NCBI GenBank assembly: GCA_002269645.1 | Contig: NIVC01001731.1 | Location: 1 to 64,000, forward strand | From: Macrostomum lignano | Taxonomy: Eukaryota | Direction of reading: 5' to 3' | Length of the DNA: 64,000 nucleotides | Shown: piece by piece, positions 1 through 64,000 of the stretch | Layout of the letters: each line of letters begins with the position of its first letter | Position numbering within the stretch: the stretch's first letter is position 1 | The notes under the pieces: model-generated | Seen by the model: only the letters and a program-made list of their open reading frames with translations | Databases searched by the model: none | What the model was told of the DNA's origin: nothing | Translations under genes and position numbers: made by a program

Positions 1-620
1 AGATGTCTCCAAAGAGGGATTAGATGACGCCGAAGAGGAATTAGATGACGCCGAAGAGGGATTAGATGACGCCGAAGAGGGATTAGATGACGCCGAAGAG
101 GGATTAGATGACGCCGAAGAGGGATTAGATAACGCCGAAGAGGATTAGATAGCGAAGAGGGATTAGATACGCGAAGAGGGATTAAATGATGCCGAAGAGG
201 AATTAGATGACGCCGAAGAGGAATTAGATGACGCCGAAGAGGGATTAGATGACGCCGAAGAGGGATTAGATGACGCCGAAGAGGGATTAGATGACGCCGA
301 AGAGGGATTAGATAACGCCGAAGAGGGATTAGATAACGCCGAAGAGGGATTAGATAGCACTAAAAGAGATGAGATGTCGCCAAAGAGGAATTAGATATCG
401 CCGAAGAGAGATAAGATGACACCGAAGAGGGATTAGATGTCTTCGAAGAGGGATTAGATGTCTTCGAAGAGGGATTAGATGTCTCCAAATAGGAATTAGT
501 TGTCGCCGAAGAGGGATTAGATATCGCCTAAGAGGGATTAGATATCTCCAAAGAGGGATTAGATGTCGCCAAAGATGGATTAGATATCGCCAAAGAGGGA
601 TTAGAAAGCGCCGAAAGAGA
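1..620. repeat. 21-bp minisatellite (GATTAGATGACGCCGAAGAGG)n, degenerating rightwards
   Basis: Unit read directly; the ORFs 163-360 and 350-649 are translations of the repeat. Confidence 0.95.
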
Positions 621-1369
621 TTAGAGGCGCCGCTATATTGGCAATCCATAGCATGAGAGTAGAACTATTCATTCCTCGAGTGCATGCAAAGTGTAAATGG
701 AATTCCCATAAAGTCAGCTTGATCCAATTACAGTCTCCTCTCTGTATCACTATGGCAATTTTTATATGTTTAGACGGAATGTGTAGGCACAGCGCAACGC
801 AACACTGCAAGGTACATTTGAGTCAGTGCAAAGGAGGTGTCACCAATGCATGCAGGTTTATAAAATTGGCAAACAAACAAAACCGAACACAATTGAATCG
901 ACACACACGAACTCAGAATTTGCCCGGAGACCAAACAATTCTTTATATGTTGAATATAGTAAGGCATTGTGGCTCTTCACGCCTCTCTTGGCTTTCAAAC
1001 TCTGTACATCACAGAAGACAGGCAGTTTAGCTCAGCTCAGTGCGCAGTTTCCGTACACAAGGCAGCGCCCTGCAGCTATTTAAGCGATGCTTTGGTTTTT
1101 CATTCATTTAGCAATCTTCCAAGGTTCCATGCAGCCTTGCGTAAGTCGGGCATGAGTCTGGATTCATGGCCTTCATGCAGTTCTTCACGCACCCGCTTGC
1201 TGCGGGGCATTTTGAATTGTAGAAATGCCATCATCAGCTTTATTGATTGAATTTCATTCATATTTTGGCTGTGATTCTATCATAAGGTTTGGCTGGGGTT
1301 TGGGCTAAGCAAATCTTTGCTGATCGCTATATTTGAGCTCTCAAGTCGTATAACCAATCTGTATCTACA

Positions 1370-1940
1370 TCTCACTCATGACTCTCACACCAAATCTTAC
1401 TCCTCCATTTGACTCTCTCACACTGCACTTTGAATCTCTCACACTCTCACTTTGAATCTCTCACACTCTCACTTTGAATCTCTCACACTCTCACTTTGAA
1501 TCTCTCACACTCTCACCTCTCACCCTAAATCTCACACCCTCACTAAATCAATTAACACTCTCACCCTAAATCTACCCCCTCACCCTAAATCTCACAACCT
1601 CACCCTAAATATCACACTCTCACTTTAAATCTCAAAATCTCACCCTGAATCTCACACTATCACCCTAAATCTCACATTCTCAACGTAAATCTCACATTCT
1701 CACCCTAAATCTAACACTCACCCTAAATCTCACATTCTGACCCTAAGTCTCACACTCTCACTTTAACTCTCTCACACTCTCACTTTAAATATCTCACACT
1801 CTCACACTAAATCTCACACTCTCACCCTAAATCTCGCAATCCCACCCTAAATCTCACAATCTCACCCTAAATCTCACACTCATTTTAAATCTCACCCATA
1901 ATATCAATCTATCGCACGCTCAATCTCACTCTCCGACTCT
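1370..1940. repeat. Degenerate CTCTCACACTCTCACCCTAAAT-type tandem repeat
   Basis: Recurring ctctcac/ctaaatctcac units of about 20-22 bp. Confidence 0.85.
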
Positions 1941-2371
1941 CAAATCCCACTCTACTTCTCACTCCCCCAACAAATCTCGCTCTGAATTTCACTCAAATCT
2001 TACCCTACACAGTCATTCTTACTATATTAATCAACATCCTTTCGCCAAACGGCATATTATCAAAGATGTTTTTACCACCAAACGAATGTTCCTAGAAATT
2101 CAATTTGAAAACGAAAATGTGCTAAATAGGGGCCTGCAGTGCGCAAACACAAGCTGATGCTGCAACTATTATTTATAACTCGAATAGCAATGGAAAAGCC
2201 AAAGTTTTTTACCTACACTATAATTATCTAGAAACATGACTCACCTATCTCAGTTAGCACCTTTCACCTGTTCTGTCAGTCAGCTTACTGATATCATTGA
2301 TTCCTTTTGCTTTAACTAACCTTTTTGTAAGTCCCAGTTTTATTAGAAAACAATGCTGCTGCCTCAGGCTT

Positions 2372-3115
2372 TGATTTTAATGGGGGTGAGACTGGGCTGG
2401 GGTGACACTGAAAGAGATGGGTGAGAGTGGGGTGAGAGTGGGGAGAGACTGGGGAGAGACTGGGGGAGAGACTGGGTTGAGAAATGGGGAGAGACTGGGT
2501 TGAGAAATGGGGAGAGACTGGGGTGAGAAATGGGGGAGAGACTGGGGAGAGAATGGGGGAGAGTGGGGGAGAGACTGGGGAGAGACTGGGGTGAGACTGG
2601 GGTGAGACTGGGGAGAGACTGGGGGAGAGACTGGGTTGAGAAATGGGGGAGAGACTGGGGAGAGACTGGGGTGAGACTGGGGTGAGACTGGGGAGAGACT
2701 GGGGGAGAGACTGGGTTGAGAAATGGGGGAGACTGGGGTGAGAAATGAAGGAGAGACTAGGGTGAGAATGGGGGAGAGTGGGGGAGAGACTGGGGAGAGA
2801 CTGGGAAGAGACTGGGAAGAGACTGGGGTGAGACTGGGGGAGAGACTGTGGCAGAGACTGGGGTGAGACTGGGGTGAGACTGGAGAGAAACTTGCGCAGA
2901 GACTGGGGGAGAGACTGGGGGAGAGACTGGGGGAGAGACTGGGGGAGAGACTGGGGGAGAGACTGGGGGAGAGACTGGGAGAGAGACTGGGAGAGGGAGA
3001 GAGACTGGTAGAGACTGGGAGAGACTGGGAGAGACTGGGAGAGAGACTGGGAGAGACTGTGGGACAGACTGGGAGAGACTGTGGGACAGACTGGGAGAGA
3101 CTGGGAGAGACACTG
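2372..3115. repeat. G-rich tandem repeat (GAGACTGGGG/A)n
   Basis: Units of about 10-12 bp read directly; the ORFs 2312-3211 and 2757-3113 are artefacts of it. Confidence 0.95.
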
Positions 3116-3717
3116 GGGACTTATTGGAGGAGAAGGAGGTTGATAAGACCTAGATTTCACTTGCCAAAATGTTGCAAGCATCTTGGGGCCCTCACTGCAT
3201 GTGATCGTCACTCGTCAGCTGCTGTTCATTGCTCAGCGTCAGCATGATGAATGAGTGGGAGTGACGGAACTGAGCAGTCGCATTGAGTGCCATATCCGGC
3301 CACTCAGCGATGGCTGCGGTGAACTCTAAGGGAATCGGCGGCAACTCAGCCTCCGGGTTTGTGTCCAGTGAAAACAAAATTAATTGCTGCTATTCAGCAA
3401 AGCGGCTGCCAAGTGGAGACTGGCATCACACTTTCAGCTTCCCGATGTTGATCTGCGCAACCTGGCAATTTAGGAGACGCGCAAGCGGTTGCACGGAGAC
3501 AACACAGGACTGCAGATGTTAAAAATTTATTAATACTCTTGACTTAGTTGGGTAGTAATGGCGTCATTATTACTCATTTGATTTGCAATATTTTACGAAA
3601 TTTTATACGTACATGCGTTGGCTTCTACTTGCGGTAGTGCAGATAGACATATTTTCGTTTTATTTAAAAGCTTCAATACAATGGCTTTGTTGAGCTAAAT
3701 TTACAGTACACAGTACT

Positions 3718-4850
3718 GAGGAGAAAGAGGGGAGAGGGGAGAGGCGAGAGGAGAAAGGAGAGAGGAGAGAGGAGAGAGGAGAGAGGAGAGAGGAGAGAGG
3801 AGAAAGGAGAGAGGAGAGAGGAAAGAGGAGAGAGGATAGAGAAGAGAGGAGCGAGGAGCGAAGAGAGAGGAGAGAGGAGAGAGGAGAGAGGAGAGAGGAG
3901 AGAGGAGAGAGGAGAGAGGAGAGAGGAGAGAGGAGAGAGGAGAGAGGAGAGAGGAGAGAGGAGAGAGGATAGAGAAGAGAGGAGCGAGGAGCGAAGAGAG
4001 AGGAGAGAGGAGAGAGGAGAGAGGAGAGAGGAGAGAGAGAGGAGAGAGGAGAGAGGAGAGAGGAGAAAGGAGAGAGGAGAGAGGAGAGAGGAGAGAGGAG
4101 AGAGGAGAGATGAGAGAGGAGAGAGGAGAGAGGAGAGAGGATAGGGGAGAGAAGATAGAGAAGAGAGGAGCGAGGAGCGAAGAGAGAGGAGAGAGGAGAA
4201 AGGAGAGAGGAGAGAGGAGAGAGGAGAGAGGAGAGAGGAGAGAGGAGAGAGGAGAGAGGAGAGAGGAGAGAGGATAGGGGAGAGAGGATAGAGAAGAGAG
4301 GAGCGAGGAGCGAAGAGAGAGGAGAGAGGAGAGAGGAGAGAGGAGAGAGGAGAGAAGAGAGAGGAGAGAGGAGAAAGGAGAGAGGAGAGAGAGAAAGGAG
4401 AAGAGAGAGGAGAGAGGAGAGAGGAGAGAGGAGAGAGGAGAGAGGAGAGAGGAGAGAGGAGAGAGGAGAGAGGAGAGAGGAGAGAGGAGAGAGGAGAGAG
4501 GAGAGAGGAGAGAAGAGAGAGGAGAGAGGAGAAAGGAGAGAGGAGAGAGAGAAAGGAGAGAGGAGAGAGGAGAGAGGAGAGAGGAGAGAGGAGAGAGGAG
4601 AGAGGAGAGAGGAGAGAGGAGAGAGGAGAGAGGAGAGAGGAGAGAGGAGAAAGGAGAAAGGAGAAAGGAGAGAGGAGATAGGAGAGAGGAGAAAGGAGAG
4701 AGGAGAAAGGAGAGAGGAGAAAGGAGAGAGGAGAAAGGAGAGAGGATAGAAGAGAGAGAGAGGAGAAAATAGAGATTGGAGAAAATAGAGATTGGAGAAA
4801 ATAGAGATTGGAGAAAATAGAGATTAGAGAAAATAGAGATTGGAGAGAAG
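3718..4850. repeat. Polypurine microsatellite (GAGAG)n
   Basis: About 1.1 kb of almost pure A/G; the ORF 3673-4869 is spurious. Confidence 0.97.
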
Positions 4851-5648
4851 AAGTGAAGGGGTACGCCAATTCGGATTAGAATAGCAAAGAATACAAATCC
4901 TAACTGATTTCAATCAACAGTGCCACATACTACGAAACACCAATTTTAAAAAAACATCTATCTCCGCTTTTTATAGTTTTCCTTGTTATAAACATTTATA
5001 AATTCATACAAGCATTGTGGTACAGCTGATTCGGTTTGATAATTCCACTGAAGTTTGATATACCAGTTTATTAGTTATTTACCATCGGACGGAAATATAG
5101 TACATCAAAAGATAAAAATATGTTTTGTACATTACGACCTTCGTATACTCCTATTGTTCGTATTCTTATTCGAAATATCACTGGCTTCTGTTTAAATAGT
5201 ATAAATGTACAAGCGCATTCGTTAAGAAGGGAAATGTGCGTCTTGAAAAAACGAAGTTCTCCTTATTTTTCGATATAAACATCTAAAATATGAATATTTT
5301 TAGAAATTATAATATTTATAACATTTTGCGCCACCACTAATACGGTGCGAAAACAAAAATAACACTTCACAGGATAAATATAGTTTGAAGAGGACAATAG
5401 TCAGCTGCTCAGCCAATGGAAGGCTTTAGCAGTAGCTGCAACGAGTAGGTATTTAGGTATGTTTACTGTGCAATCTTAGGTAATTCTCTGTACCTCGTAA
5501 ATGTGCATGACTAAGTTCCTAATTACAAGCAATAGTATTGCTGTGGATAATCCGCGGAATTTCCTTTCTGATTTCCTTATATACAAAGTTTCAATACAAA
5601 CCCAACCCCAAAGCAGTTTAGCGCTGTTCAATTCGAAGAAATTTCAGC

Positions 5649-8374
5649 ATGGATTCTAAATTTTACTTTAGTATTCTCAGTTATCTGTTGGCATTGAATC
5701 ATTTCCTATCGGTAAGATTCTGGAGAACTTTGTCACTGTGTCTATCTTACTCAACAATTCTATAATTTCTCACTACACTTTCAACAGGTAGTGCAAGCAG
5801 CCGGCTACCTGCAGATTAAGTTCAACCGGTACACCAATCACGACGGCCGTGTCGAGGACGGCAGTCTCTGCGATCCGTTCGGTGCCACCTATGTTGGCGA
5901 TAATTGCGACCCCGTGTTCCGGCTGAGGGTCAACAAGGGGGGAGGAGGAGGGTGAGTGAGGGTTTTAATCTGCAGTCCATATTTCCTATTGCTGAGATCA
6001 GTTCTGCATGATTACCACGGCCTCATCTCTCTGCAGCGGTAATCTGCACGACTATCAGCAACCGGGCGTCTATGACAACCAAAACGCCATCGACTTTGGA
6101 TCAAAGTTCGGCAGCGTCCCGAATCCTGTGCCGATCGCAATGAACTTCCCTAATCCGGTAAGACTGTACTCATGAGGGAGAGGAGACTGTACTCACGAAC
6201 CGCTCTCGGAGCCCTTGAGTGATTCTTCATTGTGCATCACAATATTCTAATAAACTGTTTGCTACCAAATTTCGCAAACCGCTTTAGGGACAAGCGTACG
6301 TCAAAGTCGATGTAGTGGATAAAGACTCGTTTCCACCAGACGACCCGATGAGCAAATTCACCGCCTCGCTGCCTCTCATTGCCGACAATGTCAGGAGAGA
6401 CATGGAGCTGATCAGTCCAGCTCGACATCACCGACTATCCATAACTCACTGGTTCACCTGCTACACGAATTTCTACAGACAGGATTGCAACACCTATTGT
6501 GTAGCTCAGAACGACGATGTGAATGGTCATTATACCTGCGACTCGAATGGCAGAAGAGTGTGCATGATTGGTAAGACCGTCTGGTGATGGCTTGTTCTAT
6601 TACAGCAAGCAGTAATGCATGACGGAGTCGTTTAATCAGAGACTTGTTTGTAACAAATGAACTGCAGGTTGGACGGGAGCCGACTGCACCCAGCCGGACC
6701 CCTGCATCCCGAGTCCGTGTCTCAACGGAGCCACCTGCTCCAATGTCGGAGGAGTCGCCAGCTGCACCTGTCCGTCGGGCTTCACTGGTAGCCGATGCGA
6801 GACTGATATAGACGAGTGCAAGGCCGTCGACTCGCCCTGTCTGAACAACGCTACGTGTGAGAACACGATTGGCAGTTTCCACTGCAAGTGCTCACTCGGC
6901 TTCACTGGCGACCGCTGTGAGACCGACGTGAACGAGTGCGAGAGCAAGACGTCAGTGTGCCTAAACAACGGCACCTGTGAAAATACGTTCGGCGGCTTCA
7001 ACTGCAGCTGTCCGCCGGGTCTGACTGGGCACCGGTGCGAGCTCGATGTGGACGAGTGTGCAAACGGGACATCAGCTTGTGCGAACGGTGGTACCTGCGT
7101 GAATGTTTTTGGTAATTACACCTGCCAGTGCGACTCCGGATTCACTGGACCACTTTGCGAAGAAGACATCGACGAGTGCGCAGAGTCGCCATGCGTGAAC
7201 GGAGGAACTTGCGAGAATCGATTCGGAAGCTTCGAGTGCATCTGTCCTTCTGGATTTGCTGGAAGAGTGTGTGACAAAGACGAGGACGAGTGCTTGAGGA
7301 GTCCTTGCTCGAATGGCGGTAGCTGTGTGAACACCTTCGGTAACTTTAGTTGTTTGTGTTCGGCAGGATTTACAGGCAGTTTGTGCGATGAAGATATCGA
7401 CGAATGCCTGATGGCACCTTGCTTCAATGAGAGCACCTGCGTGAACACTATCGGAAACTTCACCTGTCAGTGCCCCCCAGGATTCGAAGGTAGACTTTGC
7501 GATGAAGACGTCGACGAATGCTCGAAGTTTCCGCCAAAGTGCCGCAACGGCGGAAACTGCACGAACACGCTTGGGAGCTTCCGTTGTACCTGCCCGACTG
7601 GACTGACCGGACGTCACTGCGAGCAGGACATCGACGAGTGCAAGCTGGCCGCCCCGCCGTGTCGAAACAACGGAAGCTGTCAGAACAGTTTTGGCGGATT
7701 TTCCTGCCGTTGCAGACCAGCGTTTAGAGGCAGACACTGTGAGATTCGCGCTGAGGCCTCGGTTGGGTCAACGACTGGTGAAGTCTGGAAGCTTCCTGTT
7801 TTCATTGGAATTCCAGTTGCAGCACTCGCCGTTGTCTCCATTGTCATCGTCGTTATCTGTAAAAGGAAATCGAGGTAAGAGACGACGAGCTGCAATATCA
7901 ATTTGGCGAATTGAATTCAACATAAATCTAACCCTGAAGAATGCAATTTATAGCCTGACATTAAAACGCCATTCCAGTCGCAGAAGCTGCAGTGGTAGCG
8001 GGAGCGTCAGAAGCACTGATGCTGCAAGCAATGATTATTATAACACTCATGTCGAATTCGGGTAGGTTCAATAATCTGGTAGTTTCCTCTTCATCAAGTA
8101 TGGTGAATAGCAAATATATTGCGCTAAACCATAACTGATCTTCCTTGTTCTTGTCTGCAGCTCGATTGAAGAGCCAACTAAAGAGCCAACTGAAGACCCA
8201 ACTGAAGACCCAACTGAAGACCCAACTGAAGACCCAACTGAAGACCCAACTGAAGACCCAACTGAAGACCCAACTGAAGACCCAACTGAAGACCCAACTG
8301 AAGACGACTACACCATCGCAGACAAAGCGGAGACACTCGAAAATGACTATTCAACTATAACCCTTTACGAGTAG
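5649..8374 (+). CDS. Delta-like protein 1 of cluster: signal peptide, C2/MNNL-like, DSL, 9 EGF, TM, tail with PTED repeats
   Basis: Exons 5649-5711, 5788-5951, 6037-6157, 6288-6570, 6668-7874, about 7978-8061, 8161-8374, all GT-AG and phase-consistent. DSL: [46 protein letters not shown]: [22 protein letters not shown]. Ends DYSTITLYE*. Acceptor of the first tail exon is uncertain. Confidence 0.88.
8178..8303 (+). repeat. 12-bp coding tandem repeat (CCAACTGAAGAC)n encoding PTED in the tail of Delta-like 1
   Basis: About 10 units, in frame with the predicted last exon. Confidence 0.85.
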
Positions 8375-10047
8375 ACTAGTGCCGACTTATATATATCATT
8401 ATGTCCATTTGTCAAGTCTTGATCAGAGATATTAAGGTAACTAGATGTCACCCAGAACTAAAATTGTGAAGAAATTGAGCGTCTGTTTCGTTTTTATGTC
8501 AATTCCTTTTCTTTCCTCGCGGGTTTTAGCCTCAAGATGGGATGCTACCGTACCTTCATCTACCCCTATCTTCATAACCCCTAAAGCACTGGATGTGAGA
8601 TCCCCTGATCTTCACAAGCCCTATATATCATAACCCATAATTTTCACAACCCATAAATTTCATAAACCCGAAAGATCATAACTGCGAAATTCCAGAGCAA
8701 GCATTTTCGTTTCCCCGAATCTTAAATTTTTTTAAATTTCACATTCACTGTAAGTTATGATATTTTTGCTTTGTGATTTTCTGGGTTTTTGAAATTTAGG
8801 GCTTGTACGCCCCCCTCCGGAGCGATTTTAAAATTTTACCATTGCAATAGCAATCGCAATCGACAGATACGAGCGTAGTTATCAGATACCTAAGCTAAAA
8901 AAATGACACCTAAGATGGCACTTTGTCTGTGAGCGTATGAGCTAGGCTGAAGTCTCAATTGCTAGCTAAGTCTCTAACTTCATCAACTTTCTTTAAATTT
9001 TTTTGTTCATAATGCTTCTCGTTTTATCCAGCATGTAAATATTTTTGCTTTGTAATATTCAGATATAAAAATCAGCCTTACCTTCTTCTTTAAGATTTCT
9101 GGGATTTCTGTATGGCTCTGTAAATATATGCTGTTGTTTTTAATGAGTCAAATTGATTTTCCATAAATTTTGGCTTCTCCTAGACACCGGTTTCTACGTA
9201 TTATTAGGTATTTCTACGATGCACTGTGCCGCCATGGTGACACAATGCAGTCAAACAAAATCGACACACATACAGTACCAGTGCATAGTCCTTGGGAATG
9301 TTTCAAGATGCCAAAATCATTGGATGCGGCCAGTCTAGAAGGTAATTTGAATTGGGCACTGGCACCTGAGCTAGTGTCATTAAAGGGGTGCCCAAAGGTC
9401 AGCCTAACCCGAAAGGGTCAGCCAAAATTTCTCTGCAAAGAAACATTCGCATTGCCGAAGAAATCGCATATACCTGGATGATGATGGATGATTAATAAGT
9501 TGAACTCTGTGACAAGTCATCATTATGAGGTTTTGGGACATTGTCTTTAGCTTTAATGTACAGCTAGCTATACATATATTGACAATGTTACCTCGGTATG
9601 CTTTGAGCAAAAGACGAAAGCAGACGATAGAAAGGCAGGTGAGTGTGGACAAGAGTTTCCATCAGAATTAAAAATAGTGCTGCTATTCAAAAAGGCTGAG
9701 GAATCTCTATGATGATTGTAACCAAAAAACAGTGTAAATGTAACGCAAAATGAGAAAATCCGACGCGGGACTTACGCTGCCGAGTTTCTCGTAAACTGCA
9801 AGTTAAGAGTAACTACTCTTTTACTAAGGCAGCGGCCCAAAATATGTGCTTGTGCCGAATTGAGATTGGTAAAAGATTAAAACGGCATCATAATATTTTT
9901 ACTCATAACATTCATTTTTATTCCCATTCAGCCGTCAATAATTCACTTACTCGCATTCTTTTTGCGGTAAAACACAACGGTAGCAATTACAATAACTAGC
10001 GATACTAACGTTATTAAAACTGTGCCTTTGAGGATAGTATTCATCGC

Positions 10048-11285
10048 TCATGCTGATGTCCCGTTTGCACACTCGTCCATATCGAGCTCGCACCGGTGCC
10101 CAGTCAGACCCGGCGGACAGCTGCAGATGAAACCGCCGAACGTATTTTTACAGGTGCCATGGTTGAGACACACTGACGTCTTGCTCTCGCACTCGTTCAC
10201 GTCGGTCTCACAGCGTTCGCCAGTGAAGCCGAGTGAGCACTTGCAGCGGAAACTGCCAATCGTGTTCTCACACGTAGCGTTGTTCAGACAGGGCGAGTCG
10301 ACGGCCTTGCACTCGTCGATATCAGTCTCGCATCGGCTACCAGTGAAGCCCGACGGACAGGTGCAGCTGGCGACTCCTCCGACATTGGAGCAGGTGGCTC
10401 CGTTGAGACACGGACTCGGGATGCAGGGGTCCGGCTGGGTGCAGTCGGCTCCCGTCCAACCTGCAGTTTTTTTATTTCAGGATTTTTTATTATTAAGAGG
10501 CTGTGTACCTTTTTTATTTACGATACCTATTTTACTCACGTGACGTTTATGATCCAAGGAAAGCTACATAGTAACTAATGGTCATTCTGTCACAGAACAT
10601 GTGATTGGTATTTCTTACCATTCATAGATTTTAATTTCTTTCGATTGCTTACCTATCAGGCAAACCTTGGCTCCTCAGGCAAACCTGAGCTGCAGTTGTA
10701 GTGGCCCTTGACTTTGTCATCCTGAGTTACACACAGCGTGTTGCAGTCAAGTCCGTAGTAGTTTGCATTGCAGCTGTACCAGTACTCCAGAGACAGTTTG
10801 TGCTTCGTTGGCCTTCTGACCAATTTGAGTTTTCTCTTGACTTTGTCGGCTCGAGCCACTAGCGCCGCTGAGAAGGAGTCTATCGGATCGTCCGACGTAA
10901 CTGGATCCTTGTCGACCACTGACACCTCAATGTGAATCGATCCCTGCTTAAAATTTAGTATTCATTGCGCGTTCTGTTTCAGGTGCTATCGCGATGAAAA
11001 TTGTAAGTCAGTGATTCAGATCTGGCTCATATTACCCTAGATTCAAGTCTAGAAATAGTTTTCACTGTCTGTTAAATGCTGCTCAGAGAACTCACCCTCC
11101 CGACACGATTCGATTCGATCGGCCACGAGTCGGAACTTCGGGTCGCATTTGTCAAAGTGATCGCAGCGGCTCCCGTCCTGACCCCGGCTGTCATCGTTGA
11201 TGTAGGACAGAAACCGCAGCGTCATGTAGCCGTTGCCATTGGCTACCCCTACGCCAGCTAGCAACAGGAGCAGCGACAGATTCAT
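10048..11285 (-). pseudogene. Delta-like paralogue 2, pseudogene
   Basis: Signal/C2 exon 11285-about 11097, DSL exon 10943-10653, EGF exon 10460-10048. Lesions: GLTYVG deleted, 5-bp duplication at 11107-11116, second C2 exon missing, 11-bp templated insertion at 10676-10686, TGA in EGF4, no TM. Confidence 0.85.
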
Positions 11286-12617
11286 TGTGGAGAATTATTT
11301 TTCGATTACTTTCTATACTAAGAATTTATGCAATTTTTCTTCACTCTCTTGTAGGGAAGTCGATAAAGCTTATTTTTACAGTTTAGGTGTTAATATTGGC
11401 AGATTTTTCTGCTTATCTTTCAAATTTTTCGCTTTTTTATTTTTTTTAAATTTCAACTGTGCTTCGTATTGCTTAAATAGGCACTGAAATTTCGTTTCGT
11501 TTGTAGCCGTTTAAAATTTTCGAAATCATGCCAAATAATTTTCTGCAGACAGCGATACAGCGATATTCAGATTGATCGATAATTTCTACCTTTTTTACTG
11601 CTATTTCTGTAGTTATGAGTTCCAATTTTAGATTTCGTACTAGCAATCAGATGTGCAGGGTGCGTGCATACTCCCCCAATGTATTCATTATGAACCTTTT
11701 TCACGTAAATAAAGTCTAGGGATGCATATATTTATCTTGTTATCTTGTTTCGATTGGTTACGAGCTATTGTTTAAGACCAAAACCAAAAAAATCGTTAGA
11801 ACGTTTGTCAGATGTTCGCACTAAAAATTATTTTCATTTTTGAAAGCTGCTCTTGTTAACTTGCAAGCAGGGGCCACAGAACGGAGTGGCGGCAGCCAAA
11901 GTCTATCACGTCCCGACACATGAAGTCGATTTACCACTGACAAATAGAAAAATCATGGAGAACACAAACTATTTTTAACCATATACTCGTACTTATGATT
12001 GAAGCCTTATGAAAATGAAATCCACAAGTTGAAGGCTTGGAAGGTGAGGCGTTTAAAATATACTGCACGTACTGTGCAAGATTTATTTTCTTGGAAATCT
12101 TTTCAGAGTGAAAAATTTTGCTTAGAAATCTTTCTTTTATTTTTAAAAATGACGGTCAGCATTAAAGACAATTTATAGATTGAGTCAAGATAGTTCGAGG
12201 CGTGAGTGCATCGTAAATGTACTTCGTAAGAGAAAATAACATACCATACACACTCGTAATTAGCTATTTATAAGCCATAGTTTTTAATAATAATGTACAT
12301 TCGGCTATTCCTATTTTTTCATTGTACAGACGTAACATATACAGACTCTACTTTAAGACATCAGCTAAAATAGATGACGAAAACTGCAAACTCGAAATAA
12401 TTGCACTGTCATAGTTGACGCTACTCAACCTATAACTGTCACATTCGGAACAGAAATAGAACTGATGAAAATAACGATAATACAAATAGATAAAATATAA
12501 CGCGTATTTAAATGGAATTTCTTAAATGAAATACTCGACAAGAAGCAGAGTTATTATTTTTCTCTGCTAGAATTATCGTGGCTAATACGAACTACAATTA
12601 ATCAATAGTTCTCCACT

Positions 12618-15450
12618 ATGATTTGCCAGCTATTTTTGTTGCTAATTGGCGTAAGCGTCGTTAATAGCAACGGCTACATGACGCTGAGGTTTCTGTCCTA
12701 CATCAACCATGACAGCCGGTGTCAGGACGGGACATACTGCGATCCCTTCGGCCTGACGTACGTCGGAGACAAGTGCGACCCGCAACTCAGACTGATTGCC
12801 GACCGATCTGTGCCTGGAGGGTGAGTTTACTGAGCAGTTTTAAAGTAGCAGCTCATTTCAACCATATTATTTAAACAAACAAACAAAAAAATCACCCACT
12901 GATTTCGTACAGAAACGGCCTGTTCGACTATCAGCAGCTGGGTGTCTACTGGGACACGGAGACCATCAATTTCGGAAGCCGATTCGGAGAAATCAGCAAT
13001 CCTGTGATCATCGCGATGAACTTTCAAAACCACGTAAGATATGCTCACAAGTTTTGTTAAAAAGTCGGCAAAAGTGACATTATTCTAGATAAATATTGAG
13101 TTAGCAGATGGGCAGATGTGCAACCGATAGCTCAGCCGCAGCTCAAGGCTGCGTACGGCTGTTCATTCCAAGGAATGGGGGTCGCTGGCACCCATTTTAC
13201 AGTTGGGTGAACTGAAGCAATACAGAGTTAAGTGTCTTGCTCAAGGACACAAATTGTTCCAGTGGGATCGAGAATCGAACCCCCGACCTTTAAGTCGACA
13301 GTCCGACGCTCTAACCTCTAGGCTACAACCCCTCTCTGCTAGGCTACAACCCCTCTCTGCTAGGCTACAACCCCAATAAAAAACAAAAACAAAACAGAAA
13401 CTAAAGCTACGAGCGTAAAACTAAAACTAAAACAGAAGCTAAAAAGAGCTGATTCCCAGCCCCATTCGGGTCTCATCACAATCCTTGGTCACGTCGAGGC
13501 AGACGCGTATTTAATAAAGCAAATCCCCCAATCAACACCAAATATTATCCAGGGGCACATTTACGTCACAGTATTGGCGGTAGACAAGGATCCCACTCCC
13601 CCGGACGATCCAATGGATACATTCTCTGCGGCGCTGGTGGCTCGAGCCGACAAAGTCAAGAGAAGAGTCGAAATGCTCAGTCAGCCAACAAACCACAAAC
13701 TGTCCATTGAGTACTGGTACAGCTGCCATGCAAACTACTACGGGCTTGACTGCAACACGTTCTGCCAACCACAGAATGACAACGTCAGGGGCCACTACAG
13801 CTGCAGCTCGGAGGGAGCTAAGATGTGCTTCACAGGTACCAAGCGATCATTTTATATAATTTCCAATAGTTTTTTATATTAATGTGAACTAAAAAGACAA
13901 TTAGTCATCGAAAAATAAAATAAATGAACTGCAGGTTGGACGGGAGTCGACTGTACTCAGCCGGACCCCTGCAACCCGAGTCCGTGTCTCAACGGAGCCA
14001 CCTGCTCCAATGTCGGAGGAGTTGCCAGCTGCACCTGTCCGTCGGGCTTCACTGGTAGCCGATGCGAGACCGATATCGACGAGTGCAAGGCCGTCGACTC
14101 GCCTTGCCTGAACAACGCTACGTGTGAGAACACGATTGGCAGTTTCCGCTGCAAGTGCTCACTCGGCTTCACTGGCGAACGCTGTGAGACCGACGTGAAC
14201 GAGTGCGAGAGCGAGACGTCAGTGTGTCTCAACCATGGCACCTGTAAAAATACGTTCGGCGGCTTCAACTGCAGCTGTCCGCCGGGTCTGACTGGGCACC
14301 GGTGCGAGCTCGATGTGGACGAGTGTGCAAACGGGACATCAGCTTGTGCGAACGGTGGTACCTGCGTGAATGTTTTTGGTAATTACACTTGCCAGTGCGA
14401 CTCCGGATTCACTGGACCACTTTGCGAAGAAGACATCGACGAGTGCACAGAGTCGCCATGCGTGAACGGAGGAACTTGCGAGAATCGATTCGGAAGCTTC
14501 GAGTGCATCTGTCCTTCTGGATTTGCTGGAAGAGTGTGCGACAAAGACGAGGACGAGTGCTTGAGGAGTCCTTGCTCGAATGGCGGTAGCTGTGTGAACA
14601 CCATCGGTAACTTTAGTTGTTTGTGTTCGGCAGGATTTACTGGCAGTTTGTGCGATGAAGATATCGACGAGTGCCTGATGGCACCTTGCTTCAATGAGAG
14701 CACCTGCGTAAACTCTATCGGAAACTTCACCTGTCAGTGCCCCCCGGGATTCGAAGGCAGACTCTGCGATAAAGACGTCGACGAGTGCTCGAAGTTTCCG
14801 CCAAAGTGCCGCAACGGCGGAAACTGCACGAACACGCTTGGGAGCTTCCGTTGTACCTGCCCGACTGGACTGATCGGAGGTCACTGCGAGCAGGACATCG
14901 ACGAGTGCAAGCTGGCCGCCCCGCCGTGTCGAAACAACGGAAGCTGTCAGAACAGTTTTGGCGGATTTTCCTGCCGTTGCGGACCAGCGTTTAGAGGCAG
15001 ACACTGTGAGATTCGCGCTGAGGCCTCGGTTGGGTCAACGACTGGGGAATCCTCGAAACTTCTCGTTTATATTCTAATTGGAGTTGGAGTACTCCTAATT
15101 GGCGCTGCTTCTGTTGCTGTTGGCATTGCTTTCTACAGAATTAGAAGAAGGTAAAAACAAATTCAATAACGTCAGAAAATAAATTTTATCACAAACAGTG
15201 CTGATGGGATTGCATTTACTAAATTACCCGCAGCGGCAGAAGCAATATCTCTGGAGCTGAGAACAATAAGACTGTATCTGACTGCGCTGCTGTCGAACAG
15301 GGGTAAGGAAAATATTTCTGCAACTTTCTGGTTTCGGGAATCCGAATGTTGACTGAGATAAATTTTTTTGAATTATTATTCTATTTTACTTTCAGGCTGA
15401 GTAACCCTGCCTACATGAGCACTTCAGAGATCGGCTTGCAAGAAAACTAA
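12618..15450 (+). CDS. Delta-like protein 3 of cluster: signal peptide, C2/MNNL-like, DSL, 9 EGF, TM, tail with NPxY
   Basis: Exons 12618-12820, 12913-13033, 13553-13835, 13935-15150, 15234-15302, 15396-15450, phase-consistent. DSL: [44 protein letters not shown]. Tail ends GLSNPAYMSTSEIGLQEN*. Confidence 0.88.
13110..13332 (-). mobile_element. tRNA-derived SINE in intron 2 of Delta-like 3
   Basis: Minus strand shows an A box (TAGCCTAGAGG), a B box (GGTTCGATTC) and a CCTTGAGCAAGACACTTAAC body; homologous to 20409-20682. Confidence 0.8.
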
Positions 15451-15989
15451 CAAAATTCTTGCCAATTGCGTGACTAGGTGCAAACTGCCTGTTACCTTGC
15501 ATGTTGCTAATGCTGAAGAAAACGTTGATATGAAGACATAGCCATGTAGCATGTAGCATGTAAATTTCTGCATCCAGAGGCCATTCCTAAAGGGCGGATG
15601 CGTTCATTTTTCTATATACGTAACTTTTGGAACTACAGAACTTCGGAACTACATGGCCACATTAAAACTTACGCAACTTTTTAATTATGTACACCTGTAA
15701 ATTTAATATTTTAGTTTTAACATTGGTTTTGTTCGTTATCATCCAACTTTTGTTTTAATTGCATTGTTTTAAACATTTCTCAAAGTTTTCAATCCTATTA
15801 TGTCTGTAAAGTTTCAACACGAACGAGCGAAATGAAGTATAAGGTCGCTGTTATCTTGCCCTCTTGGTTCACTAATCCTTGCAACTACGAGTAGAATTCC
15901 AACTGCACCAGGGGCTTTTGCACCAGATGGCGAGGGGCCTCATAGTTGTTGCCAGCCAGTTAGAGGAGCCGTGGTTCCCTTTGCCTGAT

Positions 15990-16130
15990 TGACTGATTGA
16001 CTGTATGACTGACTGACTGACTGACTGACTGACTGACTGACTGACTGACTGACTGACTGACTGACTGACTGACTGACTGACTGACTGACTGACTGACTGA
16101 CTGACTGACTGACTGACTGACTGATTGACT
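15990..16130. repeat. (GACT)n microsatellite
   Basis: About 30 near-perfect units. Confidence 0.95.
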
Positions 16131-17643
16131 TGTTGATTAAAGATCGAAGCTCAATACCATTTTAGTCTTTTACTCGTATTAAACAGAAAAATAACGAAAT
16201 CATTTTGAAATAGAGCACTTGGAACCAAACTGAGAAGAAATGATCAGATGGGATAGCTAAGTTATGAATTAATGACTTTTTTAATTTTAGCTCGTAATGT
16301 TTTTGGTGATTATTTCTGTTGAAATTAAATTAAAATCCAAAGTCCTTAAAGAGCATTTGATTTCGGAGGAAAGAATACAGAAAGAAAAAAATCAGAAAAA
16401 ACGAAGTGGAGAGTAAGGTACAAAAGGCAGCTCACTAAGCCACGTGCCATTAAACTGAAGTTCTATTTTGAAACTGTCAGGCTCTAAAATAGATCTCTAT
16501 TTAAACAATGGACTCCCAACATTTGGAAATTCCACGAGCTACTTCATAAAAAATCGTACCTGCATCTGTGCATGGTTACGTACATACCGTATGTACATAA
16601 TTTGTACATAGTATACGAGCGTAATTGCGTACATTACAGAATTTGATAAAAATAGGATAACTGTGAATGATCCAGTAAAGTAACTCGTACTAAAAAATGA
16701 GTTCGTCTGTTTATTTAAGTACTAAAACTCATATTTACACGCGGCAATGAGAGCTTACGCAGGAATACAGAATTTCTCGCTTCGTCAAATACTTGTCAAG
16801 CATGATATTAAAATTGCTTCTTTGTTATTGCATACTGGCACTGACGCCGTATCTAAAGGTAAGAATGTTATTTAGAACCCATGACAGATTTCTACGTTGG
16901 TGGCCCTTGGCGAATTGCATATAATTCTGACGCATAGGCAAAACTAGACACATTAATGTTCTGATTGACATGTATGCATTACCTTTTACGGCTCATTCGG
17001 GACCGGTCCGCCTTTCATCTGACCATAACGACAGACCAAACGCCGCTTAATTCCAGTTTTTTATATTTTCAGCAATCAGAATAACACACACAAAATTTCG
17101 TCGCGCTTTACTGATAGCTGATGCGAGACCGAAGTGGACGAGAAGAGAGTCAAAAGGAGAGAGGAGAAAGAGAGGAGAGAGGAGAGCGAAGAGACTAGAG
17201 ATTAGATGGGATAAGTGACAGCGAGGGCAACTTCTGAATAAAAATAGCGAGTAAATCGTAATAACCGATTTTACTCGATTTCACCACATTATACAAAACA
17301 GCTATTATTTGAATAAACAACTTTCATTAGTTTCTTAATGTTAGCCGATGCGAATATTTATTCGTTACGCTTTGCATATTATTTAAATATCCAAGTATCT
17401 ATTCAGAAGAGAGTTATTGTTTATCCCAAGTTGCATTCGTAAAAATAGAATATGATGCTTAAAAAGCAAACCTTCTCTTTAATCTTTTTAGTTGGCTGTA
17501 CGTATCCAAGTACTATGGACTCACTGCAGTCCTCGGCAGACTTTCTGTTTACTAATTTGATATACATATTTTTGAAATTCTACAAAAGCTTTTGTGCCCC
17601 CGAGTTGCAATAACAATGAACACTTGACAGGGTTCATTTACAG

Positions 17644-17811
17644 CAGGGTTTGGCAAACTTTGCCTCGCGGGCCCCATGCGACCCGCTAAGCCTCTCTATC
17701 CGGCCCTCGGGTCCTTTGAAAGGTTTGTGTTTCTTCTCATCTCTCTTCTCTGTAATCTTGTCTCTCCTCTTTGGCCCGCAGCCATTATGGTAAGAAGTTT
17801 GCCCACCCCAG
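17644..17811. mobile_element. Probable hAT-type MITE
   Basis: Imperfect TIRs CAGGGTTTGGCAAACTT / AAGTTTGCCCACCCCAG with subterminal GCGGGCC / GGCCCGC; flanks ATTTACAG and ATTATACAG resemble a decayed 8-bp TSD. Confidence 0.5.
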
Positions 17812-18027
17812 ATTATACAGCCTGAGGACAATAAATGTTTTATATTTAGAAATGTTGCGCAATATTGTGCAATGTGTCTGACTTAGTTCCTTATTAATGT
17901 TTCATATTTATAGGTATTGCCGTGGATAATCCGTGGAATTTCCTTTCAAAGCAGCGCCAAATACTTATAAAATTTGAATACATAAAAAGGCAGTTTAGGC
18001 GGCTGCTCAATTCGAAAAAACCTCACC

Positions 18028-19767
18028 ATGACTTCTAAATTGTCTTTCGGCATTTGCAGTTGCCTGTTGGGATTGACTCATTTCCTATCGGTAAGGTTCT
18101 TGAGAACTTTGACGCTGTGTCTAGCTCACTTGAATTCTATAATTTCTCACTACATTCAACAGGCAGTTCAGGGAGCTGGCTACCTGCAGATCAGGTTCAA
18201 CCGGTACACCAATCATGACGGCCGTGTCGAGGACGGCAGTCTCTGCGACCCGTTCGGTGCCACCTATGTTGGCGATAATTGCGACCCCGTGTTCCGGCTG
18301 AGGGTCAACAAGGGGGGAGGAGGAGGGTGAGTGAGGGTTTTAATCTGCAGTCCATATTTCCTATTGCTGAGATCAGTTCTGCATGATTACCACGGCCTCA
18401 TCTCTCTGCAGCGGTAATCTGCACGACTATCAGCAACCGGGCGTCTATGACAACCAAAACACCATCGACTTTGGATCAAAGTTCGGCAGCGTCCCAAATC
18501 CTGTGCCGATCGCGATGAACTTCCCTAATCCGGTAAGACTGTACTCATGAGGGAGAGGAGACTGTACTCACGAACCGCTCTCGGAGCCCTTGAGTGATTC
18601 TTCATTGTGCATCACAATATTCTAATAAACTGTTTGCTACCAAATTTCGCAAACCGCTTTAGGGACACGCGTACGTCAAAGTCGATGTAGTGGACAAAGA
18701 CACGTTTCCACCAGACGACCCGATGAGCAAATTCACCGCCTCGCTGCCTCTCATTGCCGACAATGTCAGGAGAGACATGGAGCTGATCAGTCCGGCTCGA
18801 CATCACCGACTATCCATAACTCACTGGTTCACCTGCTACACGAATTTCTACGGACAGGATTGCAACACCTATTGTGTAGCTCAGAACGACGATGTGAATG
18901 GTCATTATACCTGCGACTCGAATGGCAGAAGAGTGTGCATGATTGGTAAGACCGTCTGGTGATGGCTTGTTCAATTACAGCAAGCAGTAATTCAGAACGG
19001 AGTTCTTTACATCTGTGTTGCAGGATTTACTGGCACTCTGTGCAATGAAGATATCGACGAGTGCCTGATGTCGTCACCTTGCTCCAATGAGAGCACTTGT
19101 GTGAACACTATCGGAAACTTCAAATGCATGTGTCCTCCGGGGTTCGAAGGTAGACTCTGCGATGAAGATATCAACGAGTGCTCGGAGTCTCCGCCAAAGT
19201 GTCGCAACGGCGGAAACTGCACGAACACGGTTGGGAGCTTCCGTTGTACCTGTCCGACTGGACTGACCGGACGTCACTGTGAGGAGGACATCGACGAGTG
19301 CAAGCTGGCCGCCCCGCCGTGTCGAAACAACGGAAGCTGTCAGAACAGCTTTGGCGGATTTTCCTGCCGTTGCGGACCAGCGTTCAGAGGCAGACGCTGT
19401 GAGATTCGCGCTGAGGCCTCGGTTGGGTCTCCAACTGGGGCGCCCTGGAAACTGGCAGTAATCATCGTCTCAGCAGTCCTGGGGACAGCGATTATCGCTG
19501 TCATAATTGCGCTTGTTGTCTATCAAAGAAGGAATAGGTAAGTAGGAGTAAATACGGTGCTTACTATAGGTTAAATTCATTGATTAGCTTGTAAATGGCT
19601 GAAAAACACATATTTTCAGTAGCAGAGGCACTGCTAGCAACGAGGATAAAGAAAGCAGGTAAGAAGGCGTCGTTTGTTTGTTGCATTACAGAGTCTAAGT
19701 TTGACGAATGCCTCTTCTTTAAATGAATTTTTATTCCAGATTTGATAACGAAGCATACGAATCATAA
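18028..19767 (+). CDS. Delta-like protein 4 of cluster: signal peptide, C2/MNNL-like, DSL, only 3 EGF, TM, tail ending FDNEAYES
   Basis: Exons 18028-18090, 18163-18326, 18412-18532, 18663-18945, 19024-19537, 19620-19658, 19740-19767, phase-consistent. The head is near-identical to gene 1; the EGFs correspond to EGF7-9 of gene 1. Confidence 0.85.
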
Positions 19768-20408
19768 CTGCTCTGAGATGAACACTTAACAGGACTGTAA
19801 TTTGTGGATTAAGCGTTTGTGCAATGCCTTGCGTGCTTGCCATTCATAATTCAAATTCAATCTGCGTAGGTAATGAAGTCAATGACTAGGAAATGTCCCT
19901 TGTCAATGTCCTCCGGAGTTCGAAGATATTTATTCATAAAATATATACCAGTAAATTTCATTTATTTCGGAGGATGCAGTGAAACGATTGGGTCGCTTGT
20001 AATTATCATGAAGCAAATTGTATAAACGTATTGCTAATGTACTAGCAGCACTGCGTTCTTGTCTCATCGGGATGTTTTATCATCTAGCTCGTAAGTGCTT
20101 TCTTTTTTTTAAAAATATTTTTTTTTTGAAAAAATCATCGCAATCAGATTTCTAACAGCGGTGCTTTAATTCATTCGCTGAAGCATCAAAATTTTGAAAA
20201 TTTAAAAGATTTTTTGTGCAAAATTTTACTTGAGTCAGTAATAAAAGTTGTATATAATATACATCTTTTTAATTCATTTTAATATCTCATCCTACGCGAA
20301 TCTCGAACTCTATTTAACTACCGTATTATACGAATCCATTTCAATGTTGCACTTGTTGTACCGACTTCATTACATTCATATTACTCTTAAATATAATGTG
20401 GAGGTTGT

Positions 20409-20682
20409 GGGTTGTAGCCTAGTGGGTAAGAGTGTCGGATTCACGACTGAAAGGTCGGGGGTTCGATTCTCGACCCACACGGAACAATTTGTGTTCTTGA
20501 GCAAGACACCTAACTCTGTATTTCTTCAGTTCACACAGCCCTGGGTGGGTGCCAGCATTAGCTGGGGTAATTGAGGGTAGCTCGCATGTGGCGACCCACC
20601 AGTCTTTGGACTGAACAGCCGTAAGCAGCCTTCAGATACGCCGCGCAATAGCTGCGGCTGAGCTGTCGGTTACACATCTGCC
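20409..20682 (+). mobile_element. tRNA-derived SINE, same family as 13110-13332
   Basis: A box TAGCCTAGTGG, B box GGTTCGATTC, TTGAGCAAGACACCTAAC body, shared 3' end GCTGCGGCTGAGCTGTCGGTTACACATCTGCC. Confidence 0.8.
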
Positions 20683-22744
20683 TATTCGGGCAGGTGTTAT
20701 CAATTACTAATTATTGTAATGCGGAACTGGTGAAAATCTGGTTCTGGCGCGCGCGCGAGCGAGTGTGCATTTGGGTTCGTATTCATAGTTTTTTGTGTAA
20801 TGCCGGTATACTCTATATTCTAGTTATAGATTAATTTTTTGTATCCATGAAATGTGAGCATCCTACGTAAATTACTGTTTGTTGTTGTCGAATTACAAAT
20901 TGTTGATTTGTTCTATTTTAGTCATGTTTTCAAAGTGCTTTTTGTTAGAGTTTATTATTGCAAAATAGGTCAAAACAGCTAGACGTTTCCAAAACCAGTT
21001 TGGCTCAGCGGAGGGTCGACAACTTAGCAATGTACTCGTACCCCGGCTTTGCGCGGCCAGCCAATCAGGATCGGCCTGGACCCCTGGCACGCGGCAAGCG
21101 AGATCTACCCGGCCTGAGAGCGCGCCGCGGGTTCAATGTGAATGGGATTATTGACCGGCCTGCCAGACACCCACTACCTGGCTTAAGGGGGGTTTGGAGT
21201 GACTATTCGAATATACATGTATATGAAATTATTCACGTAATGTAGCTCGCTTGATAAAAAGTAAATAAATGAAGCATTCAAATTTAGTAAACCCTGACGA
21301 TTTCCATTGTGGACGAAATGCATCGGCATTAAAACATGTTGGTTATCTCCTTCATTTATATGAAACAATGTTTTTGGCAGTCTGATCTCGTTCTGGTTTT
21401 TCTTTCCGGCCTCTGTTTCATCTCTGTTTCATCATTCGCGACGACCTCGTTTAGAGTTTGTCGTCGGCAAGCGCGGTTTAGTCAGGAGCTGTCGGTTTGA
21501 CACAGTACGCGACCTCGACCCCGAGGGCCCCAGTGTTTCACTGAAAGGCATACCTGGTAGGATTTGGCCAGGGATTCGCTGAACCGTCAGGCCGTCAGTG
21601 TCCTCTTCTGAGAGTAGGATCTCGAGATTAGGCCAGGTTGTAGGGAGCTTCTCCGCTAGTCTTGTGTTCTGGTTTCACTTTTCACTTCTTCCAGCGCTAA
21701 GATCCGCTTGTCAATTTGCGTTAATTATTTCATTATTATTTATCAAGTGCTAATCTGCGAATTGTATTATTTAAATCTGTGTAAACTTCAAGTTAATCGT
21801 GAGTACGCGAGTTCAAACCTATATTATCATCATCAGCCGTTCTATCAGAATAGGATTATCACTCAATCTAAATATACTCGTTTCTGAAATTGTGTTCAAC
21901 TGTGTTGTTCCTTTACTTGTACGGTACCTGCGACTATTGGAGAAAGCTTGGTAGGACTCGCCGACCGGCGATAGGCAAAAAGGACTTAATAGTTTTAAAA
22001 TCTCCGATACCGCTCCAGTAGGTTTGTCTAGGGCCTGAACTATTTGTCGTATTTCTTACAAGTCCGAGATTAAGGAAACTGCAGATCTGTAACGATTAAA
22101 TTGTATCAAAAAGGTTTCTAATAAATAAATTACAAGCTCAAGGTACTAATGTACTAGAATAAAGGTGGTCTTACATTTTAGGTGGAATTATCATTTTATT
22201 TTTTTTTGCAGAATACATTATCATTGTGCGATTTTTAGCCATACAGAAAAATGAAGTAATTTCTATTATTAGAATATTATAAGTAGTGCAGAAAATATTT
22301 TAGATGGATGTGTGCCAATTGATTGCAAAATACGTTTTCACATGATACAAAGTGGGTTGCATTTACATACAGGGATGCTTATTAATACTGGAATAAGTTG
22401 AGAATATGCTGCGAGTCTCGAGTTCAGACATAAGTCACAATTGGCCGTATGTCAAAAACCTGAGATCAGGTGTAGCCTGCTTTGCGGGTCTGCGGCAGCT
22501 GGCGGCATCAATACCTCATCGGTTTGAATGTAGAGTCGCTGTCAATTTAAAAGGTGAAGCCTCTGAGTCGACAAATTACCTTCTCTCATTAAATCAAAGA
22601 AATCAATACTTACTCATTATTTGTATGATTGTCTACCATCTCTGGCTCGACTGTACTGCCTCGACGGGACCTGCTAATCACGGTGTTAAGAAAGTTAGGT
22701 TTATCTGTTTACGGCCTCAAAGAATGTTAACAGAATGTTCAGTG

Positions 22745-25588
22745 TTAATACCTGACTGCCTGTGAAATACGTTCGCTGTTCGTGATGCCGGCGACAGTCA
22801 GTATGAACGCTACGATCAGAATGACACCACCGACAGTTGCTAAGGCAATGATGAGGGTCTGCTGATTCGGCTCCGCAGGTTTCTCTGCTGTCTCGCAAAG
22901 TCGTCCGCTGAATCCATCGGGACACTGGCATCTGTAGCTGCCAAATTCGTTCACGCAGGTGCTGCCGCTCGCGCAGTCGGACTTGCCCTCGCACTCGTCT
23001 ACATCGATCTCGCATCGGCTGCCTGTTAATCCCACGGCACAGATGCAGTTGAATCCGCCGAAGGTGTTCAGGCAGGTGCCGCCGATGCCGCAAGGTGAGG
23101 CCGATATCTCGCACTCGTCAGCGTCTGCCTCGCAGCGACTGCCGACAAAGTTTCCTGGACAGAGACAACTGAACCCGCCGAATGTGTTTTGACAAGTGCC
23201 TCCGTTCAGACACAGCGAAGTCCCATTCTCACACTCATTCACATCTGCCTCACAACCGGCGCCTGTGAAGTTTGGCGGACAACTGCAGTTGAATGCACCG
23301 AATGTGTTCAGACAGGTGCCTCCATTATGACACGGGGAAGTGCCTGAATCACACTCGTTCACGTCCCAGCCGCAGAGGCTTCCAGTAAAGCCCGAAGGAC
23401 AGTTGCAGTTGAATCCGCCAAAGGTGTTAATACAGGTACCTCCGTTCAGACAGAGTGAAGTTCCTGTGTCGCACTCGTCCACGTCAGTCTCACAAAGACT
23501 GCCATTAAAGTTTGGGGACAACTGCAGTTGAATGCACCGAATTTGTTTAGACAGGTGCCTCCATTCTGACACGGGAAAGTGCCTGAATCACACTCGTTCA
23601 CGTCCGAGCCGCAGAGGCTGCCAGTAAAACCCGAAGGACAGTTGCAGTTGAATCCGCCAAAGGTGTTAATACACGTACCTCCGTTCAGACAGAGTGAGGT
23701 TCCTGTGTCGCACTCGTTCACGTCAGTCTCACAAAGACTGCCATTAAAGTTCGGCGGGCAGCTGCAGTTGAATCCGCCAAAAGTGTTGATGCAGGTGCCA
23801 TTGTTCTGGCACGGTGGAATGTCTAGAGCGCATTCGTTCAGATCCTCACAACGACTGCCAGTAGAGTTTTCCGGGCAGACACAATCGAATCCTCCATAGG
23901 TGTTTAGGCACGTTCCTCCATTCGAGCAGGTCGGCAGATCAAGTTCGCATTCGTTGACATCCGTCTCGCAGCGGCTTCCGTTGAAGTTTGGCGTGCAGGT
24001 GCAGTTGGCAATGTCGCCGACATTGGAACAGGTGCCTCCGTTGTAACACGGGCTTTCGAGACACGGAATCAGTCGGGTGCAGTTGGTGCCCATCCAGTCT
24101 GTAAACGTATTAAAAGTAAAAATGCAAACATTTCAGCAGCAGTCAACAAACTAAAAGACACATATTAGTAGTGACCTCGAAGCTCACCTGACATGCAAAC
24201 TTTGTTGCCATTAGAATCGCAGGTATAGTGGCCTGTAGAGTCATTGTGAGGCTTGCAAAATGTGTTGCAGTCCAGTCCGTAGTAATGGCTGTGGCAGGTG
24301 TACCAATAGGTAATTGATAGCCTGTGGTGCCTCGGAGAACTGTAGATGTCCATGTTTCTCCTTACTGAGTCAGCCCGAGCCGGTAGACTTGCGTAGAAAT
24401 GGTCCATATGGTCGTCGTAAAATTCGTCTTTGTCCATCGCGACAACCGTTATTTGTATGCTGCCCTGTTAATGTTAGAAATGTTGAGATGTGGCGTTCTG
24501 GTCACAGATATATTGTACTGTAGGTAGCTATACAAACTAAAAGTACTAAGATTGCATACCGGATTCCAGTAGGGCATGTCTATAACGACTGGATTGGCAA
24601 TTTCACCGAACCTGCCGCCGAAGTTGACAATGTCCGAATCCCCATAGTATCCAGCTTGACCGTAGTTAAATAGATTGTTCCTGTGGGCAGGAATTTCGAA
24701 TGGCAATCGTTAACTCAAGGTAAATTCAATAACTCTCCCGCCAAAACTACTAAGTAGAATTAGACTAGTAATCTTAGCCCCCCACAAGGGTAGACAACGG
24801 AAGAAGTAGTAAGATTAAAAACTCTTAGAGATTGATCTCTAATCCTTGGCAGCTCAGAATTCCCCCTTGAGCCAGTGAAATCCTAATAAATTCTTCACGG
24901 AAATCCCTAGGGAATGCCTTAGGAATGCCTTGGGAATCTCAGCATTCTACATTTATCGATGGCATTTCAGCAATTCCAGCGTAGTCTTAGCAACCCCCCC
25001 AAAAATGAGCTATATAATCTCAGCAAAATATCGAGGCACAGCTAAATTTTTTCAATCCACAATTATTAAACAAAGCATCCCATATTATTTAATCTACAGT
25101 GCTTGTTGGTTTAGTTGCCAAAAACAAATTCAAACAGGGTCTTTTTAACATTACACCGATGGATGGATGGTTAGCATGTCTGTCGGATTGCTGTAGGGAG
25201 CGAAAGCACAAGCAGAACTTATTAATCTACCGTGAACATCTCTTTCTAAAGGCCCTCGTCAGCAGCAATAATTTACCCTCCGGCGTTGGTCCTGTCAGCA
25301 AAGAGTTGGAATTTCGGATCGCAGGCTGACTCTCTCCAGGAAAAGAACGTGTCGCAGTACGTCCCGTCCGAGGCTCTGCTGTCATGATTATAGTAGGTGT
25401 GGAATTGTACATGCATGGACCCAGTACCGCCGACCTGTAGCAGATTGCGATTAAGGAACCATTGTAATCAAAGTTTGCCATTGCCACACCTAGTACGTTT
25501 GCAAAAGGATTTGCGAGTAACTTACGGTTCCACACAAAAGAACGATTAAAAAAGCGACCGTCGATGAGATTGAATTTAAACGGCACAT
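22745..25588 (-). CDS. Delta-like protein 5 of cluster (divergent): signal peptide, C2/MNNL-like, DSL, 10 EGF, TM; -1 frameshift in EGF5
   Basis: Exons 25588-25526 ([21 protein letters not shown]), 25434-25277, 24680-24560, 24464-24188, 24098-22752. DSL: [43 protein letters not shown]. One C is missing from a C-run near 23515. Tail exons probably lie at about 22400-22670 but were not resolved. Confidence 0.8.
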
Positions 25589-26510
25589 TTCGTTAAACTT
25601 GAGGAATTTTTTTCAAACAGAGCCTTACGAGCCTTACTGTTTTATAGCCAATACTAGGACACATACACTGGTACCTTTGTGTGCTTGTAGGGGGTCCACT
25701 TTAGCTCAGGTGCTATCTAGTGTATATTTTTAAGAAACTTGTTTATCTACAAAATCTATTTATTTGGACTTTACCATCAACGAGTAGATGCAGTAAATCT
25801 ATTTATGGATATGCAGCATCAACTATATCAGCTTAACTGGACACTTTTTGAACAAAGTTTGAACAAGAAAAGAAAAAACATCCTTGTGCCTTGCGTTTTT
25901 ATTGCACAGAGATGCGTTTTTATTGTCGATTGCATATATAGAATAAATTGACTGTTACCTAGTGCAAACTGTGCACCAGCTGACTTGTGCAACATTCTGT
26001 AAACATTGAATACAATTAAAAAGGTACCTGTGCATCTGAACGCACGCGAAGGTGTATTCAGCACGCCAGTGAAGTATGAGACAGACCAGGCCTATGGGCT
26101 ACGGTCTGCGATGCTTCACGCCTGCCCCTATCTTCAGCCGGTCAAGGCTGGAGAGGGAGGTCTGCACCCGCTATTTGCCGCTGGCAGCCGCAGACCCCCC
26201 CTCACGCTGTTTCACAAGTCGACCCAGGGTACTCGTCCCCGCGTGTGTTCAAGGCAGACCCTAGGGCTGCTGGACAGACTGGGCTCCGACGCTGGCGACC
26301 CATCCAGTGGCTTCGGCCAAATTTGGGTATGCGGGTCTGGCTTGCCAGCCTGCAGGCCGTGGTACTGCTTAACGTACCCCCTTATGCCTAAGGTGTTTGA
26401 CCGTGCCGATGGGCTGGAAGGCCGGGGGGTTGTCCGGTCGCTAGCGGTCCTTTTCTTTTTCTTCTTTCCTCTTTTTTTGTGACTCAGCTCACTCCTTCCC
26501 GCTTTCAGCT

Positions 26511-27977
26511 ATGGCGTCATCCGCCTCTTTCAACCCCGCTGAAGCCGGGGCCCCGGCAACTCCGGCCGGTGACTCTGGCACCAGCGCCGCCCCACCGGGG
26601 GCAGATGGGCTTGCCGCCGGCTCGGCCGGTGACATGCCCGCACGCGCAACCGGGCCCTCCGCTGAAGCCCGACGCACCCGCAACCAACGCCGCAACGAGC
26701 GGCGACGGCGACTACGGGGTACTGCGGGCCGGCCACCGGCGGAGGGGGAACCTAGGGAGGGCGAGGCTGCTGTTGGGCCGAAAGGAACCACAGCAACCCC
26801 TGCCCCCCAGGATACAACCCCCGCTGGTGAGCCACCCAGTATATCTGCTACAAGCGCGGCCGGGCCTTCGGGAACCGCCGCCACCAACTACGCCTCAAAG
26901 GTCAAGCTCCAACCGGCGGTCATCGTCTTCGGGGAAGAGCAGGACCTCACGGCCGACGAGCTCGACAGTGCCTGGCGCACCATCGATGCTGCGCTCATCG
27001 ACCAGCTCCTGGCGGGCCGCCCTGTGAGCGTGGTCAAGTCTGCCAAGACCGACGGCTGCATCTTCATCTGGTGCAGCTCGGAGGAGAGCAGCCGCAATCT
27101 ACGCGAGCTTCTGCCAAAGCTGAACTGGCCCAAGAAGCTCGGCAAGCTCGTCTTCGCCAGCGAGGGCGAACGACAGAAGACCCAGCGCTTTCGCGTCTGG
27201 ATCCCGGCCGGCAGTGCCATTAAGTCCGGAGATCAGCTTAGGCAAATATTGCTAAAGCTGCACCCCGACCTTGAGGTCAACGGGCTCCTACACCACGCCA
27301 CTTCCCGCAAGGAGAAGGGGGCTACGGTGATCCTAGGGCTCTCTGATGACTGGGCTAAGCGCTTGCCGCCTAAGTCCACAATTCATATTGGTCTGACTCA
27401 GCTGACCATCCTCCGTTGCGAGGAGCGGAAAGCTGATGAAGCCAAGAATGCCAAAGCTTCCGAAACCGGAACTGGGGCCCAGGCTCCTCCGGCAAAGAAG
27501 CCGAGGCAAACGGCCGATCCTATGCCCGGTAAGGCAGTTCGCGCTGCTGAAACCGGAAATCGCAATCGCAGACCCGCCAGGAGCACCCGGAGGTCCGGCC
27601 TGATCCAGCGCGCGCTGGACCAGGCCAAGAACCTTCGTGCGCATCGTGAGCGGGCCCGCGCTTCTCGCGCTCCACCCCAACAGCCAGAAGGCCAGACTCT
27701 AAGCGGGGAGGCTCCGACCGACTGGTTCGAGTCTGTGACTCACCAGGAGGCTGGCGCCACCCGCATCGACCTGACCGACGAGGCAGAGGGGACGGGCAGT
27801 GACAGCACCGAAGCACGCAGGGGAGGCGACGGTAACGTCCACGCTGGGCTCACGTCCGCGGAGGACTCCACAGCCACCCTAACTGCTGAGGACGCTGAAA
27901 CTCCCATGGAGGTCTGCGGGTCACCCACCACTGAAAAGGAGGAGGATGACCTGCTCAACGATTCCCCAACTGCGTGA
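26511..27977 (+). CDS. Retrotransposon ORF1 (gag-like, 488 aa)
   Basis: Uninterrupted ORF directly upstream of ORF2; basic low-complexity ends around a globular core reminiscent of LOA-type ORF1 (DUF4780-like, not verified). Confidence 0.8.
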   Translation: MASSASFNPAEAGAPATPAGDSGTSAAPPGADGLAAGSAGDMPARATGPSAEARRTRNQRRNERRRRLRGTAGRPPAEGEPREGEAAVGPKGTTATPAPQDTTPAGEPPSISATSAAGPSGTAATNYASKVKLQPAVIVFGEEQDLTADELDSAWRTIDAALIDQLLAGRPVSVVKSAKTDGCIFIWCSSEESSRNLRELLPKLNWPKKLGKLVFASEGERQKTQRFRVWIPAGSAIKSGDQLRQILLKLHPDLEVNGLLHHATSRKEKGATVILGLSDDWAKRLPPKSTIHIGLTQLTILRCEERKADEAKNAKASETGTGAQAPPAKKPRQTADPMPGKAVRAAETGNRNRRPARSTRRSGLIQRALDQAKNLRAHRERARASRAPPQQPEGQTLSGEAPTDWFESVTHQEAGATRIDLTDEAEGTGSDSTEARRGGDGNVHAGLTSAEDSTATLTAEDAETPMEVCGSPTTEKEEDDLLNDSPTA

Positions 27978-27979
27978 TA

Positions 27980-30900
27980 ATGATCAGCGACCAAGGAATC
28001 CATTGCCTGCAGATTAATCTGCAGCACTGCGTCGCAGCCTCGGTCAACCTTATGCGTTACGCCGAGCTCGACAAGCCGGGGCTCATCCTCGTCCAGGAAC
28101 CCTGGACTCTCAGAGGTAAGCCTCAGAACGCCCCTGCTGGCTACAATTGTTTTTATACTTACCCTCGCGAGGCCAACCAGCCTCCCAGAGCTTGCATCTT
28201 TGCGAGCAAAACGCTCAGTGCGTGGCTCAGATCGGACCTGTCCAACAGGGACATCTGCGTCATCCAATCCGAGGACCTTCTTCCTGGGAAGACCACCCTC
28301 ATTGCCTCGGTTTACCTACCAGGCGATGCTGCGGTCGTCCCCAGAGCCCTCGCTACGCTGGTAGAGCTCTGCTCTGCCAAAAACTACGAGCTCATGGTTG
28401 CCGGCGACATCAACGCCCACCACACTCACTGGGGCAGCACTGGCATTAATCAGAGAGGCGAAGACCTCCTAGCCTACGTTGCCTCTACGACCCTCGAGTT
28501 CTGCAACTCTGGGTCCACCCCTACCTTTGACAACGGACGGTGGTCGGAGGTGATCGACGCTACGCTCGCAACGCCCAGACTCTACCAGAGTATTGGAGCG
28601 TGGCGGGTGCTTCCAGTGTCCTCACTCTCGGATCACAAGTTCATCTCCTTCAACCTAATGGCCGCGCGTAGCGCAACTCGTGTTACGTGGAGACGGAACG
28701 CCAGAAATACGGATTGGGAAACCTTCGGGCTCGCCCTGAAGGAATTCCATCGGTCTCCTGGCCAACCATCCACGATCACGTCGTGCCGAGAGGCGGATGA
28801 GTGCGCGACTGTTTTGACAGAGACGCTAACCGCCGCCTTTGAGGCGTCCTGCCCTTTAAAAGCCTATAAAGGGAAAAAATCGGCGCCGTGGTGGAATCCC
28901 GAGCTCGGCAACCTCCGTCGCAGGGCTAAGAGACTCCACCGCAGAGCAACTAAAACTAAGAGCCCTGCAGACCAAACCGCCTATCATGAAGCAATTCATG
29001 AGTTTAAAAGGAAGGTTAGGAATGCAAAGGCTCAAAAATGGCGACAATACTGTGAGGAGCTAGAGGGCTCACGCCCCACCTCCAGAGTTGTGAAAGCGCT
29101 CACGCTGGACAAAATGTCTAAGCTCTCCTCGGTCAAACGCACCGACGGTACGTCCACGGACAACCCAGGGGAAACGCTTGATGTAATGCTCACTGCGTTT
29201 TTCCCCAACGAGCCAGCTAACCAGACCACTCCGGATCACTCGGAGGGAGGTCACGCGCTGGCTGCCTCTATCATCACGGAGGACCGCATTGTGAGAGCGG
29301 CAAATTCCTTCAAGCCTTTCAAAGCCCCAGGACCCGACGGCATTGTACCGGCCCTTCTAAGAGAGGCGGTTAAATGCCCAGGCTTCCTGCGCAAACTTTG
29401 CAGCCTTCTTCGGGCATGCATCACGCTTGGTTATGTCCCACAGGCTTGGACCGAGGCAAAGGTGATCTTTATCCCTAAGCCAGGCCGCTCGGACTACCAT
29501 TCTATCAAATCCTTCAGACCGATCAGCTTGACCTCCTCCCTGGTCAAGCTGATGGAGAGACTGGTGCTTTGGCGCCTTCTCTCTGTTGAGCTGAAGAACA
29601 AACCTCTCAGCGAGAACCAGCACGCTTTTCGGGCGGGTCGCTCCACTGAAAGCGCGCTGCACGTCCTGGTCGATAAACTCGAGAAGGCCGTGCTTGGTAA
29701 TGGCTTTGCTCTGGGGATCTTCCTGGATATCATTGGCGCCTTCGATAACGTCCTCTTTGAGGCGTTCCGAAGAGCTCTTTGTGAGAGGCAAACGCACTCA
29801 CATCTCACCAGATGGATCATGTACATGATCAGCCATCGCACGGCCACCGCCAGTCTGCTGGGCTACCAGAGGACGGTCCCCGTCTGCAAAGGTAGCCCGC
29901 AAGGTGGGGTGCTGTCTCCAGTTCTCTGGAATATGGTCATCGATGAGCTCCTCCGGGATGTTCGGCCTGACCCCATTCTGAAAGTTGGATATGCGGACGA
30001 TGTCACCGCGGTGGCATCTGGTCCGTCCCCTGATACCCTCAGGGACCTTCTTCAGAACTTCATCTACGCTGCTGAGCAATGGGCGGACCGCTGTGGCTTA
30101 AGGCTCTCTGAGACTAAGACCGCAGCGATCATGTTCACCAGCAGGACCAAGTGGCAGATTCGGCCGCTCACGCTTTACGGAAGGGAAATCCCCTTCTGCA
30201 AGCAGACTAAATGTCTGGGTATTACCCTGGACCACAGGCTGAACTGGTCACCCCACGTTCAAACAAAAGCCAAAAAGGCCTTCGCAGTCCTCGCGCAATT
30301 GCGCAGGGCTGTCGGCACCACCTGGGGGCTCACCCCCAAGCGCCTCTGGTGGATCTACACTGCAATGGTTAGGCCCGCTATCTCGTATGGCGGCCTGATC
30401 TGGGCTAGCGCCCTGCAGATAAAGACCTGTCTAGAGGCTCTCAGGAGAGCGCAAGGGCGCGCTTGTCGCACGATCATGAGCGCCCCTCCGTCTGCTCCCT
30501 ACGATGGCCTCAACGCCTTCCTCAACATTCCTCCGCTGGACATCTTTGTCCGCAGGGAAGCGGCTAAGACTGCCCGCCGTCTAGCTGACGCTGGCATTCG
30601 AATCCAGCCCCATAGGGCCATGGCTAAGCGCAAGCTTCTGCCCCACGCTGACCTCTGCCTCAAGGACTTGAGAGACAGCGGCGGGCTCCACGTCCTATCT
30701 GACGGCGAACCCCGCACTCTCAACCTCTTTCAGCGCTACAAGGTCACCATCCCCTCTAGGGATGCTGCCAATGACCACTGGAATTTCCAGGAGGTCCATT
30801 GCTACACGGACGGATCCATCAAAGACGGTCGCGCCGGCTTTGGGGTCTGCATCATCATCAACGGCCGCGTAATTGCCACGCATGCCCAGCACACTGGTAG

Positions 30901-31684
30901 ACTCTCCACAGTCTTCCAGAACGAAGTCCTTGCCATCAGCTCTTGCGCTGCAGAGCTGAACGCCAAGGTTACGAGAGGAAAGACTATTGTCATCCACTCT
31001 GACAGCCAAGCGGCCTTACAGGCCCTTTGCCACACCACAACGAACTCCCGGACAGTCGCCGACTGCGCCCGGCAGCTCAACCTCCTGGCCAGAAGCAATA
31101 CTGTCAGGCTGAAGTGGATCCCAGGGCACGCAGGGTTTCCGGGGAACGAGCTGGCAGACACCCTCGCCAAGAGGGGCGGCTCTGGCTCTTTCTTCGGCCC
31201 TGCCCCCCTGGTCCCTATGCCCTTGACAGTCATCAATCGTCAGATCGACGACTGGGCTGACTCCCTCCACAGGGACAGATGGGCGGGCACCCAAAACTGC
31301 CGGCAGTCTCGTGCCGCGGTTCCTTGCCCGTCTCACAGGCTCAGAAACATCCTTCTGAACCAGAATCGGAAGGATATTCGAGCCCTTGTCATGACCCTTA
31401 CCGGCCATGGCTACCTCGCCAGGCACTGCTTCCTCCGAGGCGACCTCGAGAGCGAAATTTGCCCCTTTTGCGAGTGCGACAAAGAAGATGCTCAGCACTT
31501 TGTCTGTCACTGCCCTTTCTTTAACAGAGACCGGCTACGCTACCTCGGGCCGAACCCGTCCATTGACGAGGTCTGCCAGCCCGACAGCATCCCACGGCTC
31601 ATCCAGTTCCTTCGGGCGACTAGACGAGCCAGTTTCTTCCCAACGGAAGATCACGCTGCAGGACGGACCGGCGGACCACCCTGA
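27980..31684 (+). CDS. Retrotransposon ORF2: APE endonuclease, reverse transcriptase, RNase H, C-terminal Cys/His motif
   Basis: APE motifs QINLQH, LVQEPW, GDINAHH, SDH; RT motifs KAPGPDG, FRPISL, QHAFR, LDIIGAFD, PQGGVLSP, YADD; RNase H YTDGS, NEVLAI, HSDSQAAL, WIPGHAGFPGNELAD; CPFCECDKEDAQHFVCHC. Confidence 0.95.
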   Translation: MISDQGIHCLQINLQHCVAASVNLMRYAELDKPGLILVQEPWTLRGKPQNAPAGYNCFYTYPREANQPPRACIFASKTLSAWLRSDLSNRDICVIQSEDLLPGKTTLIASVYLPGDAAVVPRALATLVELCSAKNYELMVAGDINAHHTHWGSTGINQRGEDLLAYVASTTLEFCNSGSTPTFDNGRWSEVIDATLATPRLYQSIGAWRVLPVSSLSDHKFISFNLMAARSATRVTWRRNARNTDWETFGLALKEFHRSPGQPSTITSCREADECATVLTETLTAAFEASCPLKAYKGKKSAPWWNPELGNLRRRAKRLHRRATKTKSPADQTAYHEAIHEFKRKVRNAKAQKWRQYCEELEGSRPTSRVVKALTLDKMSKLSSVKRTDGTSTDNPGETLDVMLTAFFPNEPANQTTPDHSEGGHALAASIITEDRIVRAANSFKPFKAPGPDGIVPALLREAVKCPGFLRKLCSLLRACITLGYVPQAWTEAKVIFIPKPGRSDYHSIKSFRPISLTSSLVKLMERLVLWRLLSVELKNKPLSENQHAFRAGRSTESALHVLVDKLEKAVLGNGFALGIFLDIIGAFDNVLFEAFRRALCERQTHSHLTRWIMYMISHRTATASLLGYQRTVPVCKGSPQGGVLSPVLWNMVIDELLRDVRPDPILKVGYADDVTAVASGPSPDTLRDLLQNFIYAAEQWADRCGLRLSETKTAAIMFTSRTKWQIRPLTLYGREIPFCKQTKCLGITLDHRLNWSPHVQTKAKKAFAVLAQLRRAVGTTWGLTPKRLWWIYTAMVRPAISYGGLIWASALQIKTCLEALRRAQGRACRTIMSAPPSAPYDGLNAFLNIPPLDIFVRREAAKTARRLADAGIRIQPHRAMAKRKLLPHADLCLKDLRDSGGLHVLSDGEPRTLNLFQRYKVTIPSRDAANDHWNFQEVHCYTDGSIKDGRAGFGVCIIINGRVIATHAQHTGRLSTVFQNEVLAISSCAAELNAKVTRGKTIVIHSDSQAALQALCHTTTNSRTVADCARQLNLLARSNTVRLKWIPGHAGFPGNELADTLAKRGGSGSFFGPAPLVPMPLTVINRQIDDWADSLHRDRWAGTQNCRQSRAAVPCPSHRLRNILLNQNRKDIRALVMTLTGHGYLARHCFLRGDLESEICPFCECDKEDAQHFVCHCPFFNRDRLRYLGPNPSIDEVCQPDSIPRLIQFLRATRRASFFPTEDHAAGRTGGPP

Positions 31685-31865
31685 CCGGCCCCACGCCTCT
31701 GCCTGTCTGCGGGCCTTCAGGGGCTAGCGGAATGGGCGACCCTCGCCTCCCCGCTGTGTCTACGGACCACCCTGCAGCTAAGTCAGTTAAGTCAAAGTGC
31801 ATCTGAACTTGTTTTCATGTAGCCGAGTCTGTAAAATTTTCCATCTTAGAAGATAAGAGATGCGC

Positions 31866-32481
31866 AATGAGAGATGTTCAGTGAGAGATGCTCAGTGAGA
31901 GATGCTCAGTGAGAGATGCTCAGTGAGAGATGCTCAGTGAGAGATGCTCAGTGAGAGATGCTTAGTGAGAGATGCTTAATGAGAGATGTTCAGTGAGAGA
32001 TGCTCAGTGAGAGATGCTCAGTGAGAGATGCTTAATGAGAGATGCTCAGTGAGAGATGCTCAGTGAGAGATGCTCAGTGAGAGATGCTTAGTGAGAGATG
32101 CTCAGTGAGAGATGCTCAGTGAGAGATGCTCAGTGAGAGATGCTCAGTGAGAGATGCTCAGTGAGAGATGCTTAATGAGAGATGCTCAGTGAGAGATGCT
32201 CAGTGAGAGATGCTCAGTGAGAGATGCTCAGTGAGAGATGCTTAGTGAGAGATGCTCAGTGAGAGATGCTTAATGAGAGATGCTCAGTGAGAGATGCTTA
32301 ATGAGAGATGCTCAGTGAGAGATGCTTAGTGAGAGATGCTCAGTGAGAGATGCTTAATGAGAGATGCTTAATGAGAGATGCTTAATGAGAGATGCTCAGT
32401 GAGAGATGCTTAATGAGAGATGCTCAGTGAGAGATGCTCAGTGAGAGATGCTCAGTGAGAGATGCTCAGTGAGAGATGTTC
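31866..32481. repeat. 14-bp minisatellite (GAGAGATGCTCAGT)n
   Basis: About 43 units with CTCAGT/CTTAAT/CTTAGT variants. Confidence 0.95.
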
Positions 32482-32599
32482 ATGCTTAACAGAAGAATCT
32501 TTCTTGGTTTTATAAGGGTCAGCAAACTCTTTTTATCTCGAGGACCAGAGAAAGAATCCTAGCTGCTCATTGACCCGGGGCAGATGAGAGTGGAAAGGA

Positions 32600-33370
32600 G
32601 CAGGAAAAGAAAATGAGAGATGAGAGAAGAGAGGAGACGTGGGAGATGGGAAGAGAGAAGACAAGTGAGAAGAGAATGAAGGAGAAAATGGAAGAAGAGA
32701 AAGAGGGGAGAGAGGAGAGAAGAAATAAGATAGTGGAGAGAGAAGAGGGGAGAAAAGAGAGGGAAGAGAGAAGAGAGGAGAGAAGAGGAGGAGAAGAGGG
32801 AGAGAAGAGGGGAGAAGACGGGAGAAAAGAGGGGGAGAAAAGGGAAGAGAAGGAGGAGGGAGAAGAGGGAAGAGAAGAGGAGAAGAGGGGAGAGAAGAGG
32901 GAGAGAAGAGGGGAGAAGAGGGGAGAGAGGGGGAGAAGAGGGAGAGAAGAGGGGAGAAGAGAGGGAGAAGAGGGGAGAGAAGGGGAGAAGAGGGAAGAGA
33001 AGAGGGGAGAAGAGGGGGGAGAAGAGGGGAGAGAAGAGGGGAGAGAAGAGGAGGAGAAGAGGGAAGAGAAGAGGGGAGAAGAGGGGGGAGAAGAGGGGAG
33101 AAGAGGGGAGAAGAGGAAGAGGGAAGAGAAGAGGGGGAGAAAAGGGAAGAGAAGAGGAGGAGACGAGGGGGAGAAAAGGGAAGAGAAGAGGGGAGAAGAG
33201 GGGAGAGAAGAGGGGAGAGAAGAGGGGAGAAGAGGGAAGAGAAGAGGGGGAGAAAAGGGGAGAGAAGAGGAGGAGAAGAGGGAGAGAAGAGGGGAGAGAA
33301 GAGGGGAGAGAAGAGGGGAGAGGAAAGAGGGATAGAAGAGAGGAGAGATGAGAAGAGAGAAGAGGGAAGA
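32600..33370. repeat. Polypurine low-complexity tract (GAGAAGAGGG-like)
   Basis: Almost only A and G; the ORFs 32559-33596 and 32613-33335 are spurious. Confidence 0.93.
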
Positions 33371-33981
33371 GCTTTTCAGCTTTTAGCTGCCGAGCTCTCT
33401 TTATTCCTATTTCAGAAAGTGCAGGTGTGAACCTGTTGGGCTCAGCAAGTTTGCCGATGTAGAAAGCAAAGGCGGTCACCAACTGCTGTCGGAGTTGTGG
33501 AACACCGAACGGGATGTGTCGATGAAAGTCAGCATGGCTCTTAAGCGGAAGAGCGAATTGGATATGAGCTATTACAATGTCCACACTTGACGGCAACGAC
33601 TGCTATAAATGGACAGAAAGATTAACAGTCCTTCATCATGTTTACCAGTTGTTCATTGCAAACTTCATTATTAACTTAACAAAAGGACCATATATACCAG
33701 GAGACAAGGGCGCCCATCAAAAAATCAAATATTGGCCGAGGTAAAGCTAATAAATTGCTCTTAATTATTATTACCTAATTTTCACAATTTTGCCAAACAA
33801 AATAATTTCGAAATTAAATTTCGCTACTTGCCTACTGAACTCCTCTCTACAAGAGTAGTGTGTAGAGAGTATGTAGCTTTTATTTCATATGCCAAATAAT
33901 TTTCTGTTTAGGCTCAACTTTGGTAATAACAGCATAGGCGCGCTTGTAAGTGTGCTCAGGATCAGTGTCACCTGTTTGGAC

Positions 33982-34548
33982 AGCAGTTCAGAGAGCGGAA
34001 GCAGTTCAGAGAGCGGAAGCAGTTCAGAGAGCGGAAGCAGTTCAGAGAGTGGAAGCAGTTCAGAGAGCGGAAGCAGTTCAGAGAGTGGAAGCAGTTCAGA
34101 GAGTGGAAGCAGTTCAGAGAGCGGAAGCAGTTCAGAGAGTGGAAGCAGTTCAGAGAGCGGAAGCAGTTCAGAGAGTGGAAGCAGTTCAGAGAGCGGAAGC
34201 AGTTCAGAGAGTGGAAGCAGTTCAGAGAGCGGAAGCAGTTCAGAGAGTGGAAGCAGTTCAGAGAGCGGAAGCAGTTCAGAGAGTGGAAGCAGTTCAGAGA
34301 GCGGAAGCAGTTCAGGAAGCAGTTCAGAGAGTGGAAGCAGTTTAGAGAGTGGAAGCAGTTTAGAGAGTGGAAGCAGTTCAGAGAGTGGAAGCAGTTCAGA
34401 GAGCGGAAGCAGTTCAGAGAGCGGAAGCAGTTCAGAGAGTGGAAGCAGTTCAGAGAGTGGAAGCAGTTCAGAGAGTGGAAGCAGTTTAGAGAGTGGAAGC
34501 AGTTCAGAGAGTGGAAGCAGTTCAGAGAGCGGAAGCAGTTCAGAGAGT
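33982..34548. repeat. 18-bp minisatellite (AGCAGTTCAGAGAGYGGA)n
   Basis: About 31 units; produces the SSSESG and AEAVQR ORFs. Confidence 0.93.
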
Positions 34549-36518
34549 GGTAAGCAGTCTAGTGAGCAGTTGATTGACAGGAATCGGAGCAGATATGCAA
34601 GCTTAAAGAATTGGAGAAGCGCAGCTCACACCGGAGCGGAAAAAGCAGCCACCTCTACTCGTCCCGACCGCAGCCATCCAAGCAGCCCAGCTCCAGACCA
34701 GCCGGCCTCAATGCCCAAAAAGGACAATAACGAAGCTGAAGTTTGAGGGCCGAGCCAGCAGCCTGCGAACGCGTGGCACAGAAGAGACTCGCAGCAAATG
34801 CTTTGGGGAGGGGGTTCAAAGCATCCATTGCTTTGCATTGTGCCTCACACTCACAATAGGGCTTTTAGAGGCCATTGTGTTTAAAAGTCTTTCTGTCATG
34901 TAAGCAGAAGATAATAGGAAAATGAAACCTTGTTATACTGCTGTTGAGAATTGAAGGATTCTATAGTCCTAGATAGAATAGATATAAAATATATAGAGCC
35001 CTCAGATTTCGCATTTTGCTGCCGCTTCGGCGACACTAAGCTCTCTTGCGTAGCCTCTCTGCAATAATATTTTACACAAGCCAAACTTATTTTCATTCTC
35101 TTCTGGATGAGACTGGGGGAGAGAGTAAAAAAGAAGGTAGAAGGCGCGAGAGAGGACCAGGCTTAATGAGAGAATCGATCGACTCAAGATTAAAATTTCG
35201 ATTATTGAAATTGGCTGTTGATGGCCACGCCCAGATCCTGAGCACCTACAAGTGCACCATACTGGACCCAACCCCAAATGCATAGGGTGTACATGCCTGT
35301 CGATTAGAAAGTTCAGGGCACCCTGTGTGAGCCTGTGTATGAGTGAGTGCCTGCTCACAGTATTGAGATGTTTGCATGTGCTCAGGAGTCAACGGAATGG
35401 GCAGAATCGCCGTCAGCGCTGGCTGAGGCACGATGTCGCAGAAGGCGTTGCGCCAGGGTGCGTGCAGCCCTCGTGCGAATATTTATTAACTTAAGAGTCT
35501 GCAGATGCATTTCATCATCTCTAATTTTGATGGGTAACGCGTTTTATAGAAACCCCAGCTTCTTAAATTTGTCCTGTAGACACTGCATCTAAAGAAGAGC
35601 AGCTGCAGGATTATCGCGCTGCGAGTGCTAAGAGAAAACTGCTTTGAGTTCGCCAACAAACCCAACACTGGTCTCTTGAATCACCCAACCGCGCGCTGTG
35701 CCTCAGAGACAATAAAACCGCGAGTCTGGCTAGATTGAAACTCTAATCCAGCTCACTACTCAAACAGCATTCAAAGCATTCAATCAAACAGCAAGACCGA
35801 GCACAGCATTGTTCATTGTCCCCGGCAACCGCAGAGGCTGCTCAACGCTCGCCTGTAGACTGCAGAAAGGCTGGCAGAATGAAGTGCAGGCCTGAGAATA
35901 GCGATAATTAGCTACTGCTTGAGGTTGAGCCGGCCTCTCTAAACACGCTCCCTACGGCGAGTTCAGCACATTTTATTTTTTTCTTTGGCAAAGCAAACAG
36001 TAATTTAACCATTCTATCACATTACTAAATAGAGACGAATTCAAAGAATGCACTATTTCAATAAATCCGGGCAAAAGGCATTGCTTGACAACTAATTCAA
36101 CTACAATGACTGCTATTGTTATAATTATTATTTAAATTCTTAATAAAAAACTGAAAGTAGAATACGCTTATGAGCTAAAGTTCTCGGAGATTTCGACTTT
36201 GTCTGTATATTGAAAATCGTATTGAATAGCTGATATCCTGCACTGCTAGTCATTCTTCAATAGATTTGAGAGCAAATTTCGGTAAATGATTTTGTTTACC
36301 TGTAGTGCACTCTGGGCAGTCGTGTTAATTCTCGGCACTTAAAAATCAAGTTAAACAATTTAAGATAAAATTAAAAAAAAAATAAATTACCTGCTCACAA
36401 GTAAGAGAGCTTTCGTTTTTTACACAAAATTCCTGTGGTTATTTGCTTGATATTTTCGAAGTCTCCTCATCAGCCAGTCGAGAAGATTTGCTCTCTTCAT
36501 CTCCAGCTTCTTAAATAT

Positions 36519-38645
36519 TTACAGAAACTGCTCCGGATTCGAAGAATAAAAAACGGCAACCTGCAGCTCCTGCTCATCCGAGTCCTCTCTCTCAGCCACA
36601 TCCCGGATCCAGTCCTGAGCGCGAGCTTCTCGATCAGTCCGCAGCTCGAGCCGCAGAGCCCACAGCAGAGCGTCGAAGTTCATGTAGAAATAGTTACTGC
36701 CTGACAACCGGAGGGGAAAGCACGCCCTTAGAGCTCCTGCCAAGAATTCGAGTTTCGGTCGCTGGTCCAACCGAAAGCAAAACTTCCACGCCGAGTCGCG
36801 GCTCCTCAGATGCCGCATCACGAACTCCTCAGTCGCTTCAGTCGCCGACTTCTCACGAGACCAAGCTATGCCTCTGCTCACCGAGTGACTTGAGCACGAG
36901 CTCACGACTCTCTCTGCAGTTCCTCGGTCGCCGAACTTCAGGCAAGCCAGCGCTCTGAGAGCCTCCCGTGCTGAGAGGGCGCAGTCTGGCAGTCTGGCAA
37001 TCAGCTCTGTGAGCGACTCCTGAGATCGCGGGCTGCAGTCACTGCAAGAGAGACGCACCAGACACTCTCTCACCACGTCGTAGATCTGATAGTACTCGAG
37101 AGCACTGGACTTAGTGAGGGGCAGCGGACTCATATTCGGCCGGATTTGGAACGGGTGGAAGTAGAATGTGCCTGAGTCGCTCACAGGTCTGAGACTGCCG
37201 ATGAACTGCTGCAGCAGCTGGGGCAGCCGATCAATTACTGTTCTCAGTGTGCTCATGATGCCGTCCAAATGCTGGTCCGCTCTCTCCTTGTCCGCACCCT
37301 TGAGGTAGATGGCCACATCGCTGAGAAAGAAATGATTCATGATGCGACCCCGAGATCGGTCAGGTGTGTCAGGTGTTTGTCTGTCCTGCTCTCGGCTCTT
37401 CTCCACACAGTCGAGCAGCATCTGCAGCGACTGTCTCGTGAGACTCACGAGGTTCTCCTTCTTCCACTGCTCGACCGGCGTCTCGTCCACCATTCGGAAG
37501 GTGATGGTCTTCACGTGGTAGGACTTCAAGCCTTGCTGATTGAAGCCATTCTTGTGACAGATGACCTTCTTGACCAGGTACTTGAGTGTGACGAACAGTT
37601 GACCTTGCAGGGTAGAGAGACTTCGCAGCATCCGGTTCTCCAGGAAGCTGGTGCTCACGCGGAGCTCTTCACCCTGTCGATCAGGAGAGGCTGCGTGCAC
37701 CACGTGGCAGGGCAATGAGGCGGAGGTGAGCACCTTCCGGAGGGCCTCCAAGACGGGATGGGGGATGTTGGAGACGCGGTTTGGCAGCAGCGGCGCGATG
37801 GGCGGGTAGCGGCAGAGACGGCATGCGGAGACATTGTCCAGTGCTGGCCTCAGTGTGAATCCGGGTGTTGCAAAAGCAGGATTGGAGGCTGTAAAAACGA
37901 TTCGGTTACAAATACATTTAATATACCGTTTTTTGTATGGCCATGTCCATTGTCTACGTGAGATGAGACATGGCCATAGACTATGGAATTTAATACATGA
38001 TTATATCGTGTTACAATGGTAGGTTGGCAATTATGGTAGTGTGCTTCGCCACTCATAAAAATTAATCATTGTCAACCTACATATTGACATATTGTCTCAT
38101 GAATGTATTATAGTAGCCTTAAATAATGACTTCGAAGCGTTGAATAATGAGCGTACAGCATGGGACCATGCATTTAGCGATAATTTCTGCACCAATGCTT
38201 TGCACACAGAAAGCAAACGTCTACACTGCCAGAATCTCTAGAAATCACAACAGAACTAACAGAACACAGACCATCTCACTCCCCAAAAGAGAACTCACCG
38301 AATCCTAAGCACTGAATGTGCCCGTTCACCAACTCTTGCTGCTCCGGAGCTCCATCGCACTCGCACAGGCCTCTCTGGTGGTATTCTCGGCCGGGAATCA
38401 ACTGCATCACATCAATGTCGGAATTGGCGTCAGTTCTGCCGTCCAGTGTCGTCAGGCTGTTGCCCCAGCCTTCTGAGTAGCTGCCGACGACAAAAATTAA
38501 GTCATCATTGTTTGGTCCACTTCTTATAATCTGCTGCAGGGCATCAGCAGCTGCGCTCTGCAATGCGGCTCGGGATTCGGTGAAGCCTGACTGCTCCAGT
38601 GCTGAGTGCAGCTGCTCGCTCAGCTCTGATTCGATCGGACTGCAT
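36519..38645 (-). CDS. Mab-21 / cGAS-like receptor (cGLR) nucleotidyltransferase
   Basis: Exon 38645-38299 carries VVGSYSEG...SDIDVM (GS...DxD). Exon 37888-36519 (phase 1, in frame) carries LDNVSA, RVSTSFLENRML, TLKYLVKK and LKSYHVKTITF, the last resembling the cGAS SYHVKT motif. The frame stays open for about 32 codons past the TAA at 36519-36521, so that stop may be premature. Confidence 0.8.
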
Positions 38646-38711
38646 CTTAAATGTCAGTTGTTTGGTAGAAACATGCACTTCTAGAAGGGTTAATTGACTT
38701 ATTTATGTAGC

Positions 38712-39788
38712 TTAGGGCAGCACTCCAGTAACATTGACGTCAGCCTGTGCTTTGATGAGTGTGCTCACAACTTGGTGGTGACCATTCTGTAATGCAATGT
38801 AGAGAGGTGACTCGCCAGTGTTTACTTGAAGATTGACGTAGGCTTGTGCTTTAATGAGTGAGCTCACAACTTGGTAATGGCCATTATGTGATGCCATGTA
38901 GAGAGGTGAGCAGCCATCGACTTCTTGAAGATTGACGTCAGCTTGTGCTTTGATGAGTATGCTCACAACTTGGTGTTGGCCATAATGTGATGCAATGTAG
39001 AGAGGTGACTCGCCAGTGTTTCGTTGAAGATTGACGTCAGCTTGTGCCTTGATGAGTGAGCTCACAACTTGGTGGTGACCATTTTGTGATGCAATGTAGA
39101 GAGGTGACTCGCCAGTGTTTCGTTGAAGATTGACGTCAGCTTGTGCTTTGATGAGTGCGCGTACAACTTGGTGGTGACCAAAATGTGATGCAATGTAGAG
39201 AGGTGACTCGCCAGTGTTTCGTTGAAGATTGACGTCAACTTCTTCTTCGATGAGTGAGCTCACAACTTAATGGTGACCATTTTGTGATGCAATGTAGAGA
39301 AGTGAAGAGCCATGAACATTTTCTTGAAGATTGACGTCAGCTTGTGCTTTGATGAGTAAGCTCACAACTTGGTGGTGACCATTTTGTGATGCAATGTAGA
39401 GAGGTGAGCAGCCATCGACTTCTTGAAGATTGATGTCAGCTTGTGCTTTGATGAGTATGCTCACAACTTGGTGTTGGCCATAATGTGATGCAGTATATAG
39501 AGGTGACTCGCCAGTGTTTCGTTGAAGATTGACGTCAGCTCGGGTTTGAATGAACAATTTGACAATTTTGACTTTGCCCATTTCACATGCAAAGTGAAGC
39601 GGTGAGAATGCCATCTCATTGATGCTGAACAGCCTATTAACGTTAGAAGGATTCTGTAGGTATCGCAAAATTTTTCTTGTGTTTCCGAACCGAATGTCTC
39701 TCAGGATCTCCGGTTCAGTTTCATCAAGGCCGAAGTTCTGCATCAGAACTGCTGCAATCGCTGTTAAGATTCTCCAAAGAGCTTCCAT
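38712..39788 (-). pseudogene. Ankyrin-repeat ORF (about 9 repeats) with an in-frame stop; probable N-terminus of the cGLR gene
   Basis: 99-bp tandem units encoding GESPLYIASQNGHHQVVSxLIKAQADVN. TAA at 39267-39269 replaces the CAA found in sister repeats and the frame continues. The splice to the NTase exon was not resolved. Confidence 0.7.
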
Positions 39789-40299
39789 TTCGGCTCGGTA
39801 TCGGTGCTGTGGAATGCGGAGAGCGCCGCATTCTGCTGCTACTCGTATTTATCTATTTTAGCTCATTCGCGTCACAATTGTCTGCAATGTCTGCCATTGG
39901 CGGCGCTGCCACCGTCCAATTGAAATAAGTGAGGTTTTGGCGCAGTTACAGAATTTTTAGAAGGAGGGCTGTTCCTTAATGAGCTGCTGTACATCGTTTT
40001 AATGACGCTGGTTTACTGCAGTAGGAATGTCTGCTTTGTGCCACTTTCATTTGGTCAGAAAACGAGTATTTTTTCTGATGAGCCGTTTTTTAGAAGCTAG
40101 CTATGAATATTAACAAAAGAGATCGACTTCCGATACTTCCGAAGCACGCTTCCGATTTGTGTAAATGCCTGTCTAAATGTGTTTAGGCGAAACTTTATGC
40201 TAAACACGCCGGAAGGAGCCAAGCAAAGCAAAGTGGTTGCGGAAAAACTGGCGGCGGCCGAGAAAGCGGATCTCAACTCTAATGAAGGGAAGGAGAAGG

Positions 40300-41200
40300 A
40301 CTAAAAGCATGGAAAGCAGAATTGGATGGATGCAGCTTGCAGCTGCGAAGCCATAAAAGAAGTGGAGCGCCGCTGGCGGCGCGACAGGGTAGAGCTGGTA
40401 GAAAAGTAGCAGAGAACAGCGTCCTATCTCCAGCCTCCAAGGGGCCGAATGTCAGATTCTGACAAGCCGATTTGATGGCAGAAGCTGCCCCCCCCACGCC
40501 GGATGCTTTGGCCGGAAAAACCCGCAGCTGGAATGTCGCACGCAGCCAGACACGCACAAAGGCAGCTGATGAACTGCCTTGCTGAGAGCTCGCCTCCGCG
40601 GCGTAGCCAAAGAGCGGCGTCACCAGCCAGGGACTCAACCCTGGCTGGTGACAGGTGCAGGTGAGACCACCTAGTGCAGAGCGGTGACTCTTCGAACAGG
40701 TGGCAGAAGGACGACATGCGGCATCGACCCGAACTGGTTGGCCTTTGGAAGGGCCAGCTTCCAGCAGCCAGATGAAGCCGACAGGCAGGCCCGCGAGCCG
40801 ATAGGAAGTCGACGTTTGGCTCCGCGGAGGGCCAGCTGCACGAAGTCTTTCGCTGGGAGGGGGGCGCCGGTGGCTTGGTGCAGAAACGAGACGGCGTGGA
40901 CGTAGGATCGGAGGCTGGAGAAGGACCGGAGCCGGTGCTTACCAGGCGTGGTGCGCGATGTAGCGGCAGAGCAGGTCACCGTCAGCTGGAGATCTAGGGG
41001 GCGGCCTGCGCTAACACAGAAGGCTTCCCAAGAGCGCAGCTGGCTGAAGTAGGATCGCCAGTTCTCCGCCAGGCCAAGGCAGCACAGGTGTCCGGCAGAC
41101 ACCGCGCGGGGAGGGGCGTGGGCGGCGTCCCCGGAGGGCGAGGACGATCTTGCAAAAGGAGGCAAAATTGAGAAGCAGCAGAGAGCGTGTGCGACGCGAA
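40300..41200 (-). mobile_element. Degenerate tyrosine recombinase fragment (DIRS/Ngaro-like or Crypton)
   Basis: SAM-like part: YFSQLRSWEAFC...SLRSYVHAVSFLHQATG...LALRGAKR. Catalytic end: GQSIRRGGGSF...LGGWR*DAVLCYF. Contains stops and frameshifts. Confidence 0.75.
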
Positions 41201-41659
41201 CTCAAGCGAGCAAATCACGATCGTACGAGCGTGGCAATGATCAATGATCCTGCGGTCCAGCAGCTACCAAAAGCTTAAAAAAATTATGAAGTAATTATGT
41301 CTAAATCAGCTTATCGTCCATGACCTTGTCTTTTTGACGAATGGTGGCCTATCCTGTCTCATGCTGTTTGTCTGTTTAATTAAAATCTATTGGTTTGAAA
41401 TTGACAGCGCATGACCAAGACAGTTACTGCTCTTAGTTGGCTTAGATTGAGAGGAAAATATATATACCATTCTTTCGGTATTGCTATTGGAATGGGTACT
41501 GGGTAGTATATGGGGTAGGTGAGCAGGAATAGTCCCCAATCTGGGTCACAAATTAATGGTGCATAATGGGTACAAGTCAGCGGAGAGAGGTGGCAATTTT
41601 TTAACATACTTAACAGCTGAGAGTGGAGAGCGGGTGAGAGCGGAGAGATGTGTGAGAGT

Positions 41660-41671
41660 TGAGAGAGAGAG

Positions 41672-41715
<44 letters not shown>
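41660..41715. repeat. (GA)n microsatellite
   Basis: Read directly. Confidence 0.9.
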
Positions 41716-41717
<2 letters not shown>

Positions 41718-43922
41718 GAGAGATGGAGGTTATGATTTCTTGACCTGCTTATATAGGTATACAGAGTGTGCATGGATACACAATAATGCAATTAGCCTAC
41801 ATGTACTGTACAAGGACCACTAGGAACACTTCGTCTAGTAGTCCTTGGTACTGTACGAGACCGTTTCACCAATGAATGGTAAATTATATGAGCAAGTGCT
41901 TTTGTGGTTGAAGGTAGAATTGCATATGCACGGTACCATACAGTATGTATACTGTGCATGCAATGTGTATGCATACATGTAAATTGTACGAGTACCGGTG
42001 GTATACAGTAATGTGACATTACAAGAAATAGGATAATTTCTTTCAATAATTTTAGACAGTACGAGTATCAAAACACTTTAGAACATATATACATGTCGTC
42101 CATGTTGCCTGTCTGCGAATTGGCATATTTGCTGCATTCTAGTTTTACTGCTTCAATAATGATACTGGAGCATTTCGGAAAGAATGCATCTTGTTTTACA
42201 AGTTTCTACTTAAGGAGTAGAATATTATAGTATAGCAGAAAGTCCCCATTGGCAAAATTAATACAGACAGACCATTTTTAGTATTTGGAAATACTTTCAC
42301 ATTTACTCGAGAGGAGAGAGAAGAGCTGGAGACATTCTGTAACGATACGAATAAAATATGTAATACTAGCAGTGTGAAAATTCTCAGTGTTCAGGCCGCG
42401 TTTTATCAAGTCATGCAATGTGTTGTAAATTGTACGAGTCCGGTGGTATACAGTAATGTGACATTACAAGAAATAGGATAATTTCTTTCAATAATTTTAG
42501 ACAGTACGAGTATCAAAACACTTTAGAACATATATATGTCGTGCCTGTCTGCGAATTGGCATATTTGCATTGGCATTCTAGACATTTTACTGCTCGACTC
42601 AGCATAATGATACTTCCAACTCAGGAGCATGCACATTCGTAACTACGAAAGAATGCAGCCAGCAGTCTTGTTTTACAAGTTTCTACTTAAGTTTTCTTTC
42701 TAATCTACGAGTATACGAATATTATTGTGCGAGTATAGGACAGAAAATCGGTCCAGCCATTTTGGCTAAAATCGATCACATACCCATATACCCACATACC
42801 TACCGACAGACCATTTTTAGTATTTGGAAATACTTTCACATTTAAATTTATAGTGACTGAATTAAAATTGAATGAATAAAACGATCGAGGCCCCTTTATA
42901 CTGTGCAAGGCTGTGGCCCCCCACTGGGTGTAACTTCTGCCACACGATCGCGGTGTGTAACGATAAATTTTACGCGTAGTAAAATATGTAACCTACTACG
43001 CTCCTACCATTCAAATAATTTTTCTTCCGTGTGAAAATTCTCAAGTGAAAATTCTTTTCTCCACTCAAGGCGCGCGCATCCACTCCTTCAATTTTGTTTT
43101 CTCCTTTGTTTTCATTGGCCCTTCTGGGTGGTCCCACGCGTTTCACTCGCTAAAAAGATCCCATGACCAAGGTGTAAACCCTTTTCCCACCTGCTGGTGG
43201 CTCATGAAAGTCTATAAAAAGTCTGCGCTCGCCCGCCTTATTGGCCAGACTCGATCGTGGAACCACCCCTTTCCTTAATATCCCGATTCCCGAGGTCCCC
43301 AACATGTTACATGCAGTTACAGCTGCATAAATATGTACATAAGCCTGATTTATATCTGTTCCTTGTTGCATGGTCGACTTCAGCTATATAGCTTCACCTT
43401 AATTCCAACTGCAGCCCATTATGTTACAATTATAATCTTAACTTGCCGTGACGTTGATATAACTTCAATAAATTCAGCCGTAAAATACATGTGCGCGCTT
43501 TCGTTGGGCCGACTGAAATCAATGTCCTAGATACAATTCGTGACCCTGCAGCTCGGAAAGCACTTCAATCTCAACGATCTAAATTAGGAAGAGTTCTTAT
43601 ATAGACTAGTTCGAGTGTACGAGCTAACGTACCATGCAAGTCTTAGGATATTTTCCCGCGAATTATCGTGGTGGAAGCAGTGACCTACTAAAAGGAACAC
43701 TCCGAAAATTCTACTAAGTATTGAATAAATCATTTGTTTTCTCTTCAGCTTTTGAGTAATCCTGTCTGGCCGGCATTTAAAAGGACATGAAACTCAACCA
43801 CTCCGCCACGACCACAGCTACCCTCACACTGAGCTTGATGAAGTCAGCAGCCCGAGCTTCCATAGCACCGGCAGTTTGTTCTAATTGACTTTGACTCCCG
43901 GAAATTCTGGCACTGATTCAAA

Positions 43923-44101
43923 CAGGCGCGGATCCAGAAATTTTTTGAGGAGGGGGCCAACGGCCAAGTTATACCAAGCACTGCAACCCCATATTGGAAA
44001 ATAGACCTGGCATAGTAGCGGGCCAAAAAGTATGATCAACATTTTTTTGGCCGCGGCTGAGGGGGGGCCGCCCCCCTTGGCCCCCTCTGAATCCACCCCT
44101 G
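43923..44101. mobile_element. hAT-type MITE
   Basis: Perfect 8-bp TSD GATTCAAA (43915-43922 and 44102-44109); imperfect TIRs CAGGCGCGGATCCAGA / TCTGAATCCACCCCTG; subterminal GAGGGGGCC / GGCCCCCTC. Confidence 0.8.
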
Positions 44102-45879
44102 GATTCAAACGCAAGCAGAGAATAATTTAAAAGTGATTTTCCTCATGTCAGAGCACTGTCTGTTCCTTCCAACACCTCCAAGCCCTCCTACAGTTATAGA
44201 TAGCCCCCCCCCCCCTATGCTTTTATGATTTATGTTTTTGTAATGTTAAAAACCAAAATTTATTTGATTTATTGTTTATTATGTTTTCATAATGCCATTA
44301 ATTTTTTTTTAAAGTATAGTAGATAAAAAGAAGAAAATTAATCAGTAAAAGTGTAAAACTGAAATAAACTAAAATTCCTAATTCTATCTATCTATAAATG
44401 TATGTTGAATCTGATGGTTCAGAGAAAAGATGTATAATTATATAAATTATAAATTGAATAGTTGTTATTGTTCTTGAAATAGTTGTATTAAAACATTTTA
44501 ACAAGAATTGTTTCTTCTAAGACAGGCTACTACCTAGGCTTTTTTACTATAGACAGTACTAGGCCTACTAAATATTATAAATTTATTAGGCAAAAATGCA
44601 AATTAAGAATAATTTATTTTATATAATAACTAAGTAAAGCTTAGTTAAATTTTTAATTATTCAAAACTATTATTATATTAAATTAATTAATTAGGATAGT
44701 CTAATAATAATAGTAATAAGCATTAAGCCTAGGCCTACCAACTTAGGCCCTTACTAATATTAAATCTTGCTTAGGCCTAGTAATAAATAAGTTAGGGGCC
44801 TTCTTAGTAAAACATACTAAAACTTAACTTCATTTATAATATAAAATAAATTATTCTACATAATAGAAATTAGACAGGATCCTAATCCCAATCCCAAAAT
44901 CTTGGGATCCCAAGGAAAATTGGATTCTCACAGGACCAGAATCCTGGCCCTAAAAACATGAGAATTGGGAACAGGTCTTCTGATTAAAAATTTATCTAAC
45001 TAGGCCTTGTGATTACTTGCTTGAATGTATTTTGTTTTAACTTGTACTCATTACGTTATTACTTTTTGGTTACAAAACTTTGCATCAATTTTGTGTTTCA
45101 CTTTTTGATCTTGAAATTTTTTGCTCAATTTTGTTTATATGGACAATACATTGAAAGACTTGATCCCAATTCCCAAATCCCTATCCCGAGAATAAATTAT
45201 TCCCAATCCCAATTTTAGGCCCTATCCAAAGATTTCAATACTGTCCAACCTCTACTATATAGCCATAGTAGATCTACAACAACTAAATTTTCATAATTTT
45301 AATATCAATAACTATAAATTATAAAATATATATTACTAATATTATTAGGCCTAGGTCTAGGAATATCCATAATAACAAAAACTATAACTGTTATAATATA
45401 TTTATATAAACAAACATAGAAGAAATGTATAATAGAAAAGCTTACTTAGAGTCACTCAGTCAGTTTAATATCAAGTTCTAAATTTTATATAATATTTTTA
45501 GATATAAATCAAATATAAATCTGAAAATATTTCAATTTTTAGCATATTTCAAAATTCAAAGCTAGATCTATTTAGAATAGAACCTCATAATCATTAAAAT
45601 AATCATATAATTATGTATATCAAATATAATTATTTTTTATCAATATTTACTTTATTGCTATATTACATAGCCTTGTATCTTATTCCATTTGTTATTGGGA
45701 TTAAATAATTAAATATAATGTTTTTTGGAGAAAATGTCTTAAATAAGTTATTATTTGAATAAGAAATCATTATAAACCTGACCCGAAAGCTAAGTAATAG
45801 TTGATCTAAATAAAAGACCAGAATCTTTCTTAAGATTTTAGGAATCCTATCTTTCTATTAGAAATTGACCAAAAATGAA

Positions 45880-46375
45880 GAATTTATAATTATAAGTCAA
45901 ATGGCAGTTGAAAAAATGAAAGACCTATAAGTCAAGTAGCAGTTTACCCAAATGAAGTACCTGTAGGTCAGGTAGGTAACAGTTGACCCAAATGAAGGAC
46001 CTGTAGGTCAAGTAGCAGTTGACCCAAATAAAGGAGTTGTAGGTCAGGTAGCAGTTGACCCAAATGAAGGACCTGTAGTTCAGGTAGCAATTTGATCCAA
46101 ATGAAGGACCTGTAGTTCAGGTAGCAGTTGACCCAACACCCAAATGAAGGACCTGTAGTTCAGGTAGCAATTTGATCCAAATGAAGGACCTGTAGTTCAG
46201 GTAGCAGTTGACCCAACACCCAAATGAAGGACCTGTAGTTCAGGTAGCAATTTGATCCAAATAAAGGACCTGTAGTTCAGGTAGCAGTTGACCCAACACC
46301 CAAATGAAGGACCTGTAGTTTAGGTAGCAGTTGACCCAAATGAAGGACCTGTAGGTCAGGTCAGATAGCAGTGTC
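45880..46375. repeat. Minisatellite of about 31 bp (CAGGTAGCAGTTGACCCAAATGAAGGACCTGT-like) with higher-order variants
   Basis: Read directly; a two-unit block recurs at 46070-46320. Confidence 0.88.
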
Positions 46376-47069
46376 CCATCGAAAAACCTTAATTCACTCT
46401 ACTTAATTAGTAGTCAGGTAGCAGTAGCATTATGGGCTTATGGCATTGTATTGATTGTAGGTTTTTGTATCAAGTTGTGGCCCAGTTCAACTTATCACTA
46501 TTTATTATAATTAGCTAGGTATTCTATTTAATTTAATACTACTGTATTAGACAGTGTTTCCATGAGACTGTATGGTCTCTTATGTGAGATTATTTGAACG
46601 TTTTTTTATTTTATTGTACTATATTTTTGTACAGTCTCGTGCACTTTACGTGAAACCTACGAAATAAGTTTGGTAGGCAGATAATTCACTCGCGCATATG
46701 AGCTCTAGAGTCCTGTCCGCTTCTCCATTCACTGCTAACCCCTACAGGGTATTGTGTAAACACTTAGCAATAGTCAGATTAAATCCAAAAGCTTCCAAAT
46801 GCTATGCTGTTTGAGTTCGCGCATGATCGTGCTCTCTCTCTCTCTCACCCTCCCCTCTCTGACTCTCCTCACTTTTCGAGCACACAAACTGACAAGATTT
46901 TCTCTCTTTCTCTGTCTGTCCAGTCAGTTAGAGGTCCAGCTATCTATCAACTGCCTTTAGCCAGCAGTTGCCTACAAAGCGTCTGGTTAAAGCTTATATT
47001 TAGTCCTTTAGTCCTTCCTATCTTTAATATTAATTAACTAAAATGACTGTTGTGGTCTAGGCTAGTAGA

Positions 47070-47133
47070 GGTAAACGGCGGGAGTAACTATTGCTTTTAA
47101 TTAAATACGTAATTACCTCGTTATCTGATTAGT
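47070..47133 (+). other. Isolated 28S rDNA remnant (helix 69-71 region, R2 / I-PpoI target)
   Basis: GGTAAACGGCGGGAGTAACTAT matches conserved eukaryotic 28S over 22 nt; the following sequence aligns loosely with ...TTAAGGTAGCCAAATGCCTCGTCATCTAATTAGT. No flanking rDNA. Confidence 0.7.
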
Positions 47134-47394
47134 AATTTTTTACTAATTGTGTTGCCTACATTCCTCACGATTAGAAAGTCTGGGCCGCTGTACACCCTGT
47201 GTGAGCGTGTGTATGATTGCTCAGGGGTCAGCAGAATGGGCATGTAGCTATGTGCTTGCCTTCTCGCTGACTGCGGGTCAGCTGTTTTCTTGATTTGATG
47301 ACGAATCCACTGACTGCTCACAGTTATACTAACCGTCATCTGTGCATGTGCCAACTTCTGCGAATCCAGAGAAACCCGTCAGTGAATACCAATA

Positions 47395-48453
47395 ATGGCT
47401 GCGTTATTCTTTGCTGACAAGCGCCAGTTGGACTCAGATCAGGACGACGATTCGAGCGACGATTCCGAGTACGTGCCCGACGAGAAGGAGCTTGATGACG
47501 ATGATGATGTTGATGATGAAGATGATGATGAAGAGAATCCAAACGAGGAAGCTGGATTAAATGGAGCCGGTGATAATTCAAGCAGTAAAAAGCAACAAAC
47601 AACAAAGAAGTCAAAAACTCGAGCTAAGAAGGTGGAGCTTCCCGGTCGGGTTAACAGATTTAGACGGGGTGGAATCCGACTGGAGGGAGAGGCTGAAGAT
47701 GAAGCGCCCGCTAAGCCGACTCCCTCTTCATCACTAACAACGGCTGGACTTGATGAGCCGGCGGCTGATGTAGCAGATGAACAGGAGAAACGCCGAGCCG
47801 ATGCTCTTTGGGCCAGCTTCTTGGCCGACGTTCGGCCTGCCAAGCCCGCTTCCTCGTCCGTTGCTAAGGCAACCGACACCGTTGCTAAGGAAACAGATAC
47901 CGTTGCTAAGGAAACAGATACCGTTGCTAAGGCAACCGACACCGTTGCTAAGACAACCGATACCGTTGCTAAGGCAACCGACACCGTTGCTAAGGTAACA
48001 GATACCGTTGCTAAGGCGACCGACAACGTTGCTAAGAATACAGATTTGGTTACTAAGGCGACCACTGACGCCTCGAAAAGCGCTACAGCTACTCAAGCTA
48101 CCAAAATATTCGAATTCGCGGGCGAGTCGGTGGCCGTTCCAATCGCTTCTCCGTCGTCGGGCTGTTCAACGAAGCGCCCGGCAGCCGCCGCCCCCAAAGG
48201 CGTGACCAGCCTCCTTGACCGGCTGACTAAGCGGCCGAAATTGTCAACGCTGGAGAAGTCCCGGCTAGACTGGGAATCCTTCAAATCTAGCGAAGGCATC
48301 GGCGAAGATCTGGCCGCGTACAACCGAGGCAAGTCCGGCTACTTGGACCGGCAGGCCTTCTTGGAGCGGGCCGACTACAGGCGCTACGAGCAGGAGAGAG
48401 ATGCCCGGCTGGCCAGCGGCCGCGGCGGCCAGCAGGGCGGGGCAAAGTCTTAA
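47395..48453 (+). CDS. CFDP1: Craniofacial development protein 1 / BCNT (Swc5 homologue), single exon, 352 aa
   Basis: Acidic N-terminus with DSEYVP; C-terminal BCNT domain KLSTLEKSRLDWESFK...GYLDRQAFLERADYRRYEQERDARL. Confidence 0.92.
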   Translation: MAALFFADKRQLDSDQDDDSSDDSEYVPDEKELDDDDDVDDEDDDEENPNEEAGLNGAGDNSSSKKQQTTKKSKTRAKKVELPGRVNRFRRGGIRLEGEAEDEAPAKPTPSSSLTTAGLDEPAADVADEQEKRRADALWASFLADVRPAKPASSSVAKATDTVAKETDTVAKETDTVAKATDTVAKTTDTVAKATDTVAKVTDTVAKATDNVAKNTDLVTKATTDASKSATATQATKIFEFAGESVAVPIASPSSGCSTKRPAAAAPKGVTSLLDRLTKRPKLSTLEKSRLDWESFKSSEGIGEDLAAYNRGKSGYLDRQAFLERADYRRYEQERDARLASGRGGQQGGAKS

Positions 48454-48499
48454 GGCTGAGCAGCGACCAACTGAGAGACTCTTTGTTTCCATGGTGATG

Positions 48500-50280
48500 A
48501 TCGGAGGTCCACTGAAGCATCTGGGGGGGGGGGGCAGCGGCCACTGAAGCATCTGGGGAGGGGGGGGGCAGCGGCCACTAAAGCATCTGGGGAGGGGGGG
48601 CAGCGGCCACTGAAGGATCTGGGAGGCGGGCAGCGGCCACTGAAGCATCTGGGAGGCGAGGCAGCGGCCACTGAAGCATCTGACAAGGGGGGCAGCGGCC
48701 ACTACAGCATCTGAGGGGGGGGGCAGCGGCCACTGAAGCATCTGAGGGGAAGCATCTATGAGGCGGGGCAGTGGCCACTGAAGCATCTAACAAGGGGGGC
48801 AGCGGCCACTACAGCATCTGAGGGGGGGGGGGCAGCGGCCACTGAAGCATCTGGGAGGCGGGCAGCGGCCACTGAAGCATCTGGGAGGCGAGGCAGCGGC
48901 CACTGAAGCATCTGACAAGGGGGGCAGCGGCCACTACAGCATCTGAGGGGGGGGCAGCGGCCACTGAAGCATCTGAGGGGAAGCATCTATGAGGCGGGGC
49001 AGTGGCCACTGAAGCATCTAACAAGGGGGCAGCGGCCACTACAGCATCTGAGGGGGGGGGGGGGGCAGCGGCCACTGAAGCATCTGAGGGGAAGCATCTA
49101 TGAGGCGGGGCAGTGGCCACTGAAGCATCTAACAAGGGGGGCAGCGGCCACTACAGCATCTGAGGGGGGGGGGGCAGCGGCCACTGAAGCATCTGAGGGG
49201 GGGGCAGCGGCCACTGAAGGATCTGGGAGGCGGGCAGCGGCCACTGAAACATCTGGGAGGCGGGGCAGCGGCCACTGAAGCATCTGACAAGGGGGCAGCG
49301 GCCACTACAGCATCTGAGGGGGGGCAGCGGCCACTGAAGCATCTGAGAGGGGCAGCGGCCACTGAAGCATCTGGGAGGCGGGGCAGCGGCCACTGAAGCA
49401 TCTGGGAGGCGGGGCAGCGGCCACTGAAGCATCTGACAAGGGGGCAGCGGCCACTACAGCATCTGAGGGGGGGCAGCGGCCACTGAAGCATCTGAGGGGG
49501 GGGGGGCAGCGGCCACTGAAGGATCTGGGAGGCGGGGCAGCGGCCACTGAAGCATCTAACAAGGGGGGCAGCGGCCACTACAGCATCTGAGAGGGGCAGC
49601 GGCCACTGAAGCATCTGGGAGGCGGGGCAGCGGCCACTGAAACATCTGGGAGGCGGGGCAGCGGCCACTGAAGCATCTAACAAGGGGGGCAGCGGCCACT
49701 ACAGCATCTGAGGGGGGGCAGCGGCCACTGAAGCATCTGAGAGGGGCAGCGGCCACTGAAACATCTGGGAGGCGGGGCAGCGGCCACTGAAGCATCTAAC
49801 AAGGGGGGCAGCGGCCACTGAAGCATCTGAGAGGGGCAGCGGCCACTGAAGCATCTGGGAGGCGGGGCAGCGGCCACTGAAGCATCTAACAAGGGGGGCA
49901 GCGGCCACTACAGCATCTGAGAGGGGCAGCGGCCACTGAAGCATCTGGGAGGCGGGGCAGCGGCCACTGAAACATCTGGGAGGCGGGGCAGCGGCCACTG
50001 AAGCATCTAACAAGGGGGGCAGCGGCCACTGAAGCATTTGGGAGGAGGCAGCGGCCACTGAAGCATTTGGGAGGAGGCAGCGGCCACTGAAGCATCTGGG
50101 AGGCGGGGCAGCGGCCACTGAAGCATCTAACAAGGGGGGCAGCGGCCACTGAAGCATTTGGGAGGAGGCAGCGGCCACTGAAGCATTTGGGAGGAGGCAG
50201 CGGCCACTGAAGCATCTAACAAGGGGGGCAGCGGCCACTGAAGCATTTGGGAGGAGGCAGCGGCCACTGAAGCATCTGGA
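48500..50280. repeat. G-rich minisatellite of about 30 bp (GCAGCGGCCACTGAAGCATCTG plus variable G-rich spacer)
   Basis: Invariant core with poly-G spacers; source of all the overlapping minus-strand ORFs here. Confidence 0.95.
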
Positions 50281-50674
50281 ACTCAGTAATATCGGTGTGT
50301 TTCACTTTGCTTACCCAATACTTTCTTTTGTCTATTTATTGTACTTCTCAGCATTTTCTGCGTTTTTTCCTGTTCGCTCTACTTACTAGTAGCGCGTGCT
50401 GCACAAAATCTGTTGGTATATTCGAATTTGAATGTAATTGCGCAACCTTAATTTATAAATTATGAATAATAAATGAATAAATAATAACTGATATAATATT
50501 CACACCATGGTTCCGCGTGTTTGCCTTATGGATTAAAAACCTATTCATATTTCGGACTCTGTCCAACTTAAGTATATTTAGTGAAACTTTCATTTTATTT
50601 TGATAAAATTCTCACTATTTATAAATATTTTTTTCAATTGCATGCTCTGTTGTCAAACTGATTTAACAGCCACC

Positions 50675-52493
50675 ATGACTAGCGCTTACCTAAAAAACCT
50701 GATGGGTGTTCCTGTGACAGATGAGGAATTAGAGAACATCCCGCATCCCAATGTGGAACTGACGCTGCACACCACTGTTCGGTTTATTCAGGTGAATAAT
50801 GCATTCTGTGTTCAACTGTGGGTTATGAGCGATTGGACTGTGGGTTATAAGCGATTGGACTGTGAGTTATGAGCGATTGGACTGTGGGTTATGAGCGATT
50901 GGACTGTGGGTTATGAGCGATTGGACTGTGGGTTATGAGTGATTGGACTGTGGGTTATGAGCGATTGGACTGTGGGTTATGAGCGATTGGACTGTGGGTT
51001 ATGAGTGATTGGACTGTGGGTTATGAGCGATTGGACTGTGGGTTATGAGCGATTGGGCTGTGGGTTATGAGCGATTGGACACTGTGGGTTATGAGCGATT
51101 GGATTGTGGGTTATGAGCGATTGGACTGTGGGTTATGAGCGATTGGACACTGTGGGTTATGAGCGATTGGACTGTGGGTTATGAGCGATCGGACTGTGGG
51201 TTATGAGTGATTTGACTGTGGGTTATGAGCGATTGGGCTGTGGGTTATGAGCGATTGGACACTGTGGGTTATGAGCGATTGGACTGTGGGTTATGAGCGA
51301 TTGGACTGTGAGTTATGAGCGATTGGACACTGTGGGTTATGAGCGATTGGACACTGTGGGTTATGAGCGATTGGACTGTGGGTTATGAGCGATTGGACTG
51401 TGGGTTATGTGCGATTGGACACTAGGTTATGAGCGATTGGACATTGGGTTATGAGCGATTGGACATTGGGTTATGAGCGATTGGACATTGGGTTATGAGC
51501 GATTGGACTGTGGGTTATGGTAGACTGAGTTGCTGACAGTTATGTGTGTTATGCACAGTTGTGTGTTATGTACAGTTGTGTGTTATGTACAGTTGTTAAT
51601 GTGTGTTATTCTATGCAGACTCAATTCCAACATCTTACTCCGCACCATCCCAGGCCGGCGCAGTGCTGGGCTCCCTTGTTGCAGCCCCCCTGGTCACGGC
51701 AATCGGCGGCCCCCGGACCCTGTCGGATCTCGCCGATCGGGCTCTTCGCTACGGCGTCACCGGGGCTCGAGTTGGGGCCGTCGCCGCTCCGCTGGTGACT
51801 TATGCGGCAATGCGAAAGGAGCCGGAGATCGCCGTCTATGACAGGGTGTACCGGCTGCGGTACCACTCCAATCAGGTGTTACATCGTTTTACACAACCAG
51901 TGTCAATGCAATGCTGCTCATTCCACTGACTCCTGAGCACATGCAAGCTCGCCAATACTGTACGCAGGCTCACACTCACACGCGCTCACACAGCCTGTTG
52001 AAAGCGTTATCGTGACAAGAATCGTCAAAGAGTCATTGCAAACAACTCACACAATTTAACTCTAATTGCACTCTAACTAGCCTACTGAGTTAGTAGAAAG
52101 TTAAGCGCTAACACAATTTAACTCTAATTGCACTCTAACTAGCCTACTGAGTTAGTAGAAAGTTAAGCGCTAACACAATTTAACTCTAATTGCACTCTAA
52201 CTAGCCTACTGAGTTAGTAGAAGGTTAAGCGCTAACACAACGAGAATGACTTCACGAGGCTTATATTAACGACACCCATCGCTCGCCCCTAGGTGCGCCA
52301 CGATCGCTACTTCCTCATTGGCGCCAGCATCGGCGGCGCCAGCAACGGTCCGGCCGGTGCCCTTGTTGGCATCCTTGGCGGCATCGCCTTGGCAACAGCC
52401 TACAACAGCCTGCTGGCTAATAGGGAGAGAGGCGAAGCGCCGCTGACCGACCAGCTGAAGTCTAAAGTGCAGGCGGCTAAGCGTCAGCAGTAG
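50675..52493 (+). CDS. DUF1757-like small membrane protein, paralogue A
   Basis: Exons 50675-50791, 51654-51875, 52293-52493 (phase 0/0). Motifs DEELENIPHPNVELTLHTTVRFIQAGAVLG and VYDRVYRLRYHSNQVRHDR; family call from recalled motifs. Confidence 0.75.
50815..51520. repeat. 22-bp intronic minisatellite (CTGTGGGTTATGAGCGATTGGA)n
   Basis: Fills most of intron 1 of paralogue A. Confidence 0.95.
52047..52240. repeat. 62-bp unit x3 in intron 2 of paralogue A
   Basis: ACAATTTAAC starts at 52051, 52113 and 52175. Confidence 0.92.
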
Positions 52494-53074
52494 CCTAAAT
52501 TAATCCGATGGTTCTCAATTCTGATTTTCGTCGTTTAGCAAATTTTAACCAGCCAAAGAAAATATTTTCGAAATTTCTTCTTTAAATTGTTTAGCGCTGT
52601 TTTGGAAATCGCTTAAATTCAATCCATAATCCTTATGCATATTTTAACTATATATTTTATACGCTACTGATAGTAGAGATGAAGAGTATCTTAATTTAGA
52701 AATCGTAGTTATAATATAAAAATTTTCCAAATATTTTTCACTACTATTACTTACAGTAGTAGTCTTTCAAAATTTGGAATTTTCCCACAATTTTCTATTT
52801 ACTTATCTTTCGCCAGCGCTGACCATTCGTGCATATTTAAATTTTATAACAATATATATGCATACATACAAAAGGTATGACATTATTTCCGTCTGCAAAA
52901 TGTATAATAATTCTATTTAAAATATACTGGCCACTTACTCATTATTGTTGTAGTGAATTTCTATTAGAAATATTTTTATACCATTTTTGTTTGTTTTATA
53001 CACTGTTTTCAATTGGGAATTCCCGCTCAGTAGGGTTTCTGTTAGTGGGAAAGGATTTCTATTATAGTGAATAA

Positions 53075-54555
53075 CAGGCTTTCTGTTACAGTGACAGGGT
53101 TGCTGTTACAGTGCCAGGCTTTCTGTTACAGTGACAGGGTTGCTGTTACAGTGTCAGGCTTTCTGTTACAGTGAAAGGGTTGCTGTTACAGTGCCAGGCT
53201 TTCTGTTACAGTGACTGACAGGGTTGCTGTTGCAGTGTCAGGCTTTCTGTTACAGTGACAGGGTTGCTGTTACAGTGTCAGGCTTGCTGTTACAGTGACA
53301 GGGTTGCTGTTACAGTGTCAGGCTTTCTGTTACAGTGACAGGGTTGCTGTTACAGTGTCAGGCTTTCTGTTACAGTGAAAGGGTTGCTGTTACAGTGCCA
53401 GGCTTTCTGTTACAGTGACTGACAGGGTTGCTGTTGCAGTGTCAGGCTTTCTGTTACAGTGACAGGGTTGCTGTTACAGTGTCAGGCTTGCTGTTACAGT
53501 GACAGGGTTGCTGTTACAGTGTCAGGCTTTCTGTTACAGTGACAGGGTTGCTGTTACAGTGTCAGGCTTTCTGTTACAGTGACAGGGTTGCTGTTACAGT
53601 GTCAGGCTTTCTGTTACAGTGACTGACAGGGTTGCTGTTACAGTGTCAGGCTTTCTGTTACAGTGACAGGGTTGCTGTTACAGTGTCAGGCTTTCTGTTA
53701 CAGTGACAGGGTTGCTGTTACAGTGTCAGGCTTTCTGTTACAGTGACTGACAGGGTTGCTGTTACAGTGTCAGGCTTTCTGTTATAGTGTCAGGCTTTCT
53801 GTTACAGTGCCAGGCTTTCTGTTAAAGTGACAGGGTTGCTGTTACAGTGTCAGGCTTTCTGTTACAGTGTCAGGCTTTCTGTTACAGTGCCAGGCTTTCT
53901 GTTAAAGTGACAGGGTTGCTGTTACAGTGTCAGGCTTTCTGTTACAGTGTCAGGCTTTCTGTTACAGTGTCAGGCTTTCTGTTACAGTGTCAGGCTTTCT
54001 GTTACAGTGTCAGGGTTTCTGTTACAGTGTCAGGCTTTCTGTTACAGTGTCAGGCTTTCTGTTACAGTGACAGGCTTTCTGTTACAGTGTCAGGCTTTCT
54101 GTTACAGTGTCAGGCTTTCTGTTACAGTGTCAGGCTTTCTGTTACAGTGTCAGGCTTTCTGTTACAGTGACAGGCTTTCTGTTACAGTGTCAGGGTTTCT
54201 GTTACAGTGTCAGGCTTTCTGTTACAGTGTCAGGCTTTCTGTTACAGTGTCAGGCTTTCTGTTACAGTGACAGGCTTTCTGTTACAGTGTCAGGCTTTCT
54301 GTTACAGTGTCAGGCTTTCTGTTACAGTGTCAGGCTTTCTGTTACAGTGTCAGGCTTTCTGTTACAGTGTCAGGCTTTCTGTTACAGTGTCAGGCTTTCT
54401 GTTACAGTGACAGGCTTTCTGTTACAGTGACAGGCTTTCTGTTACAGTGTCAGGGTTTCTGTTACAGTGTCAGGCTTTCTGTTACAGTGACAGGCTTTCT
54501 GTTACAGTGTCAGGCTTTCTGTTACAGTGACTAACAGGCTTTCTGTTACAGTTAG
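53075..54555. repeat. 20-bp minisatellite (CAGGCTTTCTGTTACAGTGT)n, with a 40-bp dimer in the left half
   Basis: Alternates with CAGGGTTGCTGTTACAGTGA up to about 53860, then homogeneous. Confidence 0.95.
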
Positions 54556-54610
54556 GACTGCAAACTGATCCAGTATTGCTTGCATTCAACCATCAGCAGC
54601 AGCTGCAGCC

Positions 54611-55980
54611 ATGACGCTGGCTTACGTGAAAAACACGATCGGCCTGACTGTGTCAGACGAGGAGCTGGAGAACATCCCGCACCCCAGCCTGGAGCTGTAC
54701 ACCCACACCACCTACCGTGGCGTTCAGTTCGGCATCTTCGTCAGCATGGCGATGGTCGCCCCGGTTGTCACGGCGATCAGGGGGCCGCGGAATTTCTCCG
54801 GCTTGGCCGCCAGAGCGCTGCGGTTCGGCCGGGTGGGCGCCCTGGCCGGCCTGCCGCTGGGCCCCGCCATGACCATCGGCATGACCCGGGTGACCCCGAT
54901 GTGGCCATGTACGATAGGTGAGTCATTATTGTGCTGCTTGTTGTGTCCTATTTAGCTGCTGTCTATGGTATAAAATGGTGCACTGTACATTAGGCGGTGA
55001 CCTTGGCTAATGACCTTATCCAGTGACCTTAGCTAATGACCTTATCCAGTGACCTTAGCTAATGACCTTATCCAGTGACCTTAGCTAATGACCTTGGCCA
55101 GTGACCTTAGCTAATGACCTTGGCCAGTGACCTTAGCTAATGACCTTAGCCAGTGACCTTAGCTAATGACCTTGGCCAGTGACCTTAGCTAATGACCTTG
55201 GCCAGTGACCTTAGCTAATGACAGCTGATAACCTTAGCCAGTGACCTTAGCCAGTGACCTTAGCCAGTGACCTTAGCTGATGACCTTAGCCAGTGACCTT
55301 AGCCAGTGACTTAAGATGATGACCTTAGCCAGTGACCTTAGCCAGTGACCTTAGCCAGTGACCTTAGCCAGTGACTTAAGCTGATGACCTTAGCCAGTGA
55401 CCTTAGCTGATGACCTTAGCCAGTGACCTTAGCCAGTGACCTTAGCTGATGACCTTAGCCAGTGACCTTAGCCAGTGACTTAAGCTGTTGACCTTAGCCA
55501 GTGACCTTAGCCAGTGACCTTAGCTGATGACCTTAGCCAGTGACCTTAGCCAGTGACTTTAGCTGATGACCTTAGCCCACCTTAGCCAGTGAATTTAGCT
55601 GATGACCTTAGCCAGTGACCTTAGTCAGTGATCTTAGCTGATGACTTTAGCTAATGACCTTGCAACCGCCAGTGAGTTTTGACAAATGGAACTCAAACGC
55701 ACCTCCTCGCCGCCGTCGCCGCAGGGCCTACCGCCTGCGCTACAACTTCAATCAGGTCCGCCAGGACCGGTTCGGCATCGCCAGCACCGCGGCCGGAGCC
55801 GCAGTCGGCGGCATCAACGGCGCCCTATGCGGCGTCCTGGCCGGCATCCTGCTGGGCACCATCTACAACACGGCCATGGCGCCGGCGCACCAGAAGGCGC
55901 CAAAATATGAGAAGGTGAAGGCGTTGGTTAAGGAGGCCAAGGAGTTGGCTAAGCAGGCCACGCAAAGCAAGGCTGAGTGA
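54611..55980 (+). CDS. DUF1757-like small membrane protein, paralogue B (-1 frameshift at about 54889)
   Basis: Exons 54611-54917 and 55725-55980. Adding one G to the GGG at 54888-54890 gives RGDPDVAMYDR|AYRLRYNFNQVRQDR, collinear with paralogue A. Confidence 0.75.
54995..55660. repeat. 13-bp intronic minisatellite (CCAGTGACCTTAG / CTAATGACCTTAG / CTGATGACCTTAG)
   Basis: Fills the single intron of paralogue B. Confidence 0.93.
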
Positions 55981-56112
55981 AGCGGTTGAGTGACAATCCA
56001 TGTTTTAAACTATTGCTGTTTAGTTTGTTTATTGAAATAATATCTCTGAGTTCGAAATTCAAAACTTTTGTTATTGTGAGCCCATTGGTCTGACCGGATC
56101 TTTAGTAGGGTT

Positions 56113-56555
56113 CAGTGACTGTCAGGTGCTGTGACTCAGTGACTGTCAGCTGCTGTGACTCAGTGAATGTCAGCTGTTGTAACTCAGTGACTGTCAGCTG
56201 TTGTGACTCAGTGACTGTCAGCTGCTGTGACTCAGTGACTGTCAGGGGCTGTGACTCAGTGACTGTCAGCTGCTGTGACTCAGTGACTGTCAGCTGCTGT
56301 GACTCAGTGACTGTCAGCTGCTGTGACTCAGTGACTGTCAGGGGCTGTGACTCAGTGACTGTCAGCTGCTGTGACTCAGTGACTGTCAGCTGCTGTGACT
56401 CAGTGACTGTCAGCTGCTGTGACTCAGTGACTGTCAGGGGCTGTGACTCAGTGACTGTCAGCTGCTGTGACTCAGTGACTGTCAACTACTGTGACTCAGT
56501 GACTGTCAGCTGCTGTGACTCAGTGACTGTCAGGGGCTGTGACTCAGTGACTGTT
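56113..56555. repeat. 24-bp minisatellite (CTGTGACTCAGTGACTGTCAGCTG)n
   Basis: About 18 units between the converging 3' ends of paralogue B and ATG4. Confidence 0.95.
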
Positions 56556-57354
56556 TTCAGAGAAGCATTGCATGTTTTCATGCTGTAAGCTGTAGTTCTG
56601 CTGTTTCGTTTCGTTGTTTTTCGCGAGTCAAAGGCGCCCCCATGTAACTCATAGCCATTAGGGCTGTAGTTGATTGTATTTATCATTTACTGCAGTTAAA
56701 CAACACGTGCGCATATACACTGGTTGACCCAGCATCGGAGCTTATGTAGAAAGCGATTATCTATCATTGTGTTACTCCAGCATGTTTTACTATTATAGCA
56801 GTTATTTCCATATTTTCTAATCGGCATATTAACCGTTTGATTTATATGTAGTTCTTGTGTCATTCTTAAGCCCTATCAAGTGTGGCCTTACATTAAGTTT
56901 AGTGCAAATATATAAAATTCAAATACTCATACACAGTCGAATTTCGAATACTTTGTTGGTGTTTTGGCCCGCAAATAACGCAACTAATTAACAGAAAAAA
57001 TGAATTTGAATTGTTTCGCTCAAGCATCAGCAATCAGTGATTAGAAGACAATATTCAATATGACACAATCCACTTTCATTATATTAAAACAGTACAAGAT
57101 CAAATGACAAACATGTACGTATATTATATGTAGAAAATGAAGTTAGGTATATCTTCTATGATACAGATGTTATCAGTATTAATATTATTAGTATGATAGC
57201 ATACCGTATTGACATTGAGAAAAATTACCAAGTCAAAAAAGAGACACGATTATAGTTCTCCATAAAAATCTCCTTAAGATCCGAGTCCATGAAAGGAATC
57301 TATACTATAGACAAAGGTAGTTCACAAGCTGCTGTTGAGCTCGAACCTCGGACC

Positions 57355-60300
57355 TCACAAAAGTACATAGTTGTCGTCCTCCTCGTCCTCTTGCTGATCT
57401 ACAATTGAAGGTGTTGAAAAAACAGATTATGGCTAACTGGCTATCCATGAAAATAACATTGCACATAGCCTGAATAAATTAATTTTGATCCATCAAATTT
57501 ATGGCAAGCTAAACCGCAGGCCCCATACAGCTAATGAGCGAAAAATTGAAATAACTTGAAGAAGTAAAGTAATAAATCAAATATATAAATAAACGATAAT
57601 CGCTACTTACAGTAGCGGAAACTGTTAATATAAATAATTAGAATATCAATTCGCCTCTTTATCTTGGTCGAGAGGCAGCTGTGCGAACAGGAAATTGACG
57701 GCAATTCTCAATTATAAATTGAAACAATAAAAAATCACGAAATAACAATTTCATCTACGAGCTATTAACAATTCTGCCGAAAGTCTCCTTAACTGCCTAC
57801 AAGCGCAACATCATTCCCAATAATATACCGGTATAGTATATTCTGTGGAAAATAACATTACGAGTACATGAAATAGCGCATATCGCATATTAACTAAATG
57901 ACATCGCCACACACGATATCACAGCCCATGAATGTGCTAATAAGACAACGGGACATGATATCACAGCCCATGAATGTGCTAATAAGACAACGGGACATGA
58001 TATCACAGCCCATGAATGTACTAATAAGACAACGGGACATGATATCACAGCCCGTGAATGTACTAATAAGACAACGGGACATGATATCACAGCCCGTGAA
58101 TGTACTAATAAGACAACGGGACACGATATCACAGCCCGTGAATGTACTAATAAGACAACGGGACATGATATCACAGCCCGTGAATGTACTAATAAGACAA
58201 CGGGACACGATATCACAGCCCGTGAATGTACTAATAAGACAACGGGACATGATATCACAGCCCGTGAATGTACTAATAAGACAACGGGACACGATATCAC
58301 AGCCCGTGAATGTACTAATAAGACAACGGGACATGATATCACAGCCCGTGAATGTGCTAATAAGACAACGGGACATAATATCACAGCCCGTGAATGTGCT
58401 AATAAGATAACGGGACATGATATCACAGCCCGTGAATGCACTAATATAAGACATATCGACATGACATCACAGCCCGTGAATGCACTAATAAGACATATCG
58501 ACATGACATCACAGCCCATGAATGCACTTATAAGACATATCGACATGACATCACAGTCCATGAATGTACTAATAAGACATATCGACATGACATCACAGTC
58601 CATGAATGTACTAACAAGACATCCAAGAAATTGGTCTCCAACATCCACTATACTAAAAATGAAATCTCCCCACAGCTCAGCTGAGCTGCTGCCAGACTCT
58701 CACCGAATTTGATCTGGCTGGCCAGTGTGTACGGCTCAAACGCCGGCCAGTGGCTCGGCCGGGTCTGGTGGACTTCGAACAGCGGCAAATCGAACTGCTG
58801 CACCATCCGGCGGACCAGGCTGGCGCACAGGTCGTCCAGTTGGGCCTCGTTGGCGCAGACGAACCCGACGGCCAGGCTGGGGTCAAGACGGGCGAACGGC
58901 ATCCGGCGAAGGCTCGGACAGTGATAACTGGCGTCCGGGGGCGGCGGCTGCGGGGTGTGATTATGTCATGATGTCTGATTGGCGCATACCATCATGTCAT
59001 GATGTCTGATTGGCGCATACGATCATGTCATGATGTCTGATGGACGTATGTGTTCATGTCAGGATGTCTGATGGACGTATGTAATCATGTCAAGATGTTT
59101 GATGGGCGCACGTGATTATGTGATGATGTTCTATGGGTACATGCGAACATGGCATGATGTCTTATGCGCAGGTAATCTGATTAAATATGTTGCAAGCATA
59201 GGGCTGGGTTCAGTGAGTGGAGAGACTTGGAGAGACATGTAGAGAAATGAATTCTAGACACTCACACTTCCAGACGCTGTGGCAGCAGCAGCTACGCCAG
59301 ACACCGCAGGCCCGATAGCGGCGCAGTCCTGAGTTGTGTGCGGATCCAAATAATAGAGCTCGTTGCCCTGATAGCCAATAAAATAATGAGCATGGTTCGG
59401 CTTGCCGCCAATGATGCCCAGGCTTTGGGGCATTTCAAGGCACCGCTTCAGAGCCGGTACGTACTGCTGGTTGAGGTCGGACAGGCCCAGGCGGAGGGGC
59501 ACAAATAGCAGCAGAGCTTTGGAGTCCGCTGAGCTGCGGAGTAGGGCCTCTGCGAGTGCGAGTGGGCAGGAACTGTTGCTGGGGAATTTATGGCGATTCT
59601 CGGGGACTGTCTATGGGCGATTCTGAGTGACTGTCTATGGGTGGCGATTCTGAGTGACTGTCTATGGGTGGCGATTCTCAGTGACTGTCTATGGGTGGCG
59701 ATTCTGAGTGACTGTCTATGGGTGGCGATTCTGAGTGACTGTCTATGGGCGATTCTCAGTGACTGTCTATGGGTGGCGATTCTGAGTGACTGTCTGTGGG
59801 TGGCGATTCTGAGTGACTGTCTATGGGTGGCGATTCTGAGTGACTGTCTATGGGTGGCGATTCTGAGTGACTGTCTATGGGTGGCGATTCTGAGTGACTG
59901 TCTATGGGCGATTCTCAGTGACTGTCTATGGGTGGCGATTCTGAGTGACTGTCTGTGGGTGGCGATTCTGAGTGACTGTCTATGGGTGGCGATTCTGAGT
60001 GACTGTCTATGGGTGGCGATTCTGAGTGACTGTCTATGGGTGGCGATTCTGAGTGACTGTCTATGGATGGCGATTCTGAGTGACTGTCTATGGGCGATTC
60101 TCAGTGACTGTCTATGGGTGGCGATTCTGAGTGACTGTCTGTGGGTGGCGATTCTGAGTGACTGTCTATGGGTGGCGATTCTGAGTGACTGTCTATGGGT
60201 GGCGATTCTGAGTGACTGTCTATGGGTGGCGATTCTGAGTGACTGACTGTCTATGAGTGATTCTGAGTGACTGTCTATGGGTGGCGATTTTGGGGGACTG

Positions 60301-61711
60301 TCTATGGGTGATTCTGAGTGACTGTCTATGGGTGGCGATTCTGAGTGACTGTCTATGGGTGGCGATTTTAGGGGACTGTCTATGGGTGATTCTGAGTGAC
60401 TGTCTATGGGTGGCGATTTTAGGGGACTGTCTATGGGTGATTCTGAGTGACTGTCTATGGGTGGCGATTCTGAGTGACTGACTGTCTATGAGTGATTCTG
60501 GGTGACTGTCTATGGGTGGCGATTTTAGGGGACTGTCTATGGGTGATTCTGAGTGACTGTCTGTGGGTGGCGATTCTCAGTGACTGTCTATGGGTGGCGA
60601 TTCTGAGTGACTGTCTGTGGGTGGCGATTCTCAGTGACTGTCTATGGGTGGCGATTCTGAGTGACTGTCTGTGGGTGGCGATTCTGAGTGACTGTCTATG
60701 GGTGGCGATTCTGAGTGACTGTCTATGGGCGATTCTCAGTGACTGTCTATGGGTGGCGATTCTGAGTGACTGACTGTCTATGAGTGATTCTGAGTGACTG
60801 TCTATGGGTGGCGATTTTAGGGGACTGTCTATGGGTGGTTCTGAGTGACTGTCTGTGGGTGGCGATTCTGAGTGACTGACTGTGGGTGGCGATTCTGAGT
60901 GACTGTCTATGGCTGATTCTGGGTGACGGTTTATGGGCGATTCTCGGGGACTGTCTGTGGGCGATTCTCAAAGGCGCAACTCACTTAAGTCATCAATAAT
61001 AACGGTATTATCCAGAGCCACGTGCACCAGCAGATTAGCGAACTGATCAAACGCAGACAGCTTGCGTATCGCCTGCGCCACGGTGTTCGGACCGAACCAC
61101 TGGCCAACCGGCTTGCCGTCAGACACGCCCATGGAGGCTGCGATAATGAGTGCGGAGTTGCGCAATAAATACTACTAGTCTAAATAGATAAGAAAGGCTA
61201 TGATGTCCTGTCAAGACAACTCACCAATCTGGTGAATAGAGAACGGAGCGGCTTTGTTGTCCTCAAACAGGCGCAGTATGTCTCGATAAGTTGCGTCGTT
61301 AGCGAAACTTTCGCCAGACCAACGCCAGGCTCGGCCCAGCTTCACTCGGACAATGGCCTCAGCTAGCATCATCTGGCCGCAGCGGAGCATGCAGCCCCAG
61401 CCTTTGTCCGTTTTGGGGCCTTCGCTGCCGCCGATTGGCGAGAAGTCGCGCCGATAAGTCACCCACAGGCGGGACAGATGGTCCAGACGGATGTCTTCTC
61501 GATCTTGGTTAAATTTAACGAGAAATATTTTTCTATTTCTACTAACAGTAGCTAAGATGCGCATTTTTTAAATTCAGATTTATTAATATGACCTACCGTG
61601 CTTAGTGCTGTAGGCGTGACCGAGCAAGTACAACGGCTCGTCTGACAGCGGCAAATCGTCGTATTCAACTCCGGCCCCGCTCTCGTAGCTGTTGCCTGTG
61701 GCTTCGACCAT
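57355..61711 (-). CDS. ATG4: Cysteine protease ATG4 (ATG4A/B-like)
   Basis: Exons 61711-61597, 61503-61225, 61137-60985, 59549-59266, 58947-58704, 57398-57355, phase-consistent. Motifs RLWVTYRRDF, DKGWGCMLRCGQM (catalytic Cys), WFGP, VPLRLG, YLDPH (Asp/His), LDPSLAVGF; C-terminal acidic LIR-like DEEDDNYVLL*. Confidence 0.95.
57895..58625. repeat. 42-bp minisatellite in the last intron of ATG4
   Basis: Unit ATGATATCACAGCCCGTGAATGTACTAATAAGACAACGGGAC; a variant subfamily occupies the right end. Confidence 0.93.
59590..60970. repeat. 27-bp minisatellite filling ATG4 intron 3 (GGGTGGCGATTCTGAGTGACTGTCTAT)n
   Basis: Read directly; the WVAILSDCL ORFs are artefacts. Confidence 0.96.
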
Positions 61712-61799
61712 GCCTACGGTGGAGTGTAAACAGATATTTACAAGGGGTGGTAGGGGCTTCGCTGCATTCCTGTCTGTGCGCCTGTCCTTTCGTCTGTCA

Positions 61800-64000
61800 A
61801 TGCCTGTTCACTTGCCTGTCTATCTATCTATATACTTGTCTATAAGTGTCTGTACACCTGCCTGTCCATTTGCCTGTCAGTCAGTGTGTCCACTTGCCTG
61901 TCGGTGTCTGTTTACTTGCCTATCAGTGTCTGTTTACTTGCCTATCAGTGTCTGTTTACTTGCCTGTCGGTGTCTGTTTACTTGCCTATCAGTGTCTGTT
62001 TACTTGCCCGTCAGTGTCTGTTTACTTGCCTGTCAGTTTCTGTTTACTTGCCTTTCAGTGTCTGTTTACGTCAGTGTCTGTTTAGTTGCCTGTCAGTTTC
62101 TGTTTACTTGCCTGTCAGTGTCTGTTTACCTGCCTGTCAGTTTCTGTTTACTTGCCCGTCAGTGTCTGTTTACTTGCCTGTCAGTGTCTGTTTACTTGCC
62201 TGTCAGTGTCTGTTTACTTGCCTGTCAGTGTCTGTTTACTTGCCCGTCAGTGTCTGTTTACTTGCCTGTCAGTGTCTGTTTACTTGCCCGTCAGTGTCTG
62301 TTTACTTGCCTGTCAGTGTCTGTTTACTTGCCTGTCAGTGTCTGTTTACTTGCCTGTCAGTGTCTGTTTACTTGCCTGTCAGTGTCTGTTTACTTGTCTG
62401 TCAGTGCCTGTTAACCTGCCTGTCAGTTTCTGTCTACTTGCCCGTCAGTGTCTGTTTACCTGCCTGTCAGTGTCTGTTTACTTGCCCGTCAGTGTCTGTT
62501 TACTTGCCTGTCAGTGTCTGTTTACTTGCCCGTCAGTGTCTGTTTACTTGCCTGTCAGTTTCTGTTTACTTGCCCGTCAGTGTCTGTTTACTTGCCTGTC
62601 AGTGTCTGTTTACTTGCCCGTCAGTGTCTGTTTACTTGCCTGTCAGTGTCTGTTTACTTGCCTGTCAGTTTCTGTTTACTTGCCCGTCAGTGTCTGTTTA
62701 CCTGCCTGTCAGTGTCTGTTTACTTGCCCGTCAGTGTCTGTTTACTTGCCTGTCAGTGTCTGTTTACTTGCCTGTCAGTTTCTGTTTACTTGCCCGTCAG
62801 TGTCTGTTTACCTGCCTGTCAGTGTCTGTTTACTTGCCCGTCAGTGTCTGTTTACTTGCCTGTCAGTGTCTGTTTACTTGCCTGTCAGTGTCTGTTTACT
62901 TGCCTGTCAGTGTCTGTTTACTTGCCCGTCAGTGTCTGTTTACTTGCCTGTCAGTTTCTGTTTACTTGCCCGTCAGTGTATGTTTACTTGCCTGTCAGTG
63001 TCTGTTTACTTGCCTGTCAGTGTCTGTTTACTTGCCTGTCAGTTTCTGTTTACTTGCCCGTCAGTGTCTGTTTACTTGCCTGTCAGTGTCTGTTTACTTG
63101 CCCGTCAGTGTCTGTTTACTTGCCTGTCAGTTTCTGTTTACTTGCCCGTCAGTGTATGTTTACTTGCCTGTCAGTGTCTGTTTACTTGCCTGTCAGTGTC
63201 TGTTTACTTGCCTGTCAGTTTCTGTTTACTTGCCCGTCAGTGTCTGTTTACCTGCCTGTCAGTGTCTGTTTACTTGCCCGTCAGTGTCTGTTTACTTGCC
63301 CGTCAGTGTCTGTTTACTTGCCTGTCAGTGTCTGTTTACTTGCCTGTCAGTGTCTGTTTACTTGCCTGTCAGTGTCTGTTTACTTGCCCGTCAGTGTCTG
63401 TTTACTTGCCTGTCAGTGTCTGTTTACTTGCCTGTCAGTGTCTGTTTACTTGCCCGTCAGTGTCTGTTTACTTGCCTGTCAGTGTCTGTTTACTTGCCCG
63501 TCAGTGTCTGTTTACTTGCCTGTCAGTTTCTGTTTACTTGCCCGTCAGTGTCTGTTTACTTGCCTGTCAGTGTCTGTTTACTTGCCCGTCAGTGTCTGTT
63601 TACTTGCCTGTCAGTGTCTGTTTACTTGCCTGTCAGTGTCTGTTTACTTGCCCGTCAGTGTCTGTTTACTTGCCTGTCAGTTTCTGTTTACTTGCCTGTC
63701 AGTGTCTGTTTACTTGCCTGTCAGTGTCTGTTTACTTGCCCGTCAGTGTCTGTTTACTTGCCTGTCAGTGTCTGTTTACTTGCCTGTCAGTGTCTGTTTA
63801 CTTGCCCGTCAGTGTCTGTTTACTTGCCTGTCAGTGTCTGTTTGCTTGTCTGTCAGTGCCTGTTTACCTGCCTGTCAGTTTCTGTTTACTTGCCCGTCAG
63901 TGTCTGTTTACTTGCCTGTCAGTGTCTGTTTACTTGCCTGTCAGTGTCTGTTTACTTGCCCGTCAGTGTCTGTTTACTTGTCTGTCAGTGCCTGTTTACC
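61800..64000. repeat. 22-bp minisatellite (TCAGTGTCTGTTTACTTGCCTG)n upstream of ATG4, running off the window
   Basis: More than 2 kb of units with CCTG/CCCG and GTGT/GTTT variants. Confidence 0.97.

What the first reader, a model, noticed from the sequence alone, without database searches (positions are those of the whole stretch)
5649..25588. Five-member cluster of non-canonical Delta/DSL surface proteins that resembles a diversified receptor family
Seen: five paralogues in 20 kb (+,-,+,+,-) share signal-C2-DSL-EGF-TM architecture but differ in head sequence, stalk length (9, truncated, 9, 3, 10 EGF), TM and tail. The DSL segment that in Delta/Jagged reads FCRPRDDxFGHY and carries Notch-contact residues is here [39 protein letters not shown] or [12 protein letters not shown]. 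The two short DOS-type EGFs of Delta/Serrate are absent. Known: canonical ligands are usually few in number and conserved at these positions. Inference: a birth-and-death family repurposed for recognition (self/non-self, microbial, gamete or adhesion) rather than ordinary Notch activation.
Basis: partly seen in the sequence, partly recalled or inferred. Interest (0 to 1): 0.82.

Follow-up and report, generated by a model that had tools for sequence, protein, structure and literature searches.

The report
Flatworm tandem cluster of divergent Delta-like genes
This 20-kb stretch of the flatworm Macrostomum lignano holds five neighbouring copies of a divergent Delta-like (Notch-ligand-type) surface-protein gene, three intact, one broken and one doubtful. 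It is a real, lineage-specific gene expansion of a kind already known in other animals, with no evidence that it has become a new recognition system.

Summary
Five paralogues with signal peptide, C2, DSL, EGF repeats and a TM segment lie at 5649-25588, on strands +,-,+,+,-. I count 9, truncated, 9, 3 and 10 EGFs, and the DSL strings are as quoted. The window is from Macrostomum lignano or a very close relative; UniProt already auto-names near-identical models "Delta-like protein".

- **State of the copies:** C1, C3 and C4 are intact. C2 is a pseudogene with three lesions. C5 needs one extra C in a C4 run to stay in frame.
- **Mosaic evolution:** three old head types (synonymous sites saturated) sit on recently homogenised EGF stalks (dS about 0.06-0.13). 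One switch point lies inside intron 4.
- **Selection:** pairwise dN/dS is 0.15-0.36 everywhere, and heads are better conserved than stalks.
- **Fit to canonical ligands:** the DSL scaffold is kept, but Jagged1 R201, R203 and F207 equivalents and the DOS motif are missing. Cytoplasmic tails are lysine-poor.
- **Precedent:** the same departures and copy numbers are reported for sponge, nematode, mollusc and planarian Delta families.

Birth-and-death evolution is supported. "Repurposed for recognition" is untested, and the selection pattern leans against it. I rate this a new member of a known kind, of modest interest.

The parts
5649..8374 (+). C1: intact Delta-like gene, 7 exons (5649-5711, 5788-5951, 6037-6157, 6288-6570, 6668-7874, 7978-8061, 8161-8374). 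711 aa: signal, C2, DSL ([13 protein letters not shown]), 9 EGF, TM, and a 103-aa tail containing a (PTED)n repeat.
   Evidence: Spliced model with GT-AG at every junction and an open frame. Pfam DSL and EGF hits. Head aligns to DLL4 residues 2-194, E 2.4e-12. UniProt A0A1I8FHT9 has 1 difference in the first 224 aa.
9950..11285 (-). C2: pseudogene of head type B. Exon 1 is 11285-11096, the DSL exon 10943-10653, the EGF1-4 plus TM exon 10460-9950. Lesions: the 121-nt third exon is missing (frameshift), an 11-nt duplication at 10685-10675 and 10666-10656, and an in-frame TGA at 10050-10048.
   Evidence: Sequence reading and conceptual translation. Gap in alignment A1. dN/dS against C3 is 0.35, so it was constrained for part of its history.
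12618..15450 (+). C3: intact gene, 6 exons with exons 1 and 2 fused (12618-12820, 12913-13033, 13553-13835, 13935-15150, 15234-15302, 15396-15450). 648 aa, head type B (FCQPQNDNVRGHY), 9 EGF, TM, tail with LSNPAY.
18028..19767 (+). C4: intact short gene (18028-18090, 18163-18326, 18412-18532, 18663-18945, 19024-19537, 19620-19658, then 19740-19767 or 19692-19698). Head type A, only 3 EGF. It is a deletion derivative in which former EGF6 coding sequence supplies the 3' splice site at 19014-19023.
22508..25588 (-). C5: head type C ([12 protein letters not shown]), 10 EGF, TM. Exons are 25588-25526, 25434-25277, 24680-24560, 24464-24188, 24098-22752, 22670-22614, 22538-22508. A 1-nt frameshift in the C4 run at 23517-23514 breaks the EGF exon. 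A 239-nt (two-EGF) internal tandem duplication lies at 23170-23799.
   Evidence: The counterpart in UniProt A0A1I8HSG3 reads through ([10 protein letters not shown]) and is 95% identical over 640 aa.
6634..6652 (+). Recombination or gene-conversion switch point inside intron 4 of C1. Upstream, C1 matches C4 (5500-6634, 91.5%). Downstream, it matches C3 (6652-7827, 95.8%) and C2 (6649-7084, 96.1%).
   Evidence: blastn between copies.

Best explanation
This is a lineage-specific tandem array of divergent Delta-like genes of the flatworm Macrostomum lignano.

**Product (shown).** Each functional copy encodes a type-I surface protein: a signal peptide, a C2 (MNNL-type) domain, one DSL domain, a stalk of mostly calcium-binding EGF repeats with O-fucose consensus sites, one TM helix and a short tail.

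**Evolution (shown).**
- The array evolves by tandem duplication.
- Intron-located recombination or gene conversion places old head types (A: C1, C4; B: C2, C3; C: C5) on a recently homogenised stalk.
- Internal EGF deletion and duplication change stalk length.
- Copies decay: C2 is a pseudogene and C5 is possibly frameshifted.
- The coding sequence is under purifying selection.

**Function (inferred).**
- The proteins most likely still act in the Notch pathway, as trans ligands or cis modulators that bind a co-evolved flatworm Notch through the C2-DSL face.
- A recurring [FL]xNxAY tail signal may drive endocytosis in place of lysine ubiquitination.
For: **Organism and family.** A profile search of 1.84 billion proteins gives as best hits the M. 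lignano entries A0A1I8HSG3, A0A1I8FHT9 and PAA55287.1, which UniProt auto-names 'Delta-like protein'.

**Architecture.**
- Pfam DSL is above threshold in all five copies.
- The whole head aligns with DLL4, Jagged1/2, DLL1 and fly Delta/Serrate, E 2e-12 to 1e-5.
- The AF2 model of the head is a C2 beta-sandwich. Its 24 best PDB matches are all Notch-ligand C2-DSL structures.
- The two Asp aligned with Jagged1 D140/D144, the C2 lipid/Ca site, are invariant in the VDKD motif (PMC5538765).
- The YYG-type and GWxG motifs that DLL3 lacks and DLL1 needs are kept (PMC2064846).

**Lineage-specific clade.** In an NJ tree of 85 heads the window copies group only with M. lignano proteins.

**Mosaic and ages.**
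- Head types are saturated at synonymous sites (dS above 2.5).
- C2-C3 heads have dS about 0.55 and C1-C4 heads about 0.10.
- C1, C2 and C3 stalks have dS 0.06-0.13.

**Constraint.**
- dN/dS is 0.15-0.36.
- Between the two copies of the locus, the C2 domain changes at 2.2% of residues against 5.0% for the EGFs. The C1 head differs from its counterpart at 1 of 224 residues.

**Precedent.** Multi-copy Delta families with non-canonical DSL residues or no DOS are accepted ligands or ligand candidates elsewhere (PMC3482393, PMC2504490, PMC11801701, PMC2770060, PMC8166818).
Against: - All copies lack the Jagged1 F207 equivalent, and most lack R201 and R203. F207A and R203K reduce activation in human Jagged1 (PMC5538765).
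- There is no DOS motif.
- Pfam MNNL is not detected, E up to 1.
- Tails are lysine-poor: 9 K in about 440 residues over six paralogues. DLL3, which lacks ICD lysines, does not trans-activate (PMC2064846).
- No expression, binding or phenotype data are available for these genes.
- I could not establish whether M. lignano also has canonical Delta or Jagged genes elsewhere.
Confidence: 0.6

Rival explanations
1. Repurposed receptors. The C2-DSL head has been freed from Notch and now recognises other partners (adhesion, self/non-self, gamete or microbial). The cytoplasmic tail signals or sorts through tyrosine motifs.
For: - Loss of the F207, R201 and R203 equivalents and of DOS.
- The DSL loop between the second Cys and GHY is the most variable part of the DSL among paralogues.
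- Lysine-poor, acidic, Tyr-containing tails carry a recurring [FL]xNxAY motif: C3 LSNPAY, C4 alt-b FDNEAY, and LENSAY in the paralogue PAA55287.1.
- Modular head/stalk shuffling.
- The neighbouring gene encodes ankyrin repeats plus a Mab-21 (cGAS-like) domain.
Against: - dN/dS of 0.15-0.36 gives no sign of diversifying selection.
- Heads are more conserved than stalks between locus copies, and recent duplicates C1 and C4 show no change in the DSL loop.
- Head types are old, not rapidly turning over.
- The same sequence departures occur in families treated as Notch ligands (PMC3482393, PMC2504490).
- The tail motif is short and could be chance.
- An ITAM reading of the C1 tail was checked and is wrong.
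Confidence: 0.2
2. Decaying array. Most or all copies are non-functional relics of duplications, and the open frames survive only because they are young.
For: - C2 has three lesions and C5 has a frameshift.
- The locus lies in very repeat-rich DNA with a LINE insertion next to it.
- There are no expression data.
Against: - C1, C3 and C4 keep 396-711-codon open frames with intact GT-AG junctions.
- dN/dS is well below 1 even for pairs with saturated dS.
- C4 kept its frame and gained a new splice site after a deletion of about 700 bp.
- The C5 counterpart elsewhere is intact, so the C5 frameshift may be an assembly error or an allele.
Confidence: 0.1
3. Assembly artefact: the copies are haplotigs or collapsed or duplicated assembly segments.
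For: - M. lignano has a recent genome duplication and difficult assemblies. This rests on my own knowledge and was not tested here.
- A second, 93-95% identical version of the locus exists in UniProt models.
Against: - Copies differ by 8.5% to more than 50%.
- They have different exon structures, stalk lengths, TM segments and tails.
- They lie on both strands in one contiguous sequence.
Confidence: 0.02

Closest known systems
Canonical Delta/Delta-like ligands (Drosophila Delta, vertebrate DLL1/DLL4)
   Same: - Signal, C2 (MNNL), one DSL, EGF repeats, TM and a short tail.
- The head aligns end to end with DLL4, and the predicted fold matches.
- YYG-type, GHY and GWxG motifs and six DSL cysteines are present.
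- An intron lies at the end of the DSL.
   Different: - No equivalent of Jagged1 F207, R201 or R203 (C5 keeps K and H).
- No DOS-type EGF1-2; EGF1 is an ordinary hEGF and EGF2 onwards are calcium-binding.
- Pfam MNNL is not detected.
- Tails are lysine-poor.
- They form their own clade, at most 35% identical to any non-Macrostomum head.
Amphimedon queenslandica AmqDelta1-5 (PMC3482393)
   Same: - Five lineage-specific Deltas.
- MNNL is mostly undetected by domain software.
- EGF counts run from 3 to 10.
- The DSL binding residues defined by Cordle et al. are not conserved.
- Tails are divergent.
   Different: - A different phylum and an independent expansion.
- The paper passages I read did not mention tandem clustering or mosaic head/stalk exchange.
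C. elegans DSL-only ligands (LAG-2, APX-1, DSL-1..7; PMC2504490)
   Same: - A multi-member DSL family.
- All members lack the DOS motif yet act on Notch receptors.
   Different: - Several nematode members are secreted and have few EGFs.
- Separate DOS proteins (OSM-11 and others) co-operate with them. Whether M. lignano has DOS-only proteins is unknown.
Planarian delta-1..6 and jagged-1 (PMC11801701) and lophotrochozoan DSL expansions (PMC8166818, PMC2770060)
   Same: - Flatworm and spiralian genomes carry many Delta-like genes.
- The nearest non-Macrostomum hits are mollusc, annelid, brachiopod and nemertean 'delta-like' or 'jagged-1-like' proteins.
   Different: - Orthology to particular planarian deltas was not tested.
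- The M. lignano copies form a separate clade among the sequences I could retrieve.
Vertebrate DLL3 (PMC2064846)
   Same: A divergent DSL contact surface, no DOS, and an ICD without or with few lysines.
   Different: DLL3 also lacks the YY and GWxG motifs, which the Macrostomum proteins keep.

Membership tests
DSL-family protein (Delta/Serrate/LAG-2 superfamily) | DSL domain (Pfam PF01414) with six cysteines and YYG and GHY motifs | tested here: met
   Pfam DSL E 5e-14 to 3e-17, above the 24.2-bit cut-off, on the spliced heads of C1, C3 and C5. All five DSL exons hit. Cysteines and GHY are invariant; the motif reads YYG in C2, C3 and C5, FYR in C1 and FYG in C4.
DSL-family protein (Delta/Serrate/LAG-2 superfamily) | N-terminal C2 (MNNL) domain preceding the DSL | tested here: met
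   Pfam MNNL is not detected at E up to 1. However, phmmer aligns residues 27-220 to DLL4 2-194. The AF2 model (pLDDT 62.6; the C2 part is mostly 65-85) has Notch-ligand C2-DSL structures as its top 24 Foldseek hits, followed by generic C2 domains.
DSL-family protein (Delta/Serrate/LAG-2 superfamily) | EGF repeats, a single TM and type-I topology | tested here: met
   EGF_CA and EGF hits. Nine, 9, 3 and 10 EGFs by pattern. A hydrophobic N-terminus and one TM segment. No dedicated signal-peptide predictor was available.
Canonical trans-activating Delta/Jagged ligand | Conserved DSL Notch-contact face (Jagged1 F199, R201, R203, D205, F207) | tested here: not met
   Aligned residues are Y/V/N/D/N (C1, C4), L/V/D/K/K (C2), F/Q/N/N/R (C3) and F/K/H/D/T (C5). 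F207A and R203K reduce Jagged1 activity (PMC5538765). The five-residue list itself is from my memory of Cordle et al. 2008, which I could not read.
Canonical trans-activating Delta/Jagged ligand | DOS motif in EGF1-2 | tested here: not met
   The Komatsu consensus regex finds nothing in C1, C3, C4 or C5. The controls behave as expected: a DLL1 fragment written from memory is positive and DLL4 is negative. Pfam EGF_DL_JAG and JAG1-like_EGF2 do not hit EGF1.
Canonical trans-activating Delta/Jagged ligand | ICD lysines for Mib/Neuralized ubiquitination and a C-terminal PDZ ligand | tested here: inconclusive
   Each tail has 1-4 lysines, and the paralogue PAA55287.1 has none. Only one of the two possible C4 tails (…ESRV) ends in a class-I PDZ-type motif. 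Tail exon models are unverified.
Canonical trans-activating Delta/Jagged ligand | Binds and activates Notch | not testable with these tools
   This needs binding, reporter or RNAi experiments.
   Pairwise dN/dS is 0.15-0.25 in heads. Between locus copies, the C2 domain changes at 2.2% against 5.0% for EGFs. Mature C1 and C4 heads show 5 differences before the DSL/EGF junction, none in the DSL loop. Site-level tests need more sequences.

The most novel reading that the evidence does not exclude
A Macrostomum-specific family of 'Delta-headed' receptors. Old C2-DSL head types would be recombined onto interchangeable Notch-like cbEGF stalks. They would be coupled to lysine-poor tails with an [FL]xNxAY PTB/endocytic motif. 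Such proteins would work as adhesion, recognition or engulfment-type receptors, possibly with head-to-stalk binding between paralogues, instead of as Notch ligands.
Probability: 0.15. Interest if true: 0.7.

Novelty: new member of a known kind. Interest (0 to 1): 0.3.

Why it matters
If it holds, this locus is a compact natural example of how Notch-ligand genes diversify. Ancient binding heads are kept under constraint while stalks are exchanged, shortened and duplicated, and the recombination points sit in the intron just after the DSL.

It adds Macrostomum, a regeneration and stem-cell model that supports RNAi, to the animals with expanded, DOS-less Delta families that lack the F207-type contact residue. 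That makes one question experimentally approachable: can such ligands still engage Notch?

It does not by itself reveal a new recognition system.

Tried and rejected
- **Word-indexed protein search.** I queried with the C4 head and with the head of the M. lignano paralogue PAA55287.1. Both returned nothing, not even the query itself. That tool was useless here, and the exhaustive HMMER search was used instead.
- **Exact-product lookup** of the BCNT ORF to identify the organism found nothing on record.
- **ITAM in the C1 tail.** At first I read [18 protein letters not shown] as YxxI-x10-YxxI. The first motif is actually YTIA, with Ala at +3, so there is no ITAM. Rejected.
- **Pfam MNNL** at E up to 1 is not detected. 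I therefore relied on the PDB sequence alignment and the fold search.
- **Papers** naming M. lignano Delta genes or the Mlig gene IDs of paralogues: none found.
- **Structure papers.** Luca et al. 2015 and Cordle et al. 2008 were not held, so site-1 (C2) contact residues were not mapped.
- **Assembly-duplicate explanation.** Rejected on divergence and structure.
- **tRNA scan.** No tRNA genes. The tRNA-like element in intron 2 of C3 is a SINE-like repeat.

Full report
**What is there.** The window is eukaryotic DNA with short GT-AG introns. A tblastn search with one spliced head finds exactly five copies, all between 5.6 and 25.6 kb and none elsewhere in the 64 kb. Pfam finds a DSL domain in every copy and calcium-binding EGF repeats in the large exons. 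I built spliced models by reading the sequence and checking every junction.
- C1 (5649-8374, +) has 7 exons and 711 aa, with 9 EGFs.
- C3 (12618-15450, +) has 6 exons and 648 aa, with 9 EGFs.
- C4 (18028-19767, +) has 396 aa and 3 EGFs.
- C5 (25588-22508, -) has 10 EGFs. Its large exon changes frame at a run of four C at 23517-23514; adding one C restores a 684-aa protein.
- C2 (11285-9950, -) is broken in three ways. It lacks the 121-nt third exon, which shifts the frame. It carries an 11-nt direct duplication at 10685-10675 and 10666-10656 in the DSL exon. It has an in-frame TGA at 10050-10048 after EGF3, just before a still recognisable TM segment.

**Which organism.** An exhaustive HMMER profile search of 1.84 billion representative proteins gave 1625 hits. 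The best are UniProt entries of Macrostomum lignano, which UniProt auto-names "Delta-like protein".
- A0A1I8FHT9 matches C1, with 1 difference in the first 224 residues.
- A0A1I8HSG3 is a chimeric gene model. It strings together the Mab-21-like gene at 36.5-37.8 kb, a C5-like gene and a C2-like gene, which is the order of this locus on the minus strand. It is 93-95% identical to the window, so a second version of the locus (homeologue or haplotype) exists. In that version the C5 counterpart reads through the frameshift site, so the window's frameshift may be an assembly error or an allele.
- Further M. lignano paralogues lie elsewhere: PAA55287.1 and relatives, Mlig004273g2/g3, and Mlig026650g1 and relatives.

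**Is it really a Delta-type head?** Yes.
- The first 220 residues of C1 align end to end with human DLL4 (E 2.4e-12), rat DLL4, Jagged1/2, DLL1 and fly Delta and Serrate.
- An AlphaFold2 model of the head has modest confidence (pLDDT 62.6); the C2 part is better and the DSL part is poor. It is a beta-sandwich whose 24 best PDB matches are all Notch-ligand C2-DSL structures, followed by generic C2 domains.
- Pfam MNNL is not detected. The same was reported for four of the five sponge Deltas (PMC3482393).
- The two aspartates aligned with Jagged1 D140 and D144, needed for lipid binding (PMC5538765), sit in an invariant VDKD motif.

**How it departs from canonical ligands.** The loop that reads FCRPRDDFFGHY in Jagged1 reads [13 protein letters not shown] in C1 and C4. 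It reads LCVTQDDKVKGHY in C2, FCQPQNDNVRGHY in C3 and [12 protein letters not shown] in C5.
- No copy has a Phe at the F207 position, and most lack the two arginines. F207A and R203K reduce Jagged1 activity (PMC5538765).
- The DOS consensus of Komatsu et al. (PMC2504490) is absent. My regex behaves correctly on controls.
- EGF1 is an ordinary EGF. Eight of the nine EGFs are calcium-binding type and carry the O-fucose consensus.
- The YY-type and GWxG motifs are kept. DLL3 lacks them and DLL1 requires them (PMC2064846).

**How the cluster evolves.** The copies are mosaics.
- C1 matches C4 at 91.5% from 149 nt upstream of the ATG through most of intron 4 (5500-6634).
- From 6652 onward C1 matches C3 at 95.8% and C2 at 96.1%.
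- The switch therefore lies in an 18-nt stretch of the intron that follows the DSL.
- C4 is a C1-like gene that lost the segment from intron 4 to EGF6. Former coding sequence (…tcg gca g) now serves as the 3' splice site and the frame is preserved.
- C5 contains a 239-nt, two-EGF internal duplication.

Nei-Gojobori estimates date these events.
- The three head types are saturated at synonymous sites (dS above 2.5; dN 0.38-0.46).
- C2 and C3 heads have dS of about 0.55, and C1 and C4 heads about 0.10.
- The stalks of C1, C2 and C3 have dS of only 0.06-0.13.

So old heads sit on a recently homogenised stalk.

**Selection.**
- dN/dS is 0.15-0.29 for heads and stalks, and 0.35 for the pseudogene against C3.
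- Between the window and the second version of the locus, the C2 domain differs at 2.2% of residues. The DSL differs at 5.5% (3 changes), the EGFs at 5.0% and the TM plus tail at 10%.
- The mature heads of the recent duplicates C1 and C4 differ at 5 positions before the DSL/EGF junction, none of them in the DSL loop.

This is the pattern of a constrained binding module, not of a head in an arms race. With four sequences, site-level positive selection cannot be excluded.

**Phylogenetic position.** In a neighbour-joining tree of 85 C2-DSL heads, the window copies cluster only with M. lignano proteins. No outsider is more than 35% identical, and DLL4 and Jagged1 fall elsewhere. The nearest outsiders are:
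- mollusc, annelid, brachiopod and nemertean "delta-like" or "jagged-1-like" proteins;
- cnidarian multi-DSL proteins;
- a sponge Delta.

Most of these also lack the F207-type residue.

**Tails.**
- Tail exons are homologous at their start (S-[RGS]-R-[GS]) but otherwise diverge.
- They are lysine-poor, and the paralogue PAA55287.1 has no lysine in 79 residues.
- Several carry [FL]xNxAY near the C-terminus: C3 LSNPAY, C4 alternative tail FDNEAY, PAA55287.1 LENSAY.
- This resembles the FxNPxY class of PTB-binding and endocytic signals. That link comes from established knowledge and is an inference here.
- My first reading of an ITAM in the C1 tail was wrong and is withdrawn.

**Comparison with what is known.** Multi-copy Delta families with these same departures are documented.
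- Five Deltas in Amphimedon, with 3-10 EGFs and unconserved DSL binding residues (PMC3482393).
- Seven in Lottia (PMC2770060).
- Ten DOS-less DSL proteins in C. elegans (PMC2504490).
- A set of 138 DSL genes screened across lophotrochozoans (PMC8166818).
- Seven Delta/Jagged genes in the planarian Schmidtea, of which delta-2 works with notch-1 (PMC11801701).

I found no paper on the Macrostomum genes themselves.

**Verdict.**
- Birth-and-death evolution with head/stalk recombination is well supported.
- The jump to a recognition-receptor family is not supported by the selection data and rests on a premise that does not hold across animals. It is not excluded, because contact residues, DOS and tail lysines are missing.
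- The most likely reading is a flatworm-specific set of divergent Delta-like proteins still working on Notch, as trans ligands or cis modulators. I put about 0.6 on the whole statement. The genomic part is near certain; the functional part is roughly even odds.
- This is a new member of a known kind.

Noticed in passing
window 36519-39788 (-): A gene next to the cluster combines ankyrin repeats (38712-39788), a nucleotidyltransferase-like GS…DID motif (38276-38563) and a Mab-21 C-terminal domain (36519-37751; Pfam Mab-21_C, E 1.5e-5). It looks like an ankyrin-fused cGAS/Mab-21-like protein. The UniProt model A0A1I8HSG3 wrongly fuses it with two Delta-like genes.
   Followed up: partly
window 26511-31684 (+): An apparently full-length non-LTR retrotransposon sits between C5 and the Mab-21 gene. 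ORF1 is 488 aa and ORF2 is 1236 aa, with endonuclease, reverse transcriptase and RNase H domains. Both ORFs are open, and the element is GC-rich (56-63%) against flanks of 42-48%.
   Followed up: partly
window 1-4766, 31856-34558, 45914-46361, 48509-63999: The density of minisatellite arrays is extraordinary: 38 TRF rows, with units of 7-160 nt and arrays up to 2.1 kb. Several create long spurious ORFs, and the arrays give strong local GC and AT skews.
   Followed up: no
window 47395-48453 (+): An intron-less BCNT/CFDP1 (Swc5-type) homologue (Pfam BCNT, E 1.6e-28) carries an in-frame 21-nt coding repeat (TDTVAKA-type) at 47858-48063.
   Followed up: partly
window 13184-13331 and 20409-20556: A tRNA-like SINE-type element lies in intron 2 of C3. 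An inverted copy, 85% identical, lies downstream of C4. ARAGORN calls no tRNA there.
   Followed up: partly
window 8167-8305 (+): A 12-nt coding microsatellite (11.6 copies, 97% matches) encodes (PTED)n in the cytoplasmic tail exon of C1. It is likely length-polymorphic.
   Followed up: no
window 40279-41165 (-): Overlapping GC-rich ORFs of 97-164 aa; the 164-aa ORF had no Pfam match (the others were not scanned). They may be a degraded mobile element. Not resolved.
   Followed up: no

What the first reader, a model, noticed from the sequence alone, without database searches (positions are those of the whole stretch)
5788..19440. Head, stalk and tail modules are shuffled between the Delta-like paralogues
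Genes 1 and 4 are near-identical from about 5800-6620 vs 18175-18990, including introns, while exon 1 and intron 1 are visibly more diverged. Genes 1 and 3 have different heads (and differ by an intron) yet share a near-identical EGF exon (about 6655-7775 vs 13922-15045), starting a few bases into the preceding intron and ending at GTTGGGTCAACGACTGG just before the TM. Pseudogene 2 has a gene-3-type head on the same stalk. Result: head A + stalk X + tail 1, head B + stalk X + tail 3, head A + short stalk X + tail 4, head C + stalk Y + tail 5. Inference: ongoing gene conversion or unequal crossover creates new binding-head/signalling-tail combinations.
Basis: partly seen in the sequence, partly recalled or inferred. 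Interest (0 to 1): 0.75.

Follow-up and report, generated by a model that had tools for sequence, protein, structure and literature searches.

The report
Mosaic Delta-like gene cluster, flatworm
Five neighbouring Delta-like (Notch-ligand-type) genes of the flatworm Macrostomum lignano really are patchworks: blocks of about 0.8 and 1.1 kb were copied between otherwise very different neighbours, which is the well-known process of gene conversion in a gene family where it had not been described.

Summary
The window is Macrostomum lignano contig NIVC01001731.1, positions 1-64000. It carries five C2-DSL-EGF-TM paralogues: G1, pseudogene P2, G3, G4 and G5.

- **G1 and G4:** 11 differences in 797 nt (5820-6616 vs 18195-18991, three introns included), against 83 in 317 columns in the flanks.
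- **G1 and G3:** about 97% identical over 6652-7778 vs 13919-15045. Their heads are 58-60% identical and their TM regions 57%.
- **Synonymous sites:** G1-G3 dS is saturated in the head, 0.088 in the stalk and 1.6 in the tail.
- **Trees:** the head groups G1+G4 (100% bootstrap); the stalk groups G1+G3 (97%).
- **P2:** it is disabled in all three subgenome copies, yet its stalk stays 96-97% identical to G1 and G3.

The best explanation is two-sided, module-bounded interlocus gene conversion. The junctions are the same in the two other subgenome copies of the cluster. This rules out mis-assembly and dates the main events before the subgenomes diverged.

Evidence for continuing exchange is weaker. 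It is also partly confounded by short-read polishing of the assembly. This is a new example of a known phenomenon, of moderate to low interest.

The parts
5649..8375 (+). G1: Delta-like gene, head A + stalk X (9.5 EGF) + TM/tail 1. Exons are 5649-5711, 5788-5951, 6037-6157, 6288-6570, 6668-7874, 7978-8061 and 8161-8375 (711 aa). The tail carries an (EDPT)n repeat.
   Evidence: All introns are GT-AG and the reading frame is open. Pfam finds DSL and EGF domains. A 712-aa orthologue is annotated in the copy on NIVC01000092.1.
5820..6616 (+). Head-core tract shared with G4, running from exon 2 (from codon ~11) to the first 46 nt of intron 4.
   Evidence: There are 11 differences in 797 nt, against 83 in 317 columns in the flanks. 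Fixed G1-vs-G4 differences across subgenome copies number 0 inside the tract, 37 upstream and 5 downstream.
18195..18991 (+). Partner of the head-core tract, in G4.
   Evidence: The offset from G1 is constant at 12375 nt.
6652..7778 (+). Stalk X tract shared with G3 (and, for 6652-7084, with P2). It covers the last 16 nt of intron 4 plus all EGF repeats up to ...GTTGGGTCAACGACTGG.
   Evidence: Identity is about 97% and dS is 0.088. In all three subgenome copies, every variable site in the flanks is a fixed G1/G3 difference.
13919..15045 (+). Partner of the stalk X tract, in G3.
   Evidence: The offset from G1 is 7267 nt.
6946..6969 (+). Small island inside the stalk (EGF3) holding the only five fixed G1-vs-G3 differences ([10 protein letters not shown] vs ESETSVCLNH).
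   Evidence: Site patterns across the six stalk copies.
9948..11285 (-). P2: pseudogene with a G3-type head (B'), stalk X truncated after 3.5 EGF (10460-10044), an in-frame TGA, and then its own TM.
   Evidence: The window copy lacks exon 2 and has an 8-nt frameshifting insertion. The TGA before the TM is present in all three subgenome copies, and the other copies carry other lesions. Stalk identity is 96.6-96.9% to G1 and G3.
12618..15450 (+). G3: head B + stalk X + TM/tail 3 (with an NPAY motif). Exons are 12618-12820, 12913-13033, 13553-13835, 13935-15150, 15234-15302 and 15396-15450 (648 aa).
   Evidence: The model is 100% identical to the annotated protein PAA64635.1.
18028..19767 (+). 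G4: head A + short stalk (3.5 EGF) + TM/tail 4. Exons are 18028-18090, 18163-18326, 18412-18532, 18663-18945, 19024-19537, 19620-19658 and 19740-19767 (403 aa).
   Evidence: GT-AG gene model. It has the length and position of the annotated PAA64636.1. The same DSL-to-EGF fusion (CMIGFTGTLC) occurs in the copy on NIVC01002031.1, protein P0002.
19009..19024 (+). Deletion junction in G4. The equivalent of G1 6635-7354 is missing, and the new acceptor tgtgttgcag derives from the coding sequence tgtgttcggcag.
   Evidence: Alignment. BLAST aligns 7355-7778 with 19014-19438 at 90%.
22752..25588 (-). G5: head C + stalk Y + TM 5, not exchanged with the other genes. The EGF exon is 24098-22752 and holds an internal 240-nt tandem duplication (units start at about 23751 and 23512).
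   Evidence: Gene model. The window copy has a 1-nt deletion near 23520; the other two copies are intact. The internal units evolve in concert.

Best explanation
This is a lineage-specific cluster of five Delta/Serrate-type (C2-DSL-EGF-TM) genes in Macrostomum lignano. The paralogues are old: synonymous sites are saturated between head types and between tails.

Two blocks have been overwritten by non-allelic (interlocus) gene conversion.
- An ~0.8-kb head core was exchanged between G1 and G4.
- An ~1.1-kb EGF stalk was exchanged among G1, G3 and the pseudogene P2, which lies in inverted orientation.

Each tract has two sharp ends, and these ends coincide with module borders: just inside exon 2, in intron 4, and at the last EGF repeat before the TM. 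G4's short stalk arose separately, by an in-frame 720-nt deletion that turned coding sequence into a splice acceptor.

**Shown:** the tracts, their borders, their presence at synonymous and intronic sites, the conflicting trees, and the same borders in all subgenome copies. It follows that the main events predate the divergence of the subgenomes.

**Inferred:**
- The mechanism was non-crossover repair using a paralogue as template.
- The borders are kept where they are because the flanks are too diverged to support heteroduplex extension, and/or because selection removes conversions that reach into diverged heads and tails.
- Low-level exchange continues.
For: - **Module identities:** head exons are 58-60% identical for G1-G3, 94.5-98% for G1-G4 and 77-78% for P2-G3. 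The stalk is 96-97% for G1-G3-P2 and 91% for G1/G3-G4. TM regions are at most 57%.
- **dS:** for G1-G3, the head is saturated (pS 0.74), the stalk is 0.088 and TM+tail is 1.6. For G1-G4, the signal peptide is 0.56, the head 0.069 and the C-terminal stalk 0.29.
- **Breakpoint statistics:** 11/797 against 83/317 differences, P = 3.5e-37. The maximum chi-square is 182, against at most 23 in permutations.
- **Trees:** the head gives {G1,G4} at 100% bootstrap and the stalk gives {G1,G3} at 97%.
- **Independent copies:** two further collinear copies of the cluster sit on other contigs. In the copy where the gene pair can be compared (the third copy's G4 is only a remnant), there are 37 fixed G1/G4 differences upstream of 5803, none in 5820-6597 and 5 in 6617-6630. 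All three copies have fixed G1/G3 differences on both sides of the stalk and only 5 inside it.
- **Pseudogene P2** is disabled in all three copies but keeps a stalk 96-97% identical to the functional genes. Purifying selection cannot explain that.
- **P2 is inverted** relative to G1 and G3. Exchange with it without rearrangement implies conversion rather than crossover.
- **Post-divergence signals:** the SKF variant pair is shared only by G1 and G3 of the window copy. One G1 copy has a patch from the neighbouring EGF repeat. G5's internal units are more alike within a copy (6-12 differences) than between orthologous units (15-17).
Against: - Inside the stalk, tract-based tests did not detect discrete post-divergence events. 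The PHI-like test gave P = 0.25. The GENECONV-like runs that looked significant were caused by one private patch.
- The SNP patterns are so reticulate (62% of site pairs fail the four-gamete test) that part of them may be an artefact. The assembly was Pilon-polished with Illumina and RNA-seq reads.
- Converted modules show no excess GC3 over unconverted ones.
- The direction of transfer (donor and acceptor) could not be determined without an outgroup.
- The diverged TM region groups G1 with G3 (94.6% bootstrap, on a short and poor alignment), while G1's 5' end is of the G4 type. An older chimeric origin of G1 by unequal crossover in intron 4 may therefore underlie the conversions.
Confidence: 0.8

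Rival explanations
1. Chimeric genes were born by unequal crossover or partial duplication, that is, exon shuffling at birth. On this view G1 arose as a fusion of a G4-type 5' half and a G3-type 3' half joined in intron 4, and the patterns reflect the age of those duplications rather than later conversion.
For: G1's 5' flank, exon 1 and intron 1 align only with G4, at 75-80%. Its TM region is slightly closer to G3 ({G1,G3} at 94.6%). The two tracts abut within about 35 nt in intron 4.
Against: Each near-identical block is bounded on both sides by much older sequence within the same gene pair. For G1-G4 the divergence is 20% upstream, 1.4% in the core and 9% in the stalk, and the tail is unalignable. 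For G1-G3 the stalk is 3% diverged and the adjoining TM 43%. A single junction cannot produce that pattern. P2 is inverted yet shares the stalk. This rival can explain at most an old layer beneath the conversions.
Confidence: 0.12
2. Assembly or polishing artefact. The mosaics would be mis-joins or collapsed repeats of a difficult neopolyploid PacBio assembly, or short-read polishing copied variants between paralogues.
For: Mlig_3_7 is a Canu assembly (errorRate 0.04) polished with Pilon using Illumina and RNA-seq reads. Nine stalk copies of 95-97% identity exist in the assembly. The SNP patterns inside the stalk show no dependence on distance. The window's G5 has a lone 1-nt deletion in a C run that the other two copies lack.
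Against: The same module junctions occur on three separate contigs. The head A + stalk X + TM 1 combination is also present in a protein from the independent ML2 assembly, A0A1I8FHT9. The blocks are only 0.8-1.1 kb long, so they should be spanned by long PacBio reads (inference). Polishing cannot turn 40%-diverged sequence into 97% identity over 1.1 kb. The artefact remains a real caveat only for the fine-scale SNP reticulation.
Confidence: 0.04
3. No exchange at all. Strong purifying selection keeps the stalk and head core similar, while heads and tails diverge under relaxed or positive selection.
For: dN/dS in the shared blocks is low, about 0.17-0.2. EGF repeats are cysteine-constrained.
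Against: Identity extends equally to synonymous sites (dS 0.07-0.09 against saturated), to three introns and to 16 nt of intron 4. It also extends to a pseudogene that is disabled in all three subgenome copies. Selection does not preserve such sites.
Confidence: 0.02

Closest known systems
Regional gene conversion in clustered protocadherin genes (fugu, zebrafish, human)
   Same: Both involve tandem paralogues for single-pass cell-surface proteins. In both, one part of the ectodomain is homogenised to very high nucleotide identity, synonymous sites included, while the N-terminal recognition part stays diverged. Trees built on the converted part are misleading (PMC1852091).
   Different: The protein family differs (C2-DSL-EGF Notch-ligand type). 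Here two different tracts link different gene pairs, and a pseudogene and an inverted copy take part. There is no GC3 excess in converted parts, whereas fugu Pcdh shows one. The cluster is small (five genes) and sits in a neopolyploid flatworm.
Canonical DSL Notch ligands (Delta/DLL1/DLL4, Serrate/Jagged)
   Same: The architecture is the same: signal peptide, C2 (MNNL), DSL, EGF repeats, TM, short tail. The Pfam DSL domain scores 49-63 bits against a cut-off of 24.2. An AlphaFold model (pLDDT 83.7) best matches DLL1, DLL4, Jagged-1/2 and fly Serrate C2-DSL-EGF structures, with E from 1e-24 to 1e-15.
   Different: The Pfam MNNL model is not matched. The DSL loop reads AQNDD, PQNDN or PHNDS where the family consensus in my alignment reads PRDD. 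There is no DOS-type EGF1-2 signal above threshold. The tails are very short. The cluster is a lineage-specific expansion with only about 23-34% identity to ligands of other phyla. Notch binding is untested.
Pseudogene-involving conversion systems (e.g. CYP21A2/CYP21A1P; cited from general knowledge)
   Same: A disabled neighbouring copy shares a near-identical block with functional genes and could act as donor or acceptor.
   Different: No direction of transfer and no phenotype are known here. P2's stalk is itself a mosaic of G1-like and G3-like parts.

Membership tests
DSL (Delta/Serrate/LAG-2) Notch-ligand family | DSL domain with its six-cysteine pattern | tested here: met
   PF01414 scores 50.7 bits (G1), 55.6 (G3), 49.4 (G4) and 63.0 (G5) against a cut-off of 24.2. 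The DSL cysteines are invariant in the 27-sequence alignment.
DSL (Delta/Serrate/LAG-2) Notch-ligand family | N-terminal C2 (MNNL) domain preceding the DSL domain | tested here: met
   The Pfam MNNL model (PF07657) was not hit at E<=0.01. However, the AF2 model of the G4-type protein P0002 (pLDDT mostly >85 over residues 30-340) matches C2-DSL-EGF crystal structures of DLL1 (4xbm), DLL4 (5mvx), Jagged-1 (4cc0, 5uk5) and fly C2-DSL-EGF1 (7alk, TMt 0.70). The feature is therefore met at fold level only.
DSL (Delta/Serrate/LAG-2) Notch-ligand family | Tandem EGF repeats, a single TM and a cytoplasmic tail | tested here: met
   Pfam finds 8-9 EGF or EGF_CA stretches in G1 and 3 in G4. A hydrophobic helix is predicted at residues 361-389 of P0002. 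TM segments are visible in all translations.
DSL (Delta/Serrate/LAG-2) Notch-ligand family | Conserved receptor-facing DSL loop (consensus C-x-PRDD-xx-GHY) and DOS-type EGF1-2 | tested here: not met
   The loop reads [12 protein letters not shown] (G1/G4), CQPQNDNVRGHY (G3) and [11 protein letters not shown] (G5), against the consensus PRDD. PF21700 (EGF_DL_JAG) scores only 20.8 bits, below its cut-off of 27, and not at EGF1-2. The role of these residues in binding is recalled from the literature and was not tested here.
DSL (Delta/Serrate/LAG-2) Notch-ligand family | Binds and activates a Notch receptor | not testable with these tools
   This needs binding or signalling assays.
Interlocus gene conversion / concerted evolution | A high-identity tract with two sharp borders inside otherwise diverged paralogues | tested here: met
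Interlocus gene conversion / concerted evolution | Identity includes synonymous sites, introns and non-functional copies | tested here: met
   dS contrasts. Introns 2 and 3 and part of intron 4 are included. The pseudogene P2 shares the stalk.
Interlocus gene conversion / concerted evolution | Conflicting phylogenies of adjacent segments | tested here: met
   The head gives {G1,G4} at 100% and the stalk gives {G1,G3} at 97%.
Interlocus gene conversion / concerted evolution | Paralogues within one genome copy are more alike than orthologues between copies (exchange after divergence) | tested here: inconclusive
   In the stalk, paralogous distance (~4.2%) is about equal to orthologous distance (~4.3%), with reticulate patterns and a few variants shared within one copy. 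Tract tests were not significant, and polishing is a confounder. The feature is clearly met only for G5's internal repeats.
Interlocus gene conversion / concerted evolution | GC3 enrichment of converted regions (biased gene conversion) | tested here: not met
   GC3 is 0.60-0.69 in all heads and 0.60-0.64 in all stalks, whether converted or not. This is a frequent but not obligatory signature.
Chimeric gene formed by a single unequal crossover | One junction, with each side uniformly related to one parent | tested here: not met
   Both blocks are two-sided, and several divergence levels occur within one gene pair. An older single-junction layer cannot be excluded.

The most novel reading that the evidence does not exclude
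The cluster could be a cassette system. The conserved EGF stalk, present in direct and inverted copies and also kept in a pseudogene, would serve as a recombination platform. Through it, diverged C2-DSL heads and cytoplasmic tails would be recurrently re-paired, by conversion or by inversion between the inverted stalks of G1/P2/G3. Across the three subgenomes this would give a rapidly evolving combinatorial repertoire of Notch-ligand-like surface proteins under diversifying selection.
Probability: 0.08. Interest if true: 0.6.

Novelty: new member of a known kind. Interest (0 to 1): 0.3.

Why it matters
- **Gene-family inference:** phylogenies of Macrostomum Delta-like genes built on full-length sequences or on the EGF region will be wrong. 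Only the head or tail modules carry the duplication history.
- **Gene conversion in general:** this is a clean invertebrate example of conversion tracts that stop at protein-module borders, as in clustered protocadherins, with three subgenome copies serving as internal replicates.
- **The M. lignano model:** the locus holds near-identical 0.8-1.1 kb blocks in nine or more copies. RNAi, in situ probes, CRISPR guides and short-read mapping against the stalk or head core will cross-react between genes. The SNP-level sequence of this region in Mlig_3_7 should be treated with caution.
- **Limits:** it does not open a new mechanism or resolve a long-standing question.

Tried and rejected
- **PHI-like test.** Tested spatial clustering of compatible sites in the stalk: P = 0.25, so no signal.
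- **GENECONV-like test.** The lowest pairwise permutation P values (0.001-0.002) come from runs spanning a single private patch of one G1 copy. They are not evidence of pairwise tracts.
- **GC3 as a sign of biased conversion.** Converted and unconverted modules do not differ.
- **Within-cluster conversion in the G4 remnant of NIVC01000092.1.** I asked whether it is closest to its own cluster's G1. Site patterns do not support this.
- **Head-core tree across subgenomes.** It groups the two G4 copies (82% bootstrap). So the 98.5% G1-G4 identity in the window is not clear evidence of a window-specific recent event. The other copy's G1-G4 pair is also only about 4% diverged.
- **Transcript or other-assembly support by exact-protein look-up.**
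  - P0001: not on record.
  - G4: found only on its own contig.
- **SINE-like element.** An Rfam scan and a tRNA scan found nothing.
- **Literature.** Searches for Macrostomum with Notch/Delta/DSL, and with gene conversion, found nothing relevant.


Full report
**Identity of the locus**

The window is eukaryotic, with short GT-AG introns. My model of gene 3 is 100% identical to Macrostomum lignano protein PAA64635.1 (BOX15_Mlig028014g1). Gene 4 has the length and position of PAA64636.1, which lies at 18028-19767 of contig NIVC01001731.1. The window is therefore the first 64 kb of that contig, in assembly Mlig_3_7.

**Gene models**

| Gene | Strand, span | Size | Status |
|---|---|---|---|
| G1 | +, 5649-8375 | 7 exons, 711 aa | intact |
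| P2 | -, 11285-9948 | n/a | disabled |
| G3 | +, 12618-15450 | 6 exons, 648 aa | intact |
| G4 | +, 18028-19767 | 7 exons, 403 aa | intact |
| G5 | -, 25588-22752 plus tail | n/a | frameshifted in this copy |

All five encode a signal peptide, an N-terminal domain, a DSL domain, EGF repeats and a TM with a short tail. Pfam finds DSL above threshold in the four genes tested (G1, G3, G4, G5), plus EGF and EGF_CA repeats. An AlphaFold model of the G4-type protein (pLDDT 83.7) best matches the C2-DSL-EGF crystal structures of DLL1, DLL4, Jagged-1/2 and fly Serrate. 'Delta-like' and 'binding head' are thus reasonable labels.

Two cautions apply. The Pfam MNNL model is not matched. The DSL loop also departs from the family consensus: AQNDD, PQNDN or PHNDS instead of PRDD. 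Notch binding is untested.

**The observation**

*G1 vs G4.*
- 5820-6616 vs 18195-18991: 11 differences in 797 nt. This block spans most of exon 2, exons 3-4, introns 2-3 and the first 46 nt of intron 4.
- Flanks: 83 differences or gaps in 317 columns (Fisher P = 3.5e-37).
- Two-breakpoint chi-square: 182, against at most 23 in permutations.
- Exon 1, intron 1 and the 5' flank are about 20% diverged.

*G1 vs G3.*
- About 97% identity from 6652, 16 nt inside intron 4, to 7778, the end of GTTGGGTCAACGACTGG.
- After 7778 the sequences are barely alignable.
- G3 lacks the signal-peptide intron.

*Module identities*

| Module | Pair | Identity |
|---|---|---|
| Head exons | G1-G3 | 58-60% |
| Head exons | G1-G4 | 94.5-98% |
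| Head exons | P2-G3 | 77-78% |
| Head exons | any gene vs G5 | 51-63% |
| Stalk | G1-G3-P2 | 96-97% |
| Stalk | G1/G3-G4 | 91% |
| TM | all pairs | at most 57% |

*G4's short stalk.* It is an in-frame deletion of the equivalent of G1 6635-7354. Former coding sequence (tgtgttcggcag) became the splice acceptor (tgtgttgcag). The DSL domain is thereby fused directly to the seventh EGF repeat (CMIG|FTGTLC).

**Why this is exchange and not constraint or artefact**

Synonymous divergence differs by an order of magnitude or more between adjacent modules of the same gene pair.

| Pair | Module | dS |
|---|---|---|
| G1-G3 | head | saturated (pS 0.74) |
| G1-G3 | stalk | 0.088 |
| G1-G3 | TM + tail | 1.6 |
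| G1-G4 | signal peptide | 0.56 |
| G1-G4 | head | 0.069 |
| G1-G4 | C-terminal stalk | 0.29 |

- Introns are included in the tracts.
- Four-taxon trees conflict. The head gives {G1,G4} at 100% bootstrap and the stalk gives {G1,G3} at 97%.
- P2 carries an in-frame TGA before its TM in all copies, plus copy-specific lesions: an exon-2 deletion, an 8-nt insertion or a 10-nt deletion. Even so, its stalk remains 96-97% identical to G1 and G3.
- P2 lies in inverted orientation. Exchange with it without rearrangement implies conversion rather than crossover.

**Independent replicates**

The same assembly holds two more collinear copies of the whole cluster, on NIVC01002031.1 and NIVC01000092.1. This fits the three subgenomes reported for this neopolyploid: 3-copy blocks cover about 70% of Mlig_3_7, with a SNP rate of 2.2% (PMC10733133).

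- *G1 vs G4.* In the copy where the pair can be compared, there are 37 fixed G1-vs-G4 differences upstream of 5803. There are none in 5820-6597, and 5 again in 6617-6630. The third copy's G4 is only a remnant.
- *G1 vs G3.* In all three copies the flanks of the stalk consist of fixed differences. Inside the stalk only five sites are fixed, clustered at 6946-6969.
- *Other assembly.* A protein from the independent ML2 assembly (A0A1I8FHT9) also joins head A, stalk X and TM 1.

Mis-assembly is therefore excluded for the module structure. The main events must predate the divergence of the subgenomes.

**Is it ongoing?**

The evidence is mixed.

*For continuing exchange.*
- Paralogous and orthologous stalk distances are equal (about 4.2-4.3%).
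- 47 informative sites show 62% four-gamete incompatibility, with Rmin = 24.
- Five derived sites are shared only by G1 and G3 of the window copy. They include two adjacent replacements (SKF instead of SES).
- One G1 copy carries a 45-70 nt patch resembling the next EGF repeat.
- G5's two internal 240-nt units differ by 6-12 sites within a copy but by 15-17 between orthologous units.

*Against, or cautionary.*
- The PHI-like test (P = 0.25) and the run-length tests are not significant.
- The head-core tree still groups the two G4 copies (82% bootstrap).
- Mlig_3_7 was polished with Pilon using Illumina and RNA-seq reads (PMC5730564). That could shuffle SNPs among 95-97% identical copies.
- GC3 shows no conversion bias.

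**Mechanism and alternatives**

The best explanation is interlocus gene conversion with tracts of 0.8 and 1.1 kb whose borders sit at module borders. Two factors probably hold the borders in place. The flanks are too diverged to extend heteroduplex, and conversions reaching into specialised heads or tails may be selected against. Both points are inference.

An older layer is possible. G1's 5' end is of the G4 type, while its diverged TM is marginally closer to G3. G1 may therefore have begun as an unequal-crossover chimera joined in intron 4. A single junction, however, cannot account for the two-sided tracts.

**Comparison with what is known**

The closest analogue is regional gene conversion in clustered protocadherins. 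There the 3' ectodomain part of tandem paralogues is homogenised while the 5' recognition part stays diverged (PMC1852091). I found no report of this for Macrostomum or for DSL ligands.

**Verdict**

It is a new member of a known kind, with interest of about 0.3.

Noticed in passing
window 23500-23530 (- strand), in the G5 EGF exon: The window copy of G5 has a 1-nt deletion in a C run (tgtccccaaac where the paralogous unit reads tgcccgccgaac), which frameshifts the EGF exon. The copies on NIVC01002031.1 (99.8% identical) and NIVC01000092.1 are intact. It is either a subgenome-specific null allele or a PacBio indel error.
   Followed up: partly
window 23272-23751 (- strand); L002 and L003 equivalents: G5 contains a tandem duplication of a 240-nt unit (two EGF repeats). 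The two units are more alike within a subgenome copy (6-12 differences) than orthologous units are between copies (15-17). This points to intragenic concerted evolution or repeated unequal crossover.
   Followed up: yes
L002 15500-16900 (NIVC01000092.1): In this subgenome copy G4 is only a remnant. The 5' flank and exon 1, part of the DSL exon with intron 4, and the tail are present. Exons 2-3 and most of the stalk are deleted. Gene content of the cluster therefore differs between subgenomes.
   Followed up: partly
window 10950-11090 vs L003 5640-5860: P2 has lost exon 2 (about 215 nt) in the window copy and in NIVC01000092.1, but not in NIVC01002031.1. This groups the first two as sister subgenome copies, which agrees with the G1 5' flank distances (2.5% against 8-9%).
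   Followed up: partly
window 13184-13331 and 20409-20556 (inverted): A ~150-nt interspersed repeat (85% identical copies) sits in G3 intron 2 and downstream of G4. In G3 it is followed by three copies of ctaggctacaacccctctctg. It looks SINE-like, but neither ARAGORN nor Rfam recognises it.
   Followed up: partly
window 8167-8305: The last exon of G1 holds a 12-nt microsatellite (11.6 copies, 97% matches) that encodes an (EDPT)n repeat in the cytoplasmic tail (Pfam PT repeat, 29 bits). Tail 3 has an NPAY motif and tail 4 an NEAY motif.
   Followed up: no
window 26511-31684 (+): An apparently intact non-LTR retrotransposon lies just upstream of G5. ORF1 is 488 aa with no Pfam hit. ORF2 is 1236 aa with AP endonuclease, reverse transcriptase and RNase H domains. 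The region is GC-rich (56-63%). At least 26511-29986 is also present, at about 98-99% identity, in the copy on NIVC01002031.1, where the contig ends.
   Followed up: partly
window 1-4850: The first ~4.8 kb is a series of short-period satellites (21-, 20-, 11/12-, 7- and 16-nt units, for example 150 copies of AGAGGAG) with strong GC and AT skew. It ends about 800 nt upstream of G1.
   Followed up: no
window 36519-37751 (-) and 47395-48453 (+): There are two long ORFs outside the cluster. One has a Mab-21 C-terminal domain (weak, 25 bits). The other has a BCNT/Cfdp1 domain (99 bits).
   Followed up: no
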